Positions 1-64,000 of a stretch of DNA of 64,000 bases are shown in pieces; position 1 is the stretch's first letter; each line of letters begins with the position of its first letter. The position numbers were made by a program, and so were the translations under genes. The notes below the pieces were generated by a model. That model was not told where the DNA came from, did not search any database, and worked only from the letters and a program-made list of their open reading frames with translations. The DNA is from an uncultured Gammaproteobacteria bacterium (lineage in GTDB: Bacteria > Pseudomonadota > Gammaproteobacteria > CAWCPV01): positions 148,085 through 212,084 of the forward strand of contig CAWCPV010000007.1 in assembly GCA_963797555.1 (NCBI GenBank), given 5' to 3'.

Positions 1-540
1 GGAGAGAACGATCCGCAGGCCGCGATCGCGAAAAAGCAGGCGGAGCTCGAGAGGCAGCGCATCGAGCTCGAGAAGAAGAGCCTGGAGCTGCGGCAGAAGG
101 AGCTCGACCTTGAGAAGTCGCGCAAGGAATTTCAGGCGCAGCAGAGCGGCCGTTCCCTCAGCATGAATCTTTCCGGCGACGTGCTCTTCGACTACGACCA
201 GGCGACGCTGAAGCCGGAAGCCGAACAGGCACTCAAGAAGGTGGCGGTAGTGCTTTCACAATTCCCCGAAAGCCAGGTGACGGTGGAAGGCTATGCCGAT
301 GCGAAAGGCACACAGACGGGGAACATGCAGCTGTCGCGCGAACGGGCTCAGGCGGTGAAGGACTGGCTGGTCAAGAACGGTGGCGTCCCGGCGGCCGACA
401 TCGCTACCAAGGGCTTTGGCGAGCAGTACCCGGTGGCAGCGAACACCAACCCGAACGGCACCGACAACCCGGTCGGTCGCGCGCTCAACCGACGAGTCTC
501 GATCATCGTCGAGAGAGCGGCGCAGCGACCACCGCCCTGA
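1..540 (+). CDS. OmpA-family protein, 5' partial (coiled-coil region followed by OmpA/MotB C-terminal peptidoglycan-binding domain)
   Basis: Frame 1 is open from base 1 (ELERQRIELEKK... coiled coil). The C-terminus carries the OmpA_C-like motif (TVEGYADAKGT...NMQLSRERAQAV...NRRVSI). Stop at 538-540. Confidence 0.8.
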   Translation, partial: GENDPQAAIAKKQAELERQRIELEKKSLELRQKELDLEKSRKEFQAQQSGRSLSMNLSGDVLFDYDQATLKPEAEQALKKVAVVLSQFPESQVTVEGYADAKGTQTGNMQLSRERAQAVKDWLVKNGGVPAADIATKGFGEQYPVAANTNPNGTDNPVGRALNRRVSIIVERAAQRPPP

Positions 541-567
541 CCGGCGGAGCAGGACCGCTACCGCCGG
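541..567 (+). terminator. GC-rich hairpin just after the OmpA-like stop (CCGGCGG-13 nt-CCGCCGG); no U-tract
   Basis: Perfect 7-bp inverted repeat at 541-547 / 561-567. Confidence 0.2.
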
Positions 568-612
568 GTCGACACCCACGTGGCGCCGCTGTCGGTGCTC
601 GTAAGCAGCTCG

Positions 613-876
613 CTATCTGTTCCCGCGTACACCGTGGTCGGGGTTGCCGGATCGGTCATTGAGCATGCGGACAATCAAACCGTCCAGGTCGGTCATTACA
701 CTCCACGTCTGACCCGCATCAGTCGATCTGAATGCCCCGCTGGCGGTCCCCTGGTAGACGGTGTCGGACTGGACCGGGTCGGTGGTCACGACCATGATCT
801 GCGTGTTTAGCACTCCGCTGCTTACGGCTGTCCAGCTCTCGGCGCCGTCACTGCTCTTGAAGATGCCCTCTGAGCT
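613..876 (-). pseudogene. BNR/Asp-box repeat protein fragment
   Basis: The C-terminal ~85 aa of minus-strand ORF 613..1077 carry two Asp-box (SxDxGxTW) repeats (SSDGAESW, STDAGQTW). The upstream part of that ORF overlaps the integrase fragment and does not look coding. Confidence 0.35.
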
Positions 877-1107
877 GCCGGCGTACAAAACCGTTGCACT
901 CGTCACCAGGCTCCAGACGGCGCCGCGAGCTACCTTGCCATGTCGGGAGCGGACATGCTCACCATCGCCGCGGTGCTGGGTCACAAGACGCTCTCCATGG
1001 TCAAGCGCTATGCGCACTTGAGCGACCAGCATCAAGGCGAAGCACTGGCACGCATGAATGCCATGCTGTTCGAGCAAATGTCCCGCCAGTGTCCCAAGAC
1101 CTTATGA
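874..1107 (+). pseudogene. Tyrosine recombinase (phage integrase) C-terminal fragment
   Basis: Frame-1 translation ...YLAMSGADMLTIAAVLGHKTLSMVKRYAHLSDQHQGEALARM...* is the conserved integrase C-terminus (LGH..L.M..RYaHL with catalytic Tyr). The frame is closed by TGA at 871-873, so only ~75 codons remain. Confidence 0.6.
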
Positions 1108-1139
1108 ATCCATTGCGGCACAGCGCACAGCGTAGATGC

Positions 1140-1790
1140 TCAGAACGAGTATCCGAAGGCATTGATGTCGCTGTAAAAGTGCTTTGCCACGAGTTCTGCC
1201 GTCTGGTCATCGTAGTACCTTCGATATGCTTGGCGATCCCTTGCTCTGCGCCTGTGCGGGAGCTGACGCGGCGCAATGCCGATGCGCCGGCATGCCTCGT
1301 CGAAATCCTCCTGCAGGTTCTCGTACCTCCCCACGTAATCCACGATGATTTCCCCGGACAGGTCCCGCACGTAATCCGATTGCAACTCCATGGAGGTGTC
1401 GACGATGTAATGGTAGGGGCGTTCCTTGTCGAGCTTCCAGCGGATGAAGGAAGGGAAGTCTTCTATCGCTGTCATCAAGTGGGGGCGTTCCCGCTGGATG
1501 TGGTGGTATGAGCTGACCTGCAAGTCCCAAGGGTTGCGTACAAAGGCGAACTTGAATAGCTCTTGGAACAGCTCCCGGGGAAGCATCTCCTTGGCCGCGA
1601 TCACCTTGGCGTGGCGCGGGAACCTGACGCCCAGGCGGTGTCCGGTCATAGCGCTCAGCCGACTGCAGATCAAGCGCGAAATACGATGGCGGTCCTTCCA
1701 ACGTTCCCACTGGAGTGCCCGGCGAATGCTGGTCCCCCCGGTCTTGGCGATGTGCACGAACAGGAACCGATGGCGGTAACAGAGCAGCAT
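1140..1790 (-). CDS. Sulfotransferase family protein
   Basis: 216-aa ORF with the 5'-PAPS-binding-like motif HIAKTGGTSI near the N-terminus, typical of bacterial carbohydrate sulfotransferases. Confidence 0.65.
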   Translation of the reverse strand: MLLCYRHRFLFVHIAKTGGTSIRRALQWERWKDRHRISRLICSRLSAMTGHRLGVRFPRHAKVIAAKEMLPRELFQELFKFAFVRNPWDLQVSSYHHIQRERPHLMTAIEDFPSFIRWKLDKERPYHYIVDTSMELQSDYVRDLSGEIIVDYVGRYENLQEDFDEACRRIGIAPRQLPHRRRARDRQAYRRYYDDQTAELVAKHFYSDINAFGYSF

Positions 1791-2043
1791 GCAAGTCTTG
1801 TCGGGAAGATCAGACCTCAGAGCGTGAGAATAAATCTGCGCGTGTCCCGATAACGGTGTTGGCGGTGTTCATGATGCACCTCCCTGTACCCCTTTGGGGC
1901 ATCGCGGACCTGCCGAATGGCTATCCTGCCATTCGGTCGCTCCTCGCCTATCTAGTTGATATGTGGCGTTGCTGCGCTCTGTGCATCTTCCTCGCGGGCC
2001 GCTCGCGACGATTTCTTCAAGACCTCTCAGGCTCGACCGCTCT

Positions 2044-3187
2044 TCACTGCTTCGCGGTCAACCCGAGCACCTCGAGGTAGGCCAGCGCGCTGGACTCCGA
2101 CCGGTAGGGCCCGACTGCCTGACGGAGAAATTCAGCGGCGGGCGGATTTTCCAGCGTGGCCTCTATGGCGTCAGCCAGGGCCATGGCATCACCCACTGGC
2201 ACGAGGCGTCCGAACCGGCCCCCCTGGAGTATCTCGCGCGGTCCGCTGGGACAATCCGTAGAGACGACCGGGATGCCGAGTGCCAGAGCCTCGGTCAGAA
2301 CGTTCGGGGAGCCCTCCCACGCAGAAGACAGCACAAACAGGGCGGAACCGGCCATGTAGGCGTAGGGATTCCCGACAAATCCCGGCAATGAGAACGTCTT
2401 CGGCAATGCCCAAGCGACGTGCCAGAGACTCGAGGCCAGAGCGGTCATGGCCCTCGCCAAGGATGATCAGACGACAGCGCCGCATGGCCCGCACCCGCGC
2501 AAAAGCGTGCAGCAGAGTGGGGAAGTCTTTCTGACGGGTCAACCTGCCGGCTCCCAGGACGAGAGGAGGCTTACCCGGCCGAAGCCAGGGATGGTCGGAT
2601 TCCTGCCGCGCTGAGGCGAGGATCTCGGGCGTAACTACCGGGTTGCGTACGACCAGGATGCGCTCCCGCGGCAGACCGGTGATCCGGGCAGTGTCGGCTG
2701 CAACGCCTTCGGAGACCGCAATGATGTTGTCGGTCCACCGATAAAACAGGCGCATGGGCAGATAGCGAGACCAGCGAGCTGCCGCGCCTTTGCCTTTCAG
2801 GGAAGCGGAGAGATGCGTGCCAAGGCGGATGGTGACGGGGGTATCGACCCCGCTCAGGCGCCTGGCGATCAGGGCCGCCCGGCCCGCTCGATCCTTGACC
2901 GCAAGGAGAGCCTTTGGACGATGGCGGCGCAGATACCGCACCAGTTTCGGGATGCTGGTGATGGCGTGTCGGCGGCCCAACGGCACGACATTGACTTGCG
3001 GCGGTATGGCCTTCAGATGGGCACTTTGAGCCCGCACCAACAGCAGATCCACGGGGACCGCGAGGCGAGCGAGCTCCCGGAGCAAGTTCGCGACCATACG
3101 TTCTACCCCACCGGACCCAGAGAAGGAAACGAGGACGGCCAGCCGTTGGCGTTCGGAGAGCGAGTCGGGAGAGCTTGCCGTCGTCAA
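2044..3187 (-). CDS. GT4 glycosyltransferase with an apparent +1 frameshift near 2390-2398
   Basis: ORF 2189..3187 encodes the GT4 N-domain through ...LGIAEDV. ORF 2044..2460 in the +1 frame encodes the rest ([13 protein letters not shown]...[31 protein letters not shown]). The frames switch at GACGTT(C)TCATTG. Confidence 0.75.
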
Positions 3188-3442
3188 TGTGCGCGATCGA
3201 CTAATCGGGTGCTGAGCCTACGATTGCTCCTGGAAAACGCCCAGGACCCTCAAGGGGTTCTCTGAACGCTCCATGGTCCTGATCGGCGGGGAGAAGGTAT
3301 ACTCGGCAGCTTCCGCGACGCGAGCACGCCCGTCGCTGGCGGCCGAAAAGGTTTTGTCCGAACAGGCGATGTCAAAGGTCTCCGCAACGTCCATCCCCGG
3401 CACTCAGCACATTATACAGGTCCGGCGTATGCTGCCGACGCG

Positions 3443-4527
3443 TCAGGTGGCACGGCCTGCGAGCCCCATCGCTTGCAGATAAGCAGACGTGGCCCGTTCG
3501 ATCTCGTAGGGTAGCGCGGCCTCCCTCAGGAGAGACCTCGGGAGTGGATCATCTAGGGTCTCCAGGATGGCGCGCGCTATGGCGTCGGAGTCGCCTACGG
3601 TTACCAGGGCTCCGTACCGGCCGTCCCCAAGTATCTCGCGGGGTCCGCTCGGGCAATCGGTCGAAACGACCGCAGTGCCGAGTGCGAGTGCTTCGATAAG
3701 CACCATCCCGAGGCCTTCCCACTTGGAGGTGAGCGCGAGGAGCTTTGCATGGGCCATGTACGGATACGGGTTCGACTGAAATCCCGGTAGGTCGAAGTCG
3801 TCGGCAACGCCGAGTGCCCGAGCCAGCGCTTGGAGTCGGGGTCTATCCCTGCCCTCTCCCAAGATAAGCAGGCGGCAGAGCCGCTCGCGGCGTACCCGTG
3901 CGAACGCGTGCAACAGCGTCTCGAAGTCCTTCCTCGCGCTCAGCTCACCGACCCCTAGGATGACCGCTGGCTGGCCCGCCCCGAACCATGAGTGCGGGGG
4001 CAGGGGCTGCTCCGTGTCAAAAAGGGTGCGGGGAACGACGGGGCTCGGCACCACGGCGATCCGGGATAGGTCTAGGCCAGTATACTGCGCCATGTCGGTG
4101 GCGACGCCGTGCGAGGGAACCGCGATGGTGTCCGCGTACCGATACAGATGGCCCATGGAGATCCTCTGCATCCAGCGATCGAGTGGGCGCCGGCTGGCGA
4201 GATCCCGGGATACCGTCGTGCCCGAGCGCAGCACCAGGTGGGTGCGCGTGCGGGCCAGGGCCCTTGCCAACAGGGCGACGCGGTTGACCCTGTCCTTGTC
4301 CGACAGCATAGCTGTCGGGTGTTCCCGCCTCAGGTAGCGCACCACGGCCATCAAGGCCGTATAGACGTGGGAGGTCCCCAGGTCTATGACGCGAACGGCC
4401 GGGCCGTCGATCGCCGGGCCGTGCTGGCGAACGTGCAGCAGGTCTACCGAGTAGCCACGTCGCGCGATGGCCGGAAGCAGGTGCTGCGCAATCCGGTCCA
4501 CGCCGCTGTGTCCGGAAGTCGCAAGGA
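3443..4527 (-). CDS. GT4 glycosyltransferase, intact (probable GTG start)
   Basis: The C-terminal 360 aa of ORF 3443..6412 form a complete GT4 fold (FFLATSGHSGVDRIAQ... LPGFQSNPYPYM... [30 protein letters not shown]). No ATG is present; the start is assumed to be GTG at about 4527. Confidence 0.65.
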
Positions 4528-4595
4528 AGAAGGACACGGTTTTATCAGTACGCGGCGGGAAACGGTTGCGGGGTGTTCCCCGGATGGGGTACGGG

Positions 4596-6412
4596 TCAGA
4601 CAATCCAGGACAATGGGTCTTCGTCCGGGGTCGGCAGGACACCGGGGCTGTCGATGAACAGGCGATGCCAGATGGCGAATTGCAGCAGGGACCAGATCTC
4701 CCGGGAAACCGGGTGTCCTGCCCGCTGGGCTTCGAGCATCTCTCGCACCCCCTGAGGGCAGAACCAGGCCTGGATGGCGGGGTGGCGAGGAAGGTGGGCG
4801 ATGAATGGTCGAGCACCGGGCCGCGCAGCCACTCTCCCACAGGGACGTGGAAGCCGCGCTTTCTGCGGCGCAGGTGGCCACGCGGCAGCATTGGCTGGGC
4901 CCAGGCTTTCAGAAGAACCTTGCCATGCCGGGAGCGCACCTTGAGCTGGTCGGGGAGTGATAGTCCGAACTCGAGGATGCGATGGTCGAGAAAGGGGACG
5001 CGGCCTTCGACGCCGAAGGCCATGAGCATCCGGTCCACCTTGACCAGCAAGTTATCAGGAAGGGCTGTCCGGATGTCGACATACTGCCTGCGCTGCAGAG
5101 CGCTCCAGCCTTCCGGGCAGGACTGCCACGCCTCTATGAAGGGTAGCCGCGCCGCTGCCCGGGCGGCGGCGAGCTCTGGCCCGAAGACCCGGCTGATCCA
5201 GCGGCGCTGCCATCGGCTGCGGGTACGGAAGCCGCCCGACCCCGGCGCCGTGAGATTCTTGAGCCAAGACTTGGCCGGCGATGCGCGGTAGCGCCCATAG
5301 CCGGCGAAGACTTCGTCCCCACCTTCCCCCGTAAAGACCACTTTTAGCTCCTGACCAGCGCGTTCCGCGAGGATGGACATCGGCAGACACGCATAGTCCA
5401 ACATGAGGTCGTCGGCCGCCCACACCGTATGCGGGAGATGACGGAACAGGCTGCGCAGGTCGAGGGTGAGAGGAGTGTGACGGGCGTTGAAGTGCCGGGC
5501 AATGCGGTCCGCGTCGGCCAGCTCGTCCTTCATCTCCACCCCGGTGTAGCCCACCGAGAAGGTCTGAATGGGCCGCTCCTGGGCGCGCGTAAGCAACGCC
5601 AAGAGGGCCGCGGAGTCAGCGCCTCCCGACAGGAACAATCCGTATGGAACGTCGGAGCGCAGGTGCTCGCGCATGACGACATTCATCAACTCGTCGAAGG
5701 TCTCCCGAGCGTCCTCGAAGCAATAGCGCTGAGGCGCGACGTCCAGGGCCGACCAGTAGCGCCAGGCCTCCATCTGCAGATCGGCCCGGATGGCGATCGC
5801 CTCGCCCGGGAGGACCCGGTGGATGCCCTGGAGGATGGTCTCCCGACCCGTGTGGAACTGGTTATGGAGGAACTGGGCCAGAGCGCCCGGGTGGATCTGC
5901 GGTGTGCGCGGGAGCTGCGGCAGAAGGGCCTTGATCTCCGAACCGAATACGATTCGGTCGGGCAGGACCGCGTAGTAAAGTGGCTTGATACCCAGCCGGT
6001 CACGGGCCAGGACCAACTCCTTGCGCGCACGGTCGTAGAGGGCGAACGCGAACATTCCGTGCAGATGACCTAGGAACTGGCGCCCGTACAAGGCATAGGC
6101 GTGGAGGATGGTCTCGCTGTCGGAGCGGGTGGCGAAGCGGTAGCCGCTGTGTTGCAGTTCGGCCATCAGCTCGACGTAGTTGTAGACCTCGCCGTTCGCC
6201 ACTAGGGCCAGCCTGGCCCCGTCGGCGAGGAGTGGCTGGTGTCCTCCACCAACGTCGATAATGGACAGGCGAGTATGGGCAAGACCAACTGGCCCATCGG
6301 TGTGGATGCCCACATCATCGGGCCCTCGATGACGGAGCAGGTCGCCCATGCGCCGCAGCTCATCGTCACGCGCCGCGCCCGCCCGCAGATAGATGCCAGC
6401 GATACCACACAT
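4596..6412 (-). CDS. asnB: Asparagine synthetase (glutamine-hydrolysing) AsnB-like amidotransferase, apparent frameshift near 4775-4835
   Basis: N-terminus MCGIAGIY (Ntn glutaminase Cys2), then the SGGADS PP-loop (LFLSGGADSAALLAL). The C-terminal tail (AIQAWFCPQGVREMLEAQRAG...LLQFAIWHRLF) lies in a different frame (ORF 4596..4832). The 989-aa read-through ORF is an artefact of stop-poor GC-rich DNA. Confidence 0.75.
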
Positions 6413-6581
6413 CTCGATTACCCGTCAGGCGGCCGTTGCCCCTCTTGCCGCAGCGCTGCTCCCGGTCGCTCCCGCTGGCGAGTCAAGGGACAGACGCTCC
6501 ACGCGCGCGGACCTCACGACGCTCGTGTGCTCGGGGACGAGGGGGAAGAAGGAGGTGACGGTAGAGATTCTGCAGGCCCGC

Positions 6582-7728
6582 TCAATTCCGCTGGCTCCGG
6601 CTGTTGGCAGAGAGCCCGAGGGCAAGCAGGTACTCTTGGCTACTCGCCTCCAGGGTGTACCTACGCGCGGCAGACTGCAGCAAATCGCGCGGGCGTGAGT
6701 CAGCCAGGGCGGCGAGCATGGCTTGCGCCATGGCGGTAGGGTCCCCGACCGGCACCAGCCGACCGAAGCGGCCGTCCCCCAGGATCTCTCGCGGTCCGGT
6801 GGGACAGTCGGTGGAGACCACGGGCAGCCCCAGGGCCAATGCCTCCACAAGGACGGCGCCGAAGCCCTCCCAGAGGGAGGACAGCACGAACAAATCGGCA
6901 GCGGCCATGTAGGGATAAGGGTTGGGTTCGAAGCCCGGCAGCGAGAACGTCGCCCTGGACGCCGAGTTCCCGGCTGAGGGCTTCTAGACGCTGCCGCTGC
7001 CTGCCCTCGCCGAGGATGATCAGACGGCAGGGCCGCTGGCGGCGCATTGCGGCAAAGGCCCGCAGCAGCGTCTGAAAGTCCTTCTGGCGCCGGAGGCCGC
7101 CGACCCCCAGTATCACTGGCGTCTCCTTGTGAAGAAGCCAGGCATGAGGGAGCGGCGCGTTGGCCAGCCGCTCCAACTCCGGCGTTACGACAGGGTTCGG
7201 GACCACTCGGACGCGGTCACTCGGAAGACCGGTTATTCTCACTACATCCTCGGCGACGCCGCGCGAGACGGCGACAACGCCGTCCGCCCTGGCGTACATC
7301 CGACGGACCGCGCGTAACTTGCGCCAGCGGTACAGCCCTCCCCGGCCACGCGCCTCGAGCCGGCCCGACAGGCTGGTTCCAGTGATCAGGACGCAGCGCA
7401 CCGGAACCCCAGCCCAACGCTTGGCGCGCAGCGAGAGGCGGTCGTCGCTGCCTTTCCCGGAAAGGACCACGTGCGGTCGCGCGGCTCGCAGGTAGCGAAC
7501 TGTGGCGAGAAGCGCCCGCACGCCACGCGAGGAGCCGATCTCCAGCAGCCTGGCCTGCGGGGGCAGCGACGCCAGGGAACGAGCGGTGGCCTGCCGCACC
7601 ACGAAGTCCACTGTGACGCCGCGCTGGACCATGCCGCCGGCCAGGTTCACCAGCATGCGTTCCACACCACCGTCACCGAAGGAGGGTATGAAGACGCAAA
7701 GCCTGTATGGGGGCTCACGGCTGTCCAT
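6582..7728 (-). CDS. GT4 glycosyltransferase with an apparent +1 frameshift near 6943-6951
   Basis: ORF 6700..7728 carries the N-domain to ...LGVQGDV. ORF 6582..6908 in the +1 frame carries the C-domain (preceded in-frame by [13 protein letters not shown]). The junction sequence GACGTT(C)TCGCTG matches the context at 2390-2398. Confidence 0.75.
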
Positions 7729-7975
7729 TGCGCTCCCCGGAACCGTCAGAGCGCGGGCTGACGCCCGGGTACTCGCGGATACGGATCTCGCCGCCGAGGC
7801 TCTGCAGTGCCTGGCGCTGACTTCCCTGGTTCAACAGGACCAGCCGACCGCGCCGTTCCGGGCGGCCCACCCCCAACGGTGCCGGGGCTCGCCGACGGGA
7901 ACCCAGCGGTGGGCCGCGCGCTCGCGCGACACCGCGTAGATCCGGACTGACGAGGGGTTTGCCCATGATCTGGAT

Positions 7976-8290
7976 TCATCGCTCGGGTGCATTGAACAGG
8001 ATGGCTAAGTCATCTGCCACCTCACGGGAGACGGGTCTGAGGTCGTCGTTTTGCGGGTAGTAGTGGTGCACGTAACGGTATTGTGACCGCCTCTTGGCCC
8101 CGAGTACACTTACAAATTTATGCGCAGGCGGGTGTCCGCAGCGGAGTAGACTCGTTGTGCCGCGGCCAAGGCGGCGAGCCCGCAAGGCCGCGACTTTGGC
8201 GAGGATGCGGGACGCGAGCGGCCCTTCCGGTAAGTAGCGGCGCTCTGCGGCCCACCGATCGGCGAAAGCATTGACGAGATCGATGCGCAT
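7976..8290 (-). CDS. Hypothetical protein (104 aa)
   Basis: ORF only; no recognisable motif. It sits between a GT4 gene and the ligase-family gene. Confidence 0.3.
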   Translation of the reverse strand: MRIDLVNAFADRWAAERRYLPEGPLASRILAKVAALRARRLGRGTTSLLRCGHPPAHKFVSVLGAKRRSQYRYVHHYYPQNDDLRPVSREVADDLAILFNAPER

Positions 8291-8403
8291 CTTCCCGCTG
8301 CCGACCGGGGAGCCGGGCAGTCCACCAGGACTGCGAAGCGCCTCGGGTACGGGTCGCGGCCGAGCTGCCGTAGGCTGGAGAGCGTCGTTTTGGAACTGGA
8401 CCG

Positions 8404-9912
8404 GTGCGCAAGCGTGTGCCAGCGCGTGCGCCGAATTATACCCGATTCCGTATCTTTCCCACTGACCGCATCGTTACGAGCGTCGACCCGGCTGCGCCCT
8501 CGCCGGGCTCCGCGCTTTCACCAGGGAGCAGGCAGTTACCCCGTCCGGCGGAGAAAATCGTGGCCTTAGGGGTGTCCCCGCCGGAGCGGGTCGTGCCACG
8601 AGTGGCCCATGCGGCCTTGCTGGGGTTTGCCCTGACGGCCTGGATCAGCACGCCCGTAGCCAGCGTCTGCCTGGCCTTGCTATCGATCACCTTCGTGGCG
8701 GACAGGGACACGCCCTGGCGGGACCTTCAGCGGGATCCCATGATGGTGCTATTCGCGGTCTCTCTTGTGTATCTTTCGGCGCGAACACTCTGGGGGGTCT
8801 TGGAGTGGCCGGAGACGGTGCACAAACAGGTGGGGGAGTCCCTGGACTGGTCCAAGCTCTGGGTGTTTTTGCTGGTGGCGTGGTGGCTGCGCGGCGAAGT
8901 GCGCGGGATCCTGCAGGTAATGGGGTTGGCGCTGGTGGGGCTGCTCGTAGGCACGGCGTCCAACCTGAACCCACAGAAGCTAGGGGACGTGCTGGCCGGG
9001 CTCCGGCCCCATCTGGAGTTCCCCGCGCTCGGCTTCGGACTGTACACCGCCACCGCGGTCCTGGGCGTGTTGCTGTTCGCCACGCGCATATGGGGCACGA
9101 CGCAGCGGCCGGGGCGCTTCGCCGCTAGAGTGGCAGCCTGGCTCGCGGTCCTGGTTGTCTTGGTCCAGGGGGTGATCACCTCGCAGTCGCGGGCTACCTG
9201 GATCGCGGTCCTCGTCGTATTTCCGCCGCTGCTGGTGTTGAGAGTAGTTCCCTGGCTGCGGGCGCCGGGGAAGGGGCGTGGGCCGCGGACCCGCTGGCCG
9301 ATCGTCTTGGCTGGGCTGGTCATTTTGGGGCTGGTCGGCGCGAATCTGGGACCCATCAAGCACCGGCTGCTGCAGGAGCGGTCGAGTATCCACGCGGTAT
9401 TCTCGGGTCGTTGGCAGCAGCTTCCGCCCCAGGACTCGGTCAGTTATCGGGCGCATCTCTACCGGCTCGGGCTGGACCGCTGGCTAGAGCGACCCTTTTT
9501 CGGATGGGGTCCGGGAAGTGCTGCTCGCCTGATTCAGCAGAGCGATATCCCTGCCATTCGCCAGTTCAAGGAGTTTCACAATTCTTATCTGGATGTCCTG
9601 GTTCGCATGGGGCTTGTCGGTGCCTGTCTCATGGGGGTTGGGTTCTGGCTGTTGCTGAGGGCCTTGTGGCGCGCCCGCCGCGCAGGGTCGCTCCCGCTGG
9701 ACGCTTTCTTGTGTTTAGGGGGCGCGTTCGCCCTCCTGGCGGTGTGGAGCGCCGGGGACTTTCGCATGGTGCACGCGGATTGGCGCTTCTATTGGGTCAT
9801 CTTCGCGGGGTCGGCATACACGTTTCAGCTGCGTACGAATGCGCACCCATCGACACCGACGCGGAGCGGGCACCGATTGCCAGGACGTGCGATTCGGCAC
9901 GGCCAGACCTAG
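8404..9912 (+). CDS. O-antigen ligase / Wzy_C-family polytopic membrane protein (true start probably downstream of 8404)
   Basis: Multiple predicted TM helices plus the Wzy_C signature region (...RQFKEFHNSYLDVLVRMGLVG...). The first ~50 codons are Pro/Ser/Arg-rich and look non-native. Confidence 0.7.
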   Translation: MRKRVPARAPNYTRFRIFPTDRIVTSVDPAAPSPGSALSPGSRQLPRPAEKIVALGVSPPERVVPRVAHAALLGFALTAWISTPVASVCLALLSITFVADRDTPWRDLQRDPMMVLFAVSLVYLSARTLWGVLEWPETVHKQVGESLDWSKLWVFLLVAWWLRGEVRGILQVMGLALVGLLVGTASNLNPQKLGDVLAGLRPHLEFPALGFGLYTATAVLGVLLFATRIWGTTQRPGRFAARVAAWLAVLVVLVQGVITSQSRATWIAVLVVFPPLLVLRVVPWLRAPGKGRGPRTRWPIVLAGLVILGLVGANLGPIKHRLLQERSSIHAVFSGRWQQLPPQDSVSYRAHLYRLGLDRWLERPFFGWGPGSAARLIQQSDIPAIRQFKEFHNSYLDVLVRMGLVGACLMGVGFWLLLRALWRARRAGSLPLDAFLCLGGAFALLAVWSAGDFRMVHADWRFYWVIFAGSAYTFQLRTNAHPSTPTRSGHRLPGRAIRHGQT

Positions 9913-10994
9913 CGTCGGAGCACATCCTCGTAAACGTTCACGTTCCCCGCGACCATCCGCTCGATGGAGAACTCTCTCTCCGCGATCTGGCGTCCCGCCG
10001 CGCCCATAGAGCGGGCTCCAGCGGGATCCGCGAGGAGGCGCTGTATGGCGCTGGCGAGACCCTGGGAATCGCCGGGCGGGACCAAGTAGCCGTTCACGCC
10101 GTCATGCACGACCTCCGGGACCCCGCCCGCTCGGGCACCTGCAATAGGCACTCCGGAGGCCGCCGCCTGCAACAGGGAGACGCCTAGGCCCTCCGTGAGG
10201 GCGGCATGTGCCACCAAATCGAGACATGGGAGTACGCGATGCAGGTCTGAACGGAAGCCCGCGAGGCGTACGTACTCGGTGAGTGCGTTCGTCCTGCACA
10301 GCCGGCGTATCTCGCTCTCCAGGGGGCCTCGCCCGAACAGCAGGAACCGCACGGCGGGAAACCGGCTCGCCACGGCCGGCACAGCCTCCAGGACGTAGCG
10401 GTGACCTTTACGCTCGATGAGTTGGGCGATGACACCCACGGCCCGTGTCTCCGGCGACAGTCCAAACTCCGCCTCGAACCATGCGCGCTCGCATGGAAAG
10501 TCATACGCGCCCGGGTCGACGGCGCTGTGCACGCATACCACGTGTCTCTCTGGGACACCCTCGCGCAGAAGCACCTGACGTATCGCCTGGGAAATGGCGA
10601 TCACTCGGTCGTAGAGGCCGTATTTCCAGCGAGCCAGCCAGCCCGGTTCGGGGTTGTCGTTGCGGCGGCTATAGACACGTTTCATTCCCAGATGCCGTGC
10701 CACGATACCGCCCCAGAGGTCGGCCCCGAGGCGGCTGTGGACGTGCACGAGGTCCGGGCGTTCCCGTGCGATGAGTGCCCTGAGACGCAGCGGGAACAAC
10801 GGGTCCAGGTCCCGGTGCAGAGGAATGGCGTGAACCGTATCGGCCGGGCCCACCGCGCGCGATGCGATGGCGCTTCCGCGGGGGCACACCAAAACGTTGT
10901 GGTACCCACGCGCCTTGAGGCCCTCTAGAAGGTACAGCACCTGCGCGGCTCCGCCATAGAGGTGCCTCCCCGCTTCGACATGCAGAACCTTCAC
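9909..10994 (-). CDS. GT4 glycosyltransferase (intact)
   Basis: 361 aa with GT4 N- and C-domains (EGLGVSLLQAAASGVPIAGARAGGVPEVV). Its stop overlaps the ligase gene by 4 bp. Confidence 0.8.
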   Translation of the reverse strand: MKVLHVEAGRHLYGGAAQVLYLLEGLKARGYHNVLVCPRGSAIASRAVGPADTVHAIPLHRDLDPLFPLRLRALIARERPDLVHVHSRLGADLWGGIVARHLGMKRVYSRRNDNPEPGWLARWKYGLYDRVIAISQAIRQVLLREGVPERHVVCVHSAVDPGAYDFPCERAWFEAEFGLSPETRAVGVIAQLIERKGHRYVLEAVPAVASRFPAVRFLLFGRGPLESEIRRLCRTNALTEYVRLAGFRSDLHRVLPCLDLVAHAALTEGLGVSLLQAAASGVPIAGARAGGVPEVVHDGVNGYLVPPGDSQGLASAIQRLLADPAGARSMGAAGRQIAEREFSIERMVAGNVNVYEDVLRR

Positions 10995-12085
10995 CCGCGC
11001 ACTTCCGCCGCGGACAGAAGTCGCTGCGCCGTCGCCAACACCTGCTCTACATCGATACTACGCATGCACGTATAGGCGCCGTTGCAGGTTGGGTGCCGAC
11101 GGCACGGAGAGCACGGTAGGCGGTGATACAGTACCGCGGCCTGCGGCATGGCCGGATCGAGGTAGGGGCGCGTCGAACCGAACAGTGCGAGCGTGGGGAC
11201 TCCGAGGGCGATGCCCAGATGCGTTAGGCCAGTATCGACGCCTACCAGGAGCGAGGCCCCTCGGATGGTGGCTGCGGCCTGACCGATGGTTGTCCGCCCA
11301 GTCAAATCCTCGATACAGGTAGGGGCTAACTCATGGATGCGCTGCGCTGCGGGGGTATCCGCACCTGAACCAAGGATGAGCGCCGGCAAGGACTGTGCCT
11401 GTGCCAGCCTTCTGGCGAGGTCCGCCCACCGTTCGTCCACCCAGTGTTTTTGGGGGCGGGTCGTGAAAGGGCAGAAGACTGCATAGCGAGCGCGGAGTCT
11501 GAGTGCCTTCAGACAGTCGCCGACCGCCTGCTCATCGTCGCGGCCGACGGCAACGTCCATGGGGAAGTCCCCCGGGGACAACTCAAGGTCCTTGGCCAAG
11601 CGGAAATATTCCGATCCGATACGCGGGTCATTGGGCGGGCGGTCGACCACCCGCGTCATCAGCAGCGCGCTCCCCTCTCTGGACCCCAAGCCGACGCGCT
11701 CGCCCGCTCCAGACAGGTACGCCCAGAGTGCGCTCTTCAGGAGCCCCTGGAGATCTAGGACGATGTCGAAACGCCGACGCCGAAGCTGCCGGGTGAAGTC
11801 TCGGACCTGCCGATATAGCGCGGGCAGTCGCCGGGTCCGGGCTAGTTGGCGCCAGCGGTGCCGCGGCCACACGATGACCTCATCCAGAGCGCGGTTGTGT
11901 TTCAGCAGGTCCTGTGCGGGCGGCTCCACGAGCCAGGCGAGGTAGGCTTGGGGATGGGCGCGGCGCAAAACTGGTATCAGGGCCGAGGCCATCACCACGT
12001 CGCCGATGGCACTCAGCCGAATGATGAGGATCCTCGGAGAGGCCCCCGGCTTCGCGGCGGCAGCCGGATCGCTAGCTGGTCTCAT
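10991..12085 (-). CDS. ADP-heptose:LPS heptosyltransferase (GT9, WaaC/WaaF/WaaQ-like)
   Basis: N-terminal motif ILIIRLSAIGDVV and a C-terminal GVDTGLTHLGIALGVPTLALFG region are typical of GT9. Confidence 0.8.
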   Translation of the reverse strand: MRPASDPAAAAKPGASPRILIIRLSAIGDVVMASALIPVLRRAHPQAYLAWLVEPPAQDLLKHNRALDEVIVWPRHRWRQLARTRRLPALYRQVRDFTRQLRRRRFDIVLDLQGLLKSALWAYLSGAGERVGLGSREGSALLMTRVVDRPPNDPRIGSEYFRLAKDLELSPGDFPMDVAVGRDDEQAVGDCLKALRLRARYAVFCPFTTRPQKHWVDERWADLARRLAQAQSLPALILGSGADTPAAQRIHELAPTCIEDLTGRTTIGQAAATIRGASLLVGVDTGLTHLGIALGVPTLALFGSTRPYLDPAMPQAAVLYHRLPCSPCRRHPTCNGAYTCMRSIDVEQVLATAQRLLSAAEVRG

Positions 12086-12102
12086 AGTGTACCCGATGGA
12101 CT

Positions 12103-13183
12103 CTAGCGAGCCCGGTGGGAGAGCTCGTCGTACATCGCGAGATAGGCGTCCAACACTAAGTGCTGGTTGTGACGCTCTTTCAGGACGCGGCTTCCATGAG
12201 CAATCAGCTCCGCCCGCAATGCAGCGGGTGCGCGCAGCAGGTCAAGAAGGCGCTCGGCTAGGGCATGGGGGTCCCTGCAGGGCACCAGTAGTCCATTGAC
12301 GCTGTCGTCGATCAGCTCCGCGGCACCGAGCGTGCGTGTCGCGACCACCGGAAGCCCGTGGCTCCACGCCTCGAGAATCACGTTGCCCAGGGGCTCGTGA
12401 CGGGAGGGACATACGAACACATCGGCGAGCTGATAGAAGGGGTCAGGGCGGTTCTGCCAGCCCGGCCAGCGCACCCGCTCGGCCACGCCCGCCTCGTCGG
12501 ACTGTGCCTGAAGCACAGCGCGCAGCGGCCCGTCGCCGATGATGATCAAGTACAGCGGTCTGCCATCCACGTCCGGAGGCAACTCCCGGAAGGCGCGCAG
12601 CAGGTCGCCGAAGCCCTTGACAGGGTGGAAGCGCCCGGCCGCGAGCAGAATCACGGCGTCGGGCGGGATGCCAAGGGTTTCCCGTAGCGCCTCGAATCTC
12701 CTGGCGTGGGAGGTCGGCCACATCCTCTACGAAGTTCCCGATGAAATAGACAGAACGTGCGGGCAGTCCCTCGCGGACCAAGTACTCACACACCCCGCGG
12801 GTATTTCCGACCCAGGCGTGGGCGTGGCGGTAGTAGCCATTGAGCTTGTAATAGCCGCCGAGCCGCGCCACGTGCACCGCGTTGCCTCGATGAGGTAAGC
12901 GCGTCAGACGCGTGGCCCTGCCCATGTAAGTTTGCACGATGGCGGGGCGGCGGCTGCGCACCAGTCGGCGGATGCGCCACACGGACAACACATCCCAGAT
13001 GTTGCGCATCGGGATGTGCACCTGCTCCACCGCGCCTTCCAGGGCTCGGGCGATCGGGGTCTTCGGCCGGGTCACGGCCAGCGCATGATGACCAGCTTCG
13101 TTCAGGGCGCGCACCAGACGCACGTAGAAGCGGTCAGCGCCGCCGAACTGGCGGCTGCCGATGACGTGCAGGGAGTCAATCAC
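12103..13183 (-). CDS. GT4 glycosyltransferase with an apparent frameshift near 12700-12730
   Basis: ORF 12443..13183 gives the GT4 N-domain up to ...VYFIGNFVEDV. ORF 12103..12723 gives the C-domain (RRFEALRETLGIPPDAVILLAAGRFHPVKG...EPLGNVILEAWSHGLPVVAT). Confidence 0.7.
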
Positions 13184-13363
13184 GCGTGCAGCCGTCGTGG
13201 AAGGTCAAGAGCGCTGCGCACGGCACCCCCGTCCCTCGGTATAACGCGTCCGATGCGCGCAGACCGTGTGGACCGGGAAGGGGTCCATCAACTGAGAGTG
13301 CAGTGAGAATCGGCGTCCCCTTCAGCACCGCTTCAGGTGCCCGTGCGCGCAGCGCCCCTTCGC

Positions 13364-15151
13364 TCAAGGCAGCGCACGGGGGACTACTTCCTTGTCCCTG
13401 ACAGCGAACTGTGCTCGGTACAGCCGGGCGTAGTGCCCGTCGCGCTGCACCAAAGCCGGGTGCGTTCCCATCTCGACGATGCGGCCCCTGCTGAGTACGA
13501 TGATGCGGTCCGCGTTCTTGATGGTAGACAGCCGATGAGCGATCACCAACGTAGTCCGGCCCCGGCGCAGGCGCTCCATGGCCGCCTGGACGGCATGCTC
13601 GGAGCGCGTATCGAGGGCGGAAGTCGCCTCGTCCAGGATCAGGACCGGGGCGTCCTTGAGGATGGCGCGCGCGATGGCGATGCGCTGCCGCTGCCCGCCG
13701 GACAGACGGACGCCATTCTCACCGATGAGGGTATCGAGCCCCCGCGGAAGTTCCTCGATAAACTCCATGGCGTGGGCGGCCTCAGCGGCCGCGATGATCT
13801 GGGTTTGGGAGTGACGCGTTAAGGTGCCGTACGCAATGTTGGCCGCGACGGTGTCGTTGAACAGTACAACCTCCTGGCTGACCAGCGCGATGTTGGTCCT
13901 TAACGCTGAAAGCTTGAGGTCGGCAATGTCGACGTGATCCAGCAGGATCTGGCCATCGGTCGGTACGTAGAACCGTGGCACCAGATTTACCAGCGTGCTC
14001 TTACCGCTACCCGAGGGCCCCACCAAGGCAACGGTTTCGCCGGGCGCTACCAGCAACGAGACATCTGCGAGCGCTTGTGTGCGGCCGTCGTAGCTGAAGC
14101 TAACCTGGCGGAACTCCAGGCGCCCCGCGGCACGACCCAGGGTCAGTGTGCCGTTGTCGGGCTCGGACGGCTGGTCGACCAGAGAGAACACGCTCTCGGA
14201 GGCCGCCAGACCGCGCTGTAGAGCCTCGTTGACGCGGGTCAAGCGCTTGATGGGTGAGAACAACAAGGCCATCGCGCCCACAAACGAGATGAAGCTACCG
14301 ATGGTCATCTGGTGCCTGGCGGACTGCTGGGAGGCGAGGTGGACGATGACCGCGAGGGCAATGACTGCTACCAGTTGGACGGCCGGAACGTTCGCAGCCG
14401 CTGCGGTCACCAGCTTCATGCGGTAGCGACGGTTGTGGTTGATGGCGTTTCTGAAGTTGCCGCTCTCGTAATCCTGCCCTCCGAACAGTCGTATGATCTT
14501 GTGGCCTCTTATGCTTTCCTCGAGGGTGTGGGTGATATCGCCCATCGACGCCTGAATGGCCCGAGACATGACGCGTAGACGGCGGCTGATGAGCTTCACC
14601 ATGACGGCGATGCCTGGACCCACTACCAGGGCGACCAGGGTCAGCCTCCAATCCAGATAGAGCATCCAGCCCAGCAGGCCGATGACGGTCAGCCCGTCCC
14701 GCACTGACACCGTGAGCACCTCGGTAGCGGCCTTGGTCACCTGTTCCACGTCGAAGGTCACTCGCGAGATAAGATTCCCCGAGGCATGGGCATCGTAGTA
14801 GCGTGTCGGCAGAACCAGGAGTTTTCCGAACATCGCTGCTCGCAGGTCCATGACGAGTCGGGTGGCCACCCAGCTAATACCGACGTCTCCGCCAAAGCTG
14901 GCCATCCCACGGAACAAGAACAGGCCTACCAGCAGAACAGGAAACAGGTGCAGAGGTCCGCCGTCTCTGTGTACGAAGCTGCCGTCCAGCATGGGCCTAA
15001 GGAGCGCGGGGACTGCCGGCTCGGTGGCCGCCTCGAGAATCATCGCGCCGATCGCTGCGGCAAACGTGCGCCAATACGGCAGGACGTGGCGCAACAGCCG
15101 CAGGTATAGCTGGCGGCTGCCCATGGTCTTGGCGAGGGTGGTGGGCGGCAC
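13364..15151 (-). CDS. msbA: Lipid A / LPS export ABC transporter MsbA (fused TMD + NBD)
   Basis: Six-TM ABC exporter domain, then Walker A GPSGSGKST, the signature LSGGQRQRIAIARA and Walker B ILILDEATSALD. Confidence 0.85.
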   Translation of the reverse strand: MPPTTLAKTMGSRQLYLRLLRHVLPYWRTFAAAIGAMILEAATEPAVPALLRPMLDGSFVHRDGGPLHLFPVLLVGLFLFRGMASFGGDVGISWVATRLVMDLRAAMFGKLLVLPTRYYDAHASGNLISRVTFDVEQVTKAATEVLTVSVRDGLTVIGLLGWMLYLDWRLTLVALVVGPGIAVMVKLISRRLRVMSRAIQASMGDITHTLEESIRGHKIIRLFGGQDYESGNFRNAINHNRRYRMKLVTAAAANVPAVQLVAVIALAVIVHLASQQSARHQMTIGSFISFVGAMALLFSPIKRLTRVNEALQRGLAASESVFSLVDQPSEPDNGTLTLGRAAGRLEFRQVSFSYDGRTQALADVSLLVAPGETVALVGPSGSGKSTLVNLVPRFYVPTDGQILLDHVDIADLKLSALRTNIALVSQEVVLFNDTVAANIAYGTLTRHSQTQIIAAAEAAHAMEFIEELPRGLDTLIGENGVRLSGGQRQRIAIARAILKDAPVLILDEATSALDTRSEHAVQAAMERLRRGRTTLVIAHRLSTIKNADRIIVLSRGRIVEMGTHPALVQRDGHYARLYRAQFAVRDKEVVPRALP

Positions 15152-15432
15152 GTCAGGGGCGGCAAGCCCGCCTGGGCTCAGCGACGGTCATGGTGGGGAT
15201 TACGCCACGCAGTGGTGTATAAGCAAACGGCATTAGCTTATCACACCGAGGTCAGTGGGTCCGGGGGGCCGCCACCTGGACTATCCAGCCCGGTAGGCCT
15301 CATGCCGTCAGGGTCCGTTGACGGAGACGGACGAGGTACTGGCTGAGGCGCGGCCACCGTGCGCTTGTTGAGGTTTCACCACTATGACCATGCGAGTGCC
15401 TGCCGCGAGCCCGGAACAGGCTGCCACGTTTC

Positions 15433-16632
15433 TCAGACGTAGAGCAGATACGGTCGCACCGACTCGCTGAACTCTCGCTCGCACCGGCGCCAGTGCGCAT
15501 AAAGATCGGGCAGCTCGCCACCCCCGTCCACGAGGTCGCGAATGCTGGTGTCCCCCGCGAGAAGATCGATGGCCAGCCGATCGCTCACGAACTCGTAGGG
15601 CTCGGTGCGCCAAGCGAAATCACTCGGATAGAGCCGCCGCAAGGCAATCAGCAACGCGACGCTCGTCGCCAGCGGTTGATAGCGGTGCCGGTCGGTGACG
15701 TGCAGTTGCACGGCGCCGCAGATCTGGCGGGAGAACTTGTGGAAGGCCGGCTCGATGAACGTGGCGCGGAAGGCGACGCCCTCCATGCTCCAGCTCCCGG
15801 CCGCCCGATCCATCTCCCGTTTCAGCGTCTGCGGGCAAATCCAGGGTGCGCCGAGCAGCTCGAAGGGCCGCGTCGTGCCCCGCCCCTCCGAGACATTGGT
15901 GCCCTCCAGCAGGCATTGCCCCGGATACACCGCCGCGGTGTCCAGGGTCGGCATGTTCGGCGAGGGCAAGACCCAGGGCAGGCCCGTCTGGTCGAACCAC
16001 TGGTCTCGCCGCCAGCCCTCGCAAGCAATGACGACCAGCGCGTCTTCGTCCGCAGGGATGTGCAGTTGCTCGCAGAACCAGAGCGCCAGCTCCCCGGCCG
16101 TGAGCCCGTGGCGGTTGGGGAGGGGGAAGCGACCCACGAAGGAGCCGTAGCCATCGGTATCGACCAGGTTGCCCTCGCGGCGATCGCCGCCGATCGGGTT
16201 GGGGCGGTCACAGACGATCACCTGGAGTCCCGTGGCGGCGCAGGCTTCCAGACAGTAAGCCAGGGTGTAGCCATAGGTGTAGTAGCGGCTGCCGACGTTC
16301 TGGAGGTCGAAGATCAGTGCATCCAACCCTTCCAGATGTTCGGGCCGGGGCTTGAGTGAGTCCCGCTCGCGGCCGTAGAGGCTGATTTCGGGAATTCCGG
16401 TGACCGGGTCCGCGGCAGCGCTGACCGCAATCATGTCCTGGGCCGTGCCGCGCACCCCATGCTCGGGCCCGAACAGGCGCCGCAGATCGGTCTGCGCGTG
16501 CCCATGGAGCGCGTCCACGGCATGCATGAAGTTCGGTAGGATCGCAGTCGAGTTGCAGCACAGGCCGACCCTCCGGCCACGCAGCAGGTCGACCCTGTCG
16601 GTCAGGAGGCGTTCCAACCCGGTGCGTACCAT
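15433..16632 (-). CDS. namZ: DUF1343 family protein (NamZ-like exo-beta-N-acetylmuramidase)
   Basis: 399 aa with the characteristic blocks RVGLCCNSTAI, LFGPEHGVRG and QNVGSRYYTYGYTLAYCLEA. Confidence 0.75.
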   Translation of the reverse strand: MVRTGLERLLTDRVDLLRGRRVGLCCNSTAILPNFMHAVDALHGHAQTDLRRLFGPEHGVRGTAQDMIAVSAAADPVTGIPEISLYGRERDSLKPRPEHLEGLDALIFDLQNVGSRYYTYGYTLAYCLEACAATGLQVIVCDRPNPIGGDRREGNLVDTDGYGSFVGRFPLPNRHGLTAGELALWFCEQLHIPADEDALVVIACEGWRRDQWFDQTGLPWVLPSPNMPTLDTAAVYPGQCLLEGTNVSEGRGTTRPFELLGAPWICPQTLKREMDRAAGSWSMEGVAFRATFIEPAFHKFSRQICGAVQLHVTDRHRYQPLATSVALLIALRRLYPSDFAWRTEPYEFVSDRLAIDLLAGDTSIRDLVDGGGELPDLYAHWRRCEREFSESVRPYLLYV

Positions 16633-16775
16633 CTGCCCTCAGCGCACGAGCGGCGGGCATCGCGCCGCTCGCCCGGAAAGGTCGGAGTCGACGACCCACC
16701 CCCCTCGGCCGTCCGCGGTGCGGTGCCAGTAGCAGGCCCGACGAAATGCGGTCGGCCGGGCGGGTCGGGACCGTG

Positions 16776-17675
16776 TTACATCAGCCGGTATTTCCGGAAC
16801 CTTTTGTCCCGCAAACTGGCTCCTTCGCCGCCCGCGGAGGCATCGGCGACCTCGCCGCGAATGGCGGCAAGGCGCTCCGACGCCGGTGGATGGGTCTTGT
16901 AGAAGCCGGTGTCGCTCCGGCCCGAGTTCCGTTCCAGCTTCTGCAGCATAGAAGCGAGCCCGGACGGATCGTAGCCCGAGGCGCGCAGGATCTGCACCGC
17001 CGCCTGGTCGGCATTCAGCTCTTGGTCGCGAGAGTAGCCGGAGACCACCATCCGATTCACGATGTCGTTGATGCTGGCGTCGAAGGCGTCGGTCAGCGCG
17101 ATGAGGTTGCGGCCTTGGCTGGAGCGCTGCAGGGCGGATTGACCGATGAGCGTGAATGCCTTGGTGAGATTGGAGGCGCGGATGGCGGAGAGTCCGTGCT
17201 GCAGCGTCACGTGGGCGATTTCGTGTGCCAACACGGCAGCGAGTTCGTCTTCCGATCCCACCATGCGATAAAGGCCGCTGGTTACCAAGATGAAGCCACC
17301 CGGCGCGGCGAAGGCGTTGATTTCCGGGGAGTCGATCAGCTCGAAGTGGTAACCGGCGAAGGTCTCCGGACGCGCGGAGAACTTGCTCAGATAGCCGCCG
17401 ACCTCGTTCAGGTACTGGTTGACCGAACGGTTCGCCAGCGGCCTGTAGCTGCCGAAGACCTGCGCGGCGACCGAGCGCCCGATGTAGTACTCCTCCTCCG
17501 GGGTGAGGTCCTCGACCCCCTTACGTAAGCTAGTCACCACCTCGGCGCCGGACCCGGCATGCTGCATCAGTGTGTTCCAGCCGCCGAGGTCGAACGCCCC
17601 CACCGTGCTCGGTGTCGCCGATCCGAACACCGCTGTGAGCCATAAGGGAGCGATGACCCGTTTCAGTTGCCCCAT
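16776..17675 (-). CDS. M48-family Zn metallopeptidase (BepA/YfgC-like), secreted
   Basis: N-terminal signal-like segment; HEIAH zincin motif inside ...AAVLAHEIAHVTLQHG... Confidence 0.8.
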   Translation of the reverse strand: MGQLKRVIAPLWLTAVFGSATPSTVGAFDLGGWNTLMQHAGSGAEVVTSLRKGVEDLTPEEEYYIGRSVAAQVFGSYRPLANRSVNQYLNEVGGYLSKFSARPETFAGYHFELIDSPEINAFAAPGGFILVTSGLYRMVGSEDELAAVLAHEIAHVTLQHGLSAIRASNLTKAFTLIGQSALQRSSQGRNLIALTDAFDASINDIVNRMVVSGYSRDQELNADQAAVQILRASGYDPSGLASMLQKLERNSGRSDTGFYKTHPPASERLAAIRGEVADASAGGEGASLRDKRFRKYRLM

Positions 17676-18367
17676 GGATCCACCCCGTGTGATTCGCGCC
17701 GCCGGTCATCCGATTCCTTCCGCGTCGCGCGAGGCTTTATCACGAAGGAAGCGGACCCGCGGCCGCTGGGTTCGCCCGCAGGCTGGCTAGCCTGGCTGGC
17801 CGGCGGCTGGCCCATGGTGATGAGTTGGCCGGCACTCGCAAACTTGCGGATCTCCTCGCTGTCCGCCTGTAGCCGCTCCAGTTTGTCCACCGCGGAAAAA
17901 TCGGCCCGTGGATAGCGCGTGCGGTACTGCTCCTCGACGTTGCGGTTGAACCCCTTTCCGGCCAAGGCCACTTCGTCTTCCGTATAGCCCTTGCCGGCGC
18001 TGGCGGGCTCGGGCGCACGACCCGCCAGCACGTCGAGGGCAGACCCGACCCCCGACAGCGCACCCGAGGCCGCTCCGCTCCCGCCACCCGCTCCCGACAC
18101 TGCGGAGCTGTGGACCCAGCCGGTCACCGTTCCGTACTGGACGCGGTACCAGCCCTGCGCTTCCCCCAGCACCTCCAGGCGCTCGGTGAAACTTGCGGTC
18201 GCGAGACTGGGGGAGAAGAATTGATGGTCGGACCGCACCGAGGTCTGCTTCACCTTCACCACCACTGTGGCAACAGCGGCGAGAACGGCTCCAACAAAGA
18301 CCGCGCCGGCGAGCAATGCAGCACTCAAGATCCCGATTCTTCTTCGGGACACGCTAACGCCCTTCAT
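17663..18367 (-). CDS. Membrane-anchored bacterial SH3-domain protein (3' end uncertain)
   Basis: Start at the ATG giving MKGVSVSRRRIGILSAALLAGAVFVGAVLAAV (a TM/signal anchor), then an SH3b-like block GWYRVQYGTVTGWVHSSAV. The ORF tail overlaps the M48 gene. Confidence 0.5.
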   Translation of the reverse strand: MKGVSVSRRRIGILSAALLAGAVFVGAVLAAVATVVVKVKQTSVRSDHQFFSPSLATASFTERLEVLGEAQGWYRVQYGTVTGWVHSSAVSGAGGGSGAASGALSGVGSALDVLAGRAPEPASAGKGYTEDEVALAGKGFNRNVEEQYRTRYPRADFSAVDKLERLQADSEEIRKFASAGQLITMGQPPASQASQPAGEPSGRGSASFVIKPRATRKESDDRRRESHGVDPWGN

Positions 18368-18390
18368 GCAACCTCGTCCCCGAGTTGCGC

Positions 18391-20526
18391 TCACTTGCTG
18401 ACATGGATAAATGCACCGTCCCAATCCTCAGCCGGGGGATTGTGCCGGAAGTGCCTGACCCGCGCCATCAGTGCTTGTGTGGGTGGATCGCCTCCCAGTT
18501 GCGGCATCTCTTGGAGAACCCTCTCCGCTTCGTCCCATGCGCGTTCCTGATAAGCCCGAAAGGCCGCTTCGTAATGCTGGCACAGGTCGATCTGCTGTGG
18601 CGTGGCCAGGTCCTTGGGGGCAATGGGCTCGTACACCCGAACCGCATTGCTCTTGCCCTTCACCTTCAGATAGTCGATCTGACGGCCGACGAAGCGTTCC
18701 CGCACCGGCTCCCACGCCGACTCGCCGATCAACATACGGCTGCCATAGGCCTTGTTGAGACCCTCGAGACGCGATGCCTGGTTCACGGTATCGCCGATGG
18801 CCGTATAGTCGAACCGCTCGCGCGAGCCCATGTTCCCGACGATGCATTCGCCCCGGTCGATGCCGATGCGCACCGCCAGCGGTAAGTCCGGGTAAAGGGA
18901 GGCGACGTAGGCGGCAAAGCGCTGCTGACATTCCAGGGCCGCCGCCACCGCCAGCTCGGACTGCTGGGCCTGATCCACGGGGGCCCCCCAGAAGGCCATC
19001 ACGGCGTCGCCGATGAATTTGTCTACCGTCCCTTGACGCGCCAGAATAACCTCGGTCATCTGGGATGTATAGTCGTTCAACATCGCCACCAAGGCTTGGG
19101 GTTCCAATCGCTCCGCCAGGGTGGTGAAGCCGGCCAGGTCGGCGAACAGGACAGTGATCTCCCGTTTCTCACCCCCGAGTTCCAGGCCGTGGGGCGACTG
19201 GATGATGCGTTGCACCACCTGCGGCGAAACGTAATGACTGAAGGCGCTCTGCAGGAACCGCCGGCGCCGACCTTCCGAATGGTAGCGGTAGGCAGAGGCC
19301 AGAATCAGGCCGCTCAGCGCACAGAGGATGAGCAAGGTCACGTCCCAGACCATCCCCTGGCGGAAACCGAGCTGGGTCGCCGCCAGGCCGCCGCTCAACG
19401 CGCCAGCGCTGAGCAGGGAAGACACCGACGACCGTTGGACCAGCACCGTGGAAGCCACCGCGGCCAAGGTCACTAACCCGGTCAAGAGAAGATTCCAGGC
19501 GCCGGCCGCCAAGTGCAGAAAATCTTTGTCCAGGGCGTTCGAGAGCAGTGTCGCCTGGAGGAAGGCCCCGGGCGTCACCGCGCTGACCGGTGTGGGCTTG
19601 AAGTCGAGGAGGCCGGGCGCCGTATAGGCGACGAAGACGTAACGGTCACGGAACACTTCCGGCGCGATGGGCGGCGTTTCACCTTTGGAGTGCATGACCG
19701 CCGATCGAATCACATCGACCGCCGAGAGGCGCTCGAACTGCTCGCCGCCGCCGCGAAAGCGCAGCAGTAGCCTGCCGGCGGAATCCACCGGCAAGCGCCG
19801 CCCGTCGAGACTCATGCCGTCCTCGTTGCCCCACCGCACCTCGCTGCCTTTCCCCACCAAAGCCGCCAGACCGAGGGCCGGCAGCAGACGCCCGCCAAGG
19901 ACCACGAAGGGAAGGGCGGAGCGATACACCCCGTCTTCATCCGGTCCTTGGGTGACGAACGCGACGCCGGCGGCGGCAGAGGAGATTGGCTCCACTGGCA
20001 GCGAGACGGTTGCCCGGGTGAGGGCATCGGGCGGCGTCCCGCGAAACCGGATACCCAATGCCGCCGACGCCTTGCCGCCCGCGGAATCACCACGAGAGAC
20101 GGCGGCGGCGAGATAAACCTTGCCGGAAGCGGCTACCGCATCGGCGAACTCCCGATCGATGTCCGGTCCGAATGGCGATTGGTTATTGAACAGCAAATCG
20201 AACAGGATGGCCTTGGCGCCGCCCATCGTTGCGTACTGCACCAACGGTTTATACAGGGTGCGGGGCCACGGAAAGGGGACGTTGTCCCGGTCGAAGTAGT
20301 CGAGGCTGCGCTGGTCGACCGCGACGATCAAGATGCGCCGGTCGCGGAACGCCGGGTCGCGGTGCAGCAGGTGTTGCAGATTGAGCGCCGTCAGGCGGAT
20401 CGGCGTGAGCGCCGGGGACTCCCCGAGGCCACCACCCAGCAGCATGGCGACCGCAGTGATGGCCGCTATTGCCAACCCCCTGGCGGTCGCGGTGGGGGGG
20501 CGGGTGGCCGCCGCCGTTTCCTTCAT
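18391..20526 (-). CDS. CHASE2 sensor domain + class III adenylate/guanylate cyclase
   Basis: Periplasmic CHASE2-like N-terminal half, then TM helices, then a cyclase homology domain (VLFADLAGFTTLAE...FIGDAVMAFWGAP...GDTVNQASRLE). Confidence 0.8.
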   Translation of the reverse strand: MKETAAATRPPTATARGLAIAAITAVAMLLGGGLGESPALTPIRLTALNLQHLLHRDPAFRDRRILIVAVDQRSLDYFDRDNVPFPWPRTLYKPLVQYATMGGAKAILFDLLFNNQSPFGPDIDREFADAVAASGKVYLAAAVSRGDSAGGKASAALGIRFRGTPPDALTRATVSLPVEPISSAAAGVAFVTQGPDEDGVYRSALPFVVLGGRLLPALGLAALVGKGSEVRWGNEDGMSLDGRRLPVDSAGRLLLRFRGGGEQFERLSAVDVIRSAVMHSKGETPPIAPEVFRDRYVFVAYTAPGLLDFKPTPVSAVTPGAFLQATLLSNALDKDFLHLAAGAWNLLLTGLVTLAAVASTVLVQRSSVSSLLSAGALSGGLAATQLGFRQGMVWDVTLLILCALSGLILASAYRYHSEGRRRRFLQSAFSHYVSPQVVQRIIQSPHGLELGGEKREITVLFADLAGFTTLAERLEPQALVAMLNDYTSQMTEVILARQGTVDKFIGDAVMAFWGAPVDQAQQSELAVAAALECQQRFAAYVASLYPDLPLAVRIGIDRGECIVGNMGSRERFDYTAIGDTVNQASRLEGLNKAYGSRMLIGESAWEPVRERFVGRQIDYLKVKGKSNAVRVYEPIAPKDLATPQQIDLCQHYEAAFRAYQERAWDEAERVLQEMPQLGGDPPTQALMARVRHFRHNPPAEDWDGAFIHVSK

Positions 20527-20682
20527 TCGGTCGTTCCCATCCGCGATTCAGATCTCTTCCGGTGCAGGTTACGGCGACCTCTGCCTACCGGGTCGCGGAT
20601 GGAGCGGGCACAGCCGGCGCGGAACGTTGGCGCCGGCGCGTCGGCCGCTTGCACAGCCGGGACCAACCGCGGTTCGATGACC

Positions 20683-22449
20683 TCACGACCTCCGGGACAT
20701 GAGGCCGAGCAGGGTCGCTGCCGCCTCACGGGGGCCGCTTGCCTCGTAACCCGGAAGGCCGAGCCGGGTGCGCATCTGACCGACGAACACGCCGGCGGCG
20801 AACGCTGCCTCGAAGGTGTGCCGTGCGATGGCGTCGTGCGCGAGCGGCCGCTGGGCCGGCCCGAACACATTGGCGAAGTAGGTGCTCACCAGGCCGGTCG
20901 AGCTGGTCGTGCCCCTCGACATCGCGGTGCCCTCACGAAAGACGCGCACCGCGGCATCCACGGAGCCGAAGCGCTCGATGATGGGGTGCTGCTCGTCGAC
21001 CGGCTGGTAGTTGTTGGCGTACAGGAGAAAATCGATGGGATACCCGCGCTGCACCTCCTCGATCGTGGTCACCGGAAGGACGACCCGCGCGTTGACCTTT
21101 TGCGGGCTCATGATGATGGCCCGGTCGATCTGGCCGAAGGCGTAACCCCGCTGCAGGTCATCGAGGCGCACGAAGGCCCCGATCTCCGTCCCATAGCCGA
21201 GCAGTCGGCCGTCCCGTGCCACCTCGACCGATCCCATGTCGTCGGCCACGATACGCAGCTCCCCGACGACATCGTCGCCCAGCAGCCGCAGCGCCTCAAG
21301 CGTCTCCGACTTGCCGGTCGCGGTGTCTCCGAGGAGCAGCATAGTGGCCGCCACCCCGTTGCGCAGCACGACGCGCGCGAGGGCACCGTGGAACGGCATC
21401 AGCCCCTTCTTCATCACCGCCACGTTGTGCAGCGTGAGCGCCATCTTCTTCACATAGCCGAAGTAGCCGAACCGCTCTTCGAGCGGTACGGCGCCCACCA
21501 GCAGGTCGCTGGTCTCGTCGTCGTAAAACACGGTCGGGGCGTGGCCGAACCGCGCAAGGGCCTGCGGCGGTGCGCCATAAAGGTAGATCGCATCAGGGCC
21601 GGCTGCGACTTGCTGATCGCTGGCCATCTCGAACAGGTTGCCGAGCGCGAGCCCGAGCCCGGCGAAGCGCTGGTGGAAGTAGGCGAACACGACCAGGCGC
21701 CCGACCACCGCCGGGTAGCACATCCAGCGCTCCTTTTCGAGCGACATGCCGGCGAGCGGGTTCTCGTAGACCTCGACGAACTGTCCGGAGCGAGTGTTGG
21801 CGGGCGGGTCGAGGATAAGCGGCGGATACATCAGCAGGTGACGCACGAAGGGGATGCCGACGAGCAGGTCGCGGTAGCTTTCGGGCATGCGCCAAGCGCG
21901 CTGCACGGCGATGACGCCCATGTCGGCACCGGCCGGAACCTGCCGGTACACGCGCGGATGACTGGCGGTGATATTCTCGACCACGTCGCGATACAGGTCG
22001 CGCACGAGCTGCGCGAGGGTTTCGACGGTCCGGTTGAACGTGCGGTACGGGCGCCGGTCGTGGCTGTCGGGCCCGCCTTCGGAGTGGTTGACCATGAAAC
22101 GGTCGAAGCTCCGCCAGAAGTCGTACAGGCCCTCGGCGAGCTCGTGAAGAGCGGTGCGTTGACTGAGCAGCTTGGCGCTGTCCGGCGACGTGCCGGCGAT
22201 GCGTTCGAGCGGGTTGTGCGCCAGCACGCGCAGCACGTCCACGAGGCGCGCCCGCCGAGGCGGGTCGGCGGCGTCAATTTCAAGCTCGTCGAGCACGGGA
22301 GCCCTGTGTGCAGCGAGGCGTTCCAGGTACAAAGCGACCACGCGCTCGAAGGCGGCGCTTTCGACGAGCTCCCGCGTCGTCCCGCAAATGGTCCCCTCGG
22401 TATGCAGCACGAGCTGCCCGGGGCCTTCGTCCATCCTGAGAAGCGGCAT
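20683..22449 (-). CDS. Large uncharacterised protein with a C-terminal HPr-kinase-like P-loop domain
   Basis: LLLGDTATGKSETLEALRLLGDDVVGELRIVADD matches the HprK C-domain pattern (G.SG.GKSE.ALEL...LVADD). Start placed at the ATG at 22447-22449 (MPLLRMDEG...); the upstream part of ORF 20683..22860 looks non-coding. Confidence 0.5.
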   Translation of the reverse strand: MPLLRMDEGPGQLVLHTEGTICGTTRELVESAAFERVVALYLERLAAHRAPVLDELEIDAADPPRRARLVDVLRVLAHNPLERIAGTSPDSAKLLSQRTALHELAEGLYDFWRSFDRFMVNHSEGGPDSHDRRPYRTFNRTVETLAQLVRDLYRDVVENITASHPRVYRQVPAGADMGVIAVQRAWRMPESYRDLLVGIPFVRHLLMYPPLILDPPANTRSGQFVEVYENPLAGMSLEKERWMCYPAVVGRLVVFAYFHQRFAGLGLALGNLFEMASDQQVAAGPDAIYLYGAPPQALARFGHAPTVFYDDETSDLLVGAVPLEERFGYFGYVKKMALTLHNVAVMKKGLMPFHGALARVVLRNGVAATMLLLGDTATGKSETLEALRLLGDDVVGELRIVADDMGSVEVARDGRLLGYGTEIGAFVRLDDLQRGYAFGQIDRAIIMSPQKVNARVVLPVTTIEEVQRGYPIDFLLYANNYQPVDEQHPIIERFGSVDAAVRVFREGTAMSRGTTSSTGLVSTYFANVFGPAQRPLAHDAIARHTFEAAFAAGVFVGQMRTRLGLPGYEASGPREAAATLLGLMSRRS

Positions 22450-22886
22450 CGGTTCGGTGGGTCTCCGGTCCAGGCACTGCCGCCGGTTTGGTGCCGGCGT
22501 GATGGTGGACCGCGCACGAGCGGCGCGCATCCTGAGCATCAAGATATCATGGTAGCTTCGTGGAAGGGGCCAGAGGGTGGGCCAGAGGGCCTCACAGGAC
22601 TTGGCACCGGCGCTCGGGCGGGTGCGGCCGACTCCCACATCGGGAAGCGGCTCGCACGCGCCGTTGGCTGCCGCCGTCCGGGTCTCGCGAGATCGGCCGA
22701 GTGCTGGATCGACGAGGCTCCAATCCAAAGGCCCCCGGCGGCCGCTATGGGGATACGCTCGTGGCTGGGTGCTCCGGCCATGCGATGACGGTGAGGTCGG
22801 AGAGCGCGCAGACGGCGGCGGAGGGGGATCTCCGATCGAGGTCGATTCGGTGATTCGCAAAACGACGAACCGGAAGGGTACAGCTC

Positions 22887-23465
22887 ATGAGTGGGCCTTC
22901 AATCGTGTTCAGAACCTATAGACGGACGCCGGTCCGGCATTTCTGGGTGGTCCTGGGAACCGCCGCTATCACCGGGTGCGCTTCGGTATCTTCCGTAGAG
23001 CCGATGGGAGAACGCCCGAAAGAGGTCACGGCGCAGGTGTGGCAAGGGACCTGGATACACCAAGAGCATCCGGTGACCGTCAGGGTGTCGGACCCGCGTG
23101 CGGGATTGCTCGATGTCGCGTGGGTGGAAGAGAAGGAAGGTGCGCTAAAGCTCGAATCCTATCGGATCGCCCTGAGAGAATCCGCTGAATCGACCTTCGC
23201 GAACACCAAAGATCCGGGTCAGCCCGGTCGTTATCTGTGGGCCCTGGTCAAGCGGGAGGACGAACAGATCGTGGTGTGGACCCCGGACGCCGTCCAGTGC
23301 GCGAAGCGGGTTCAAGCGGGTGTGCTGGCCGGGACGGTCGGCAAGGGGGGAGACGTAACCTTGGGAAAGCTCTCTTCGAAGCAGATCAAACAACTGGCCT
23401 CTCCCGGTCAGGGCAGTTGCTTGAGGTGGACCGAGCCGCTGGTGTTCTTCCGCGTCGGAAAGTAG
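22887..23465 (+). CDS. Putative lipoprotein (192 aa)
   Basis: Signal peptide with lipobox (AAITGC|AS); no other recognisable domain. Confidence 0.5.
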   Translation: MSGPSIVFRTYRRTPVRHFWVVLGTAAITGCASVSSVEPMGERPKEVTAQVWQGTWIHQEHPVTVRVSDPRAGLLDVAWVEEKEGALKLESYRIALRESAESTFANTKDPGQPGRYLWALVKREDEQIVVWTPDAVQCAKRVQAGVLAGTVGKGGDVTLGKLSSKQIKQLASPGQGSCLRWTEPLVFFRVGK

Positions 23466-23889
23466 CGGCCGGAGCCAGACCCCACTGATTGGGACCTAGC
23501 CACCCGCTCTCGGGCGTCGAAGATCCCCTGTGCAGCGAAGGACAGGTCTCCAGGTGCTCCTCGGGGTTCTGGCGGAACGTACGGGCCGACTGCGGGCAAT
23601 CGGGGCGAAACCCCGTCGACTGTTGCTCCCGCGACGCTGAATCTCTCTGCATCCGCCGAGGTGCTGCACCCATCGTCCGCCGCGCCTGCCCGAAACCGGT
23701 GACGAAACCGGGCCGGAAACCGTGACTGGGCAGGGCCAATGCCGGTCACTGCCCAGCGCACGCGGGATTAACACTCTCGGCCTGTCCGGGCAGTGTGCCG
23801 GGGTGTGCAGGATCGACGACGCTCATCCGGACGTGGGCTGGGCCGCCGTGTAATACTGGTGCGGGTCAATTTATCAACGCTAACCGAGC

Positions 23890-25704
23890 ATGCCGAAAGT
23901 CCGTAAAGGCTCCCGCTCCCCCTCCCTGGTGCCGAAAAAGCTCACCCGGGAGCGGGACCAGGTGCTCGAGTTCGTGCGTCGGGGTCAACAGCTCGCGAAC
24001 GTTCTCGATGACCCCGGCCTCAGCGGGGAGATCGACCAGCTTTCCGCCAGTGCCCTGAAGCCTTTTTTGTTCGTCGTCGTGGGCGAGGTCAAGTCCGGCA
24101 AGAGCAGCCTCATCAACGCTCTGCTGGAGGCCCCGGTGTGCGCCGTGGACAGTGCCCCCTGCACGACGCGTGTGCAGGAGATCAGCTACGCGGAGGAGGA
24201 GAGCCGCACCGAGGTCTCCGAGTTCGAGGAGCACCTGCACCTGCCCCATGCCATCCTGCGGCACATCGCCATCGTCGACACTCCCGGCACCAACTCCATC
24301 ATTCGTGAGCACCAGCGCATCACCGAGAACTACATCCCCCAGAGCGACCTGGTGCTGTTCGTGTTCTTCGCGAAGAACCCTTACACCGGGAGCGCCTGGG
24401 ACTTCCTGCGCTACATCAAACACGACTGGCAGCGCAACACCCTGTTCGTACTCCAGCAGGCGGACCTGCTGGATGCCGGGGAATTGGAGCGCACGCTATC
24501 GCTGGTCAAGCAGCAGCTCGCCGAAGAGAGCATTGCCGAGCCCGTCGTCTTCCCGGTCTCCGTGCTCACCGCTGAAGGCTTGGACGTGCTGCGCGAGTAC
24601 CTGCGCATCGAGGTGGTTCAGGGGCGGCAATTCAATAAGAGCATCTCGCTGACACACAACGTCCTGCGTTTCTTGCGCCGCCTGGAAGCCGCCTTGCGCG
24701 ATCACGAATGCCTCCTGCAGAACGATGAGACGTTGCTGGGCGAGCTGCGCCAACTGGCCGTCGGGTTGGGGCCGGAAGCGGACCAGGAATACGCGGCCCT
24801 GACGGCGAGGGCGCGGCACTACGCGGACGAGGCGCGACAGTGGCTGTTCGGGCAGGCCGTCGCGGCCGGCAGCTCGGGTGCTGATGTTGCCCGGGCCGGC
24901 TGGAGCTGGCGGGACTGGCGCTCGCTCCGGGAGCGCATGCGGCGCCTCGGGGCGGCTCTCGCGGAGCGCGCCGCGGTCGGGGAGGCTCTGTCCAGCGGCT
25001 GGGACAGGTCGCTGCGTACCGCCGAGCGCTTCAACCGGCTGCAGCTCGACCTGAACCGCTGTCTGTTTCGGGCACAGTTGCGGCGTATCGACCTCTACCG
25101 ACAACTGAAACGGCAGGTGGAGCAGCAGCTCGCTGCCATCGCCGCCGATCCCCCGTGCCTTGCGAAACCGCTCGACGATGCGCTCGCGCGCGGGCGTCAG
25201 CGAACCCTCACCCGGGCCCGCGACGCGGTCCAGAGCCTCGGCGAGCTCGGCCTGGAGGGCTCCATCTCGCGGCTTCCCGCGCTGAGCGCGCTGAGGCCCT
25301 GGTCGTCTGTCTACGGAGTCGCTCAGGTTGGTGCCGGGGCGGCTTGCCTGGTCGTCGGCTACCGCCTGGACGATCTGCTGGCGGGCTTGCTGCTCGGCGT
25401 GGTGGGCTATCTGGGAGCCGGGTACGCTCTGGCCCGTCGGAGCCGGGCGCGTATCGGCGGACAGGCCGCGGCTGCGCTGGAGAAGAGCATCGAGGACGTC
25501 GACCGGCGGCTGCGCGAGACCCTCCTGACCCAGCCCCCCGAGCTGCAGGGCGCCATGCAGGATACCGTGGGCCGGTTCGAGCGCGACCTCGAGGAGCGGC
25601 GGGCTCGAACCGAAGAGCTGCTTCCCTCGGTCAACGCCTTGCGCGAGGACATCAAGCGCTTTCAATCGGAGGTGTGGGCCGATGCGGTGGAGGGTGACCA
25701 GTGA
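23890..25704 (+). CDS. Bacterial dynamin-like GTPase (BDLP), paralogue 1
   Basis: Dynamin-type G domain: G1 VVVGEVKSGKSSLINALL, G3 DTPGTN and a QQADLL block, followed by long helical stalk-like regions. Confidence 0.75.
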   Translation: MPKVRKGSRSPSLVPKKLTRERDQVLEFVRRGQQLANVLDDPGLSGEIDQLSASALKPFLFVVVGEVKSGKSSLINALLEAPVCAVDSAPCTTRVQEISYAEEESRTEVSEFEEHLHLPHAILRHIAIVDTPGTNSIIREHQRITENYIPQSDLVLFVFFAKNPYTGSAWDFLRYIKHDWQRNTLFVLQQADLLDAGELERTLSLVKQQLAEESIAEPVVFPVSVLTAEGLDVLREYLRIEVVQGRQFNKSISLTHNVLRFLRRLEAALRDHECLLQNDETLLGELRQLAVGLGPEADQEYAALTARARHYADEARQWLFGQAVAAGSSGADVARAGWSWRDWRSLRERMRRLGAALAERAAVGEALSSGWDRSLRTAERFNRLQLDLNRCLFRAQLRRIDLYRQLKRQVEQQLAAIAADPPCLAKPLDDALARGRQRTLTRARDAVQSLGELGLEGSISRLPALSALRPWSSVYGVAQVGAGAACLVVGYRLDDLLAGLLLGVVGYLGAGYALARRSRARIGGQAAAALEKSIEDVDRRLRETLLTQPPELQGAMQDTVGRFERDLEERRARTEELLPSVNALREDIKRFQSEVWADAVEGDQ

Positions 25705-25764
25705 GACACCAGTGGTCAGGGCCAGGGATGCGGTGCTCAGGTATCGAACAACCTCAGTCCCGTC

Positions 25765-25784
25765 ATTCCGGTGAATGCCGGAAT
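25765..25784. repeat. Perfect 7-bp inverted repeat hairpin (ATTCCGG-TGAATG-CCGGAAT), REP/RS3-like or terminator-like
   Basis: Lies in the 390-bp spacer between the two BDLP genes; the flanks are AT-richer than the surroundings. Confidence 0.35.
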
Positions 25785-26095
25785 CCAACCCTGCAACGTG
25801 CGCGTCCTGAATCTCGGGATATCGGCTTGCACGGGCATGACGTTTGGTACTGAACATGGCTGTCGTCCCAGGACGGCAAGGTGTGGACCGATGCGGTTCA
25901 CGACCACCCGTGAGCCCCCGCGCCGGTTTGGCGGTCCTGATGACCTGCCGGACGTCTTCCGTCTCGCCATGAGCCGTCCGGCCAGGCGTTTGGCCGCAGG
26001 TTCACGCTTACCGGCCACTCCGACAGCGGCCCGTGCTACCTTTGACTCCGGCCGGCGCAGCAGCGCGCCCTTCGAGTCCGCAGCGTACACCGACG

Positions 26096-27856
26096 ATGCT
26101 ACGTATTGCTAAATCCCTGTTCGACAGGAGCCTGGTCCCGAGCGCCCTGACCCAGCAGCGGGATCAGTTGCTGGGCTTCATACGGCAGGGCCAGCAGCTC
26201 GCCACCGTGCTGGGTGAGTCTGCGCTCAGCGCCGAGATCGACCAGCTTTCCGCCAGTGCCGTGAAGCCTTTTTTGTTCGTCGTCGTGGGCGAGGTCAAGT
26301 CCGGCAAGAGCAGCCTCATCAACGCTCTGCTGGAGGCCCCGGTGTGCGCCGTGGACAGTGCCCCCTGCACGACCCGGGTGCAGGAGATCAGCTACGGGGA
26401 GGAGGAGAGCCGCACCGAGGTCTCCGAGTTCGAAGAGCACTTGCACCTGCCCCATGCCATTCTGCGGCACATCGCCATCGTCGACACTCCCGGCACCAAC
26501 TCCATCATTCGTGAGCACCAGCGCATCACCGAGAACTACATCCCCCAGAGCGACCTGGTGCTGTTCGTATTCTTCGCGAAGAACCCCTACACCGGGAGCG
26601 CCTGGGACTTCCTGCGCTACATCAAGCACGACTGGCAGCGCAACACCCTGTTCGTGCTCCAGCAGGCGGACCTGCTGCCTTCCGACGAGCGCAAGCGCAC
26701 CGAGGAGCACATCCGCGAACAGCTCATCCAAGACGGCATCGAGAACCCCGTCGTGTTCGCGGTGTCGGTCAAGACCGGCAACGGGATGGGGGCGCTGCGC
26801 GACTATTTGCGCGCCGAAGTGATAGAGGGGCGCCAGTTCACCAAGGTCCAGTCCCTGGCGAATAACCTCATGCACTTCGTCGGCGGTCTGGACAAGCTGC
26901 TCCACGTACACGAACGGCTCAACCAGCACGACGAGATCCTGCTCGGAAAGCTCCATGGTCTCACCCTGAACCTGCAGGCCGAGGCCGAAGTAGACAGGCA
27001 GGTCGCCGCCATGATGGACGCCTGCCGGCGCCGCACCGAAGAAGCCGAGCGGCGCCTGCGCAAGCGCTTCCAGGGCCGCCATTCGTTCCTGGACAAGCTC
27101 GACACCCTCAAGAACGCGCTCGGCAGCGGGCACGAGGTACGGCAGTGGCTGGCCGATTTCTTCGCCCAGGTGCAGGCCGAGATCAGCCACGCCCTCTATC
27201 AGGACCAGTTGCGCTACTTCTCGGAGCTGCACCGCCGCTCCCAGGAGTTGGGTCAGCAGATGCTGGAAGTCCTGGCCAACCGTCCCGGCTACCTCAAGAA
27301 ATCCGCCTCGGATGCGCTGGCGCGCCGGCGCGACCAGACCCTGAGCGAGGTCCGCCAGCGCCTGGCCGCCCTCGACGACATCCGCCTCGAGGAGACCGTG
27401 CAGCCGCAGGCCTCGCTCGGGCGCCTGAACCGCCTGATCCTGGCCTACCGCCTGGCTCAGGGCGGGGCCGCGCTGGGGGTGCTGGTCCTCTCGGTGCATT
27501 TCGGCGACCTGTTCAGCGGCCTCATCCTCGCCGGTGTGAGCTACCTGGGCGTCGGGTATGCGCTGTTCGCGCGCAACCGCGAACGCCTGGAGACTCGATG
27601 CAGCCTGGCGTTGCAGGCGAGCCTAGCCGACCTGGAGCAGCGCCTGCGTACCGACATAGGGGAGCACCTGAACAGCCTGAAGGCGGTGGGCGACGGCGCC
27701 CTGACCCTGTTCGAGCGCGACCTCGGCGACCGGCGCAAGCAGACCGAGACCCTGGTCCGCTCGGCCCGCGAGTTACGCGACGGCATCCAGCGCTTCCAGG
27801 CGGCAGCGGCCGCGGCAAGGGCGGGCGGCGGGGCACAGACGGAGGGGGGGGTATGA
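26096..27856 (+). CDS. Bacterial dynamin-like GTPase (BDLP), paralogue 2
   Basis: Start at the ATG at 26096 (MLRIAKSLF...). The G domain is nearly identical to paralogue 1 over ~440 bp (26237-26677 vs 24031-24472); the rest of the protein is diverged (~50% identity). Confidence 0.75.
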   Translation: MLRIAKSLFDRSLVPSALTQQRDQLLGFIRQGQQLATVLGESALSAEIDQLSASAVKPFLFVVVGEVKSGKSSLINALLEAPVCAVDSAPCTTRVQEISYGEEESRTEVSEFEEHLHLPHAILRHIAIVDTPGTNSIIREHQRITENYIPQSDLVLFVFFAKNPYTGSAWDFLRYIKHDWQRNTLFVLQQADLLPSDERKRTEEHIREQLIQDGIENPVVFAVSVKTGNGMGALRDYLRAEVIEGRQFTKVQSLANNLMHFVGGLDKLLHVHERLNQHDEILLGKLHGLTLNLQAEAEVDRQVAAMMDACRRRTEEAERRLRKRFQGRHSFLDKLDTLKNALGSGHEVRQWLADFFAQVQAEISHALYQDQLRYFSELHRRSQELGQQMLEVLANRPGYLKKSASDALARRRDQTLSEVRQRLAALDDIRLEETVQPQASLGRLNRLILAYRLAQGGAALGVLVLSVHFGDLFSGLILAGVSYLGVGYALFARNRERLETRCSLALQASLADLEQRLRTDIGEHLNSLKAVGDGALTLFERDLGDRRKQTETLVRSARELRDGIQRFQAAAAAARAGGGAQTEGGV

Positions 27857-28148
27857 ACCTGTCTGTGACCATATTGTTTTATTCCGCGACGGCAGCCAGG
27901 AGAGCGGCGGCCGGCTGCAGACAGGGGGCCAATGAACTCGTCAAGGGGCTCCTATCCCCCTGAGCAGACTGCCCTCCCAGTTTCTGAAGGGCGGCCGATC
28001 AGGGACTCCTATGCCTGGCACGGTTCGTTGTGCGGTCGGTGTGTGCCGCTCGGCCGCCTGCTCCAACCCCATGGCTCGCACGGCGTCTCATACGTTATCC
28101 GGAGTTGTGCTACGCTTGATGTCGATGTAGCACCTTGGGGGCAGCACC

Positions 28149-28376
28149 GTGCGGGAACTGACCATACGCGAGATGCGCGAGAATCTAGGTCGGCTGGGCG
28201 AGCTGGTGGAAGGGGAGGGCGAGGTTGTCATCACGCGCCGGGGAATACCCATCGCCCGCCTGCTGCCAGTGAAGAACGTGCGTCGGCGGCCATCTCATGC
28301 CGAACTGCGCGCGTCGATGCCCTTCCTGAAGACGCCGAACGAGAAGCTGGTCAGAGCCGACAGGAACGAGCGGTAG
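28149..28376 (+). CDS. Phd/YefM-family type II antitoxin
   Basis: 75 aa; MRELTIREMRENLGRLGELVEGEGEVVITRRGIPIARLLPV resembles the Phd/YefM N-terminal fold. The stop is 13 bp before the PIN ORF. Confidence 0.65.
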   Translation: MRELTIREMRENLGRLGELVEGEGEVVITRRGIPIARLLPVKNVRRRPSHAELRASMPFLKTPNEKLVRADRNER

Positions 28377-28388
28377 AGCACGGTCTAT

Positions 28389-28637
28389 GTGGATACGTCC
28401 GCATTGGCGAAGTGGTACGTCAATGAAGCCAGATCGGAGGACTTCGCGGCCTGGGTGCAGCAGGAAGCTGAGCTGCACATCAGTACATTGACCGCGGTCG
28501 AAATGCGGTGCCTCCTTGCCCGGCGTCGCCGCAACCGCGAGCTGACCCAAACGCAGCACACGCGTTGCACCTGGAAGTGGTGCGGTTCGACTGAGCGTTC
28601 ACGGCGTCGGCGAGGACCGCTCCGGGGCCGCGAATAA
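28389..28637 (+). pseudogene. vapC: VapC-like PIN-domain toxin, truncated or frameshifted after ~60 residues
   Basis: GTG start. (V)DTSALAKWYVNEARSEDFAAWVQQEAELHISTLTAVEMRCLLARR matches the PIN N-terminal half (D-T-S/N acidic residue, LT..E). The C-terminal half with the remaining catalytic acidic residues is missing. Confidence 0.5.
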
Positions 28638-28715
28638 AGCACGGCAGGGCTCTTTAACTCAGACCTGCGGCACCAGCAGTGAGGACCTCACCCGCACCGT
28701 CAATGCCCACCGATC

Positions 28716-29114
28716 GTGAGTCCGCAATACCCTGACGGCGTGTGTTGTCCCGAGTGTTTTGGTCACCCAACACCACGCGCCATCGTGGAGGACGAGTCCA
28801 AGGAAGTCGGAACCTGCGATTTTTGCGGGTCGACTGCCGTCCCGATCCTACATGTGTCTGCTTTATCGGACGCCTTCCGCAATGCAACGAGTATTTACTC
28901 CGCTGCTGAGCGTGGTGCGTCAATTCCTCCTTGGACTGAGCCCTATGACGAAGGGGACCCCCTCCACGTCCTACTGCAAGACGACTGGCAAGTCGTCAGC
29001 GAGAAACTCACCGGCTCCGATAACGTTTCAGCCCTGCTCCAAGCCATTCTCGAAGCTGGATGGGACGATGATAGCGGAGAGCCTTTTCCGGATGCCAATG
29101 CCCTGGACCCGTGA
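28716..29114 (+). CDS. Hypothetical protein with an N-terminal CxxC...CxxC zinc-ribbon-like motif
   Basis: 132-aa ORF (CCPECFG...CDFCGS). No family assignment; it lies ~190 bp upstream of the IS1380-like element that precedes the RES gene. Confidence 0.4.
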   Translation: MSPQYPDGVCCPECFGHPTPRAIVEDESKEVGTCDFCGSTAVPILHVSALSDAFRNATSIYSAAERGASIPPWTEPYDEGDPLHVLLQDDWQVVSEKLTGSDNVSALLQAILEAGWDDDSGEPFPDANALDP

Positions 29115-29337
29115 CTTGAATCTCCGAGCGCCCGGGGCGCGAGAGAATGGGAGCTATTCTCAGTTGAGTTGGTTAGTTTTTAGCCAACCGGTGACGCCGG
29201 CTATGTACAGCGGGCGTAGACCCTCGTCGGCGCAGGAGTGACGGCGGGGCTTTGAGGCTTGGACGCTGAATTTCGGGCGTAGGTTTACACCGGGGTCTGG
29301 TGAGGCCCGGGTCGAGTTTCTATGGAGGTCGTCCTAG

Positions 29338-30652
29338 CTACCCGAAGGCGAGTTGGTAATACAGCTGCTCGAAGGCGCGGAAGCCGGGACAGAGCCGGCT
29401 GAAGCGCAGCTTCAGTCTGCGGGCGGTGGCGACCAACCGGGCGGCGAGGTACATCAGTTCCTGGAGGACGGTCTTGATCCGCCGGCGCTTGGCCGGATGG
29501 CGCAGGGGAGCCGACTCGCCGGTCAGCCCGATGAGCCCGATGAAGCGCAGGATGTTGTAGGCGAACACGGCAAAGGCGAGCACCAGGTCATTGGTGTCGA
29601 ATTTCCCGGAGGGCAGCCGTTCGATATCGAGGTCGGTCTTGAACTCGCTGTGGAACTGCTCGGAGGTCCCGGTACAGGGCGACGATCTCCGCGTCCGGAT
29701 AGGCGAGCGAGGTCCACCAGCCATCGAGCTCCAGCTCCGGTACCAACAGCGCCTGGCCCTTCTTGTCGATGGTGCGCTCGGTCACCCGCATCACCCGGCG
29801 AACGTGGTAGGTGTGCTCCCGATGGGGGTGCTCCTCGACGACGCTGAACAGCGCCACGCGCTTGCCGGGTCGGGGTGTCTCCCATGCCCCTTGGCGCTCG
29901 GCGCGCTCCAGCCAATGGGCAGGGTCCTCGCCCCGAGGGTTCCACTGGATAATGAAGTCCACCTCCTCTTCGAGGTAGCGCAGCCGGTTCTCCAAGGCGT
30001 CGTGGGCGCTGTCCTGGCGCACCAGCAGCGGCAGTTTGGTCAGGCGCCTGGCCCGCGGCAGGATGCGCTCCCAGACCTAGCCGAATTCCTTCTGACTGTG
30101 CTGCTTGCCTTCTCGCAGCTCACAGCCGACGCACCACCCTTCGGTTCCCACGTAGGTCGCGATCGGCGCATAACCGTCATAGCCGTGGTAGGTGCGCGAG
30201 ACTCCTTCTTGCTTGGTCCCGGAGTTGTCCATGGGAAAGACATCGATGTCCACCGGCACATGACCGGTCTTGAGCGCACTGACCGGTGCCTTGGCGTTGA
30301 CCATGAACTCGATATCGGCCTCGTCAATGACCTCCCGCAGGACCGCTGCGTGCTCGTCGAGACGCTGCCTCAGCGTTTCTGGCGAGGGTACCCGCTCCAG
30401 CCCCAACGCCTGGCGGAAGAAATCGTCCTCTCGGACGTTGGAGACCGCTTCGAAGTCGCTCTTGCCCAAACACATCAACCCCAGATAGCTCTTGGCTACG
30501 TCTTCATGGGAGATGCCGTGGCGTAGCGGGATCGCCTCCTTCAGCGCCTTGCCCAACCCGCTAAAGCGGTTGACGCAAAGACCGACCAAGGCCAGACCAG
30601 AATGGGAGGTGTAAAATTCCTCATCGGACTGCTCCAAGATGAACCGCTTCAT
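29338..30652 (-). mobile_element. IS1380-family-like transposase gene split into three ORFs (pseudogene or indel errors); element ends not resolved
   Basis: Consecutive minus-strand ORFs 30077..30652 (N-terminal part), 29588..30022 (middle) and 29338..29724 (C-terminal part, ...HSEFKTDLDIERLPSGKFDTNDLVLAFAVFAYNILRFIG...) together give a ~438-aa DDE transposase of the IS1380 type. Confidence 0.55.
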
Positions 30653-30719
30653 CGTTCACCTGCCGGGTGAGCTGGAGTGCGGCCCGATTTTAGCTGAACT
30701 GCAATGATAAATCAGCAGG

Positions 30720-31507
30720 TTGCGGCCATCCGCTGAGACGCGAAGTCACGGAATCAGGAATGCCCTATTCGTACGCGTGCCGTCGTGTCTCTACCAAGCT
30801 CCTGACGAATCGTGGGAAGAGTTCAGTCAGCGAGTGCGAAAAGACGGGTCGATAGAACATCAACTTCCCCATGCTCTCGAAGAGGACATCTACTGTCTTG
30901 AGAAGGAAATCCCCGAACGAAGCACGTTTTACAGAGCCCGGAAAGGGTTTGAAGAGGATGCTTGGGGGCACAAGCAGCCATACAGGGGTGCCGAGATTGG
31001 GCTGCCATCACCTGAAAAGGCATTACCAGGACGGGCGAATAAGGGGGGCGAACCAGTCCTATACCTCGCGAAGGAAGAAAGGACAGCCGTCTCTGAGATT
31101 CGGCCAGCTCGCGGACTACTGGTCTCTGTAGGGGAATTTGCCACCCGTCGCTCCACTCGCCTGCTCGACTTTGGTCAGCCCCATTGCGGAACCCGATCCT
31201 TTCGTGGACGACCCACTGCGTTACTTGGATGGAGTTCGCTGGGCTGATGAGAGCTTTCGCTTCGTCTTTGTCCCAACCGTTGGAACGCGACGATACAACA
31301 GAAGATTACCGCGCGTCGCAGTGGCTTTCCGCCTGGATCAGCGATCACGGATTCGATGGTATTCTTTATCCCAGCGCAATGAATCCGAGCGGTGTGAACT
31401 TGGTGCTGTTTGATCCAAGGGCCGCGTCGGCCGTGGACTCGAATCTCCGAAGGATCACAGATGTTCGGTGGAGCTACAAGGGATTTGGCGATGGAGATGA
31501 AGAGTAA
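30720..31507 (+). pseudogene. RES-domain toxin (NAD+-targeting family) with one or two frameshifts
   Basis: ORF 30720..31247 holds the Arg/Glu part (FYRARKG...YRGAEIGLPSP...EERTAVSEI). ORF 31184..31507 in another frame holds the Ser part (DHGFDGILYPSAMNPSGVNLVLFDP). Confidence 0.55.
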
Positions 31508-31608
31508 GATACGATCAGTGACCAACTGCATGAACCGGCTGGAGGGGGGGAGGTCGGCGACGCGCCGAAATTGCCGCTGATTCTGGCGGGCTTGACCACC
31601 GGTAGGCA

Positions 31609-33673
31609 TTGATGGACTCAGTCGCGAAGCAATTAGAGGACATCCTGCGCGCCTACCAGGCAAAACCCGAGCTTATCCGCGAGCACTACAATGGTGAGGA
31701 ATCTGACCGGCGAGGCTACGCTGGACGCCCCCTGCTGGAGCTGATCCAGAATGTTGAGGATGCCCTCGCGGACGCGGAACAGCGGGGCGATATGCTGCTG
31801 GCGCTCACCGACGGAATGCTCACCATCGCCAACCAGGGTACTCCGTTCTCGGAGCGGGGCTTCCAGGCGCTTTGCGATCGGAATGACAGCCCCAATCGCC
31901 GCAGCCAGCGTTTCGTGGGCAGCAAGGGCACCGGATTCAAGGCCGTGCTCAACTGGTCTGACGGACTGGAAATCTACTCGGGGGCCATCGGGGCGCGTTT
32001 CGACCGAGTTGAGGCGGCAACCCGGATCCTTGAGGCTGTATGCGATGAGGGGCGTACGCGGCTCGATGCAGACGGGCACTGGCCAGACTCCCACATGCCC
32101 CTCCTGCGGGTGCCGCTACCGGCGATTCCGGACCAGCGCATGTGTCAGCTCCTTGGCGAAGGCTGGGCAACCGTCATTCGGCTTCATTTGTTCCCCGACA
32201 GGGTGACTGAAGTCGGCGACCAGCTGCGCTCGCTGGATCCGCGCGACCTACTTTTTCTCAGCCACCTCGGCGAGGTGACTCTGCGGCTGGACGGTGTACC
32301 GCTCACCTGGACACTGCACCGGCATCGGCATCGGCAAACCCAGGGCGTCGAATCCCACGACCTAGAGGTGCTGAAGGACGGCAGGACACACGCGAGCTAT
32401 CGGGTGCTGCGGAGACGCCTGCCGGATGTCCGCCCGGAGGAATCCGATGAGGTCGGGGACGTCGAGGTCGCGCTCGCCTACTGCACCGACGCGGGCGACC
32501 AAGCGACAGCGAGTTACGTCTACAATTTCTTCCCGACAGAGTGCCTTTCCCCCTTGCCGGCGATAGCGATTCACGGGACCTTCCTGCTCACCTCTGACCG
32601 CAACCACTTGCGCAAAGACGATCCGAGCTACCAGGACGCCTTGATCGCGGCCCTCAGCGAGCTGTGCGCAGAGTACCTGATCCCGGAGCTCGTGGATCGT
32701 TTCGGACACAGGGCGCTGAACTATCTGCGGCCTGGGCCGCAGGTGGCGGGCTCATCAGAGAGTGTCGAGCGCGTGCTCAGCGAACGGTTGGTCGGTACGG
32801 TCCGGTCGATGCCTTTCGTGCCCACGGTGAGCGGTCGCAACGTGGCTCCTAAGGACCTGCGGCTGTGGAGCCATAGGTTGGGAGATCTGCTCGACGAGCA
32901 TCCCGATGCGCCAGACGAACCGGCGCTTCCCCGTCCCGCTTGGTGGCGGCGCATGCTTCGTCCGCTGTCCGCGGGCGCCACTCGGAGAGGACGCTCAAAT
33001 GACCCATGGGATCCAGCCGTCCTGCACCAAGCATTGAAGGATTTGGCGGGGCGGCGGGATCTCATGGAAGACGCCTTGGCGAGACTGCTTGAGAAACTCG
33101 AACGATCGCAGGAGGACGCCCATGCGTACCTTCATAACAAGGGGATCAGCGAAGAAGACATCAAGCTCTGGCACCCGCCGGAAACCACGAAGCCGGATCT
33201 TCCACTGTCACCCCCAATTCGGCATCCCGAACCCGTGCCCATGGTCCCTCCGACCGAACCCGAACCTGAGCCAATTCCGCCTACGACCGGCGTCCCCGCC
33301 GTTACCGTCGGGGTACCGGCGCCCGAGCCGGTGGTTCTCCCTACGGAGATTCCGCTCGTGACGGTTGTCCCCCCGACCCCGCAGGTACCGCCCAATGTCC
33401 CCCCGAGCGGGGGGCCCGGCCGGGACCAGTCCGCTCGCGAGCACGGCACGACCGCCGAGGCGTGGCTTCGAAAACAGCTCAGCGATCTGTTCCAAGGGCA
33501 GTGCGAAGTCAGCGACAGACCAGACCGTAGCCAAGGCGGCGAGTCAGACATCGTCATCCGGAGGAACAGTGAAGATCTGCTGCACGTCGAGGCCAAAGCG
33601 GTCGAGAGAGGCCTAATCTACTGGAGCGAGGGTGAAGTTGAGAAGGCATTGCAGTCGGGAGACAGGTACGCTA
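31609..33673 (+). CDS. Sacsin-like GHKL (HATPase_c_3-type) ATPase + DUF3883 protein, 3' end cut by the IS66-like insertion at 33674
   Basis: N-terminus LLELIQNVEDALAD...LTIANQGTPFSERGF...FVGSKGTGFKAVLNW matches the sacsin/HSP90-like Bergerat fold. A Pro-rich linker follows, then a DUF3883-like nuclease-like block (GGESDIVIRR...LLHVEAKAVERG...). The last 10 codons of ORF 31609..33702 are IS-derived. Confidence 0.65.
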
Positions 33674-33765
33674 GTAACCGTTCAGACCCTCCCACCAGTT
33701 GATCGATGCGTTAAGAGCGCGTCCAGCGCAGCAGAGCCGCTCGGCTTGTCGTACACTCCCGGCTC

Positions 33766-34484
33766 ATGGATCAAGAGCCCTCTATTCCGCAGGCGATCAC
33801 GGCGAGCGGCCGGAGCTTTACCGAAGAGGAGATCTCCGCCATCGTCCGAATGGTGTCGATGTGCGTGGGCCTGAGTCGTTTTGAGCTGGCGCAGACCATC
33901 TGTGAGCTGCTGGGGTGGAGACGGGACAACGGAGCCCTGAAGTCCCGCGAGGGTCGGGATCTACTGGAGCGGTTGGAAGCTCGGGGGGATCTGAGGCTTC
34001 CCGCCAAGCGCACGGGCAGGCCCAAGGGGCGGCGCACCTGCACTGCGCAGACCGATCGGGGCGAACGCCGCGGCGAGATTGCCGGTGCGCTGCAGGAGGT
34101 GGCCCCGGTGGAGCTTCAGTTAGTGCGCCAGGCCGAGGGACGGGCATTGTGGCGCGAGCTTCTCGCGCGCTATCACTACTTGGGCTATGCCACACCCTTT
34201 GGGGCCCAGTTGGTCTATCTCATCTGCTCCCAGCGCCGGGAGGGGGAGGTGTTGGGCGGGCTCACCTACACCAGCCCGGCCTGGCGCATGCAGGCCCGCG
34301 ATGCGTGGATCGGCTGCGCTTTGCCGGGACCTGCTACCGGGCGGCCAACTGGTGCGAGGTGGGCGAGACCAGCGGACGCGGGCGCATGGACCGTGCGCAC
34401 CAACGCCATGGCAGAGCGATAAAGCGGGTCTTCCTCTACGCTCTGCACCCGCAGGCCAGAGAGCGCCTGCGCGGTGAGCGCTGA
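33766..34484 (+). pseudogene. DUF4338-like ORF of the IS66-like element (copy A, internal deletion at ~34313)
   Basis: The N-terminal 180 aa are identical to copy B. The C-terminal block RFAGTCYRAANWCEVGETSGRGRMDRAHQRHG...* is present, but ~190 bp between are missing relative to copy B. Confidence 0.6.
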
Positions 34485-34486
34485 AC

Positions 34487-36057
34487 TCAAGCGGGCGCAG
34501 GAAGCGGCGGTGCCTCAAAGCCGCGGCGTCGGTGGGCGAGGACATCTCTGAGATAGCACAGCGGGGAGCTCAATCGCAGCCGAGAAGTCTCGATCACACT
34601 GGCGAGCAGCGCCAGCGCCCGGCTGCCTTGTTCGCTGCGGGTCCCCTGGCTGATGCGACGCAGAATCACCCAGTGACGCAGCGCCCGCTCCGCCACGTTG
34701 TTGGTCAGCGGCAGCTGAGGCTCATCCAACACCCGGAAGATCGCCCCCCAGTCGTTGAGCAGCTCCTTGCCCAGCGCCTGGGCCTTGTCATAAGGGCAGC
34801 AGCTCATGCGTTCACACAGGGCCGTGGAGCTCGTTCGAGCTCGCCCGGGTGGGCTTGCCGCAGGGAGCCGCCCGGTCCCTCGCGGGCGTGATAGACGGCC
34901 TGCATCAGCGCATCGAGCAGGTCATAGACCGCCTGGCCGTAGCCCTGGAGGGTGGGCGAGAGGCAATCCCTCAGGCCCCGGGCCTTGCGAATGAGATGCG
35001 CCCAGCAACGCAGGCGCTTGGCATAGTCCCGATAGACCTGGTACCCATCGCTCATCAGATAGCCGCAGAAGAGATCCTCGATGAGGTTCTGAAACATCTC
35101 TTTGGCGCGAGAGCCGACCAAGAACAGCGCCGTCGAGGCCGAGATGAACACCCATAACCACAAGGGCTCTCCCCATTGCTTGTGCGGTGTCTCATCGGCA
35201 TGCATGAGGGCCGCTTCCAGCAACTGGGTCACCAGCTCATCCTCGACCGGCTCGCAGGCACGGGCGGTCTCCATCACGCATTGGTGGAGGGTGCCGATGC
35301 CGAGCGCCAGCCCAAACACCTCGTGCAGGAACTCCCGGACCAGGCGGATGGACAGGCGCATCCGAAACCGCAGCCAGACGATGAAGGCGCACAATCCCGG
35401 CCCCACCAGGCGCCACTCGCCAAGCTCCACCCCTCGCCAGCATCCCAAGTGCTCGGGCGCGCGGTGCGGCGCCTGCCGGGTCTCATGACCACAGTCGCAA
35501 CGGCTCTGGTAGTATACCTGCCGCGTGCAGGTCAGGCGCAGCCCCGGCGCCTGCTCATCGCCAAAGACCAAGTCCAGCCTATCAAAGGCGGTGTAGGGCT
35601 TCGCCTGCTCAGGATTGAGCGCCCCACCACACAGCGCACAACTTCCCGGCCGATGATGGTCCCAATCGGTGACTGTCAGCTTCTGGGCGCGCCCGAATCC
35701 CTGGGAGCCAGGCTGCCGGCCCGCTCGGCGCTGCGTCCCTGAGGTCTTGCCACTCGTGTCCTTTGCGCCCTTCTGGCCGCCAGCCCCGGGGAGGCCATCC
35801 TCCTCAGAACGGCTCTTGGCCTCCTCGTCCTCAGGACCGGCGTCGGCCTCTTCGTCCTCCCGCGCACGCAGCCAGGGGTCTTGACTGCTCGGCGGACGAG
35901 AGCTATTGGAGGGACTCTGATTGAGCCGCTCCCACGCTTCCTTGAGATCCTGCAGCAGGCGGATGCTCAGCGCTGCCAGCGCATCGGGATCCTTCTGCCT
36001 CAGCTCCAGAATGCGCTCCTCGCTGAGCTGACGAAGGTCGTGCTCCTTGAGCACCAT
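34487..36057 (-). pseudogene. tnpC: IS66-family transposase (TnpC-like), copy A, frameshift near 34805
   Basis: ORF 34804..36102 matches the copy-B transposase (zinc-finger CxxC..CxxC, MHADETP DDE block) up to ...HPGEL. The last 105 aa are in ORF 34487..34807 in another frame. Confidence 0.7.
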
Positions 36058-36304
36058 GATTGTGTGTGACAGTGAGGTCGAGGAACATCCTGCCAAGGGC
36101 ACCCAACTGTCTCACGCTGGAACCGTTTTGTCCAGCCCTCCGGGTCAAAATATTCCAGGGGGGTGAACGGTTACCTCATCGAGTGCAAAATGCCGGAACC
36201 GCCCGTCACGGAACCAGTTGGGATCAATTCGATTTGCTGCCAAGTGGTTGTGAAATAGTGAAACTGATATTTGACTGCCGGCGACCTACATGAGCGCAAT
36301 AGCG

Positions 36305-36632
36305 CTAATACTCCTCCGAGGTGGCCACCGACACGCCGAGCCGGACGATCCGCGTCACTTTGTCGAGCGATCCCAAATGCTGTCTCGCAACCGCGAGGGC
36401 GTTGAGCGCCGCGAGGTGGGCCGCCTTGCGCCCCGCTTCCACATCGAGCTCCGCGCCGACGCGCCCAATGAATTTCGCCCCGCGGCCTTCCGTGGGAAGC
36501 ATGCCGGTCAGGAAACAGCAGGTTGCCCGGTCTGCACCGCCTCCACATAGATGCCGAACGGCTCCGGCGGCGCCGGGAGCTTGATGCCGAGCTCGGCGAG
36601 ACGGTCCTCGGCGGTCGTTGAGTTTGTGGTCA
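36305..36632 (-). pseudogene. RidA/YjgF-family-like gene, frameshifted and apparently truncated
   Basis: ATG at ~36632 gives MTTNSTTAEDRLAELGIKLPAPPEPFGIYVEAVQTG. A second frame (36305..36502) continues ...GRVGAELDVEAGRKAAHLAALNALAVARQHLGSLDKVTRIVRLGVSV. The usual C-terminal ~40 aa were not found. Confidence 0.35.
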
Positions 36633-36651
36633 TGACGAAAGCTCCTTTCAA

Positions 36652-37380
36652 TTACCAGCGGCCGAAATGAGCGCCGCCATCGACGTACAGGATGTCACCA
36701 GTGACCGTCGCGGCGTCGGTCAGGTACATGACCGCGTCCGTGATGTCCTTGACGTCGAAGGCCGACCCATCGGCGACAGGCTCTCCATCACGTCCTTCGG
36801 AGTCTCCCGGTGAAGCGGCGTGTCGACGACGCCCGGCGCGACGGCGTTCACGCGAATGCCGTCTTTCGCGTACTCCATCGCCAGGTGCTGGGTGATCGTT
36901 TCAAGACCGCCTTTGGTGATCATCGGCACCGCCGCCGTGACGCCCCGGATCGGGTTGCGAGCAAGGGCCGCCGTGATCGTGACGATGCTCCCGCCGGTCT
37001 TCTGCGCTAACATTTGCTTGATGCAGAGTTGGGTGACGTACAGGAAGCCCTCGAGGTTCGTCGAGACGAGCGACTTGAAGTCCTCGGCCGTGTAGTCCGT
37101 GAACGGCTTGGTGAAGAAGATGCCGGCGTTATTGACCAGCGCGTCGATCGACTTGAAGCGAGATAGCGCCGTCTCGACGATCTTGGCGGCAGTTGCCGGC
37201 TCGCCGATGTGGCCGTCCACCAGAGCGACGCTGGTCGGAAGCCGCGACCTCGGTGGATTGGGTCACCTTCCGGGAATTGGCAACGACGTTGAAACCCCGT
37301 TCGACAAACCCTTTCACGATTCCCGCGCCGATTCCCTGCGAAGCTCCGGTCACGATGGCTGTCTTCCGTGGGCCGCTCAT
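36652..37380 (-). CDS. SDR-family short-chain dehydrogenase with two apparent frameshifts (~37230 and ~36790)
   Basis: N-terminal TGASQGIGAGIV Rossmann motif (ORF 37129..37380), catalytic middle (ORF 36720..37220, NNAG...) and C-terminal ...AFDVKDITDAVMYLTDAATVTGDILYVDGGAHFGRW* in a third frame ending at 36652. Confidence 0.6.
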
Positions 37381-37435
37381 GGTTGTTTACCTCGAAAACG
37401 TCTTGTCACTGGAAAAAATTCGATGGTCAAGCGGA

Positions 37436-38443
37436 TCAGAAATCCGCGTCCAGCACGATGCGGTAACGGGCCTTGCCTGATTCAAGTCGGGCGAAGGCCT
37501 CGTTGATCTTGCTCATCGGGAAGTGCTCGGTCTGCGGCGCGATATTGTGCCGTGAAGCAAAGTCGAGCATCGTCTCGATCGCCACCGGCGAGCCGGTCGG
37601 CGAACCCGAGACGCTGCGCTGCTGCACGATGAGCGAGAACGCCGCGACCGGGATCGGTTCCAGCACGGCGCCGACGACGTGCAGCCGGCCGTTGGGCGCG
37701 AGCGTGCCGATCATCGCGTCCCAATCGAGCTTCACGTTGACGGTGCTGATCAGGAGGTCGAAGCTGCCGCCGAGTTTCTTGATCGCCGCCGAGTCCTTGC
37801 TCGACACGACGTGATTCGCCCCGAAACCTTTGGCTTCATCGAACTTGCTCTCGCTCGACGTGAACGCGGTCACGTCGCAGCCGTAGGCGGCGGCGAACTT
37901 CACGGCCATGTGCCCCAACCCGCCGATGCCGATGATGCCCACCCGGTCGGTCGGCTTGGCGTACATCGCCAGCGGCGCGAAGACGGTGATGCCCCCGCAC
38001 AAGAGCGGCCCGGCTTCGGCGAAGTTCAGCTTTTCCGGCAGCGGGATGGCCCAAGCCCAGTGCGAGCGGATGTGGGTCGCGAACCCGCCGCGATGACCGA
38101 CGATGGTCGCTTGCACTTGCGGGCAAAGGTGATGGCTTCCCGACATGCACTGGTGACAGTGCATGCAGCTGCCCGAGTTCCAGCCGACGCCGACGCGCTG
38201 TCCGACCTTGAGACCCTTGGCATTCGGACCTATGGCCGTGACCCGACCGATGACCTCGTGGCCGAGAATCGCGGGGTACTGCGAAATGCCCCAGTCATTG
38301 TTCAAGACGGAGAGATCGGAGTGACACAAACCGCAGTGTTCGACAGCGACTTCAACGTCCTCGGCCCCGAGCGGTCCGAGATCAACGGTTTCGAGCACCA
38401 TCGGCTGCTTCGCCGCCTTCGCAACCCATGCCTTATCATTCAT
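37436..38443 (-). CDS. Zn-dependent alcohol dehydrogenase (cinnamyl-alcohol-DH / YahK-like, NADP type)
   Basis: Start at the ATG at 38441-38443 (MNDKAWVAKAAKQP...). Has GHEVIG, the structural-zinc CxxCxxC cluster (CMHCHQCMSGSHHLC) and GIGGLGHMAVKFA. Confidence 0.8.
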   Translation of the reverse strand: MNDKAWVAKAAKQPMVLETVDLGPLGAEDVEVAVEHCGLCHSDLSVLNNDWGISQYPAILGHEVIGRVTAIGPNAKGLKVGQRVGVGWNSGSCMHCHQCMSGSHHLCPQVQATIVGHRGGFATHIRSHWAWAIPLPEKLNFAEAGPLLCGGITVFAPLAMYAKPTDRVGIIGIGGLGHMAVKFAAAYGCDVTAFTSSESKFDEAKGFGANHVVSSKDSAAIKKLGGSFDLLISTVNVKLDWDAMIGTLAPNGRLHVVGAVLEPIPVAAFSLIVQQRSVSGSPTGSPVAIETMLDFASRHNIAPQTEHFPMSKINEAFARLESGKARYRIVLDADF

Positions 38444-38921
38444 CGCGTCGCCTATTCTGAAAGGTGGGCCGGATTGGCCCTCCGTGGAAACTCTGACGTA
38501 GCCGGCGGCCTGCAGGTGCCTCACCTGCGAGGTGAGAATAGGCCACAGGCAAGGCAGATACAATCTGGGCGTCACACGCCGTTCGGTGTGCGACGGTCTT
38601 GGTCCGACGGCCCCACAGGTAGGCTGGATTGGCACAACGGGATGCGTCGGACCCCGGCTTCGCGCTTGCGGTAGCGCCTTTGTGCACACCAGCTCACGGT
38701 CGCAGAGCTTCCGCGGGCCTGCGGTTCTCGGTCCAGCGCGCCGTGAGAGGCTCGCAGCGAAGATCTGGTTCGGGCGCACCGCGGCGTCGTCGCCCTCCGG
38801 CCCGTCCGGCACGTCGAACAGGCCGCCGGTTTATGAAGCGCTGGAAGCCTCGCCGGGCGCCCTCCTTTGGCGCAGGGCCAGCCAACACGAACTCCCGATT
38901 CCCACGGTACCCCCTCAACTC

Positions 38922-39785
38922 TCACCCTCCGGTCTCGAATCCAGGATAGAGCGTCATTCCGCCGTCCACGAACAGCGTGATCCCGTGAACGTAATCCGAA
39001 TCGTCGGAGGCGAGCCATACCGCCGCACGGCCGATCTCGTCCGGCTCTCCGATGCGTTTATAGGGTATAAGCTTGAGAAGATCGGCGTATGCCTCGCGGC
39101 TTCCCCACGCTTCCATGTTGATGGGCGTACGAATGGCACCGGGCGCAATGCTGTTCACGCGGATGCGGTAAGGCGCCATTTCCTGCGCCATGCTTTTCAT
39201 CATGAGCATGACGCCGCCCTTCGATGCGGCGTAATTCACATGGCCCGCCCAAGGAATCACCTCGTGCACCGAGCTGATGCAAATGACCTTCCCGGCGGCG
39301 CAGGAGATGTCTCTGTCGACTCCTTGCTTCTTGAACTGACGCACGGCTTCCCGGGCGCAGAGGAACTGGCCGGTGAGGTTCACGCCGATCACGAAGTTCC
39401 AATCGGCAAGCGTCATCTCATCGAATCGTGCGTCTTTCTGAAGCCCGGCGTTGTTGACCAGGATGTCCAGGCGTCCAAACCGCTGGACGACGTCCTGAAC
39501 CATGGCCTGCACCTCGTCCTCCTTGCTGACATCCGCCGAATAAGCGTAGGACTCGGCGCCGCAGCGCTTGATTTCGTCCACGACCTCGTCGGCCAGCTCT
39601 TTGCGGCTCACATAATTGACCACCACGTCGGCACCGGCATGACCCAGGGCGGCGGCGATGGACTTGCCGATTCCCGAGTTGGCACCCGTCACCAGAGCTT
39701 TCTGGCCTTTCAATACTTTCACAACGGAGCAGCGCGGCATCACCGGTTCCGGAAATTCTTCCTCGATGAATCTGGTATCGATCAT
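38922..39785 (-). CDS. SDR-family oxidoreductase (glucose-1-dehydrogenase-like)
   Basis: TGANSGIGKSIA Rossmann motif, NNAG, and a YAASKGGV active-site segment; intact 287 aa. Confidence 0.8.
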   Translation of the reverse strand: MIDTRFIEEEFPEPVMPRCSVVKVLKGQKALVTGANSGIGKSIAAALGHAGADVVVNYVSRKELADEVVDEIKRCGAESYAYSADVSKEDEVQAMVQDVVQRFGRLDILVNNAGLQKDARFDEMTLADWNFVIGVNLTGQFLCAREAVRQFKKQGVDRDISCAAGKVICISSVHEVIPWAGHVNYAASKGGVMLMMKSMAQEMAPYRIRVNSIAPGAIRTPINMEAWGSREAYADLLKLIPYKRIGEPDEIGRAAVWLASDDSDYVHGITLFVDGGMTLYPGFETGG

Positions 39786-39972
39786 TTTCCCGTCCTCCAG
39801 TCGCTTTACGGATAGGCACTTCGGGCGCCCGCGTCGACCGCTTTCTCGCCTCAGAGCGAGGCGGAGTCAAGCCTCGGGGCGCGAGGCGGCCGCACCGAGA
39901 GTGCACAGACACGGTCTACCGCCGCACATGTTCCGGCCCCGCCCAGGCCACGCACCTTGGTCAGCGGCCCGC

Positions 39973-41472
39973 TCAGGCCGCCGCCTCCTCGCCGGGCAGT
40001 CCCTGCGCCGCCAGTGCGGCCCCGACCCTGAGCCCCCAGGCATAGATGGTGAGCGCCGGATTCACCCGGCTGGAGCGCGGCAGCACGCTGCCGTCCACCA
40101 CATAAAGCCCTTCCATCCCGTGTACCTTGCCCCCGGCATCCACCACCGAGTCGTCGGCATCCTTGCCGGTGACCAGCGTGCCGCAGGCATGGGCCGTGGC
40201 CTCGATCGGCATGAGGCGCGCGACGCTCACCAGGCCGAGGCCGAGCAAGCCGCGGCGGAAGGTCGCTACGAAGCGCCGGTGCTCGTCGAAGGCCGGGCGG
40301 ATTCGCGTCGGGTCGTAGTCGACCAGTGGGCGGTCCGTCCCCTCGGCCCGAGCCGCCACGCGGTTGTCGGGGTGGCTGCCGTCCTCGGTGGTGAGGAAGA
40401 ATCCGTAGGCATGCCGGCCCATGGCCGCCGCCAGGAAGCGCGGTGCAAAACCCGGCGCCTGCGTCACCACCAAGTCGCCGACGATGCCGCCTCCGAGGGC
40501 CTGAAGAATGCTGTGCGGGCAGTCGTCGTGCATCAGCAAGGCGGTTTTGCAGAGCACGTCGGTGCGCCGCGAGGCGCCGAAGGCGATGAGGATGGTGTTC
40601 AGGTGGGTCTTGAAGTTGCGCCCGATGCGCCGATAGCTAGGGAGCTGGGCGGCGAGCCCCTGGTCCTCCACGTACGCCTGCAGCAGGCGCGGCGAGTGCA
40701 TGGCGCCGGCGGCGAGCAGCACGTGGCGGGCGCCATATTCGGTGCCGTCGGCGAGCCGCACCCCGGTGATGAGCCGCGGGTTGCCGAAAGCACCGACCAG
40801 CGCAGCGACCGGGCTGCCCGTCACGATGCGCAGGTTGGGACGGTCCTCGACCTTGGCCAGCATGGCCGCCTCCGCATCGGACTTCAGCCGGTGGGGCACG
40901 GCATAGCCGTCGAAGTGGCTCGCCTCCGCGGGGTGCTCCAGGATGTCCGAAACCAGCCCGATGGGCATGGCATGCTCGTGCCAGCCGGCGTCCTTGCGCG
41001 CTAGCCGGGAGAATATGGCGCGCAGGTTGCGCTCGACCGGGAAGTTGCGCACCCCCAGCAGCCGCTCCGCCTCGTCGTAGAAGGGCGCCAGGTCCTCGTG
41101 GCCTATGGGCCAAGCGCGGCACTGGTGGGGCACGTCGTCGCCGAACTCATGGGGACTCAAGCGCAGCAGAGCCGCGCCGTACCACTTGGTCTTGCCGCCG
41201 AGGTTGAAATACTCCTCGGGGTAGACCGTTTTACCGCGGCCGTCCACCCAGGGCTCGTGGTTCTTGAAGGCGCCCTGGCGCAGGACCTTGTCGGGGTCCA
41301 GCGTGCTCCCGTCCTCCGGCAGCGCTGGCCCCTTCTCGATGACCAGCACGGAGCGTCCGGTCTGGGCCAGGCGATATGCGGCGGCAGAGCCGCCTGCGCC
41401 GGAGCCCACGATGACGTAGTCGTATGTCCTGTCGTTCATGCTCTCACTCCACAGTGCCGCGACTGCCGACAA
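39973..41472 (-). CDS. GMC-family FAD-dependent oxidoreductase
   Basis: N-terminal YDYVIVGSGAGGSAAAYRLA FAD fingerprint and a GMC C-terminal domain; intact ~490-500 aa. Confidence 0.8.
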   Translation of the reverse strand: MSAVAALWSESMNDRTYDYVIVGSGAGGSAAAYRLAQTGRSVLVIEKGPALPEDGSTLDPDKVLRQGAFKNHEPWVDGRGKTVYPEEYFNLGGKTKWYGAALLRLSPHEFGDDVPHQCRAWPIGHEDLAPFYDEAERLLGVRNFPVERNLRAIFSRLARKDAGWHEHAMPIGLVSDILEHPAEASHFDGYAVPHRLKSDAEAAMLAKVEDRPNLRIVTGSPVAALVGAFGNPRLITGVRLADGTEYGARHVLLAAGAMHSPRLLQAYVEDQGLAAQLPSYRRIGRNFKTHLNTILIAFGASRRTDVLCKTALLMHDDCPHSILQALGGGIVGDLVVTQAPGFAPRFLAAAMGRHAYGFFLTTEDGSHPDNRVAARAEGTDRPLVDYDPTRIRPAFDEHRRFVATFRRGLLGLGLVSVARLMPIEATAHACGTLVTGKDADDSVVDAGGKVHGMEGLYVVDGSVLPRSSRVNPALTIYAWGLRVGAALAAQGLPGEEAAA

Positions 41473-41500
41473 GCCGAGCCCGGCCCCCCGCAGGCCACGC

Positions 41501-42512
41501 TCACCGTTGCACCAACAAGACGGCGTGGCCGTCCGGATCCTTGACCATCAACCCCTTGGTGAACGGCATCCCGCTAAGCGTCACCACCCGCGGCGACACG
41601 AAGGTCACGTTCTGCCTCTCCAGGGCCGGCACCAGCTCTTCCAGGTCGTCCACCTGCAGCACCGAGTGCAGCGTGCACGGTGTCAGCGGCATGCGCCCCG
41701 GGCGGCGTCGGCCGGCCTCCCGCCGGGGTCAGGTACTGGAGAAATTCGATTCCAGGTCCTTCGGGGCTCTCCGGGTGCAGCCCGGTAACCCGCACCACCG
41801 CCCCGAACGCACCATCCAGGTGCTCCTGGGTGGGTCCGCTATTGAGGCTTCCGCCGCCCACCTTGAGGCCCAGGAGGTCCCGGTAGAAGGCCAGGCTGCG
41901 CTCGGTGCCCGAAACGGTAATGGCCGAATGGTCGATGCCCAGGAACAGCCGGTCGCTGGGGGCGTGCCACTTGGGCCGGCCCTTGTCCGGCGGGAAGTAA
42001 AGCAGCTCCAGGGGGTGACCGTCGGGGTCCTTGAACTTGAATGCCTGGACGCCGGCCGCCGCGGCATTCGCGGCCGGAATGGTCTGAGGCTCGCTGGAGA
42101 TGGCTTGAAACGGTGACTCGCCGAGGTGCCGGTAGGCCTTCTCCATGTCCGAGACCACGATGGCGAGGTGCTGAAACCACAGGTCGTTGGAGCGGCTGTC
42201 TATCAGGATCGGCTCGCCTCCCGGGGCCACGAACTGGTCCAGCTCGATGGCCTTGTCGCCCAGCCGCAGAGTCACGCTGCGCACCCGTGCGCCGAAAACC
42301 CCGGTGAGGGCGTCGTAACTCGGGTCCACGATGCGCCGCTCGGCGACCTTCTGGAAGCCGAGCACCTTCTCGTAGAAGGCCTCGGAGCGGTCAACGTCCG
42401 ATACGGTGAGCGCGAACCCCTGGACAGCACGGACCTGACCCAGAGCCGGCAAGGCAGCGAGGCCCAGGAGCGCGGCGCACAGCCATGCACCTGCCGTCCG
42501 CCTGCGCCACAT
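41501..42512 (-). CDS. Secreted two-domain VOC (glyoxalase/bleomycin-resistance/dioxygenase) family protein, apparent frameshift near 41700
   Basis: Start at the ATG at 42510-42512 (MWRRRTAGAWLCAALLGLAALPALG signal). Two VOC-like modules follow; the final ~60 aa (...VLQVDDLEELVPALERQNVTFVSP...GHAVLLVQR*) lie in a different frame (ORF 41501..41692). Confidence 0.6.
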
Positions 42513-42842
42513 CACCGCCGTTCCCAGAACTCTAGGCTCCATGCTCAGCCTCCACTCGCGGAATCCCAGTGCCTTCCGGTCTCGCACCGCCAGGCGCGGC
42601 TCCGGCGTGCCGTCTTTCGGGAGGGCTCCGCCCTTTCCTGCTCCCGGCCCGTACAACAGCTCAGAGCTTGTGAAGAAATCGTCGCGAGCGGCCCGAGAGC
42701 AAGGCGCACGGAGCGCAGCGACGAGACATATCAAGTAGATAGGCGAGGAGCGAGCACCGCGCAACGCCGCTATCGGGACGCGCAGCAGATCTATTCACAA
42801 GCTCTCAGACCTGTTCATGCCGGCGTGGTCCCGTAACGTGCT

Positions 42843-43319
42843 CTAGAACCCGAACTTCTTTCCGAGCAGATGATCCAGGGACAGCTTCCCCGGTCCGTGC
42901 AGCAGCAAGACCAACAGCATCAGCCCCCACACCTCGTGCTGCTCCAGGCCCGCTGCCATCAGCCCCGGATAAGAGATCACCGCGATGATGTTGAACACGA
43001 ACAGCACGAATGCCGCGAATCTGCCCGCGAGCCCCAGCACCAGCAGCACCGGGAAGAACAGCTCGGTGAAGGCGCCCATGTAGGCGGCCACCTCGGGCGG
43101 CAGCAGCGGCACGTGATACTCCTCCTGAAACAGCAGGACGGTCGTGTCCCAGCTCTGGATCTTGCTGAGCCCCGACCTGAAGAAGCCGTTGGCCACCCAC
43201 AGCCGCAACGCGAGATCCGCCAACGGGGACAGGAAATCCAGCCCGCGGTACACCACCTTTACCCAGCCGGCGGCACGCCCGAACAGCGACGGGGGCCCTG
43301 ATTGCATGACAGCGCTCAT
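42843..43319 (-). CDS. DoxX-family membrane protein (BufD-like position)
   Basis: 158 aa with four TM helices and the DoxX pattern; overlaps the DUF2063 gene by 4 bp. Confidence 0.7.
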   Translation of the reverse strand: MSAVMQSGPPSLFGRAAGWVKVVYRGLDFLSPLADLALRLWVANGFFRSGLSKIQSWDTTVLLFQEEYHVPLLPPEVAAYMGAFTELFFPVLLVLGLAGRFAAFVLFVFNIIAVISYPGLMAAGLEQHEVWGLMLLVLLLHGPGKLSLDHLLGKKFGF

Positions 43320-43975
43320 GTTTCACCTCCGATAGCGAACACGGGTTCCTCGTTCGAAGCCACGAATTCACTGCTGAAAAACTCCACCAAAGTGCCGCGT
43401 AGCACGTGATGCTGCAGGCAGGCGCTCAGGTCGAAATCCGATTGCACGTCCAAGGCGGATTCGCAGGCCTGGGCAAACGTTCGGTCCGCGCCCAGCTCCC
43501 GTAGCAGGGTGAACTCGGCTTCGCCGAGCGGCTCCAGCTCGACCTCCAACCGCTGCCGGGCGACGAGGATGCGAACGCCGCCCTCGGCAAGGTCCACGAC
43601 AGGATCGCCTTCGAAGCCCTCCTGATTGACTTGCCAGATGCGCAAGATGGGGTACGGAGACCGCACCAGGCGGGTCGCAGGGTGCAGGCGAAAACGAAGT
43701 CGTCCGTAATGGTCGGGGTCGAACGCCGCGAGCGCCGCCAGGTCCATCGGAGCGTGGCTCGCCTCGTGGAACACCCGGTGATAGGCCCACTCCAGCCGCG
43801 CAACGTCCGGCAGATAGGCTAGCTCCGCGGCGGGCGCCAACGCCTCCAGGAACTCGGCCAACTCTGCGCCGAAGTCGTGGAGGTTTCCGGATCGGGACGG
43901 GTGGGCCGGGACATAGCTCCTCGCCGCATAGCGGAAGAAGTCCCCGCCCACGAGCTTGTGCACCACCGGGTACAC
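43316..43975 (-). CDS. DUF2063-family protein (BufC-like partner of an MNIO enzyme)
   Basis: 219 aa in the DUF2063 pattern (putative DNA-binding-fold domain), immediately downstream of the DUF692 gene. Confidence 0.65.
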   Translation of the reverse strand: MYPVVHKLVGGDFFRYAARSYVPAHPSRSGNLHDFGAELAEFLEALAPAAELAYLPDVARLEWAYHRVFHEASHAPMDLAALAAFDPDHYGRLRFRLHPATRLVRSPYPILRIWQVNQEGFEGDPVVDLAEGGVRILVARQRLEVELEPLGEAEFTLLRELGADRTFAQACESALDVQSDFDLSACLQHHVLRGTLVEFFSSEFVASNEEPVFAIGGET

Positions 43976-44122
43976 GGCTCCCAGGGCGTCCGTCAGGCTC
44001 GCAAAGGTGTTGTTGCGGTAAACCTGGAGCCTCTCTTGCCGCTCAGCCCCCGACCCTGTATCCGCCCAGCGAGACCGGCATCCGTCTCGCCGAACACGGA
44101 CTGAGCGAAGGCGAGCTGCATA

Positions 44123-44991
44123 TCACGCGGCGAGCGCACGGCGTTCCTCCAGGCAACTTTCCGCTCGGCGGGCCTCGGCCAGCAGCACGGCGAGAGGCGG
44201 GATGTCGGCGTCCCACTCGATGAGCGTCGGAGCCGCCCCGAAGCGCTCCAGGGCGCAGCGATAGAGCGCCCAGACCGGATCGGCGACGCGCCGGCTGTGG
44301 GTGTCGATGAGAATCTCTCCGTCCTCGAAGCGGTTGACGCTGTAGCCGGCCAGATGAATCTCCTGCACCGGGGCGACGGGGATGGCGTCGAGGTAGTCGT
44401 GCGCGTCGAAGCCGTGGTTCGTCGCGCTGACGTAGACGTTGTTCACGTCCAGCAGGATCCCGCAGCCCGAGCGGCGGGAGACCTCGGACAGGAACTCCGC
44501 CTCGGGGATCGTAGAGTCTTCATACTGCAGGTAGCTCGATACGTTCTCCACCAGTATCTGGCGACCCAGGAATTCCTGGACCTGCGCGATGCGCTCCGCC
44601 ACGTGCCCGAGCGCTTCCTCGGTGTAGGGCAGCGGCAGCAGATCGTTCAGGTAGCGCCCCCCACGGAGCTCCAGGACAGATGCTCCGAGACGAGGAACGG
44701 CTCGACGCGCCGCGAGAGGGCACTGAGCTGCTGCAGGTGCCCCACACTCAGCGGGTCTGTGGAGCCGAGGGACAGCCCCACCCCGTGCAAGCTCACGGGA
44801 TAGTGGGCGCGCACCCGCTCCAAGTAATCCAGCGGCGGGCCGCCGCCGAAGTAGTTCTCGCTGTGCACCTCCAGCCATCCGACGGCTGGAAGCGTGTCCA
44901 GCACCTCGCGGTAATGGACCGCCCGGAGGCCGATCCCGGCACGCGCCGGGACCGGCTCCAGCTCGCCGCGCTTTGCATCCGGAGCGAGCAT
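44123..44991 (-). CDS. DUF692 / MNIO (multinuclear non-heme iron oxidative) enzyme, BufB-like, apparent frameshift near 44640
   Basis: ATG at 44989-44991 (MLAPDAKRG...[13 protein letters not shown]...EVHSENYF). The C-terminal half (...[19 protein letters not shown]...[20 protein letters not shown]...) is in ORF 44123..45220. Both halves match DUF692 (xylose-isomerase-like TIM barrel). Confidence 0.7.
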
Positions 44992-44999
44992 GACCCGCC

Positions 45000-45266
45000 T
45001 CACCCCTTCTTCGGCTCCAGGCTGCCGCCCACGATCTTCTCGCAGGCCCCCTTGGGCAGATAGATCCACGACATGGGGTCGCTGTCCATCTTGACCTGCC
45101 CGGCACAGGCGTGGGTGCTGGTCTGACAGTCGTTCTTGCCGGCCTTGACGACGCCGTAACACTTCTCGGCTTTCTTCTCGGCGGCCACGGCCTGTCCGGC
45201 GCTCGCCAGGCCCAGCGCAACCACGCCAGCCATCGCGGAAATCAGAAGGGTCTTCGTGTCTCTCAT
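45000..45266 (-). CDS. bufA: DUF2282-type bufferin-like RiPP precursor (Sec signal peptide + four-Cys core)
   Basis: [29 protein letters not shown], then a core with four Cys (EKCYGV, NDCQ, HACAG, GACEK). Its stop at 45000-45002 lies 9 bp before the DUF692 start. Confidence 0.7.
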
Positions 45267-45613
45267 CGACGGTCTCCTATCAGCATCTCACTCAGGATTC
45301 AGGCTCCTTGCCCAAGGCGCCGCGCTCTGCGCGGCCTCGTCCCTGAGAACCGACCCGCGGGACGCGGGGCCTGGCCCGGCGTGCTCCCCGCGGATGGTGA
45401 CAATTGTGGCGGGTCGATCTCACGGCACGTTCACGAACGGATAACATTTCTGTTACGGGCGGGATCTGCGCCGTCGTCTCCGCCGGTGCCCCCAACCCCC
45501 GGCTCGGCGGGGCGCGCAGGAGCAGCAAGACGGGTCTGGTCGTGCACAGAGTTCCGCCGGGAACACCCGGCCGCGGGGTGCCCGCGCCGTGCCTTGGGAG
45601 AAGCCCCAAGCCC

Positions 45614-46405
45614 TCAGACCGGCCTGTGGCCGTGATACTCACAGAAGATGCAGCGCTTCTTGTTCTGGTGGTGAAGCTTGGCGCAAAAGACGCGCCGCGC
45701 GCCCCTCGCCCGGACGTAAACCTCGGCCGCAAGCAGCATTCCCAGCGGCGGCGCGGTGAAGTACAGCCACAGCGAGCCCCAGGCGTGGGCGGAGAAGGCC
45801 GAACCGAAGGTGCGGGCAGGGTTCATGCTCATGCCGGAGAGCGGCGCCTCGATGCTGATGTAGATCGCCACCAGGGCGCCCGCGAACAGGCCCGTGAGGT
45901 GCGCGATGCGCGCGGTGTTCGTCACGAGGAGCACCATGCTCATAAGCAGAAAGGAGATGAGCAGCTCCGCGGCGAAAGCCACCCATGGCCCCTGCGGACC
46001 AGGCATCGTCACCACATAGTTCACCTGCATGTGGGCCACGAACCCGCGAGACAGGTAGACCATGAGGGCGACGCCCAGGGTGCCGCCGAGAAACTGGGCC
46101 AAAACGTAGAACAGAGCGTCCCAGCCCGCGACCTTGCCGAGCCGGAAGAAGGTCAGGGTCACCGCGGGATTGATGTGCGCCCCCGACTGCTTCCCCCAGG
46201 GGGAGTAGATGATGCCGATGGCGGTCAGGCCCATGGCGAGCCCGAAGATCACGCGCCGCACGACCGGATCGGGGATGAGTGGCGGGACCGGAGACCCAAG
46301 GTGCAGAAGAACGATTCCGACCAGGCAGGCCGAGACCATGAACAGGCCGAGACCCGCGCCCTCCATCAGGTACTCAGGCCAGTGCCGCTGCAGTGCATGC
46401 CACAT
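45614..46405 (-). CDS. aqpZ: Aquaporin Z with a Cys/His-rich C-terminal extension
   Basis: Two NPA boxes (HINPAVT, SMNPARTF) and six TM helices. Unusual ~30-aa tail ...FCAKLHHQNKKRCIFCEYHGHRPV. Confidence 0.85.
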   Translation of the reverse strand: MWHALQRHWPEYLMEGAGLGLFMVSACLVGIVLLHLGSPVPPLIPDPVVRRVIFGLAMGLTAIGIIYSPWGKQSGAHINPAVTLTFFRLGKVAGWDALFYVLAQFLGGTLGVALMVYLSRGFVAHMQVNYVVTMPGPQGPWVAFAAELLISFLLMSMVLLVTNTARIAHLTGLFAGALVAIYISIEAPLSGMSMNPARTFGSAFSAHAWGSLWLYFTAPPLGMLLAAEVYVRARGARRVFCAKLHHQNKKRCIFCEYHGHRPV

Positions 46406-46513
46406 GTTGAAACCTCCGCACGGAGAACCCCAGGAGGCGGCGCCATCATCCGGCTGCGGCTGCGAAGCAGGCCTGCGCTGCCATGGTGTCCGCCTGGCGG
46501 CGTCTCCGATCCC

Positions 46514-48125
46514 TCAGTCGGGGCGGATTCCTGGCGTGTTCATACGCATCCGGTACAGCCCCGTCTGCGCCGCGAGATAGAGCGTCTTGCCGTCGGCATC
46601 TCCCCAGGCGAGGTTGTGGGGATGCTCGGGCCCACGCAGCGTGCCGAGATGTTTGCCTTCGGGGGAGAGGATCCACAGGCCGCCGGGCCCCGACACATAG
46701 AGGTTGCCGAGCCGGTCCACCTTGATGCCGTCGATGGCGTCCTCACCGGGCTGGGCCGTCATGTCGAAGAACACCTCTCCCGCGCCCAACGTGCCGTCGG
46801 GTTTCACGGGATAGCGCATGACCACCTTGCGCTTCGGGTCCCAGTCCCCTACGTACAGGTAGCTCTCGTCGGGCGAGAACGCGATGCCGTTGGGGCCGGC
46901 CAGATCCCGGGCGACCATATCGACCTTGCCGTTGCGCACGCGGAACACGCCGCTGAACGGGAGTTCCTTACGGCGATCGTCGAAGAATTTGGGCAGCCCG
47001 AAGGGCGGGTCGGTGACGTAGAGGTCGCCATTGGAACGGTAGACGAGGTCGTTCGGGCTGTTCAGCCGCTTGCCCTGATAGCGGTCGGCGAGCACGGTGA
47101 GCACACCGTTCTTCTCCAGGCGAGTGACCCGTCGGTTGCCGTGCTCGTTGATGGTGAGCCGGTGCTCCCGGTCCAGGGTCAGGCCGTTGGAGCCCGGCTG
47201 GCCATACTCGACGATGTCGAAGCCGGTATAGCCGCTCTTCGGGCGGAAGATGAACAGCTCGCCCTGCGGTGTCCAGCGGTAAATGATGTTGTCGTTGGGG
47301 TCGCTGAACAGCAGGTAGCCGTCCGGGTGCCACACCGGCCCCTCGGTAAACTGGAAGCCTTCGGCCAGCTTCTCCAGCTTGGGATTCTCGGGAACGATCG
47401 CATCCAGCGCCTTATCGAGGCGGACCACCTCCACGGGAACGGACACTCCCACCCCAGCGTGTTCCGGTCCATAGAAGTCCAGGGTTGCGGAGCGCACCCA
47501 GATGAAGTTCCCGGGCGGATCGGACAGCGGACCATTGACGCCGGACACCGCGAGCTGGATGCGTTGGCCCGGCTTGAGGTCGCGACCGATGACCACGCAG
47601 TTCGGGGCGTTGTAGCCACGCACGAGCCCACCTCCGGTCTGCCCCAAGACCTGCGGCAGGCGGCCGTCCACCCAGACCTCGGCGTAGTCGTCGACCACGA
47701 TCTCGAAGACCGCGGTAGAGCCGGTGGTGCCGAACCGCCCGATGCGCTCCGGGATGGTGATGGCGGTGCGGTACCAGTTGAAGCTGAGCCGCCCGGTTCC
47801 GCGGCGCCCATCGAGTGCGGCGGGATCCAGCACTTCCCAGCCCGAATCGTCGAAGCCGACCGCTCCGGCGCGGGGGACCACGTCGTGAGTCCTATTGGGC
47901 GGGGCCGCTCGGCTTCAGGTCCGGACCGGGGCTGTGGTGCGCGACGTCGACCACCTGCGCCTCGCTGTAACGCCACTGCCCCTTCACGAGAGCGACACCT
48001 GCCGCGCTGCGCAGGTCGACCGTCGCGTCCGGCCGGTGGTCGAGGGCACTCAAAGACCTCGGGGCCGCGCAGCAGGCGGCCGGCAGACCAAGCGCTGCGG
48101 CCGTGAGCAGCAGTGCGAGGGCGCG
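46514..48125 (-). CDS. Secreted SMP-30/gluconolactonase/LRE-like beta-propeller protein with an N-terminal beta-sandwich domain, apparent frameshift near 47885
   Basis: ORF 46514..47881 contains the SGL pattern (FTEGPVWHPDGYLLFSD...NGLTLD...NDLV...NGIAFSPD). A signal-peptide ORF (VSRALALLLTAAALGLPAACCAAP...) lies upstream in another frame (47892..48227). Confidence 0.55.
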
Positions 48126-48441
48126 GCTCACGACGCACCTCCCGCGGAGATCGGCTTCACCACGAAGTACAGCGATGTGGCACTTCTGCGCCGCCAACGG
48201 CCGGGCTATCTGCAACGGCCGGAACATCGACGACAGGCGGCGGTGCCAATTGGCAACGTGTCCGGTCTAACCCCTGTGCGGGCGGGTGGCATTGCGGCCG
48301 GGCAAGGCAAGCCGGTGAGGGGTGCGACCTAGACGAAAAGCATCCCTCCCGAGTCTCCCTGACGTGAACCGATCGGTGCGGACCCGCATGCCATGGTGCT
48401 GTGGGGCTGGGGTGAAACACCCCCGGCTACCGATTGGGCAC

Positions 48442-48801
48442 TCAAAACGTAATACATTTATCCCTTTCCAAAATAGCGGACATATAGTCCGACGTTCCCT
48501 TAATAACTGCCCCTTCGACTAAATCGGCAGATACAATCTGTCTTCCTGTAGCACACGCACTACATACCCAAATCTGGACTCCGGCGCTCTGAATCACAGC
48601 CAACAAATCCTTGAGTGGCGGCAGATTCACTGCAATCACATGGTTGGCGACCCCAATCTTGGCAAGGATCACGGCCTCATTCCAAAGCCATAGAACCACA
48701 TCATGTCCTTGTTCCTTGGCTGCCTTGGCAACCATGAAGGGAAGCGTCGCCATTGTTGGATCATCCGTTCCCCGAGTTCCGGAAATAATGAATGTCGTCA
48801 T
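48442..48801 (-). CDS. DsrE/DsrF-like (sulfur-relay/peroxiredoxin-like) family protein
   Basis: 119 aa starting MTTFIISGTRGTDDPTMATLPFMVAKAA...; strong Shine-Dalgarno sequence 8 nt upstream. Confidence 0.6.
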   Translation of the reverse strand: MTTFIISGTRGTDDPTMATLPFMVAKAAKEQGHDVVLWLWNEAVILAKIGVANHVIAVNLPPLKDLLAVIQSAGVQIWVCSACATGRQIVSADLVEGAVIKGTSDYMSAILERDKCITF

Positions 48802-48810
48802 AACGTTGTT

Positions 48811-48819
48811 ACCTCCCTT
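48811..48819 (-). promoter_or_regulatory. Shine-Dalgarno sequence AAGGGAGGT for the DsrE-like gene
   Basis: The reverse complement of 48811-48819 reads AAGGGAGGT, placed 9 nt before the ATG at 48801. Confidence 0.5.
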
Positions 48820-49408
48820 CGTCTTAGCCATCGTCTTCCCAACCGGATCGGGTCCGAGGTTCTGACCGCTCGCCTCTGGTGTCGCCGTCTGCTCCTTTGG
48901 AAGCTGGACCAACCGACCTCGCGGCACCGTCCAGCGGCGCGTTCGCCCCGCTCCCGACCTGTCCCTGCGGGGTTTACTCCCATTGTCACGGGAAGTCAAT
49001 GTCACCACCGGCTACAAGCCGGTGGCTTGAGTTGGGCACTGTAAGTGCCGGTTCCGGCTGAAGCCCGCTGCAAACCACCCGCCCCAAGGCGGTTCATTGC
49101 GACTCCAAGTCGCCCCCCTCAACGACCTGAAACCGATCTTCGGTCCTCTGCCCAACATCGCCGCGCAACACCCCCTTGTGGTACTTGGTACACTACACCA
49201 AGTGCACGTGCAGCCGAAAAACCGAGTGCGTCCCTCGCCTATAAGCGCTCATCCCCCTAAGCTACAAGGGCAGGCCCAAAGCTTCCAGCTCAAGCTGGGG
49301 GTTTGAACCCTCCCATGGGGTGACAATCAATAGGAAATTTTCCCGTTTTTCGGTTCGCTGCGGAAGGTAAGATCTGACTCCGGCACCGCATAACCACGAT
49401 GGGCACCC

Positions 49409-50326
49409 ATGAGCAAGAAGAAGTCGCACCAGCATCTCTTCAATGAGGAATGGGTAAAACAAGCCAGCGCCGATCGGAACCCAGCTTCATGGGCCACCCG
49501 GGCACTCGATGACTCCACCGGGGGGCAGGTCTACCTAGCCACCTTGGAGCAATGGTTTGATGCGTACCCGTTGAAGACGGACGATAAGAGTCAGATGGCC
49601 GGTCGGCTTCGGAACCTAAAAGAAAATGAGGCTCACCTCGGTGCCGTGAATGAACTAGTGTGGTGGCAATTGATGAAACGGATGGACTGGAAAGCTGAAC
49701 CCGTGCCCTGTAAGAAAGGAGTTTACACGCCAGACTTTCTGGTTCGGCATCCTCACAGATTGCATGTGGAGGTCACCACTGAGAACGTGTCGGCTAAAGA
49801 TCGCGCCGACGTACGGCCCTTAGATCACAAAGAAACGGCGCGGAGGTTGCTCAATATCGTTTGTGGCAAGAAAGGCCAGCTTTGCGCCGCAGCAGCCGAA
49901 GGCCAGCCGATCGCCCTCGCCGTCTTCGACTATACGGCATGGAGTGGCTTTGGGGCGGAGGTGGCGCGGGGTATTGCAGAGTATGTGGTATGTCCAGACA
50001 GGCTCAACGCCACGATCCCGGCCGAAGCATCGGCCATCGTGTTCGTACTCTCGCAGTTCGACGGTGAGCGGTTCAGGGTCAGCGTAGATCAGTCGGCCGT
50101 GTACCATAACCCCGTAGCCACGCATCCCCTGCCCGAATCAGTCTTCTCCTGGTTCCCCAATACCGGTTTACAGCCGAGCGTCTCTCCCCGACCGCCCCCG
50201 CATGGATATGCTTATAGTGGCTACGAGGGGGGGAACGTGGTCGAGCTCGGCCTGGGATCGAGCGTGGAATGTTGGCCTGCCGGGAAACCTGTCCGCAGCA
50301 CGCACCGAAAGTCGTCCCAACCGTAG
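49409..50326 (+). CDS. Hypothetical protein (305 aa), possible PD-(D/E)xK-like motif, lower-GC region
   Basis: ORF in a locally AT-richer segment. The segment TPDFLV...HVEVTTE resembles a D...(D/E)xK nuclease core; this is weak. Confidence 0.35.
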   Translation: MSKKKSHQHLFNEEWVKQASADRNPASWATRALDDSTGGQVYLATLEQWFDAYPLKTDDKSQMAGRLRNLKENEAHLGAVNELVWWQLMKRMDWKAEPVPCKKGVYTPDFLVRHPHRLHVEVTTENVSAKDRADVRPLDHKETARRLLNIVCGKKGQLCAAAAEGQPIALAVFDYTAWSGFGAEVARGIAEYVVCPDRLNATIPAEASAIVFVLSQFDGERFRVSVDQSAVYHNPVATHPLPESVFSWFPNTGLQPSVSPRPPPHGYAYSGYEGGNVVELGLGSSVECWPAGKPVRSTHRKSSQP

Positions 50327-50379
50327 CTGTCCGCCGGGCGCAGCCAGGGGCGGGAACGTGCTTTGCTGGCTTCTTCCGT

Positions 50380-50740
50380 TCACCCAGGTCGGGGCTGATC
50401 TGTCGCGCCGGCTGACACCTTCAACACGAGGTTGTTGACGTGTTCTCGGATCGGCTCAATGCCCTGGGCATCGTAGTCTTCTCGCGTTGGGCGAATGACG
50501 TACTTGATTCGAGAGGCTTCGTCTGTGGGCGGATTCGGGCGATCCCACGGCCGCTTCGGCAGGTTGTCTCCCCTGACGCGATGTGTCTTCCATGCCCATT
50601 CTCCCTGGACCTCCCCGTCTTTCCAGTGGTGGGCGAGGCGCGTAATAGGGTCCCATATCCATTGCACCTCCCAGTCAGCCTGAACCGGTCGACAGTCAAC
50701 TTCTGCGCCATGATGAGGTAAAAGGACGGCCATAGCGTAC
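50380..50740 (-). pseudogene. Displaced 3' end of the sacsin-like/DUF3883 gene (continues 31609..33673 in frame if the 36175-50740 segment is re-inverted)
   Basis: The reverse complement of 50733-50740 (GTACGCTA) equals the 8-mer at 33666-33673. Joining ...GAC AGG TAC GCT A to the reverse complement of 50732..50380 continues the reading frame for 118 codons (MAVLLPHHGAEVDC...) to a stop. Confidence 0.5.
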
Positions 50741-50857
50741 GTAACCGTTCACCCCCCTGGAATATTTTGACCCGGAGGGCTGGACAAAACGGTTCCAGCG
50801 TGAGACAGTTGGGTGCCCTTGGCAGGATGTTCCTCGACCTCACTGTCACACACAATC

Positions 50858-52426
50858 ATGGTGCTCAAGGAGCACGACCTTCGTCAGCTCAGCGAGGAGC
50901 GCATTCTGGAGCTGAGGCAGAAGGATCCCGATGCGCTGGCAGCGCTGAGCATCCGCCTGCTGCAGGATCTCAAGGAAGCGTGGGAGCGGCTCAATCAGAG
51001 TCCCTCCAATAGCTCTCGTCCGCCGAGCAGTCAAGACCCCTGGCTGCGTGCGCGGGAGGACGAAGAGGCCGACGCCGGTCCTGAGGACGAGGAGGCCAAG
51101 AGCCGTTCTGAGGAGGATGGCCTCCCCGGGGCTGGCGGCCAGAAGGGCGCAAAGGACACGAGTGGCAAGACCTCAGGGACGCAGCGCCGAGCGGGCCGGC
51201 AGCCTGGCTCCCAGGGATTCGGGCGCGCCCAGAAGCTGACAGTCACCGATTGGGACCATCATCGGCCGGGAAGTTGTGCGCTGTGTGGTGGGGCGCTCAA
51301 TCCTGAGCAGGCGAAGCCCTACACCGCCTTTGATAGGCTGGACTTGGTCTTTGGCGATGAGCAGGCGCCGGGGCTGCGCCTGACCTGCACGCGGCAGGTA
51401 TACTACCAGAGCCGTTGCGACTGTGGTCATGAGACCCGGCAGGCGCCGCACCGCGCGCCCGAGCACTTGGGATGCTGGCGAGGGGTGGAGCTTGGCGAGT
51501 GGCGCCTGGTGGGGCCGGGATTGTGCGCCTTCATCGTCTGGCTGCGGTTTCGGATGCGCCTGTCCATCCGCCTGGTCCGGGAGTTCCTGCACGAGGTGTT
51601 TGGGCTGGCGCTCGGCATCGGCACCCTCCACCAATGCGTGATGGAGACCGCCCGTGCCTGCGAGCCGGTCGAGGATGAGCTGGTGACCCAGTTGCTGGAA
51701 GCGGCCCTCATGCATGCCGATGAGACACCGCACAAGCAATGGGGAGAGCCCTTGTGGTTATGGGTGTTCATCTCGGCCTCGACGGCGCTGTTCTTGGTCG
51801 GCTCTCGCGCCAAAGAGATGTTTCAGAACCTCATCGAGGATCTCTTCTGCGGCTATCTGATGAGCGATGGGTACCAGGTCTATCGGGACTATGCCAAGCG
51901 CCTGCGTTGCTGGGCGCATCTCATTCGCAAGGCCCGGGGCCTGAGGGATTGCCTCTCGCCCACCCTCCAGGGCTACGGCCAGGCGGTCTATGACCTGCTC
52001 GATGCGCTGATGCAGGCCGTCTATCACGCCCGCGAGGGACCGGGCGGCTCCCTGCGGCAAGCCCACCCGGGCGAGCTCAACGAGCTCACGGCCCTGTGTG
52101 AACGCATGAGCTGCTGCCCTTATGACAAGGCCCAGGCGCTGGGCAAGGAGCTGCTCAACGACTGGGGGGCGATCTTCCGGGTGTTGGATGAGCCTCAGCT
52201 GCCGCTGACCAACAACGTGGCGGAGCGGGCGCTGCGTCACTGGGTGATTCTGCGTCGCATCAGCCAGGGGACCCGCAGCGAACAAGGCAGCCGGGCGCTG
52301 GCGCTGCTCGCCAGTGTGATCGAGACTTCTCGGCTGCGATTGAGCTCCCCGCTGTGCTATCTCAGAGATGTCCTCGCCCACCGACGCCGCGGCTTTGAGG
52401 CACCGCCGCTTCCTGCGCCCGCTTGA
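50858..52426 (+). CDS. tnpC: IS66-family transposase (TnpC-like), intact in copy B
   Basis: ATG at 50858 (MVLKEHDLRQLSEERILELRQKD... leucine-zipper-like N-terminus), CxxC...CxxC zinc finger, DDE region including MHADETP, ~523 aa. Confidence 0.8.
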   Translation: MVLKEHDLRQLSEERILELRQKDPDALAALSIRLLQDLKEAWERLNQSPSNSSRPPSSQDPWLRAREDEEADAGPEDEEAKSRSEEDGLPGAGGQKGAKDTSGKTSGTQRRAGRQPGSQGFGRAQKLTVTDWDHHRPGSCALCGGALNPEQAKPYTAFDRLDLVFGDEQAPGLRLTCTRQVYYQSRCDCGHETRQAPHRAPEHLGCWRGVELGEWRLVGPGLCAFIVWLRFRMRLSIRLVREFLHEVFGLALGIGTLHQCVMETARACEPVEDELVTQLLEAALMHADETPHKQWGEPLWLWVFISASTALFLVGSRAKEMFQNLIEDLFCGYLMSDGYQVYRDYAKRLRCWAHLIRKARGLRDCLSPTLQGYGQAVYDLLDALMQAVYHAREGPGGSLRQAHPGELNELTALCERMSCCPYDKAQALGKELLNDWGAIFRVLDEPQLPLTNNVAERALRHWVILRRISQGTRSEQGSRALALLASVIETSRLRLSSPLCYLRDVLAHRRRGFEAPPLPAPA

Positions 52427-52428
52427 GT

Positions 52429-53338
52429 TCAGCGCTCACCGCGCAGGCGCTCTCTGGCCTGCGGGTGCAGAGCGTAGAGGAAGACCCGCTTTATCGCTCT
52501 GCCATGGCGTTGGTGCGCACGGTCCATGCGCCCGCGTCCGCTGGTCTCGCCCACCTCGCACCAGTTGGCCGCCCGGTAGCAGGTCCCGGCAAAGCGGGCC
52601 GGGTCCACCAGGGTCTCCAGCAGCCAGGGACGCAGCCCATAGTGGCGCTCCCAATCCCCTACGATGCGCCGGCTGCCCAAGGCCAGCACGTGGCTCGCCA
52701 GATGAGGCACTTTCACCCAGGGCAGAATCAGGAAGCGCCCCTGATTGACGATGCGTGCGAGGTGCGCTTTGCGCGCTCTCTCGTCCCAGCCGAATCCACG
52801 CATCGCGGGCCTGCATGCGCCAGGCCGGGCTGGTGTAGGTGAGCCCGCCCAACACCTCCCCCTCCCGGCGCTGGGAGCAGATGAGATAGACCAACTGGGC
52901 CCCAAAGGGTGTGGCATAGCCCAAGTAGTGATAGCGCGCGAGAAGCTCGCGCCACAATGCCCGTCCCTCGGCCTGGCGCACTAACTGAAGCTCCACCGGG
53001 GCCACCTCCTGCAGCGCACCGGCAATCTCGCCGCGGCGTTCGCCCCGATCGGTCTGCGCAGTGCAGGTGCGCCGCCCCTTGGGCCTGCCCGTGCGCTTGG
53101 CGGGAAGCCTCAGATCCCCCCGAGCTTCCAACCGCTCCAGTAGATCCCGACCCTCGCGGGACTTCAGGGCTCCGTTGTCCCGTCTCCACCCCAGCAGCTC
53201 ACAGATGGTCTGCGCCAGCTCAAAACGACTCAGGCCCACGCACATCGACACCATTCGGACGATGGCGGAGATCTCCTCTTCGGTAAAGCTCCGGCCGCTC
53301 GCCGTGATCGCCTGCGGAATAGAGGGCTCTTGATCCAT
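52429..53338 (-). pseudogene. DUF4338-like ORF of the IS66-like element (copy B), frameshift near 52790
   Basis: ORF 52436..53338 (MDQEP...YHYLGYATPFGAQLVYLI...ARDAWI) and ORF 52429..52917 in the +1 frame (GFGWDERARKAHLARIVNQGRFLILPW...WERHYGLRPWLLETLVDPARFAGTCYRAANW...) together cover a full DUF4338-type protein. Confidence 0.6.
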
Positions 53339-53599
53339 GAGCCGGGAGTGTACGACAAGCCGAGCGGCTCTGCTGCGCTGGACGCGCTCTTAACGCATCG
53401 ATCAACTGGTGGGAGGGTCTGAACGGTTACTCGATGAGTCGTTCTACGATTGGCAGCCTCGTAATGGCGAGTTTACCGGACCGAGTGCCGCCGCGCACGA
53501 AACCGAATTCAACAAAGAAAATCAAGGCGACACCCGAGTCGGTGTTTAGCGTCGCGTAGGGCTGACTGAGCGGAGAAAACCATACTAGTAACCCACAAT

Positions 53600-54005
53600 G
53601 CCAATACTAACTCCCTGAGGTAAGCCCCCGGCTTTGCCGGGGGACTCACCGAGGTTTGACCTATACGACGGTCGTCGTGAATCTCCAATCTCCGCCAAGA
53701 GAAGGGGATCCACGATGAAAGAGTACCAGAGTCTGAGCCACACGAAGTGGGACTGTAAGTGCAGGAAAAAGCGGATCTTCGGGGCGCTGCGCCGCCACCT
53801 GGGACGGATCTTCCACGAGTTGGCGGGCCATAAGGAATCGAAGGTAGTTGAAGGGCTTACATCCGGAACCAAGAGCAAGAGGAGGAGCGCTACGATCAAC
53901 TGACGCTGCGGACATAGGTCCAGCCGCCTTGGGCGGCTCCCGGTATTATGGCGCCTTTGAGGCGCTCACCCAATAAGCCCCCGGCTTTGCCGGGGGTGAG
54001 TTAAC
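53600..54005 (+). mobile_element. IS200/IS605-family remnant (deleted tnpA between two subterminal hairpins)
   Basis: ORF fragment 53715..53903 MKEYQSLSHTKWDCKC-RKKRIFGALRRHLGRIFHELAGHKESKVVEG matches the Y1 (HUH) TnpA N-terminus, but the HxH and catalytic-Tyr regions are missing. Near-identical hairpins TAAGCCCCCGGCTTTGCCGGGGG lie at 53621-53643 and 53974-53996. Confidence 0.6.
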
Positions 54006-54354
54006 TTCACCGCTCCAGCCAACAAGCACTTCGAAATCACGACCTTCTATCATAACGTGGCATCTGCCTTCCGGTATTGCTGTATGTGGGACTTCTGCCC
54101 TTATGCCTCCCTGGTTATTTCCACGGGTCAGTCTGGCGATACCGTATAGTTGAAGTACGTTACCGCCTGAAATATGACAGCATTATTCCTGTAATGAGGC
54201 GGATCAACAAAACGTATAACCGTAGTGTTTGCTACCGTTTTACGTAATGACGAAGTTCTTGTCCTGACATCAGATCCCATAGAGTTCTCCTTGCCTATAA
54301 AAACAGTGATGTTCGCTAGGATGAGAAGATGTGTGATTCAACACAACAGTATGA

Positions 54355-54642
54355 CTATTTCTTCGTCATTCCTAAACTCTCGGCAGCTTCGAGCGCAATT
54401 TTGTTAATGTCATCTGTTGCCCATCCATTCTTGCGGATCAACTCAGCCATCGTAGTTCCTAGGCGTGACCAACTTGGCACGTTCTTGTACCCTTGGGCTA
54501 CAAATTCGATAACGATTGGTTCAAGTGTATTGTGTTCTTGACTCGTGCCTTCTACACGCAAGAATTCCACGCCTGTCATAGCATGAGCTACGCTAGTAAA
54601 GAGCAGGAACACAACCCAGAGAGACTGTGTAGCTTTTTGCAT
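54355..54642 (-). CDS. Small secreted hypothetical protein in an AT-rich islet
   Basis: ATG at 54640-54642 (MQKATQSLWVVFLLFTSVAHA| signal peptide), ~95 aa. The surrounding 54010-54680 is ~45% GC against a ~66% background. Confidence 0.45.
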   Translation of the reverse strand: MQKATQSLWVVFLLFTSVAHAMTGVEFLRVEGTSQEHNTLEPIVIEFVAQGYKNVPSWSRLGTTMAELIRKNGWATDDINKIALEAAESLGMTKK

Positions 54643-54936
54643 TTTGCACTCCTCTTCGAGTTTGGCGCGTCCGGCCACCAGAGGGAGCGTAGCTCCGGGC
54701 AGGTGAACGCGTCAAGGCTCTTGAGGAGAATCAGGGACTCGGGCAGCGCGCCACGCAGCAACGTCGGGCGTGATTGGACAGAAGGAAGCCAAGGCCGTAG
54801 TAGGGGACCGCACCTGACACCGTGTGCCATCGAAGGGCCGAATACGGTGAGACCAGGACGAGCCACGAGTCACTCGGTCTCGATGTGGAGTCCGGCAGGA
54901 GGAGTCGCGGATCGGCGTGCCCCATGCGGCCTGCCT

Positions 54937-55070
54937 TGCGCGATGACCTCGTGGCGCAGATGGTGACACCAGAGAACCTGCATGGAACATGGAACCAGGC
55001 GAAGGCCAACGGGGTGCCCCCCGAGTCGACGGCATGGCCATCGAGGGTTTCCCGGCCTTCCCGCAGCGCG
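54937..55070 (+). pseudogene. Group II intron reverse-transcriptase N-terminal fragment, cut off by a REP copy
   Basis: The + strand reads ...VTPENLHGTWNQAKANG(G)APGVDGMAIEGFPAF, matching the conserved RT N-terminus (W..VKANKGAAGVDG...). The similarity ends at the REP-like repeat at 55072. Confidence 0.5.
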
Positions 55071-55071
55071 C

Positions 55072-55108
55072 AAGGATGCGACGAACGAAAGGAAACCGCA
55101 TCGCTCGG
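55072..55108 (+). repeat. REP-like palindromic repeat, copy R1 (diverged)
   Basis: AAGGATGCGACGAACGAAAGGAAACCGCATCGCTCGG; the next ~90 bp are homologous to the sequence following R2 and R4. Confidence 0.5.
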
Positions 55109-55440
55109 GTTGCGCCCGTGCCGCAATACTTGGGACGCTCTCGCCACCCCACCTCGGATCGACTCCTGGCCTTGTCGCCCGTCTTGGGCGCTGGCGACGC
55201 TTGTCCGGAGCAAGCGCGATGCGATGCACGGCAGGGCTCATCGATCTTACGGCTAGGTGCGCAGGAGGCGGTGCAGGTCGGGCCTGCTATTGGCCCCCCC
55301 GATCGCCAACTTCCCGCATCGAAGCGATGTGGGCTTTGAGCTCTCTCGCATACGGGTGCTTGGGGGACCTCGCGCAGCACCCGGTCGAGTAGCGGCTCGG
55401 CCTCCTCGAATCTGCCGACCGAGCACAGGATGACTGCGTA

Positions 55441-55866
55441 TCAAGCTGTAATGTCGACGTTGTGAGGATGCGCCTGCCACAGTGCCTCGCGGATCTCCAG
55501 CGCGCGGCGGTACGCTTGCTCTGCATCGGCCACCTGGCCAGCATCCCTTAGTAGGTTCCCCAGGTTGATCAGGCCCAGGGCCAGGCAGGGGCCGGTAATC
55601 ATATTCTCGCGGTTCGCTTCCCACAGTGTCTGGGAAATCTCCACCGCGCGCCGCAGAGCCGCATCCGCCTCGGCCACCTGGCCGGCATCCCTCAGCAGGT
55701 TCCCCAGGTTGTTCAGGGACCCGGCGAGGTCGTTGCCGATGCTCACATTCTGCGGGCTGGCCTGCCACAGCGTCTGGGAGATTTCCACCGCGCGCCGGTA
55801 CGCTTGCTCTGCATCCGCCACCTGGCTAGCATCCCTCAGCAGACCCGGGGACAGACCCCCTATTGT
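55441..55866 (-). pseudogene. TPR-repeat fragment paralogous to the NACHT-TPR gene's TPR array, bounded by REP copies
   Basis: Repeated ...AEAEQAYRRAVEISQTLWQASPQNV.IGNDLAGSLNNLGNLLRDAGQV... units. The N-terminal 28 codons of ORF 55441..55947 are REP-derived. Confidence 0.4.
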
Positions 55867-55871
55867 CTTCC

Positions 55872-55908
55872 GTAGGATGCGGTGAACGAAGGGAACCGCA
55901 TCGCTCGC
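55872..55908 (+). repeat. REP element, copy R2
   Basis: GTAGGATGCGGTGAACGAAGGGAACCGCATCGCTCGC with an 8-bp stem (GATGCGGT/ACCGCATC); it overlaps the 3' end of the RAYT gene. Confidence 0.6.
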
Positions 55909-55909
55909 G

Positions 55910-56438
55910 TTATTCCCGTGCCGCAATACTTGGGACGCCTTCGCCACCCCAATCCTCCGGGTAGACTCCTCGTCGCTTGAACGCGTGGAAACTGGAATGA
56001 GGCCAGTCGGCTACCCGCCGAACCCATCCGTGCTTTACCGGGTTCCAATGGATATAGTCCACGTGCCGGTTGAAGTCACCCTGGTCACGGATGAGATCTT
56101 CCCAAGAACGCCGCTGCCATAAACCCCTTTCGCCCCGTTTGGCGCGGCTTTCCGAAACGCGCTCGCCCGGTTCGATGGCAGGGGAGAACTGTCCTTGATG
56201 AGACTCCAGCGAACAGAAGACTCGGCATCGCCGGGCGGCAGCGTCCAGACGCAATGCAAATGATCCGGCAGGATCACCACCGCTTCCAGGTGGAACGGTG
56301 CCGTGCCCGAACACTACGGAACACAGTGCGCAGCGCATCGATCCGCTGGACCAATAGCCGATTCCCCTGTCGCTCGGCCAGATTCACCGTGAAGAACCAC
56401 GTGGCTCCAGGAAGCCAGGCACGGCGGTATTCGGTCAC
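55910..56438 (-). pseudogene. rayT: REP-associated tyrosine transposase (RAYT, Y1/HUH family), two apparent frameshifts
   Basis: GTG start gives (V)TEYRRAWLPGATWFFTVNLAERQGNRLLVQRIDALR. Other frames then give ...VILPDHLHCVWTLPPGDAESSVRWSLIKD... (HuH motif) and ...WQRRSWEDLIRDQGDFNRHVDYIHWNPVKHGWVRRVADWPHSSFHAFKRRGVYPEDWGG. Confidence 0.65.
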
Positions 56439-56460
56439 TTTCTCTCGTCCAGCTCTTTTC

Positions 56461-56497
56461 GCGAGCGATGCGGTTCCCTTCGTTCACCGCATCCTAC
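56461..56497 (-). repeat. REP element, copy R3 (inverted orientation, upstream of RAYT)
   Basis: Reverse complement of the R2 consensus: GCGAGCGATGCGGTTCCCTTCGTTCACCGCATCCTAC. Confidence 0.6.
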
Positions 56498-56671
56498 GCG
56501 GGCTAATGACGTCATGCGGCGGATCGTCCCCCGCCTCTGCAAGGGGGAGCAGTGCGTCAAAGGGGCCAAGGCTCGAATATTTCTGCTGTGCGCAGTGGAT
56601 TCATACCGCAAATTCTCCGTGGCCTCGGTTATGCCCGATGGAGTCGTCTCGCCCGACAGCACGGAGAGCGC

Positions 56672-56885
56672 GTAGGATGCAGTGAACGAAGGGATACCGC
56701 ATCGCTCGCGTTACTCTCCTGCCACAATAGCTGGGACGTTCTCGCCACCCCGATCTTCCGGGTAGACTCCTCGGCGCTTGAACGCATGGAAACTCGAATG
56801 AGGCCAGTCGGCTATCCGCCGAACCCGTCCGTGTTTTGCCGGATCGCCGATGAAATGTTACCAACAACGGCGCTGCCATAGACCC
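56672..56885 (+). repeat. REP copy R4 plus a duplicated RAYT 3'-end fragment (interrupted by the IS50-like insertion)
   Basis: GTAGGATGCAGTGAACGAAGGGATACCGCATCGCTCGC, followed by ~170 bp ~85% identical to 55909-56075. The reverse strand encodes ...RRIADWPHSSFHAFKRRGVYPED.GGE. Confidence 0.55.
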
Positions 56886-58294
56886 CATCCCATTACACAC
56901 AACTCGAGCATCTCCGGTAACATGCTGATCTCGCAACGAAGTGGAGGTAGGCATGAGCTGGGCGGCGGAGGAATTCAAGAGCATTGACCTGGGCGACAAG
57001 CGGCTGGACAAGCGCGCGATCCTATTGGCAGAGCGACTGGCGGAGAAGCCGACGGCGAGCATTCCGGGGGCCTGCGGGGGTTGGGCGGAGACGCAGGCGG
57101 CCTATCGCTTCTTCGCCCAGGACGACCTGGACTGGCGCGACATCCTCGCCCCGCACTGGCAGTGCTCTGAGGCGCGCATGAGCGAGCACCGTGTGGTGCT
57201 GTGCCTGCAAGACAGTGTCGAGCTCGATTTCAACGGCCAGGCCATCCAGGGTCTGGGGCCGCTCAATTACGAGGCGCAACGGGGCATGTTCCTGCACGCT
57301 ACTTATGCGGTGACGCTTGCGCGCGAGCCCTTGGGAGTGCTGGATGCCTGGATGTGGGCGCGCGAGCCCAAAGACGAGAGCGGCGAGCGCGGAGGTCTCA
57401 AGGAGAGCATCCGCTGGACGGAAGGTTACGAGCGTGTGGCGGAGCTTGCGGCCGAGCTGCCGGACACGCGGCTGGTGTACGTGGCTGACCGGGAGGCCGA
57501 TATCATGGAGCTGATGGCCCGTGCGCGGGATCTGGGTCACCCGGCCGACTGGCTGATTCGCTCCCGGCACAACCGCGCGCTTCCCGAAGGCGGCAAGCTC
57601 TGGGCAGCCGTGACCGCAGAAGCCCCCTTGGGCGAGGTGCGCTTCACTTTGCCTGCGCGCCATGGCCAGAAGGCACGTGAGGTGCGCCAACAGGTGTGGG
57701 CCAAGCGCGTAGAGCTCTCCGACGGCAAGCGCGGGCGGGTCGCGGCCACCTGCATCGTAGCGCGGGAAGTGGATGCGCCTGCGGGGGTGAAGCCCCTTGA
57801 ATGGCGTTTGCTCACCAACCGCGAGGCCGCGACCATGGAGGCGGCAGCCGAGCTCATCGACTGGTATCGGGCGCGTTGGGAAATTGAGCGGTTCTTCGAC
57901 ATTTTGAAAAACGCCTGCCGCGTCGAAGCGCTGCAACTGAGCACGATGGAGCGCCTGGAGCGGGCGCTCGCCCTGTTCATGGTGGTCGCTTGGCGCATTG
58001 CCCGGCTGGTGCGCTTGGGGCGCACCTGTCCGGACTTGGACGCCGAGCTCCTGTTCGACCCGGACGAGTGGAAGGCGGCCTTCATCCTGAGCAAAAAGCC
58101 GGTGCCCAAGACCCCGCCGCGCCTCAACGAGGTGGTGCGCCTCGTGGCCCGGCTTGGCGGCTTCCTGGCCCGCAAGGGCGATGGCGAGCCCGGCGCCAAG
58201 ACCCTCTGGCAAGGGCTTCAGCGGGTGATGGATTTCGCCGCAGGGCTCAAGTATGCGCGGGAGGCTCATGTTCTGAGTTGTGTGTAATGGGATG
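56886..58294 (+). mobile_element. IS4-family (IS50/Tn5-transposase-like) insertion sequence, 1409 bp, perfect 20-bp terminal IRs and a 9-bp TSD
   Basis: IRL CATCCCATTACACACAACTC at 56886-56905 equals the reverse complement of 58275-58294. The direct repeat CATAGACCC lies at 56877-56885 and 58295-58303. Confidence 0.85.
56941..58287 (+). CDS. IS4-family DDE transposase (Tn5 Tnp-like), intact
   Basis: 448 aa with DREADI, the YRARWEIERFFDILKNACRVE (YREK-type) motif and a C-terminal ARLGGF block, collinear with Tn5 transposase. Confidence 0.8.
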   Translation: MEVGMSWAAEEFKSIDLGDKRLDKRAILLAERLAEKPTASIPGACGGWAETQAAYRFFAQDDLDWRDILAPHWQCSEARMSEHRVVLCLQDSVELDFNGQAIQGLGPLNYEAQRGMFLHATYAVTLAREPLGVLDAWMWAREPKDESGERGGLKESIRWTEGYERVAELAAELPDTRLVYVADREADIMELMARARDLGHPADWLIRSRHNRALPEGGKLWAAVTAEAPLGEVRFTLPARHGQKAREVRQQVWAKRVELSDGKRGRVAATCIVAREVDAPAGVKPLEWRLLTNREAATMEAAAELIDWYRARWEIERFFDILKNACRVEALQLSTMERLERALALFMVVAWRIARLVRLGRTCPDLDAELLFDPDEWKAAFILSKKPVPKTPPRLNEVVRLVARLGGFLARKGDGEPGAKTLWQGLQRVMDFAAGLKYAREAHVLSCV

Positions 58295-58374
58295 CATAGA
58301 CCCCGTTCGCCCACTTATAGCTAACTGCGCGGGCTGTCCACGCGACTTGATCTGGCGCGAGGTTGCGAGCGCTT

Positions 58375-59337
58375 TCAGGGTAGCGATCGCCCCGCATCAA
58401 GCTCTTCTCTGTCAAGGGCCGAACACAACCCGTTCTCTCTCAGGAACGCATAACCATTGAACCGACTGCCCGTATCCAGTTCATCGAGGTCAACCCAGCG
58501 ATTGTATTCACTGGCGCGGCTAAAAGCTTTTTGAATTAGCTGCCACAGATAACCCTCATTCCTCCCTCCCAGAACACTATCAGTATGCGCCACCCATCTG
58601 GCGAAAACTAAAGCGACTCCACGATCCATGCAGGCCATCACTTTGAGGCGCGTGCGTTCGTTGCTGCCAATCCGACTGGTATTGCCGCCCCATTTCTCAA
58701 CGTCACGGAAGTGCTGGTTCCCCATGACTTCAATCGCCTCACTCCTCGACTTGTTCCAAAAATCGAGTTCGAGACGTCGCTGCGTGCTTTGCCTCAGAAA
58801 CTCGGGACGAACACGGTGATGCCATTGTCCCGCGGCATTAGCCTGGAGGACTCGAAATACTACAAGTTCTCCTTCGGAACTGCTTGAACCGGCGATGCCT
58901 TCATGGATTAGCTTATCCAACTCATCTAGGTACTCTCCTAGAAGGTCGATAGCCTTCCGGACATCCATGTGACCCTTGGTATTCGGATCCAGGCGCTTGG
59001 AGGTGGGGATGACAATACGAGCCCAGTCTCGACCGGTTCGTGTATGAGCACAAAGTGCGCGCGTTTCCCTAGTTAGAGCACCGGGATGGTAAAGTTCTAT
59101 AATCGCATTATGCGACTCTACGGCGAACACCGCGATACGGTGACCAGGATTACCTACTGGCGTTAAGTAATGGCAATATTGGCTCCGAGACTCGCGTATG
59201 CTTGCCTTCGATGTTTCAAGTCGATGAGCATACGCGTCGTAAATAATTTCAAGGGCTTTCGCCGCTTCGTGATATCGAGGAGGGACAAAGCGGCGGAAAC
59301 CGTCGCGCGCGTAATCGAATACCTCGTGACGTGCCAT
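58375..59337 (-). CDS. Hypothetical protein (320 aa), lower-GC, immediately downstream of the NACHT-TPR gene
   Basis: ORF only; no recognisable motif. Same strand as the NLR-like gene, 170 bp downstream of it. Confidence 0.4.
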   Translation of the reverse strand: MARHEVFDYARDGFRRFVPPRYHEAAKALEIIYDAYAHRLETSKASIRESRSQYCHYLTPVGNPGHRIAVFAVESHNAIIELYHPGALTRETRALCAHTRTGRDWARIVIPTSKRLDPNTKGHMDVRKAIDLLGEYLDELDKLIHEGIAGSSSSEGELVVFRVLQANAAGQWHHRVRPEFLRQSTQRRLELDFWNKSRSEAIEVMGNQHFRDVEKWGGNTSRIGSNERTRLKVMACMDRGVALVFARWVAHTDSVLGGRNEGYLWQLIQKAFSRASEYNRWVDLDELDTGSRFNGYAFLRENGLCSALDREELDAGRSLP

Positions 59338-59509
59338 ATCTGTGAGCTCCCTAAGCCACCTGAACCGGCAAAGCCGGACACCAAACAGAAAGTAGTCCAG
59401 TCCAGCCTAGGCCGTGCAAGACAGTATGCGGCGGATCGCCCCATCGCCCCCGGTAGGCGGACGCTGTTACAAGCCCGCCCTACAAAAAGCACTGTACCTG
59501 TCGGGGCTA

Positions 59510-62500
59510 CTATTGGCCTTCGTGACCGCCAACTCCCCTTAGCGAAGCGATCTGGGCCTTAAGTTGTCTGGCATATGGGTGCTGGGGGACCTCGCGCAGC
59601 ACCCGGTCGATCAGCGGCTCGGCTTCCTCGAATCTGTCGACCGAGCACAGGCTGCCCGCGTATCCCACGGTGATCTCGGCGTTCTGCGGGTTCGCCTGCC
59701 AGAGGACCTGGTAGATCTCCACCGCGCGCCGGTACACCTGCTCCGCCTCGGCCTCCTGACCGGTATGGCTCAGCAGAAGCCCCAGGTTGTGCAACGCCGC
59801 GGCCAGGCCGTACCCGATGCGCGCATTATCGGGATTCGCCTGCCACAGCGCCTGGTAGATCTCCAACGCGTCCCGGTACACCTGCTCCGCCTCGGCCACC
59901 TGCCCGACCTCCAGCGCCAGGACCCCGAAAGTGCTCAGCACCGCGGCCAGGCCGTTGCCGATGTCCATGTTCTCGGGGCTCGCTTGCCACAGCGCCTGGT
60001 AGATCTCCAGCGCGCGCCGGTACGCCCGCACCGCCTCGGCCGCCTGCCCAGCATCCCTCAGCAGGTGTAGGTGTTCCCCAGATTGTACAGTGCCACGGCC
60101 AGGCCGTGGCCGATGTCAACGTTCTCGGGGCTCGCCTGCCATAGCGCCTCGTCGATCTCGACCGCACGCCGTGACGTCCGCACTGCCTCGGCCAACTGCC
60201 CAGCACCCTCAGCAGGATCCCCAGGTTGCTCAGCGCGGCGGCCAGCCTGTAGCCGACGCCCACATTCTGCGGGTTCGCCTGCCACAGGGCCTCGCCGATC
60301 TCCACCGCGCGGCGGCACGCCCGCTCCGCCTCGGCCGCCTGCCCGGCCTCCCTCAGCAGCATCCCCAGATTATTCAGCGTCATCGCCAGGCCCTTGCCGA
60401 TGTCCACATTCTCGGGGCTGGCTTGCCGCAGCGCCTCGCCGATCTCCACTGCGCGGCGCCACAACCGTTCCGCCTCGGCCACCTGCCCGGATCCCTCAGC
60501 AGCTTCCCCAAGTTGTTCAGGGACGCGCCCAAGCCGTCGCCGATGTCAACGTTCTCCGGATTCGCCTGCCACAGCGCCTCGCCAATCTCCACTGCGCTCC
60601 GGTGCACCCGTTCGGCCTCGGTCGCCCGCCCGGTATCCGCCAGCAGGGGCCCCAGGTTGGTCAGGGCCGCGGTCAGGCGGTCGCCGATGCCTCCGTCCTC
60701 GGGGCTCGCCTGCCACAGCGTCGAGGTCGATCTCCGCCGCGCGCCGGTACGTCCGCTCCGCCTCGGCCGCCTGCCCGGCGCCCGCCAGCAGGAGCCCCAG
60801 GCTGGTCAGTGCCCCGGCCAGGCGGTCGCCGATGCCCGCGTTCTCGGGGTTCGCCCGCGACAGCGCCTCGTAGATCGCGACGCAGGCCTGGTAGAAGGTC
60901 CTCGCCGCCAGGGCAAAAGGCGTGCTCGCCAACTGGGAGCCCGCGGCATGGAGCGCATCGGCGGATGCGGCCCCGCCCGTGCGCGTTAAGGCGCGAACGG
61001 TTGCCTCGGCCGCCGCGCTGCCCGTGTCCGGAACGTAGCCGCTCCGACCCCGCTCCACGAGGAAGGCAGTCAGGACTTCGCCCATCCACCCGGACGGCAG
61101 AGGCGTCCATGCTCCGAGCCCGGGTATGCTGCGGATCGTCTTCGTCCACGAGGGCGAGGTTTCGGCCAGCGTAGGTACCCACTCCAGCCGCCCCATGGCG
61201 GCCCAGTCCCGCAGAAGGAAGCCGAATGCGCCCGCATACTCCGGGAACACCCCGGCGGGCTGCGCTCGGCGCGTCCAGTAGGCCAGCTCGTCCTCCCCCG
61301 CGGGGCGGGCTGCGTCGAGATAGCGGTAGATCAGATACTCTGCCACGGCCTCGAACAAGAAGCGGTAGCCGCCTCCCTCCTCGCGCACCCGCTTGGCGAT
61401 GAGCCCCTCATGGGCCATCGCTTCGACGGGGCTGAGGGAGAGCCGGGCCTCCTCGGCGGACCGCGCCTCCGCCCAGGCGCGCCGGATAGCATTGCAGTCG
61501 TCGTCGCCGAGATCGGCGCTGGCGCGTCCCAGGTCGCCCAGGAGGTGTGCCACCACCGCCTCGATGCTTTCCTTCAGGCCGGGATGGTCGGCCACCGCGC
61601 GCTCGACGTAGCGGCGAAACAGGGCGGGCACGGTGGTCAGCGCTTCCGCCTCCCTCCCGTCGAAGGTCTCCATGAAGAGATGCAGGTAGAGCGGGTTGGT
61701 GAGGAGCGCGCGTGTCGCCTCCGGCAGTCCATTCCAGGCGGTGCGGCAGCCGGGAATGGGGCCGCGCCCCGCGGCGGCCGGCTGTCCGGCAGCCGCCTGG
61801 TACCGCCGGTAGACCTCGGCGGCCTGCCCCGCGGTGAGGGGCTCCAGCGTCAGCACCGGCGGGCCCGGCTGCCGCGGCCCTTCCTGCGGCTCGGCGACGT
61901 AGAGCCAGGGCCGCAGCCCTTCGAGCCGGCTCGTCTCCTGGGCGCCCATCTTGCCCGACCAGATGGCGAGCCACTCCTGGCGGGTCGAGATCACCATCTT
62001 GCACCAGGGGAAGCGCGCGGCCGTGGCAATCATCTCCAGAGCCTCGTCGACCACCTTCCCCGCGTAAGGGGCCTCGTTGAGCGCGTCCAGCACCAGGATC
62101 AGGCGCCTCCCTTCCACCCGGTCGTCTTTCCAGCGCCCGTGCAGATGCTGTAGCAGTTCGGCGAAAAGACTGAAGCCCGCCGTTGCCGAGGGCTTTGGCT
62201 TATCGCGCGTCTCGGCCGGGGTGACCGCGAGACCGAGCTTCTCGGCCACATCGCGGAACAACGATATGCCTTCGGCGCGGAGCGCCACGCCGTCGCCGCG
62301 CAGGAAGAGCACGAGGTTCGGGTTCTCGCGCCGGGCATCGGCCCGGTCGACGGCCGTGAGCCTCTCCACCTGCCGTGCGAGGAACGCGGTCTTCCCCGAT
62401 CCCGCGAGCCCCGTCAGCACCAGGCCGTTCACGCAGCGGGCGCGGCTCGTGTCCGCGGCCCAGCGCTCGGGATCGGGCACGCGCAGGAAGCGCTCGAAGT

Positions 62501-63602
62501 GGCGCTCGAGGTCTTCGAACGGCACGTAGCACACGGGGAAATACTTCTGCCCGATGAGATCGTCCAGGGTGCGCCGGGAGTAATCCGCCGCGCTGTCGGC
62601 GATGGTCCAGGGGTAAGTGTGCTCCTTGCTCAGGAAGAAGCTGATGTGCCGGGCTGCGAGCAATTCTTTCAGCCGCTCGCAGGCAGGACTATCCGCGGCA
62701 CGGTGGTGCGTGCCCAGGTAGTAGATGTAGCTCCGCTCTTCCAACCGCTGCTTGGTTTCGACCCGAATCCCGTAGTGTCCGTCATAGAGATAAAGCGGCT
62801 CCTGCTCGGTCAGCGGATTGAACAGGGGATAGAGGGGCACCGGCGCGGCTCCCGGAAAGGTCAGCACTGCGCGCGACTGCTCCAGGGCCTCGATCAGCTC
62901 ATCCGACAGCGCCTCTTCGGCCGGATCGCGCAGCCGGGCGCCCCGCAGCCGGCGCAACCTGGCGCGGCCGGTGGCGAGAGCCTCCATACCATCGAGTCCC
63001 ACCAGCAGGTCGGCGTCGCCCAGGAAGTCGAAGGCCGCGAGCACCTCATGCAACACGGGCAGGTACTGCTCTAGGTGGCGCGCCGCCTCCTCTTCGTCCG
63101 CGAGCCCGCCGTGGGCGGTTTCGTTCCGCAGCGCCAGGATCGCCTCGAGCGGATTGAGACTGGTGCGCCCGCGCAACCCCACAGGCCGCTCCGCGGTCCG
63201 CCCGAGTGCCTTGAGAGCTTCCCCAAGTCGCGGGAACAGGGGCTCGATGCCGACCCGCGGCAGGTGCCGGCTCAAGGCCCCGGCGAGCGCGATCCAGTCG
63301 CTGAAAAACGGCGAGCGGATCGCCGCTATGGCCCGATTGAGCGCCGAGACGCCCTTCTGGGCGGATGTGTCGATGTCTTCCCGCAGGTACTGACCGACCA
63401 GCGGCAGGCACACCATCCTGAGCAACTGGTATTCGGTGAAGCAGAGCGCCCAGCGGCGGATCGACGGCGGCCGCTCGTGCTCGTCGAACATGAGCGAGTA
63501 CGGGTAAGCGACGGGATACGGAAAGTCATCAAGGACACGCTGGTTGGGTTCGACCATATCTTGCCTCTCTGAGCGAGTCGCCGCCGGCTTTATGGTATCC
63601 AC
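59510..63602 (-). CDS. NLR-like STAND NTPase: unknown ~400-aa N-terminal domain + NACHT P-loop + C-terminal TPR array (the array has multiple apparent frameshifts between 59510 and ~60700)
   Basis: ORF 60546..63602 has Walker A GLVLTGLAGSGKTAFL and Walker B-like LILVLDALNEA. TPR units continue in ORFs 59826..60482 and 59510..60031 in other frames. Confidence 0.65.
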
Positions 63603-63945
63603 TCAACGCGTTTTCTGCCCCGGTTTCGCTTTCGAACCGGGCCTGACCGTCCTTCACGCGAACCCAGAATGTGCGGGGCCGCGCCGCGTTCCGCTCGCTA
63701 CAATCCCAGCAGGCGGCGGACGTGCGGATGGCGGTTTTCCTAGCGGGGGGACAGGGCCAGCTTTCATCCGCTCCTTTGGAGCGCGTAGCTCCGACTTCGA
63801 GGCTCCAAACTCCGGCGTCGAGGTTCGGGGAAATAACAGGGGACGGCCCCGGGGCAGACCCCTATTGTGTCCCCCCTCTCCGCCTGCCCGTTGTGTATCA
63901 TAGACTCATATCGTACTCACCCGACGTACTCCCATGACCAGTCAG

Positions 63946-64000
63946 AGCAAACGGGCGAACTTCGACGTGACGCCTGAACAGGAGGCGCGCCTCAGCGCCG
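63946..64000 (+). CDS. Start of a small ORF (MTSQSKRANFDVTPEQEARLSA...), possibly a ribbon-helix-helix protein; 3' partial
   Basis: ATG at 63946; the N-terminal beta-strand-like KRANFDV..E.E.RL pattern resembles CopG/ParD-type RHH. Only 18 codons are in the window. Confidence 0.25.

Follow-up and report, generated by a model that had tools for sequence, protein, structure and literature searches.

Four closely packed genes, bufA, bufB, bufC and bufD, occupy positions 45266..42843 on the minus strand of a 64-kb stretch of DNA (the whole stretch analyzed, here called the window), and the coordinates of all four were confirmed. The operon features are as follows.

bufA, 45266..45000, minus strand: 88-aa Buf1/DUF2282 precursor; stop codon at 45002..45000
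bufA signal peptide, residues 1 to 28, 45266..45183, minus strand: predicted cleavage between AVA and AE
bufA core, 45182..45003, minus strand: 60 aa; Cys at core positions 8, 19, 26 and 47
bufB, 44991 (ATG)..44123 (stop), minus strand: MNIO (DUF692) maturase; 289 aa with one base restored; -1 frameshift as read
bufB frameshift site, 44662..44657, minus strand: G6 run; GTGGAGGGGCGC in relatives, GTGGGGGGCGC in the window, one base shorter
bufC, 44121 (ATG)..43316 (stop), minus strand: DUF2063/RRE partner; 268 aa with one base restored; -1 frameshift as read
bufC frameshift site, 44037..44030, minus strand: AAGAGAGG in the window, AAGAGAAGG in a 96.5%-identical relative (L082); one A missing
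bufD, 43319..42843, minus strand: 158-aa DoxX-family membrane protein; Pfam DoxX (E 3.3e-17) and DoxD (E 6.6e-07)

The bufA stop and bufB start are separated by 8 nt and the bufB stop and bufC start by 1 nt, and bufC and bufD share an ATGA overlap in which the bufD ATG overlaps the bufC stop, so that start and stop codons do abut or overlap as the first-pass annotation had described. The A-B-C-D order was seen again across 80 related genome loci (bufD present in 63 of 80), with the bufA-MNIO-DUF2063 adjacency kept in most of them; given this recurrence and domain E-values of 1e-17 to 1e-109 for the operon proteins, chance is not an issue. DoxX genes are frequent, though not universal, in bufferin clusters. 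No second DUF2282 or MNIO copy was found within the window, an Rfam scan of the whole window gave no match, and a scan of the operon for sigma-70 promoters and terminators found neither.

BufA matched Pfam PF10048 (DUF2282) over profile positions 2 to 53 of 53 (E 2.6e-25; 88.6 bits against a cut-off of 22.4 bits) and thereby passed the DUF2282/BufA1 model comparison suggested at first pass. Its Sec-like signal peptide, called by manual anatomy, comprises an n-region (MRDTK), an h-region (residues 6 to 24; mean Kyte-Doolittle value, 1.87) and a c-region (AVA before the cut, AE after it), whereas the remainder of the protein is hydrophilic (-0.58); the same layout is kept in BufA orthologues. 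All four Cys residues (Cys36, Cys47, Cys54 and Cys75) were invariant in 76 of 76 aligned syntenic orthologues, within a conserved motif that includes ...ACAG...W.YVPKGxCEKIVGG, and the earlier description of a Sec signal peptide followed by a four-Cys core is thus borne out. The BufA protein of the 96.5%-identical relative L082 was 100% identical, the two genes differing at 4 codons, all synonymous. The unmodified core has a computed monoisotopic mass of 6369.12 Da. A PDB sequence search with BufA returned no match, and the identical protein in JGI/IMG is labeled "uncharacterized membrane protein."

BufB as read matched the Pfam MbnB_TglH_ChrH profile in two frames (positions 2 to 97 and 96 to 262). 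With one base restored, the match was continuous (positions 2 to 262, 363 bits), and the repaired protein scored 398.4 bits against the NCBIfam MNIO_BufB equivalog (cut-off, 310 bits; profile positions 1 to 262). A PDB search with BufB matched 3BWW and more distant MNIOs only, and the alignment to 3BWW continued uninterrupted over the shift site. The best BufB matches (72 to 73%) were from metagenome-assembled genomes of Acidiferrobacterales and Competibacteraceae. The match of BufC to Pfam DUF2063 extended from profile positions 19 to 83 as read to positions 2 to 83 of 83 when repaired (E 1.7e-23), and in most of the 80 loci repaired BufC could be aligned in one piece (residues 1 to 248) with an intact orthologue; BufC had no match in a PDB sequence search.

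These matches, together with agreement with the buf1ABCD gene order of Caulobacter vibrioides (PMC11626156), uphold the bufferin-like order of DUF2282 precursor, MNIO, DUF2063 and DoxX proposed at first pass, and on sequence grounds the locus is almost certainly a bufABCD bufferin biosynthetic gene cluster of the canonical Buf1 type. The analysis demonstrates which genes are present, the order in which they stand and the conservation of the Cys pattern, and that close relatives carry the cluster intact. The family had been introduced as recently described; the bufferin identity stands, and no rarity should be read into it, as bufferins are the largest MNIO-associated RiPP family. PF10048 and the NCBIfam entries already bear bufferin names, and the locus is a further Buf1 example from a family that is known and very large.

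As read, neither bufB nor bufC is an intact open reading frame, each carrying one -1 frameshift. A single frameshift at about 44640 had been reported in the DUF692 gene; the bufB shift is present but lies about 20 nt away, in the G6 run at 44662..44657, and the count was one short, the second shift being in bufC. The bufB site was placed by alignment against L081 to L087, by frame delta and by the intact 289-aa product of L082. Relatives at 96.5% identity are in frame at both sites: their BufB is a complete 289-aa protein, and their BufC N terminus is read in frame. Neither repaired gene contains an in-frame stop. In bufC, the G5 run at 44051-44047 was ruled out as the deletion site by the L082 alignment, which puts the missing A in AAGAGA[A]GG (44037-44030). 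Programmed frameshifting and transcriptional slippage were rejected as explanations, since both sites are in frame in close relatives, shifts also affect many unrelated genes, and neither the G6 run nor the AGAGG context is a known slippery site. The frameshifts bear on the activity of the cluster and not on its family assignment.

Beyond the operon, the window holds the following genes and insertion sequence copies.

Downstream same-strand genes, 38922..42542, minus strand: VOC, GMC and SDR genes with Pfam and NCBIfam matches
Two-domain VOC/glyoxalase with signal peptide, 42542..41501, minus strand: frameshifted near 41670
GMC oxidoreductase, 41472..39973, minus strand: Pfam/NCBIfam match
Glucose-1-dehydrogenase-like SDR, 39785..38922, minus strand: Pfam/NCBIfam match
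Left IS66-family copy, 33674..36174, unstranded: terminal inverted repeat GTAACCGTTCA; Pfam DDE_Tnp_IS66; 8-bp flanks GTACGCTA and CTCATCGA
Right IS66-family copy, 50741..53430, unstranded: inverted orientation; intact 537-aa transposase; flanks TAGCGTAC and TCGATGAG

Read as reverse complements, the right-copy flanks TAGCGTAC and TCGATGAG match the outer and inner flanks of the left copy, and these swapped 8-bp target duplications place the operon within a 14.6-kb segment inverted between the two IS66-family copies. Both the inverted segment and the neighbors (aqpZ, a lactonase and several oxidoreductases) had been named at first pass, and both were recovered, the latter as MIP/aquaporin, SGL lactonase, VOC, GMC, SDR and ADH genes. 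In 14 of 59 related loci, bufD is followed by same-strand orthologues of the downstream genes (GMC in 12 of the 14), and loci with this bufD-SDR/VOC/GMC arrangement come from Accumulibacter, Methylotenera, Burkholderiales, Methylococcales and Chromatiales. These SDR, VOC and GMC genes are present in the window too, in a different order and with a 300-nt gap after bufD. It is a doubtful proposition that the SDR, signal-peptide VOC and GMC genes are more than incidental neighbors and act together as an accessory module in a Buf1 sub-clade; such a module might provide DoxX with a redox partner or regenerate that partner, or else carry out further processing of the peptide or its ligand. The bufferin/MNIO landscape papers searched make no mention of an SDR/VOC/GMC extension.

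Upstream of bufA, one further element was noted.

Candidate ECF-sigma-type promoter, 45431..45456, minus strand: GTAACA-N15-CGTGA, lying some 190 nt ahead of the bufA ATG

The element resembles the Caulobacter sigmaF site, GTAACC-N16-CGAA (PMC3511200), and lies within a block that close relatives share without change, between flanks that vary; a similar GTAACA-N15-CGTCT stands upstream of bufA in three related loci (L050, L058 and L074). Over the whole window, the ECF motif count (2, against 2.85 expected) was no higher than chance, and the sequence is put forward as a weakly inferred promoter candidate. None of the neighbors examined was an ECF sigma/NrsF pair.

A mechanism can be proposed by homology with buf1 of Caulobacter vibrioides (PMC11626156) and with the systems of PMC13097082, and chemistry, export, copper binding and regulation would here be those of the family. 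BufA would be made as an 88-aa precursor whose core Cys19 and Cys26 would be oxidized, still in the cytoplasm, to 5-thiooxazoles by the MNIO iron enzyme BufB acting together with BufC, its DUF2063/RRE partner. The peptide would then be exported by Sec and cut by signal peptidase after Ala28, a disulfide would form between the outer core residues Cys8 and Cys47, and the folded 60-residue product would sequester surplus periplasmic copper; the DoxX protein BufD would be a conserved accessory, dispensable for modification. In characterized bufferin 1, 5-thiooxazoles arise from CysII and CysIII, and a disulfide links CysI to CysIV (PMC11626156). Since only the two central Cys are converted there and the outer pair is a disulfide, the mature BufA core would be expected at about -10 Da. 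The first-pass expectation of Cys-to-thiooxazole conversion agrees with the family chemistry; its mass signature of -4n Da, read as -4 Da for each of four Cys, does not.

Taken as a whole, we favor a Buf1 cluster that works by the family mechanism and whose frameshifts are assembly errors (probability, roughly 0.65). The bufB and bufC frameshifts are most likely consensus errors from a metagenome assembly that is error-prone and probably long-read, in view of at least eight other broken genes in the 64 kb and of the single-base indels between the IS copies; if so, the operon would be functional in the organism. The other genes split by ±1 indels are two GT4 genes, VOC, SGL (at 47904), a DruA-like gene, the left IS66 transposase, a STAND-TPR gene (at least 2 to 3 shifts in a span of 650 nt) and, probably, a DDE transposase. 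The IS66-family copies, otherwise 100% identical, differ by two 1-nt indels that lie 9 nt from each other (34827 and 34836). Less probable, though to be taken seriously, is that the same Buf1 cluster has really been inactivated in this strain by genuine single-base deletions, which would cut BufB short at residue 114 and break BufC in two, leaving intact BufA to be exported unmodified or the operon to decay; both BufB and BufC are required in Caulobacter (PMC11626156). The bufB, bufC, VOC and SGL frameshifts are common to the window and to contig L081 (assembly ERZ25039463; 99.8% identical to the window), frameshifts are shared with the k-mer contigs L087 and L090 too, and the Logan contigs of run ERR11718635 also bear them. 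L090 crosses the bufC site cleanly, at 100% identity over 1,673 nt, and the bufC and VOC indels lie outside long homopolymers. Sharing of the frameshifts by three near-identical public contigs speaks against random error if the data sets are independent. The IS66-family copies and the recent IS-mediated inversion suggest a plastic genome as well. Against genuine deletion, ±1 indels occur in unrelated genes at about one per 5 kb and are clustered in the STAND-TPR gene and the left IS66 copy, and the disrupted genes in the window contain no nonsense codons, their GC3 coding signal remaining strong. Past the bufB shift, the pattern of substitutions has the look of selection (12 synonymous and 5 nonsynonymous codon differences from L082). 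L081 has five further indel events and GATC>GATT substitutions, and the substitutions in L081 and L087 are typical of methylation-related long-read miscalls, so these contigs are probably not independent short-read evidence; the short-contig assemblies L087 and L088 break or turn noisy exactly at the bufB G-run. An exact-pattern scan of metagenome contigs for other bufB G-run lengths gave 0 matches; the known JGI relatives were absent from those contigs too, so that the collection evidently lacks this species and the scan favors neither reading.

Two further readings concern function. That the cluster is functional but serves something other than copper buffering here, such as another metal (Cd, Cr or Au) or redox/sulfur stress together with DoxX and the SDR/VOC/GMC oxidoreductases, appears improbable. 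It draws on the induction of the Caulobacter operon by chromate and cadmium as well, via sigmaF (PMC3511200), on induction of the Cupriavidus and Legionella homologues by gold, and on DoxX, which is dispensable for copper protection (PMC11626156) and for which other stress roles have been proposed; no copper-related or copper-resistance gene was found among the neighbors examined, and the oxidoreductase genes recur after bufD in the loci counted above. That synteny is only partial (about 24% of loci), however, and looser in the window, the metal-binding Cys pattern of BufA is fully conserved, and all characterized MNIO/DUF2063 products bind copper (PMC11626156, PMC13097082). Far less credible still is that bufA encodes an ordinary "uncharacterized membrane protein," no RiPP precursor at all, with the MNIO gene beside it by accident. 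The JGI/IMG name says as much, and the Pfam description of DUF2282 still reads "predicted integral membrane protein"; yet the sole hydrophobic stretch of BufA is its N-terminal signal peptide, the MNIO and DUF2063 genes stay adjacent to bufA in most related loci, and published biochemistry contradicts this reading, a DUF2282-family product having been demonstrated experimentally as a modified, exported peptide (PMC11626156).

The main consequence of the Buf1 assignment is correct annotation, from the IMG "uncharacterized membrane protein" to Buf1 bufferin precursor, and little beyond that. The frameshifts in this contig should not be taken as biology without read support. The conserved SDR/VOC/GMC tail in a subset of beta- and gammaproteobacterial bufferin clusters may merit attention for the function of DoxX.

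The closest characterized system is Caulobacter vibrioides buf1ABCD (CCNA_03363-03366, bufferin 1; Leprevost et al. 2024, PMC11626156), which has the same four genes in the same order, a precursor with a Sec signal peptide and, like the locus here, an MNIO that passes the BufB equivalog model. The count and position of Cys residues, which the first-pass annotation had proposed to set against a characterized bufferin, agree closely: four Cys spaced 11/7/21 here and 11/8/21 in Caulobacter BufA1 (core Cys 12, 23, 31 and 52, from residue numbers in the main text of PMC11626156), with D before CysII and A after CysIII in both. The core is 60 aa here and 68 aa in Caulobacter BufA1, and the host is a gammaproteobacterial-type metagenome organism, unlike Caulobacter. 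No adjacent sigF/nrsF pair was found here, one nucleotide is deleted in each of bufB and bufC in this assembly, and the downstream VOC, GMC and SDR genes are not part of the Caulobacter buf1 cluster. The gig (gold-induced genes) operons of Cupriavidus metallidurans and Legionella pneumophila, known from Au and Cu transcriptional induction and genetics, are alike in their DUF2282/DUF692/DUF2063/DoxX architecture and are now recognized as buf1-type clusters.

Related families share parts of this plan. Buf2 clusters (BUF_6/12Cys), e.g., C. vibrioides buf2, have the MNIO and DUF2063 pair, a Sec-exported Cys precursor and thiooxazole chemistry, but 6 or 12 Cys instead of four and usually no DoxX; with four Cys only and an NCBIfam BufA2 score of 31.3 bits (cut-off, 60 bits), the precursor here falls outside Buf2. 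In the oxazolin/HvfABCX, fontiphorin and gonophorin systems (EGKCG-repeat "captophorins"; PMC13097082), an MNIO and a DUF2063/RRE partner likewise install 5-thiooxazoles; these systems yield copper-binding products and often include DoxX genes. The precursor here lacks the EGKCG repeat, and the Hvf models of NCBIfam scored below their cut-offs (HvfB, 242 versus 360; HvfC, 41.6 versus 142; HvfX, 63.9 versus 80), which sets it apart from Hvf/oxazolin. Methanobactin (MbnABC) is also a copper-binding RiPP made by an MNIO-superfamily enzyme acting on precursor Cys, but BufB reached only 72.8 bits against MbnB (cut-off, 325 bits) and its partner is a DUF2063 protein, not MbnC. The methanobactin chemistry is oxazolone-thioamide, unlike the thiooxazoles of Buf1, and methanobactin is a small secreted chalkophore whose leader is cleaved, whereas the Buf1 product would be a Sec-exported, folded peptide of 60 aa.

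The bufferin operon bufABCD consists of four minus-strand genes arranged in tandem from 45266 to 42843, and ORF positions and Pfam matches agree with the coordinates and gene calls of the first-pass annotation.

45266..45000 (-): bufA, precursor, 88 aa; matches Pfam DUF2282/PF10048 over the entire profile (E = 2.6e-25), the model against which the first-pass annotation had proposed aligning it
ATG 44991, stop 44123 (-): bufB, MNIO family MbnB_TglH_ChrH; match divided over two frames at profile positions 97/96
ATG 44121, stop 43316 (-): bufC, DUF2063 match
43319..42843 (-): bufD, DoxX match

The junctions abut or overlap, as had been read from the sequence: 8 nt separate bufA from bufB, 1 nt separates bufB from bufC, and bufC and bufD overlap by 4 nt (ATGA).

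Two of these genes are frameshifted. bufB is one base short at a G6 run (44662..44657; GTGGAGGGGCGC in 96.5%-identical relatives versus GTGGGGGGCGC in the window), and bufC is one base short at 44037..44030 (AAGAGAAGG in the 96.5%-identical relative L082 versus AAGAGAGG in the window). The single frameshift annotated previously is the one in bufB; that it was the only one does not hold, the second one-base deficit in bufC having been overlooked. Unrepaired BufC matches DUF2063 from profile position 19 only, its first 48 codons lying in a different frame. With one base restored at each site, BufB (289 aa) covers Pfam positions 2 to 262 in a single stretch (363 bits), passes the NCBI curated MNIO_BufB equivalog (398 bits; cut-off, 310), and aligns with the solved MNIO structure 3BWW unbroken over the shift site; repaired BufC (268 aa) covers DUF2063 positions 2 to 83 of 83.

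Related loci were taken from a scan with one genome per species (80 nearest loci; BufB, 55 to 73% identical), in which the top BufB matches were metagenome-assembled genomes of Acidiferrobacterales and Competibacteraceae. Most of the 80 keep the order bufA-bufB-bufC-bufD, a minority having B-C-A-D, and their bufB and bufC are intact and colinear with the repaired proteins. All four precursor Cys are kept in 76/76 orthologues (77-sequence alignment), within a motif that, after 14 residues not given here, runs ..T...ACAG...W.YVPKGxCEKIVGG. The BufA N terminus has the anatomy of the Sec signal peptide that had been proposed (MRDTK, a 19-residue hydrophobic stretch, and then AVA|AE). Models of sister families all fell under their cut-offs (BufA2, 31 bits versus 60; HvfB, 242 versus 360; HvfC, 42 versus 142; HvfX, 64 versus 80; MbnB, 73 versus 325); on this sequence evidence, therefore, bufABCD is a Buf1-type bufferin cluster, and Buf2, oxazolin, and methanobactin clusters were ruled out. 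The DUF2282 precursor, the MNIO_BufB match, the conserved Cys, and the gene order bear out the bufferin interpretation made at first pass.

The operon lies in a segment between two inverted IS66-family copies.

33674-36174: left IS66-family copy, terminal repeat GTAACCGTTCA
36175-50740: inverted segment holding bufABCD (14,566 nt)
50741-53430: right IS66-family copy, inverted relative to the left, terminal repeat GTAACCGTTCA

The 8-bp flanks of the copies are swapped, in that the right inner flank reads as the reverse complement of GTACGCTA, the left outer flank, and the right outer flank as that of CTCATCGA, the left inner flank (pairs GTACGCTA/TAGCGTAC and CTCATCGA/TCGATGAG). Since such swapping is the signature of recombination between IS copies, it indicates that the segment was inverted in this way, in line with the inversion noted earlier. 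Compared with the right copy, the left one is missing 191 nt and carries two additional single bases. Beside the transposase, each copy carries an ORF matching DruA (Druantia protein A, PF14236; 52432-53389 [-] and 33715-34484 [+]), a passenger or accessory gene that is not expected in this IS family.

We put the probability that the bufB and bufC frameshifts are consensus errors at about 0.65 to 0.7. One-base breaks across which Pfam coordinates run on between frames occur in GT4 genes at ~6.9 kb (~6945) and ~12.7 kb, a VOC gene at ~41.67 kb (a 1-nt insertion, GCT[G]CAC), and a DruA-like gene at ~52.8 kb. The left IS66 transposase (34827/34836) and probably a DDE transposase (~29660) are likewise broken by ±1 indels, the tail of a STAND-TPR gene lies in three further frames within 650 nt (60070-60720), and the SGL lactonase (47904) has C4 versus C3 in relatives, giving 111 + 455 aa versus 538 aa. 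Indels of both signs thus affect many unrelated genes, at a density of ~1 per 5 kb, with no nonsense codons seen in the frame-broken genes of the window and the GC3 coding signal kept downstream of every break, all of which speaks against real inactivation of bufB and bufC. So do the bufB codons downstream of the shift, where differences from L082 are mostly synonymous (12 synonymous, 5 nonsynonymous); bufA differs by 4 synonymous and 0 nonsynonymous changes. The IS copies point the same way: their otherwise 100% identical sequences differ by a pair of 1-nt indels separated by 9 nt.

Real inactivation, which we regard as less likely than error, would account for the bufB, bufC, VOC, and SGL shifts being common to the window and L081 (a 99.8%-identical contig from another assembly), data sets that are possibly not independent, and for a Logan contig (run ERR11718635), possibly built from the same reads as the window, being 100% identical to it over the bufC site. 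On the side of error, L081 differs from the window by five additional indel events and by several GATC>GATT changes, the latter a pattern associated with methylation-related long-read miscalls. Consensus errors from long reads probably remain uncorrected in the contig, and any frameshift in it therefore needs read support. On either reading, the operon stays intact in the lineage at large. The two shifts are a question of data quality.

Elsewhere in the window, a large STAND-type NTPase (AAA_16/NPHP3_N) followed by TPR repeats over four reading frames (59513-63602 [-]) is probably a single gene of ~1,360 aa with several indels. Two bacterial dynamin-like GTPases (~605 aa each) form a tandem pair at 23890-25701 and 26033-27853 (+). 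Within an EPS/O-antigen-type cluster (Wzy, ABC exporter, and GT4 genes), a 989-aa ORF (3446-6412 [-]) combines a GT4 glycosyltransferase with an asparagine-synthase (AsnB-like) region; this may be a genuine fusion or, in view of the indel errors in other parts of the window, a lost-stop-codon artifact.

Upstream of bufABCD, on the same strand (-), lie an MIP/aquaporin gene and the SGL lactonase. The downstream neighbors encode a two-domain VOC protein with a signal peptide, a GMC oxidoreductase, a glucose-1-dehydrogenase-like SDR, and an Ahr-type aldehyde reductase. Of 59 related loci whose sequence extends 1 kb or more past bufD, 14 (L009, L027-L029, L031, L035, L040, L045, L054, L057, L067, L068, L072, and L078; several proteobacterial orders) have an SDR orthologue (60 to 67% identical) on the same strand after bufD, starting 37 to 100 nt from it in 13; 12 of the 14 also have the GMC gene, and 4 the VOC gene. 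These three families are unmentioned in the bufferin/MNIO landscape papers searched. The window has the same genes (38922-42542 [-]) in another order and after a 300-nt gap, so cotranscription with bufD is doubtful there.

No sigma/anti-sigma pair was found among the neighbors scanned, and a sigma-70 promoter scan gave no match. A candidate ECF-type promoter, GTAACA-N15-CGTGA, sits 190 nt upstream of bufA in a block invariant among close relatives; its sequence is similar to the sigmaF site of Caulobacter (GTAACC-N16-CGAA), and three distant loci have a similar candidate motif (GTAACA-N15-CGTCT). It stays a weak lead because the motif is no commoner in the window than expected by chance. The MIP-bufA interval contains an 89-nt GC-rich stretch (45470-45558 [-]) in the window, L081, and the k-mer contig L087 that is absent from the 96.5%-identical relatives. 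L082 (JGI 3300056996 contig) encodes a second, upstream DUF2282/BufA1 paralogue (1408-1713; 101 aa) beside HbpS-like and cupin genes; no second DUF2282 gene occurs in the window, where that position is taken by DsrE, an unknown ORF, and the IS.

BufB and BufC of Caulobacter are necessary and sufficient for turning CysII and CysIII into 5-thiooxazoles (-4 Da each), a disulfide links CysI to CysIV, a Sec signal peptide drives export and is then cleaved, DoxX is not needed for modification, and the folded peptide, which binds both Cu(I) and Cu(II), gives protection from excess copper (PMC11626156). A later study supports the view that MNIO/DUF2063 pairs generally form 5-thiooxazole (PMC13097082). 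The mechanism of bufABCD is most likely that of its family, the window locus itself giving gene identity alone. BufA would yield a predicted 60-aa mature peptide (unmodified monoisotopic mass, 6369.12 Da) with predicted thiooxazoles at core Cys19 and Cys26 and a predicted Cys8-Cys47 disulfide, shifting its mass by an expected ~-10 Da in total. When the Cys were counted and positioned against published bufferin 1, as the first-pass annotation had suggested, both had four, at core positions 12, 23, 31, and 52 in bufferin 1 (spacing, 11/8/21) and spaced 11/7/21 in BufA, and both had Asp before CysII and Ala after CysIII. Precursor, enzymes, and gene order show no departure from the bufferins, a large, characterized RiPP family with models named for it in Pfam and NCBIfam, of which this cluster is an additional member.
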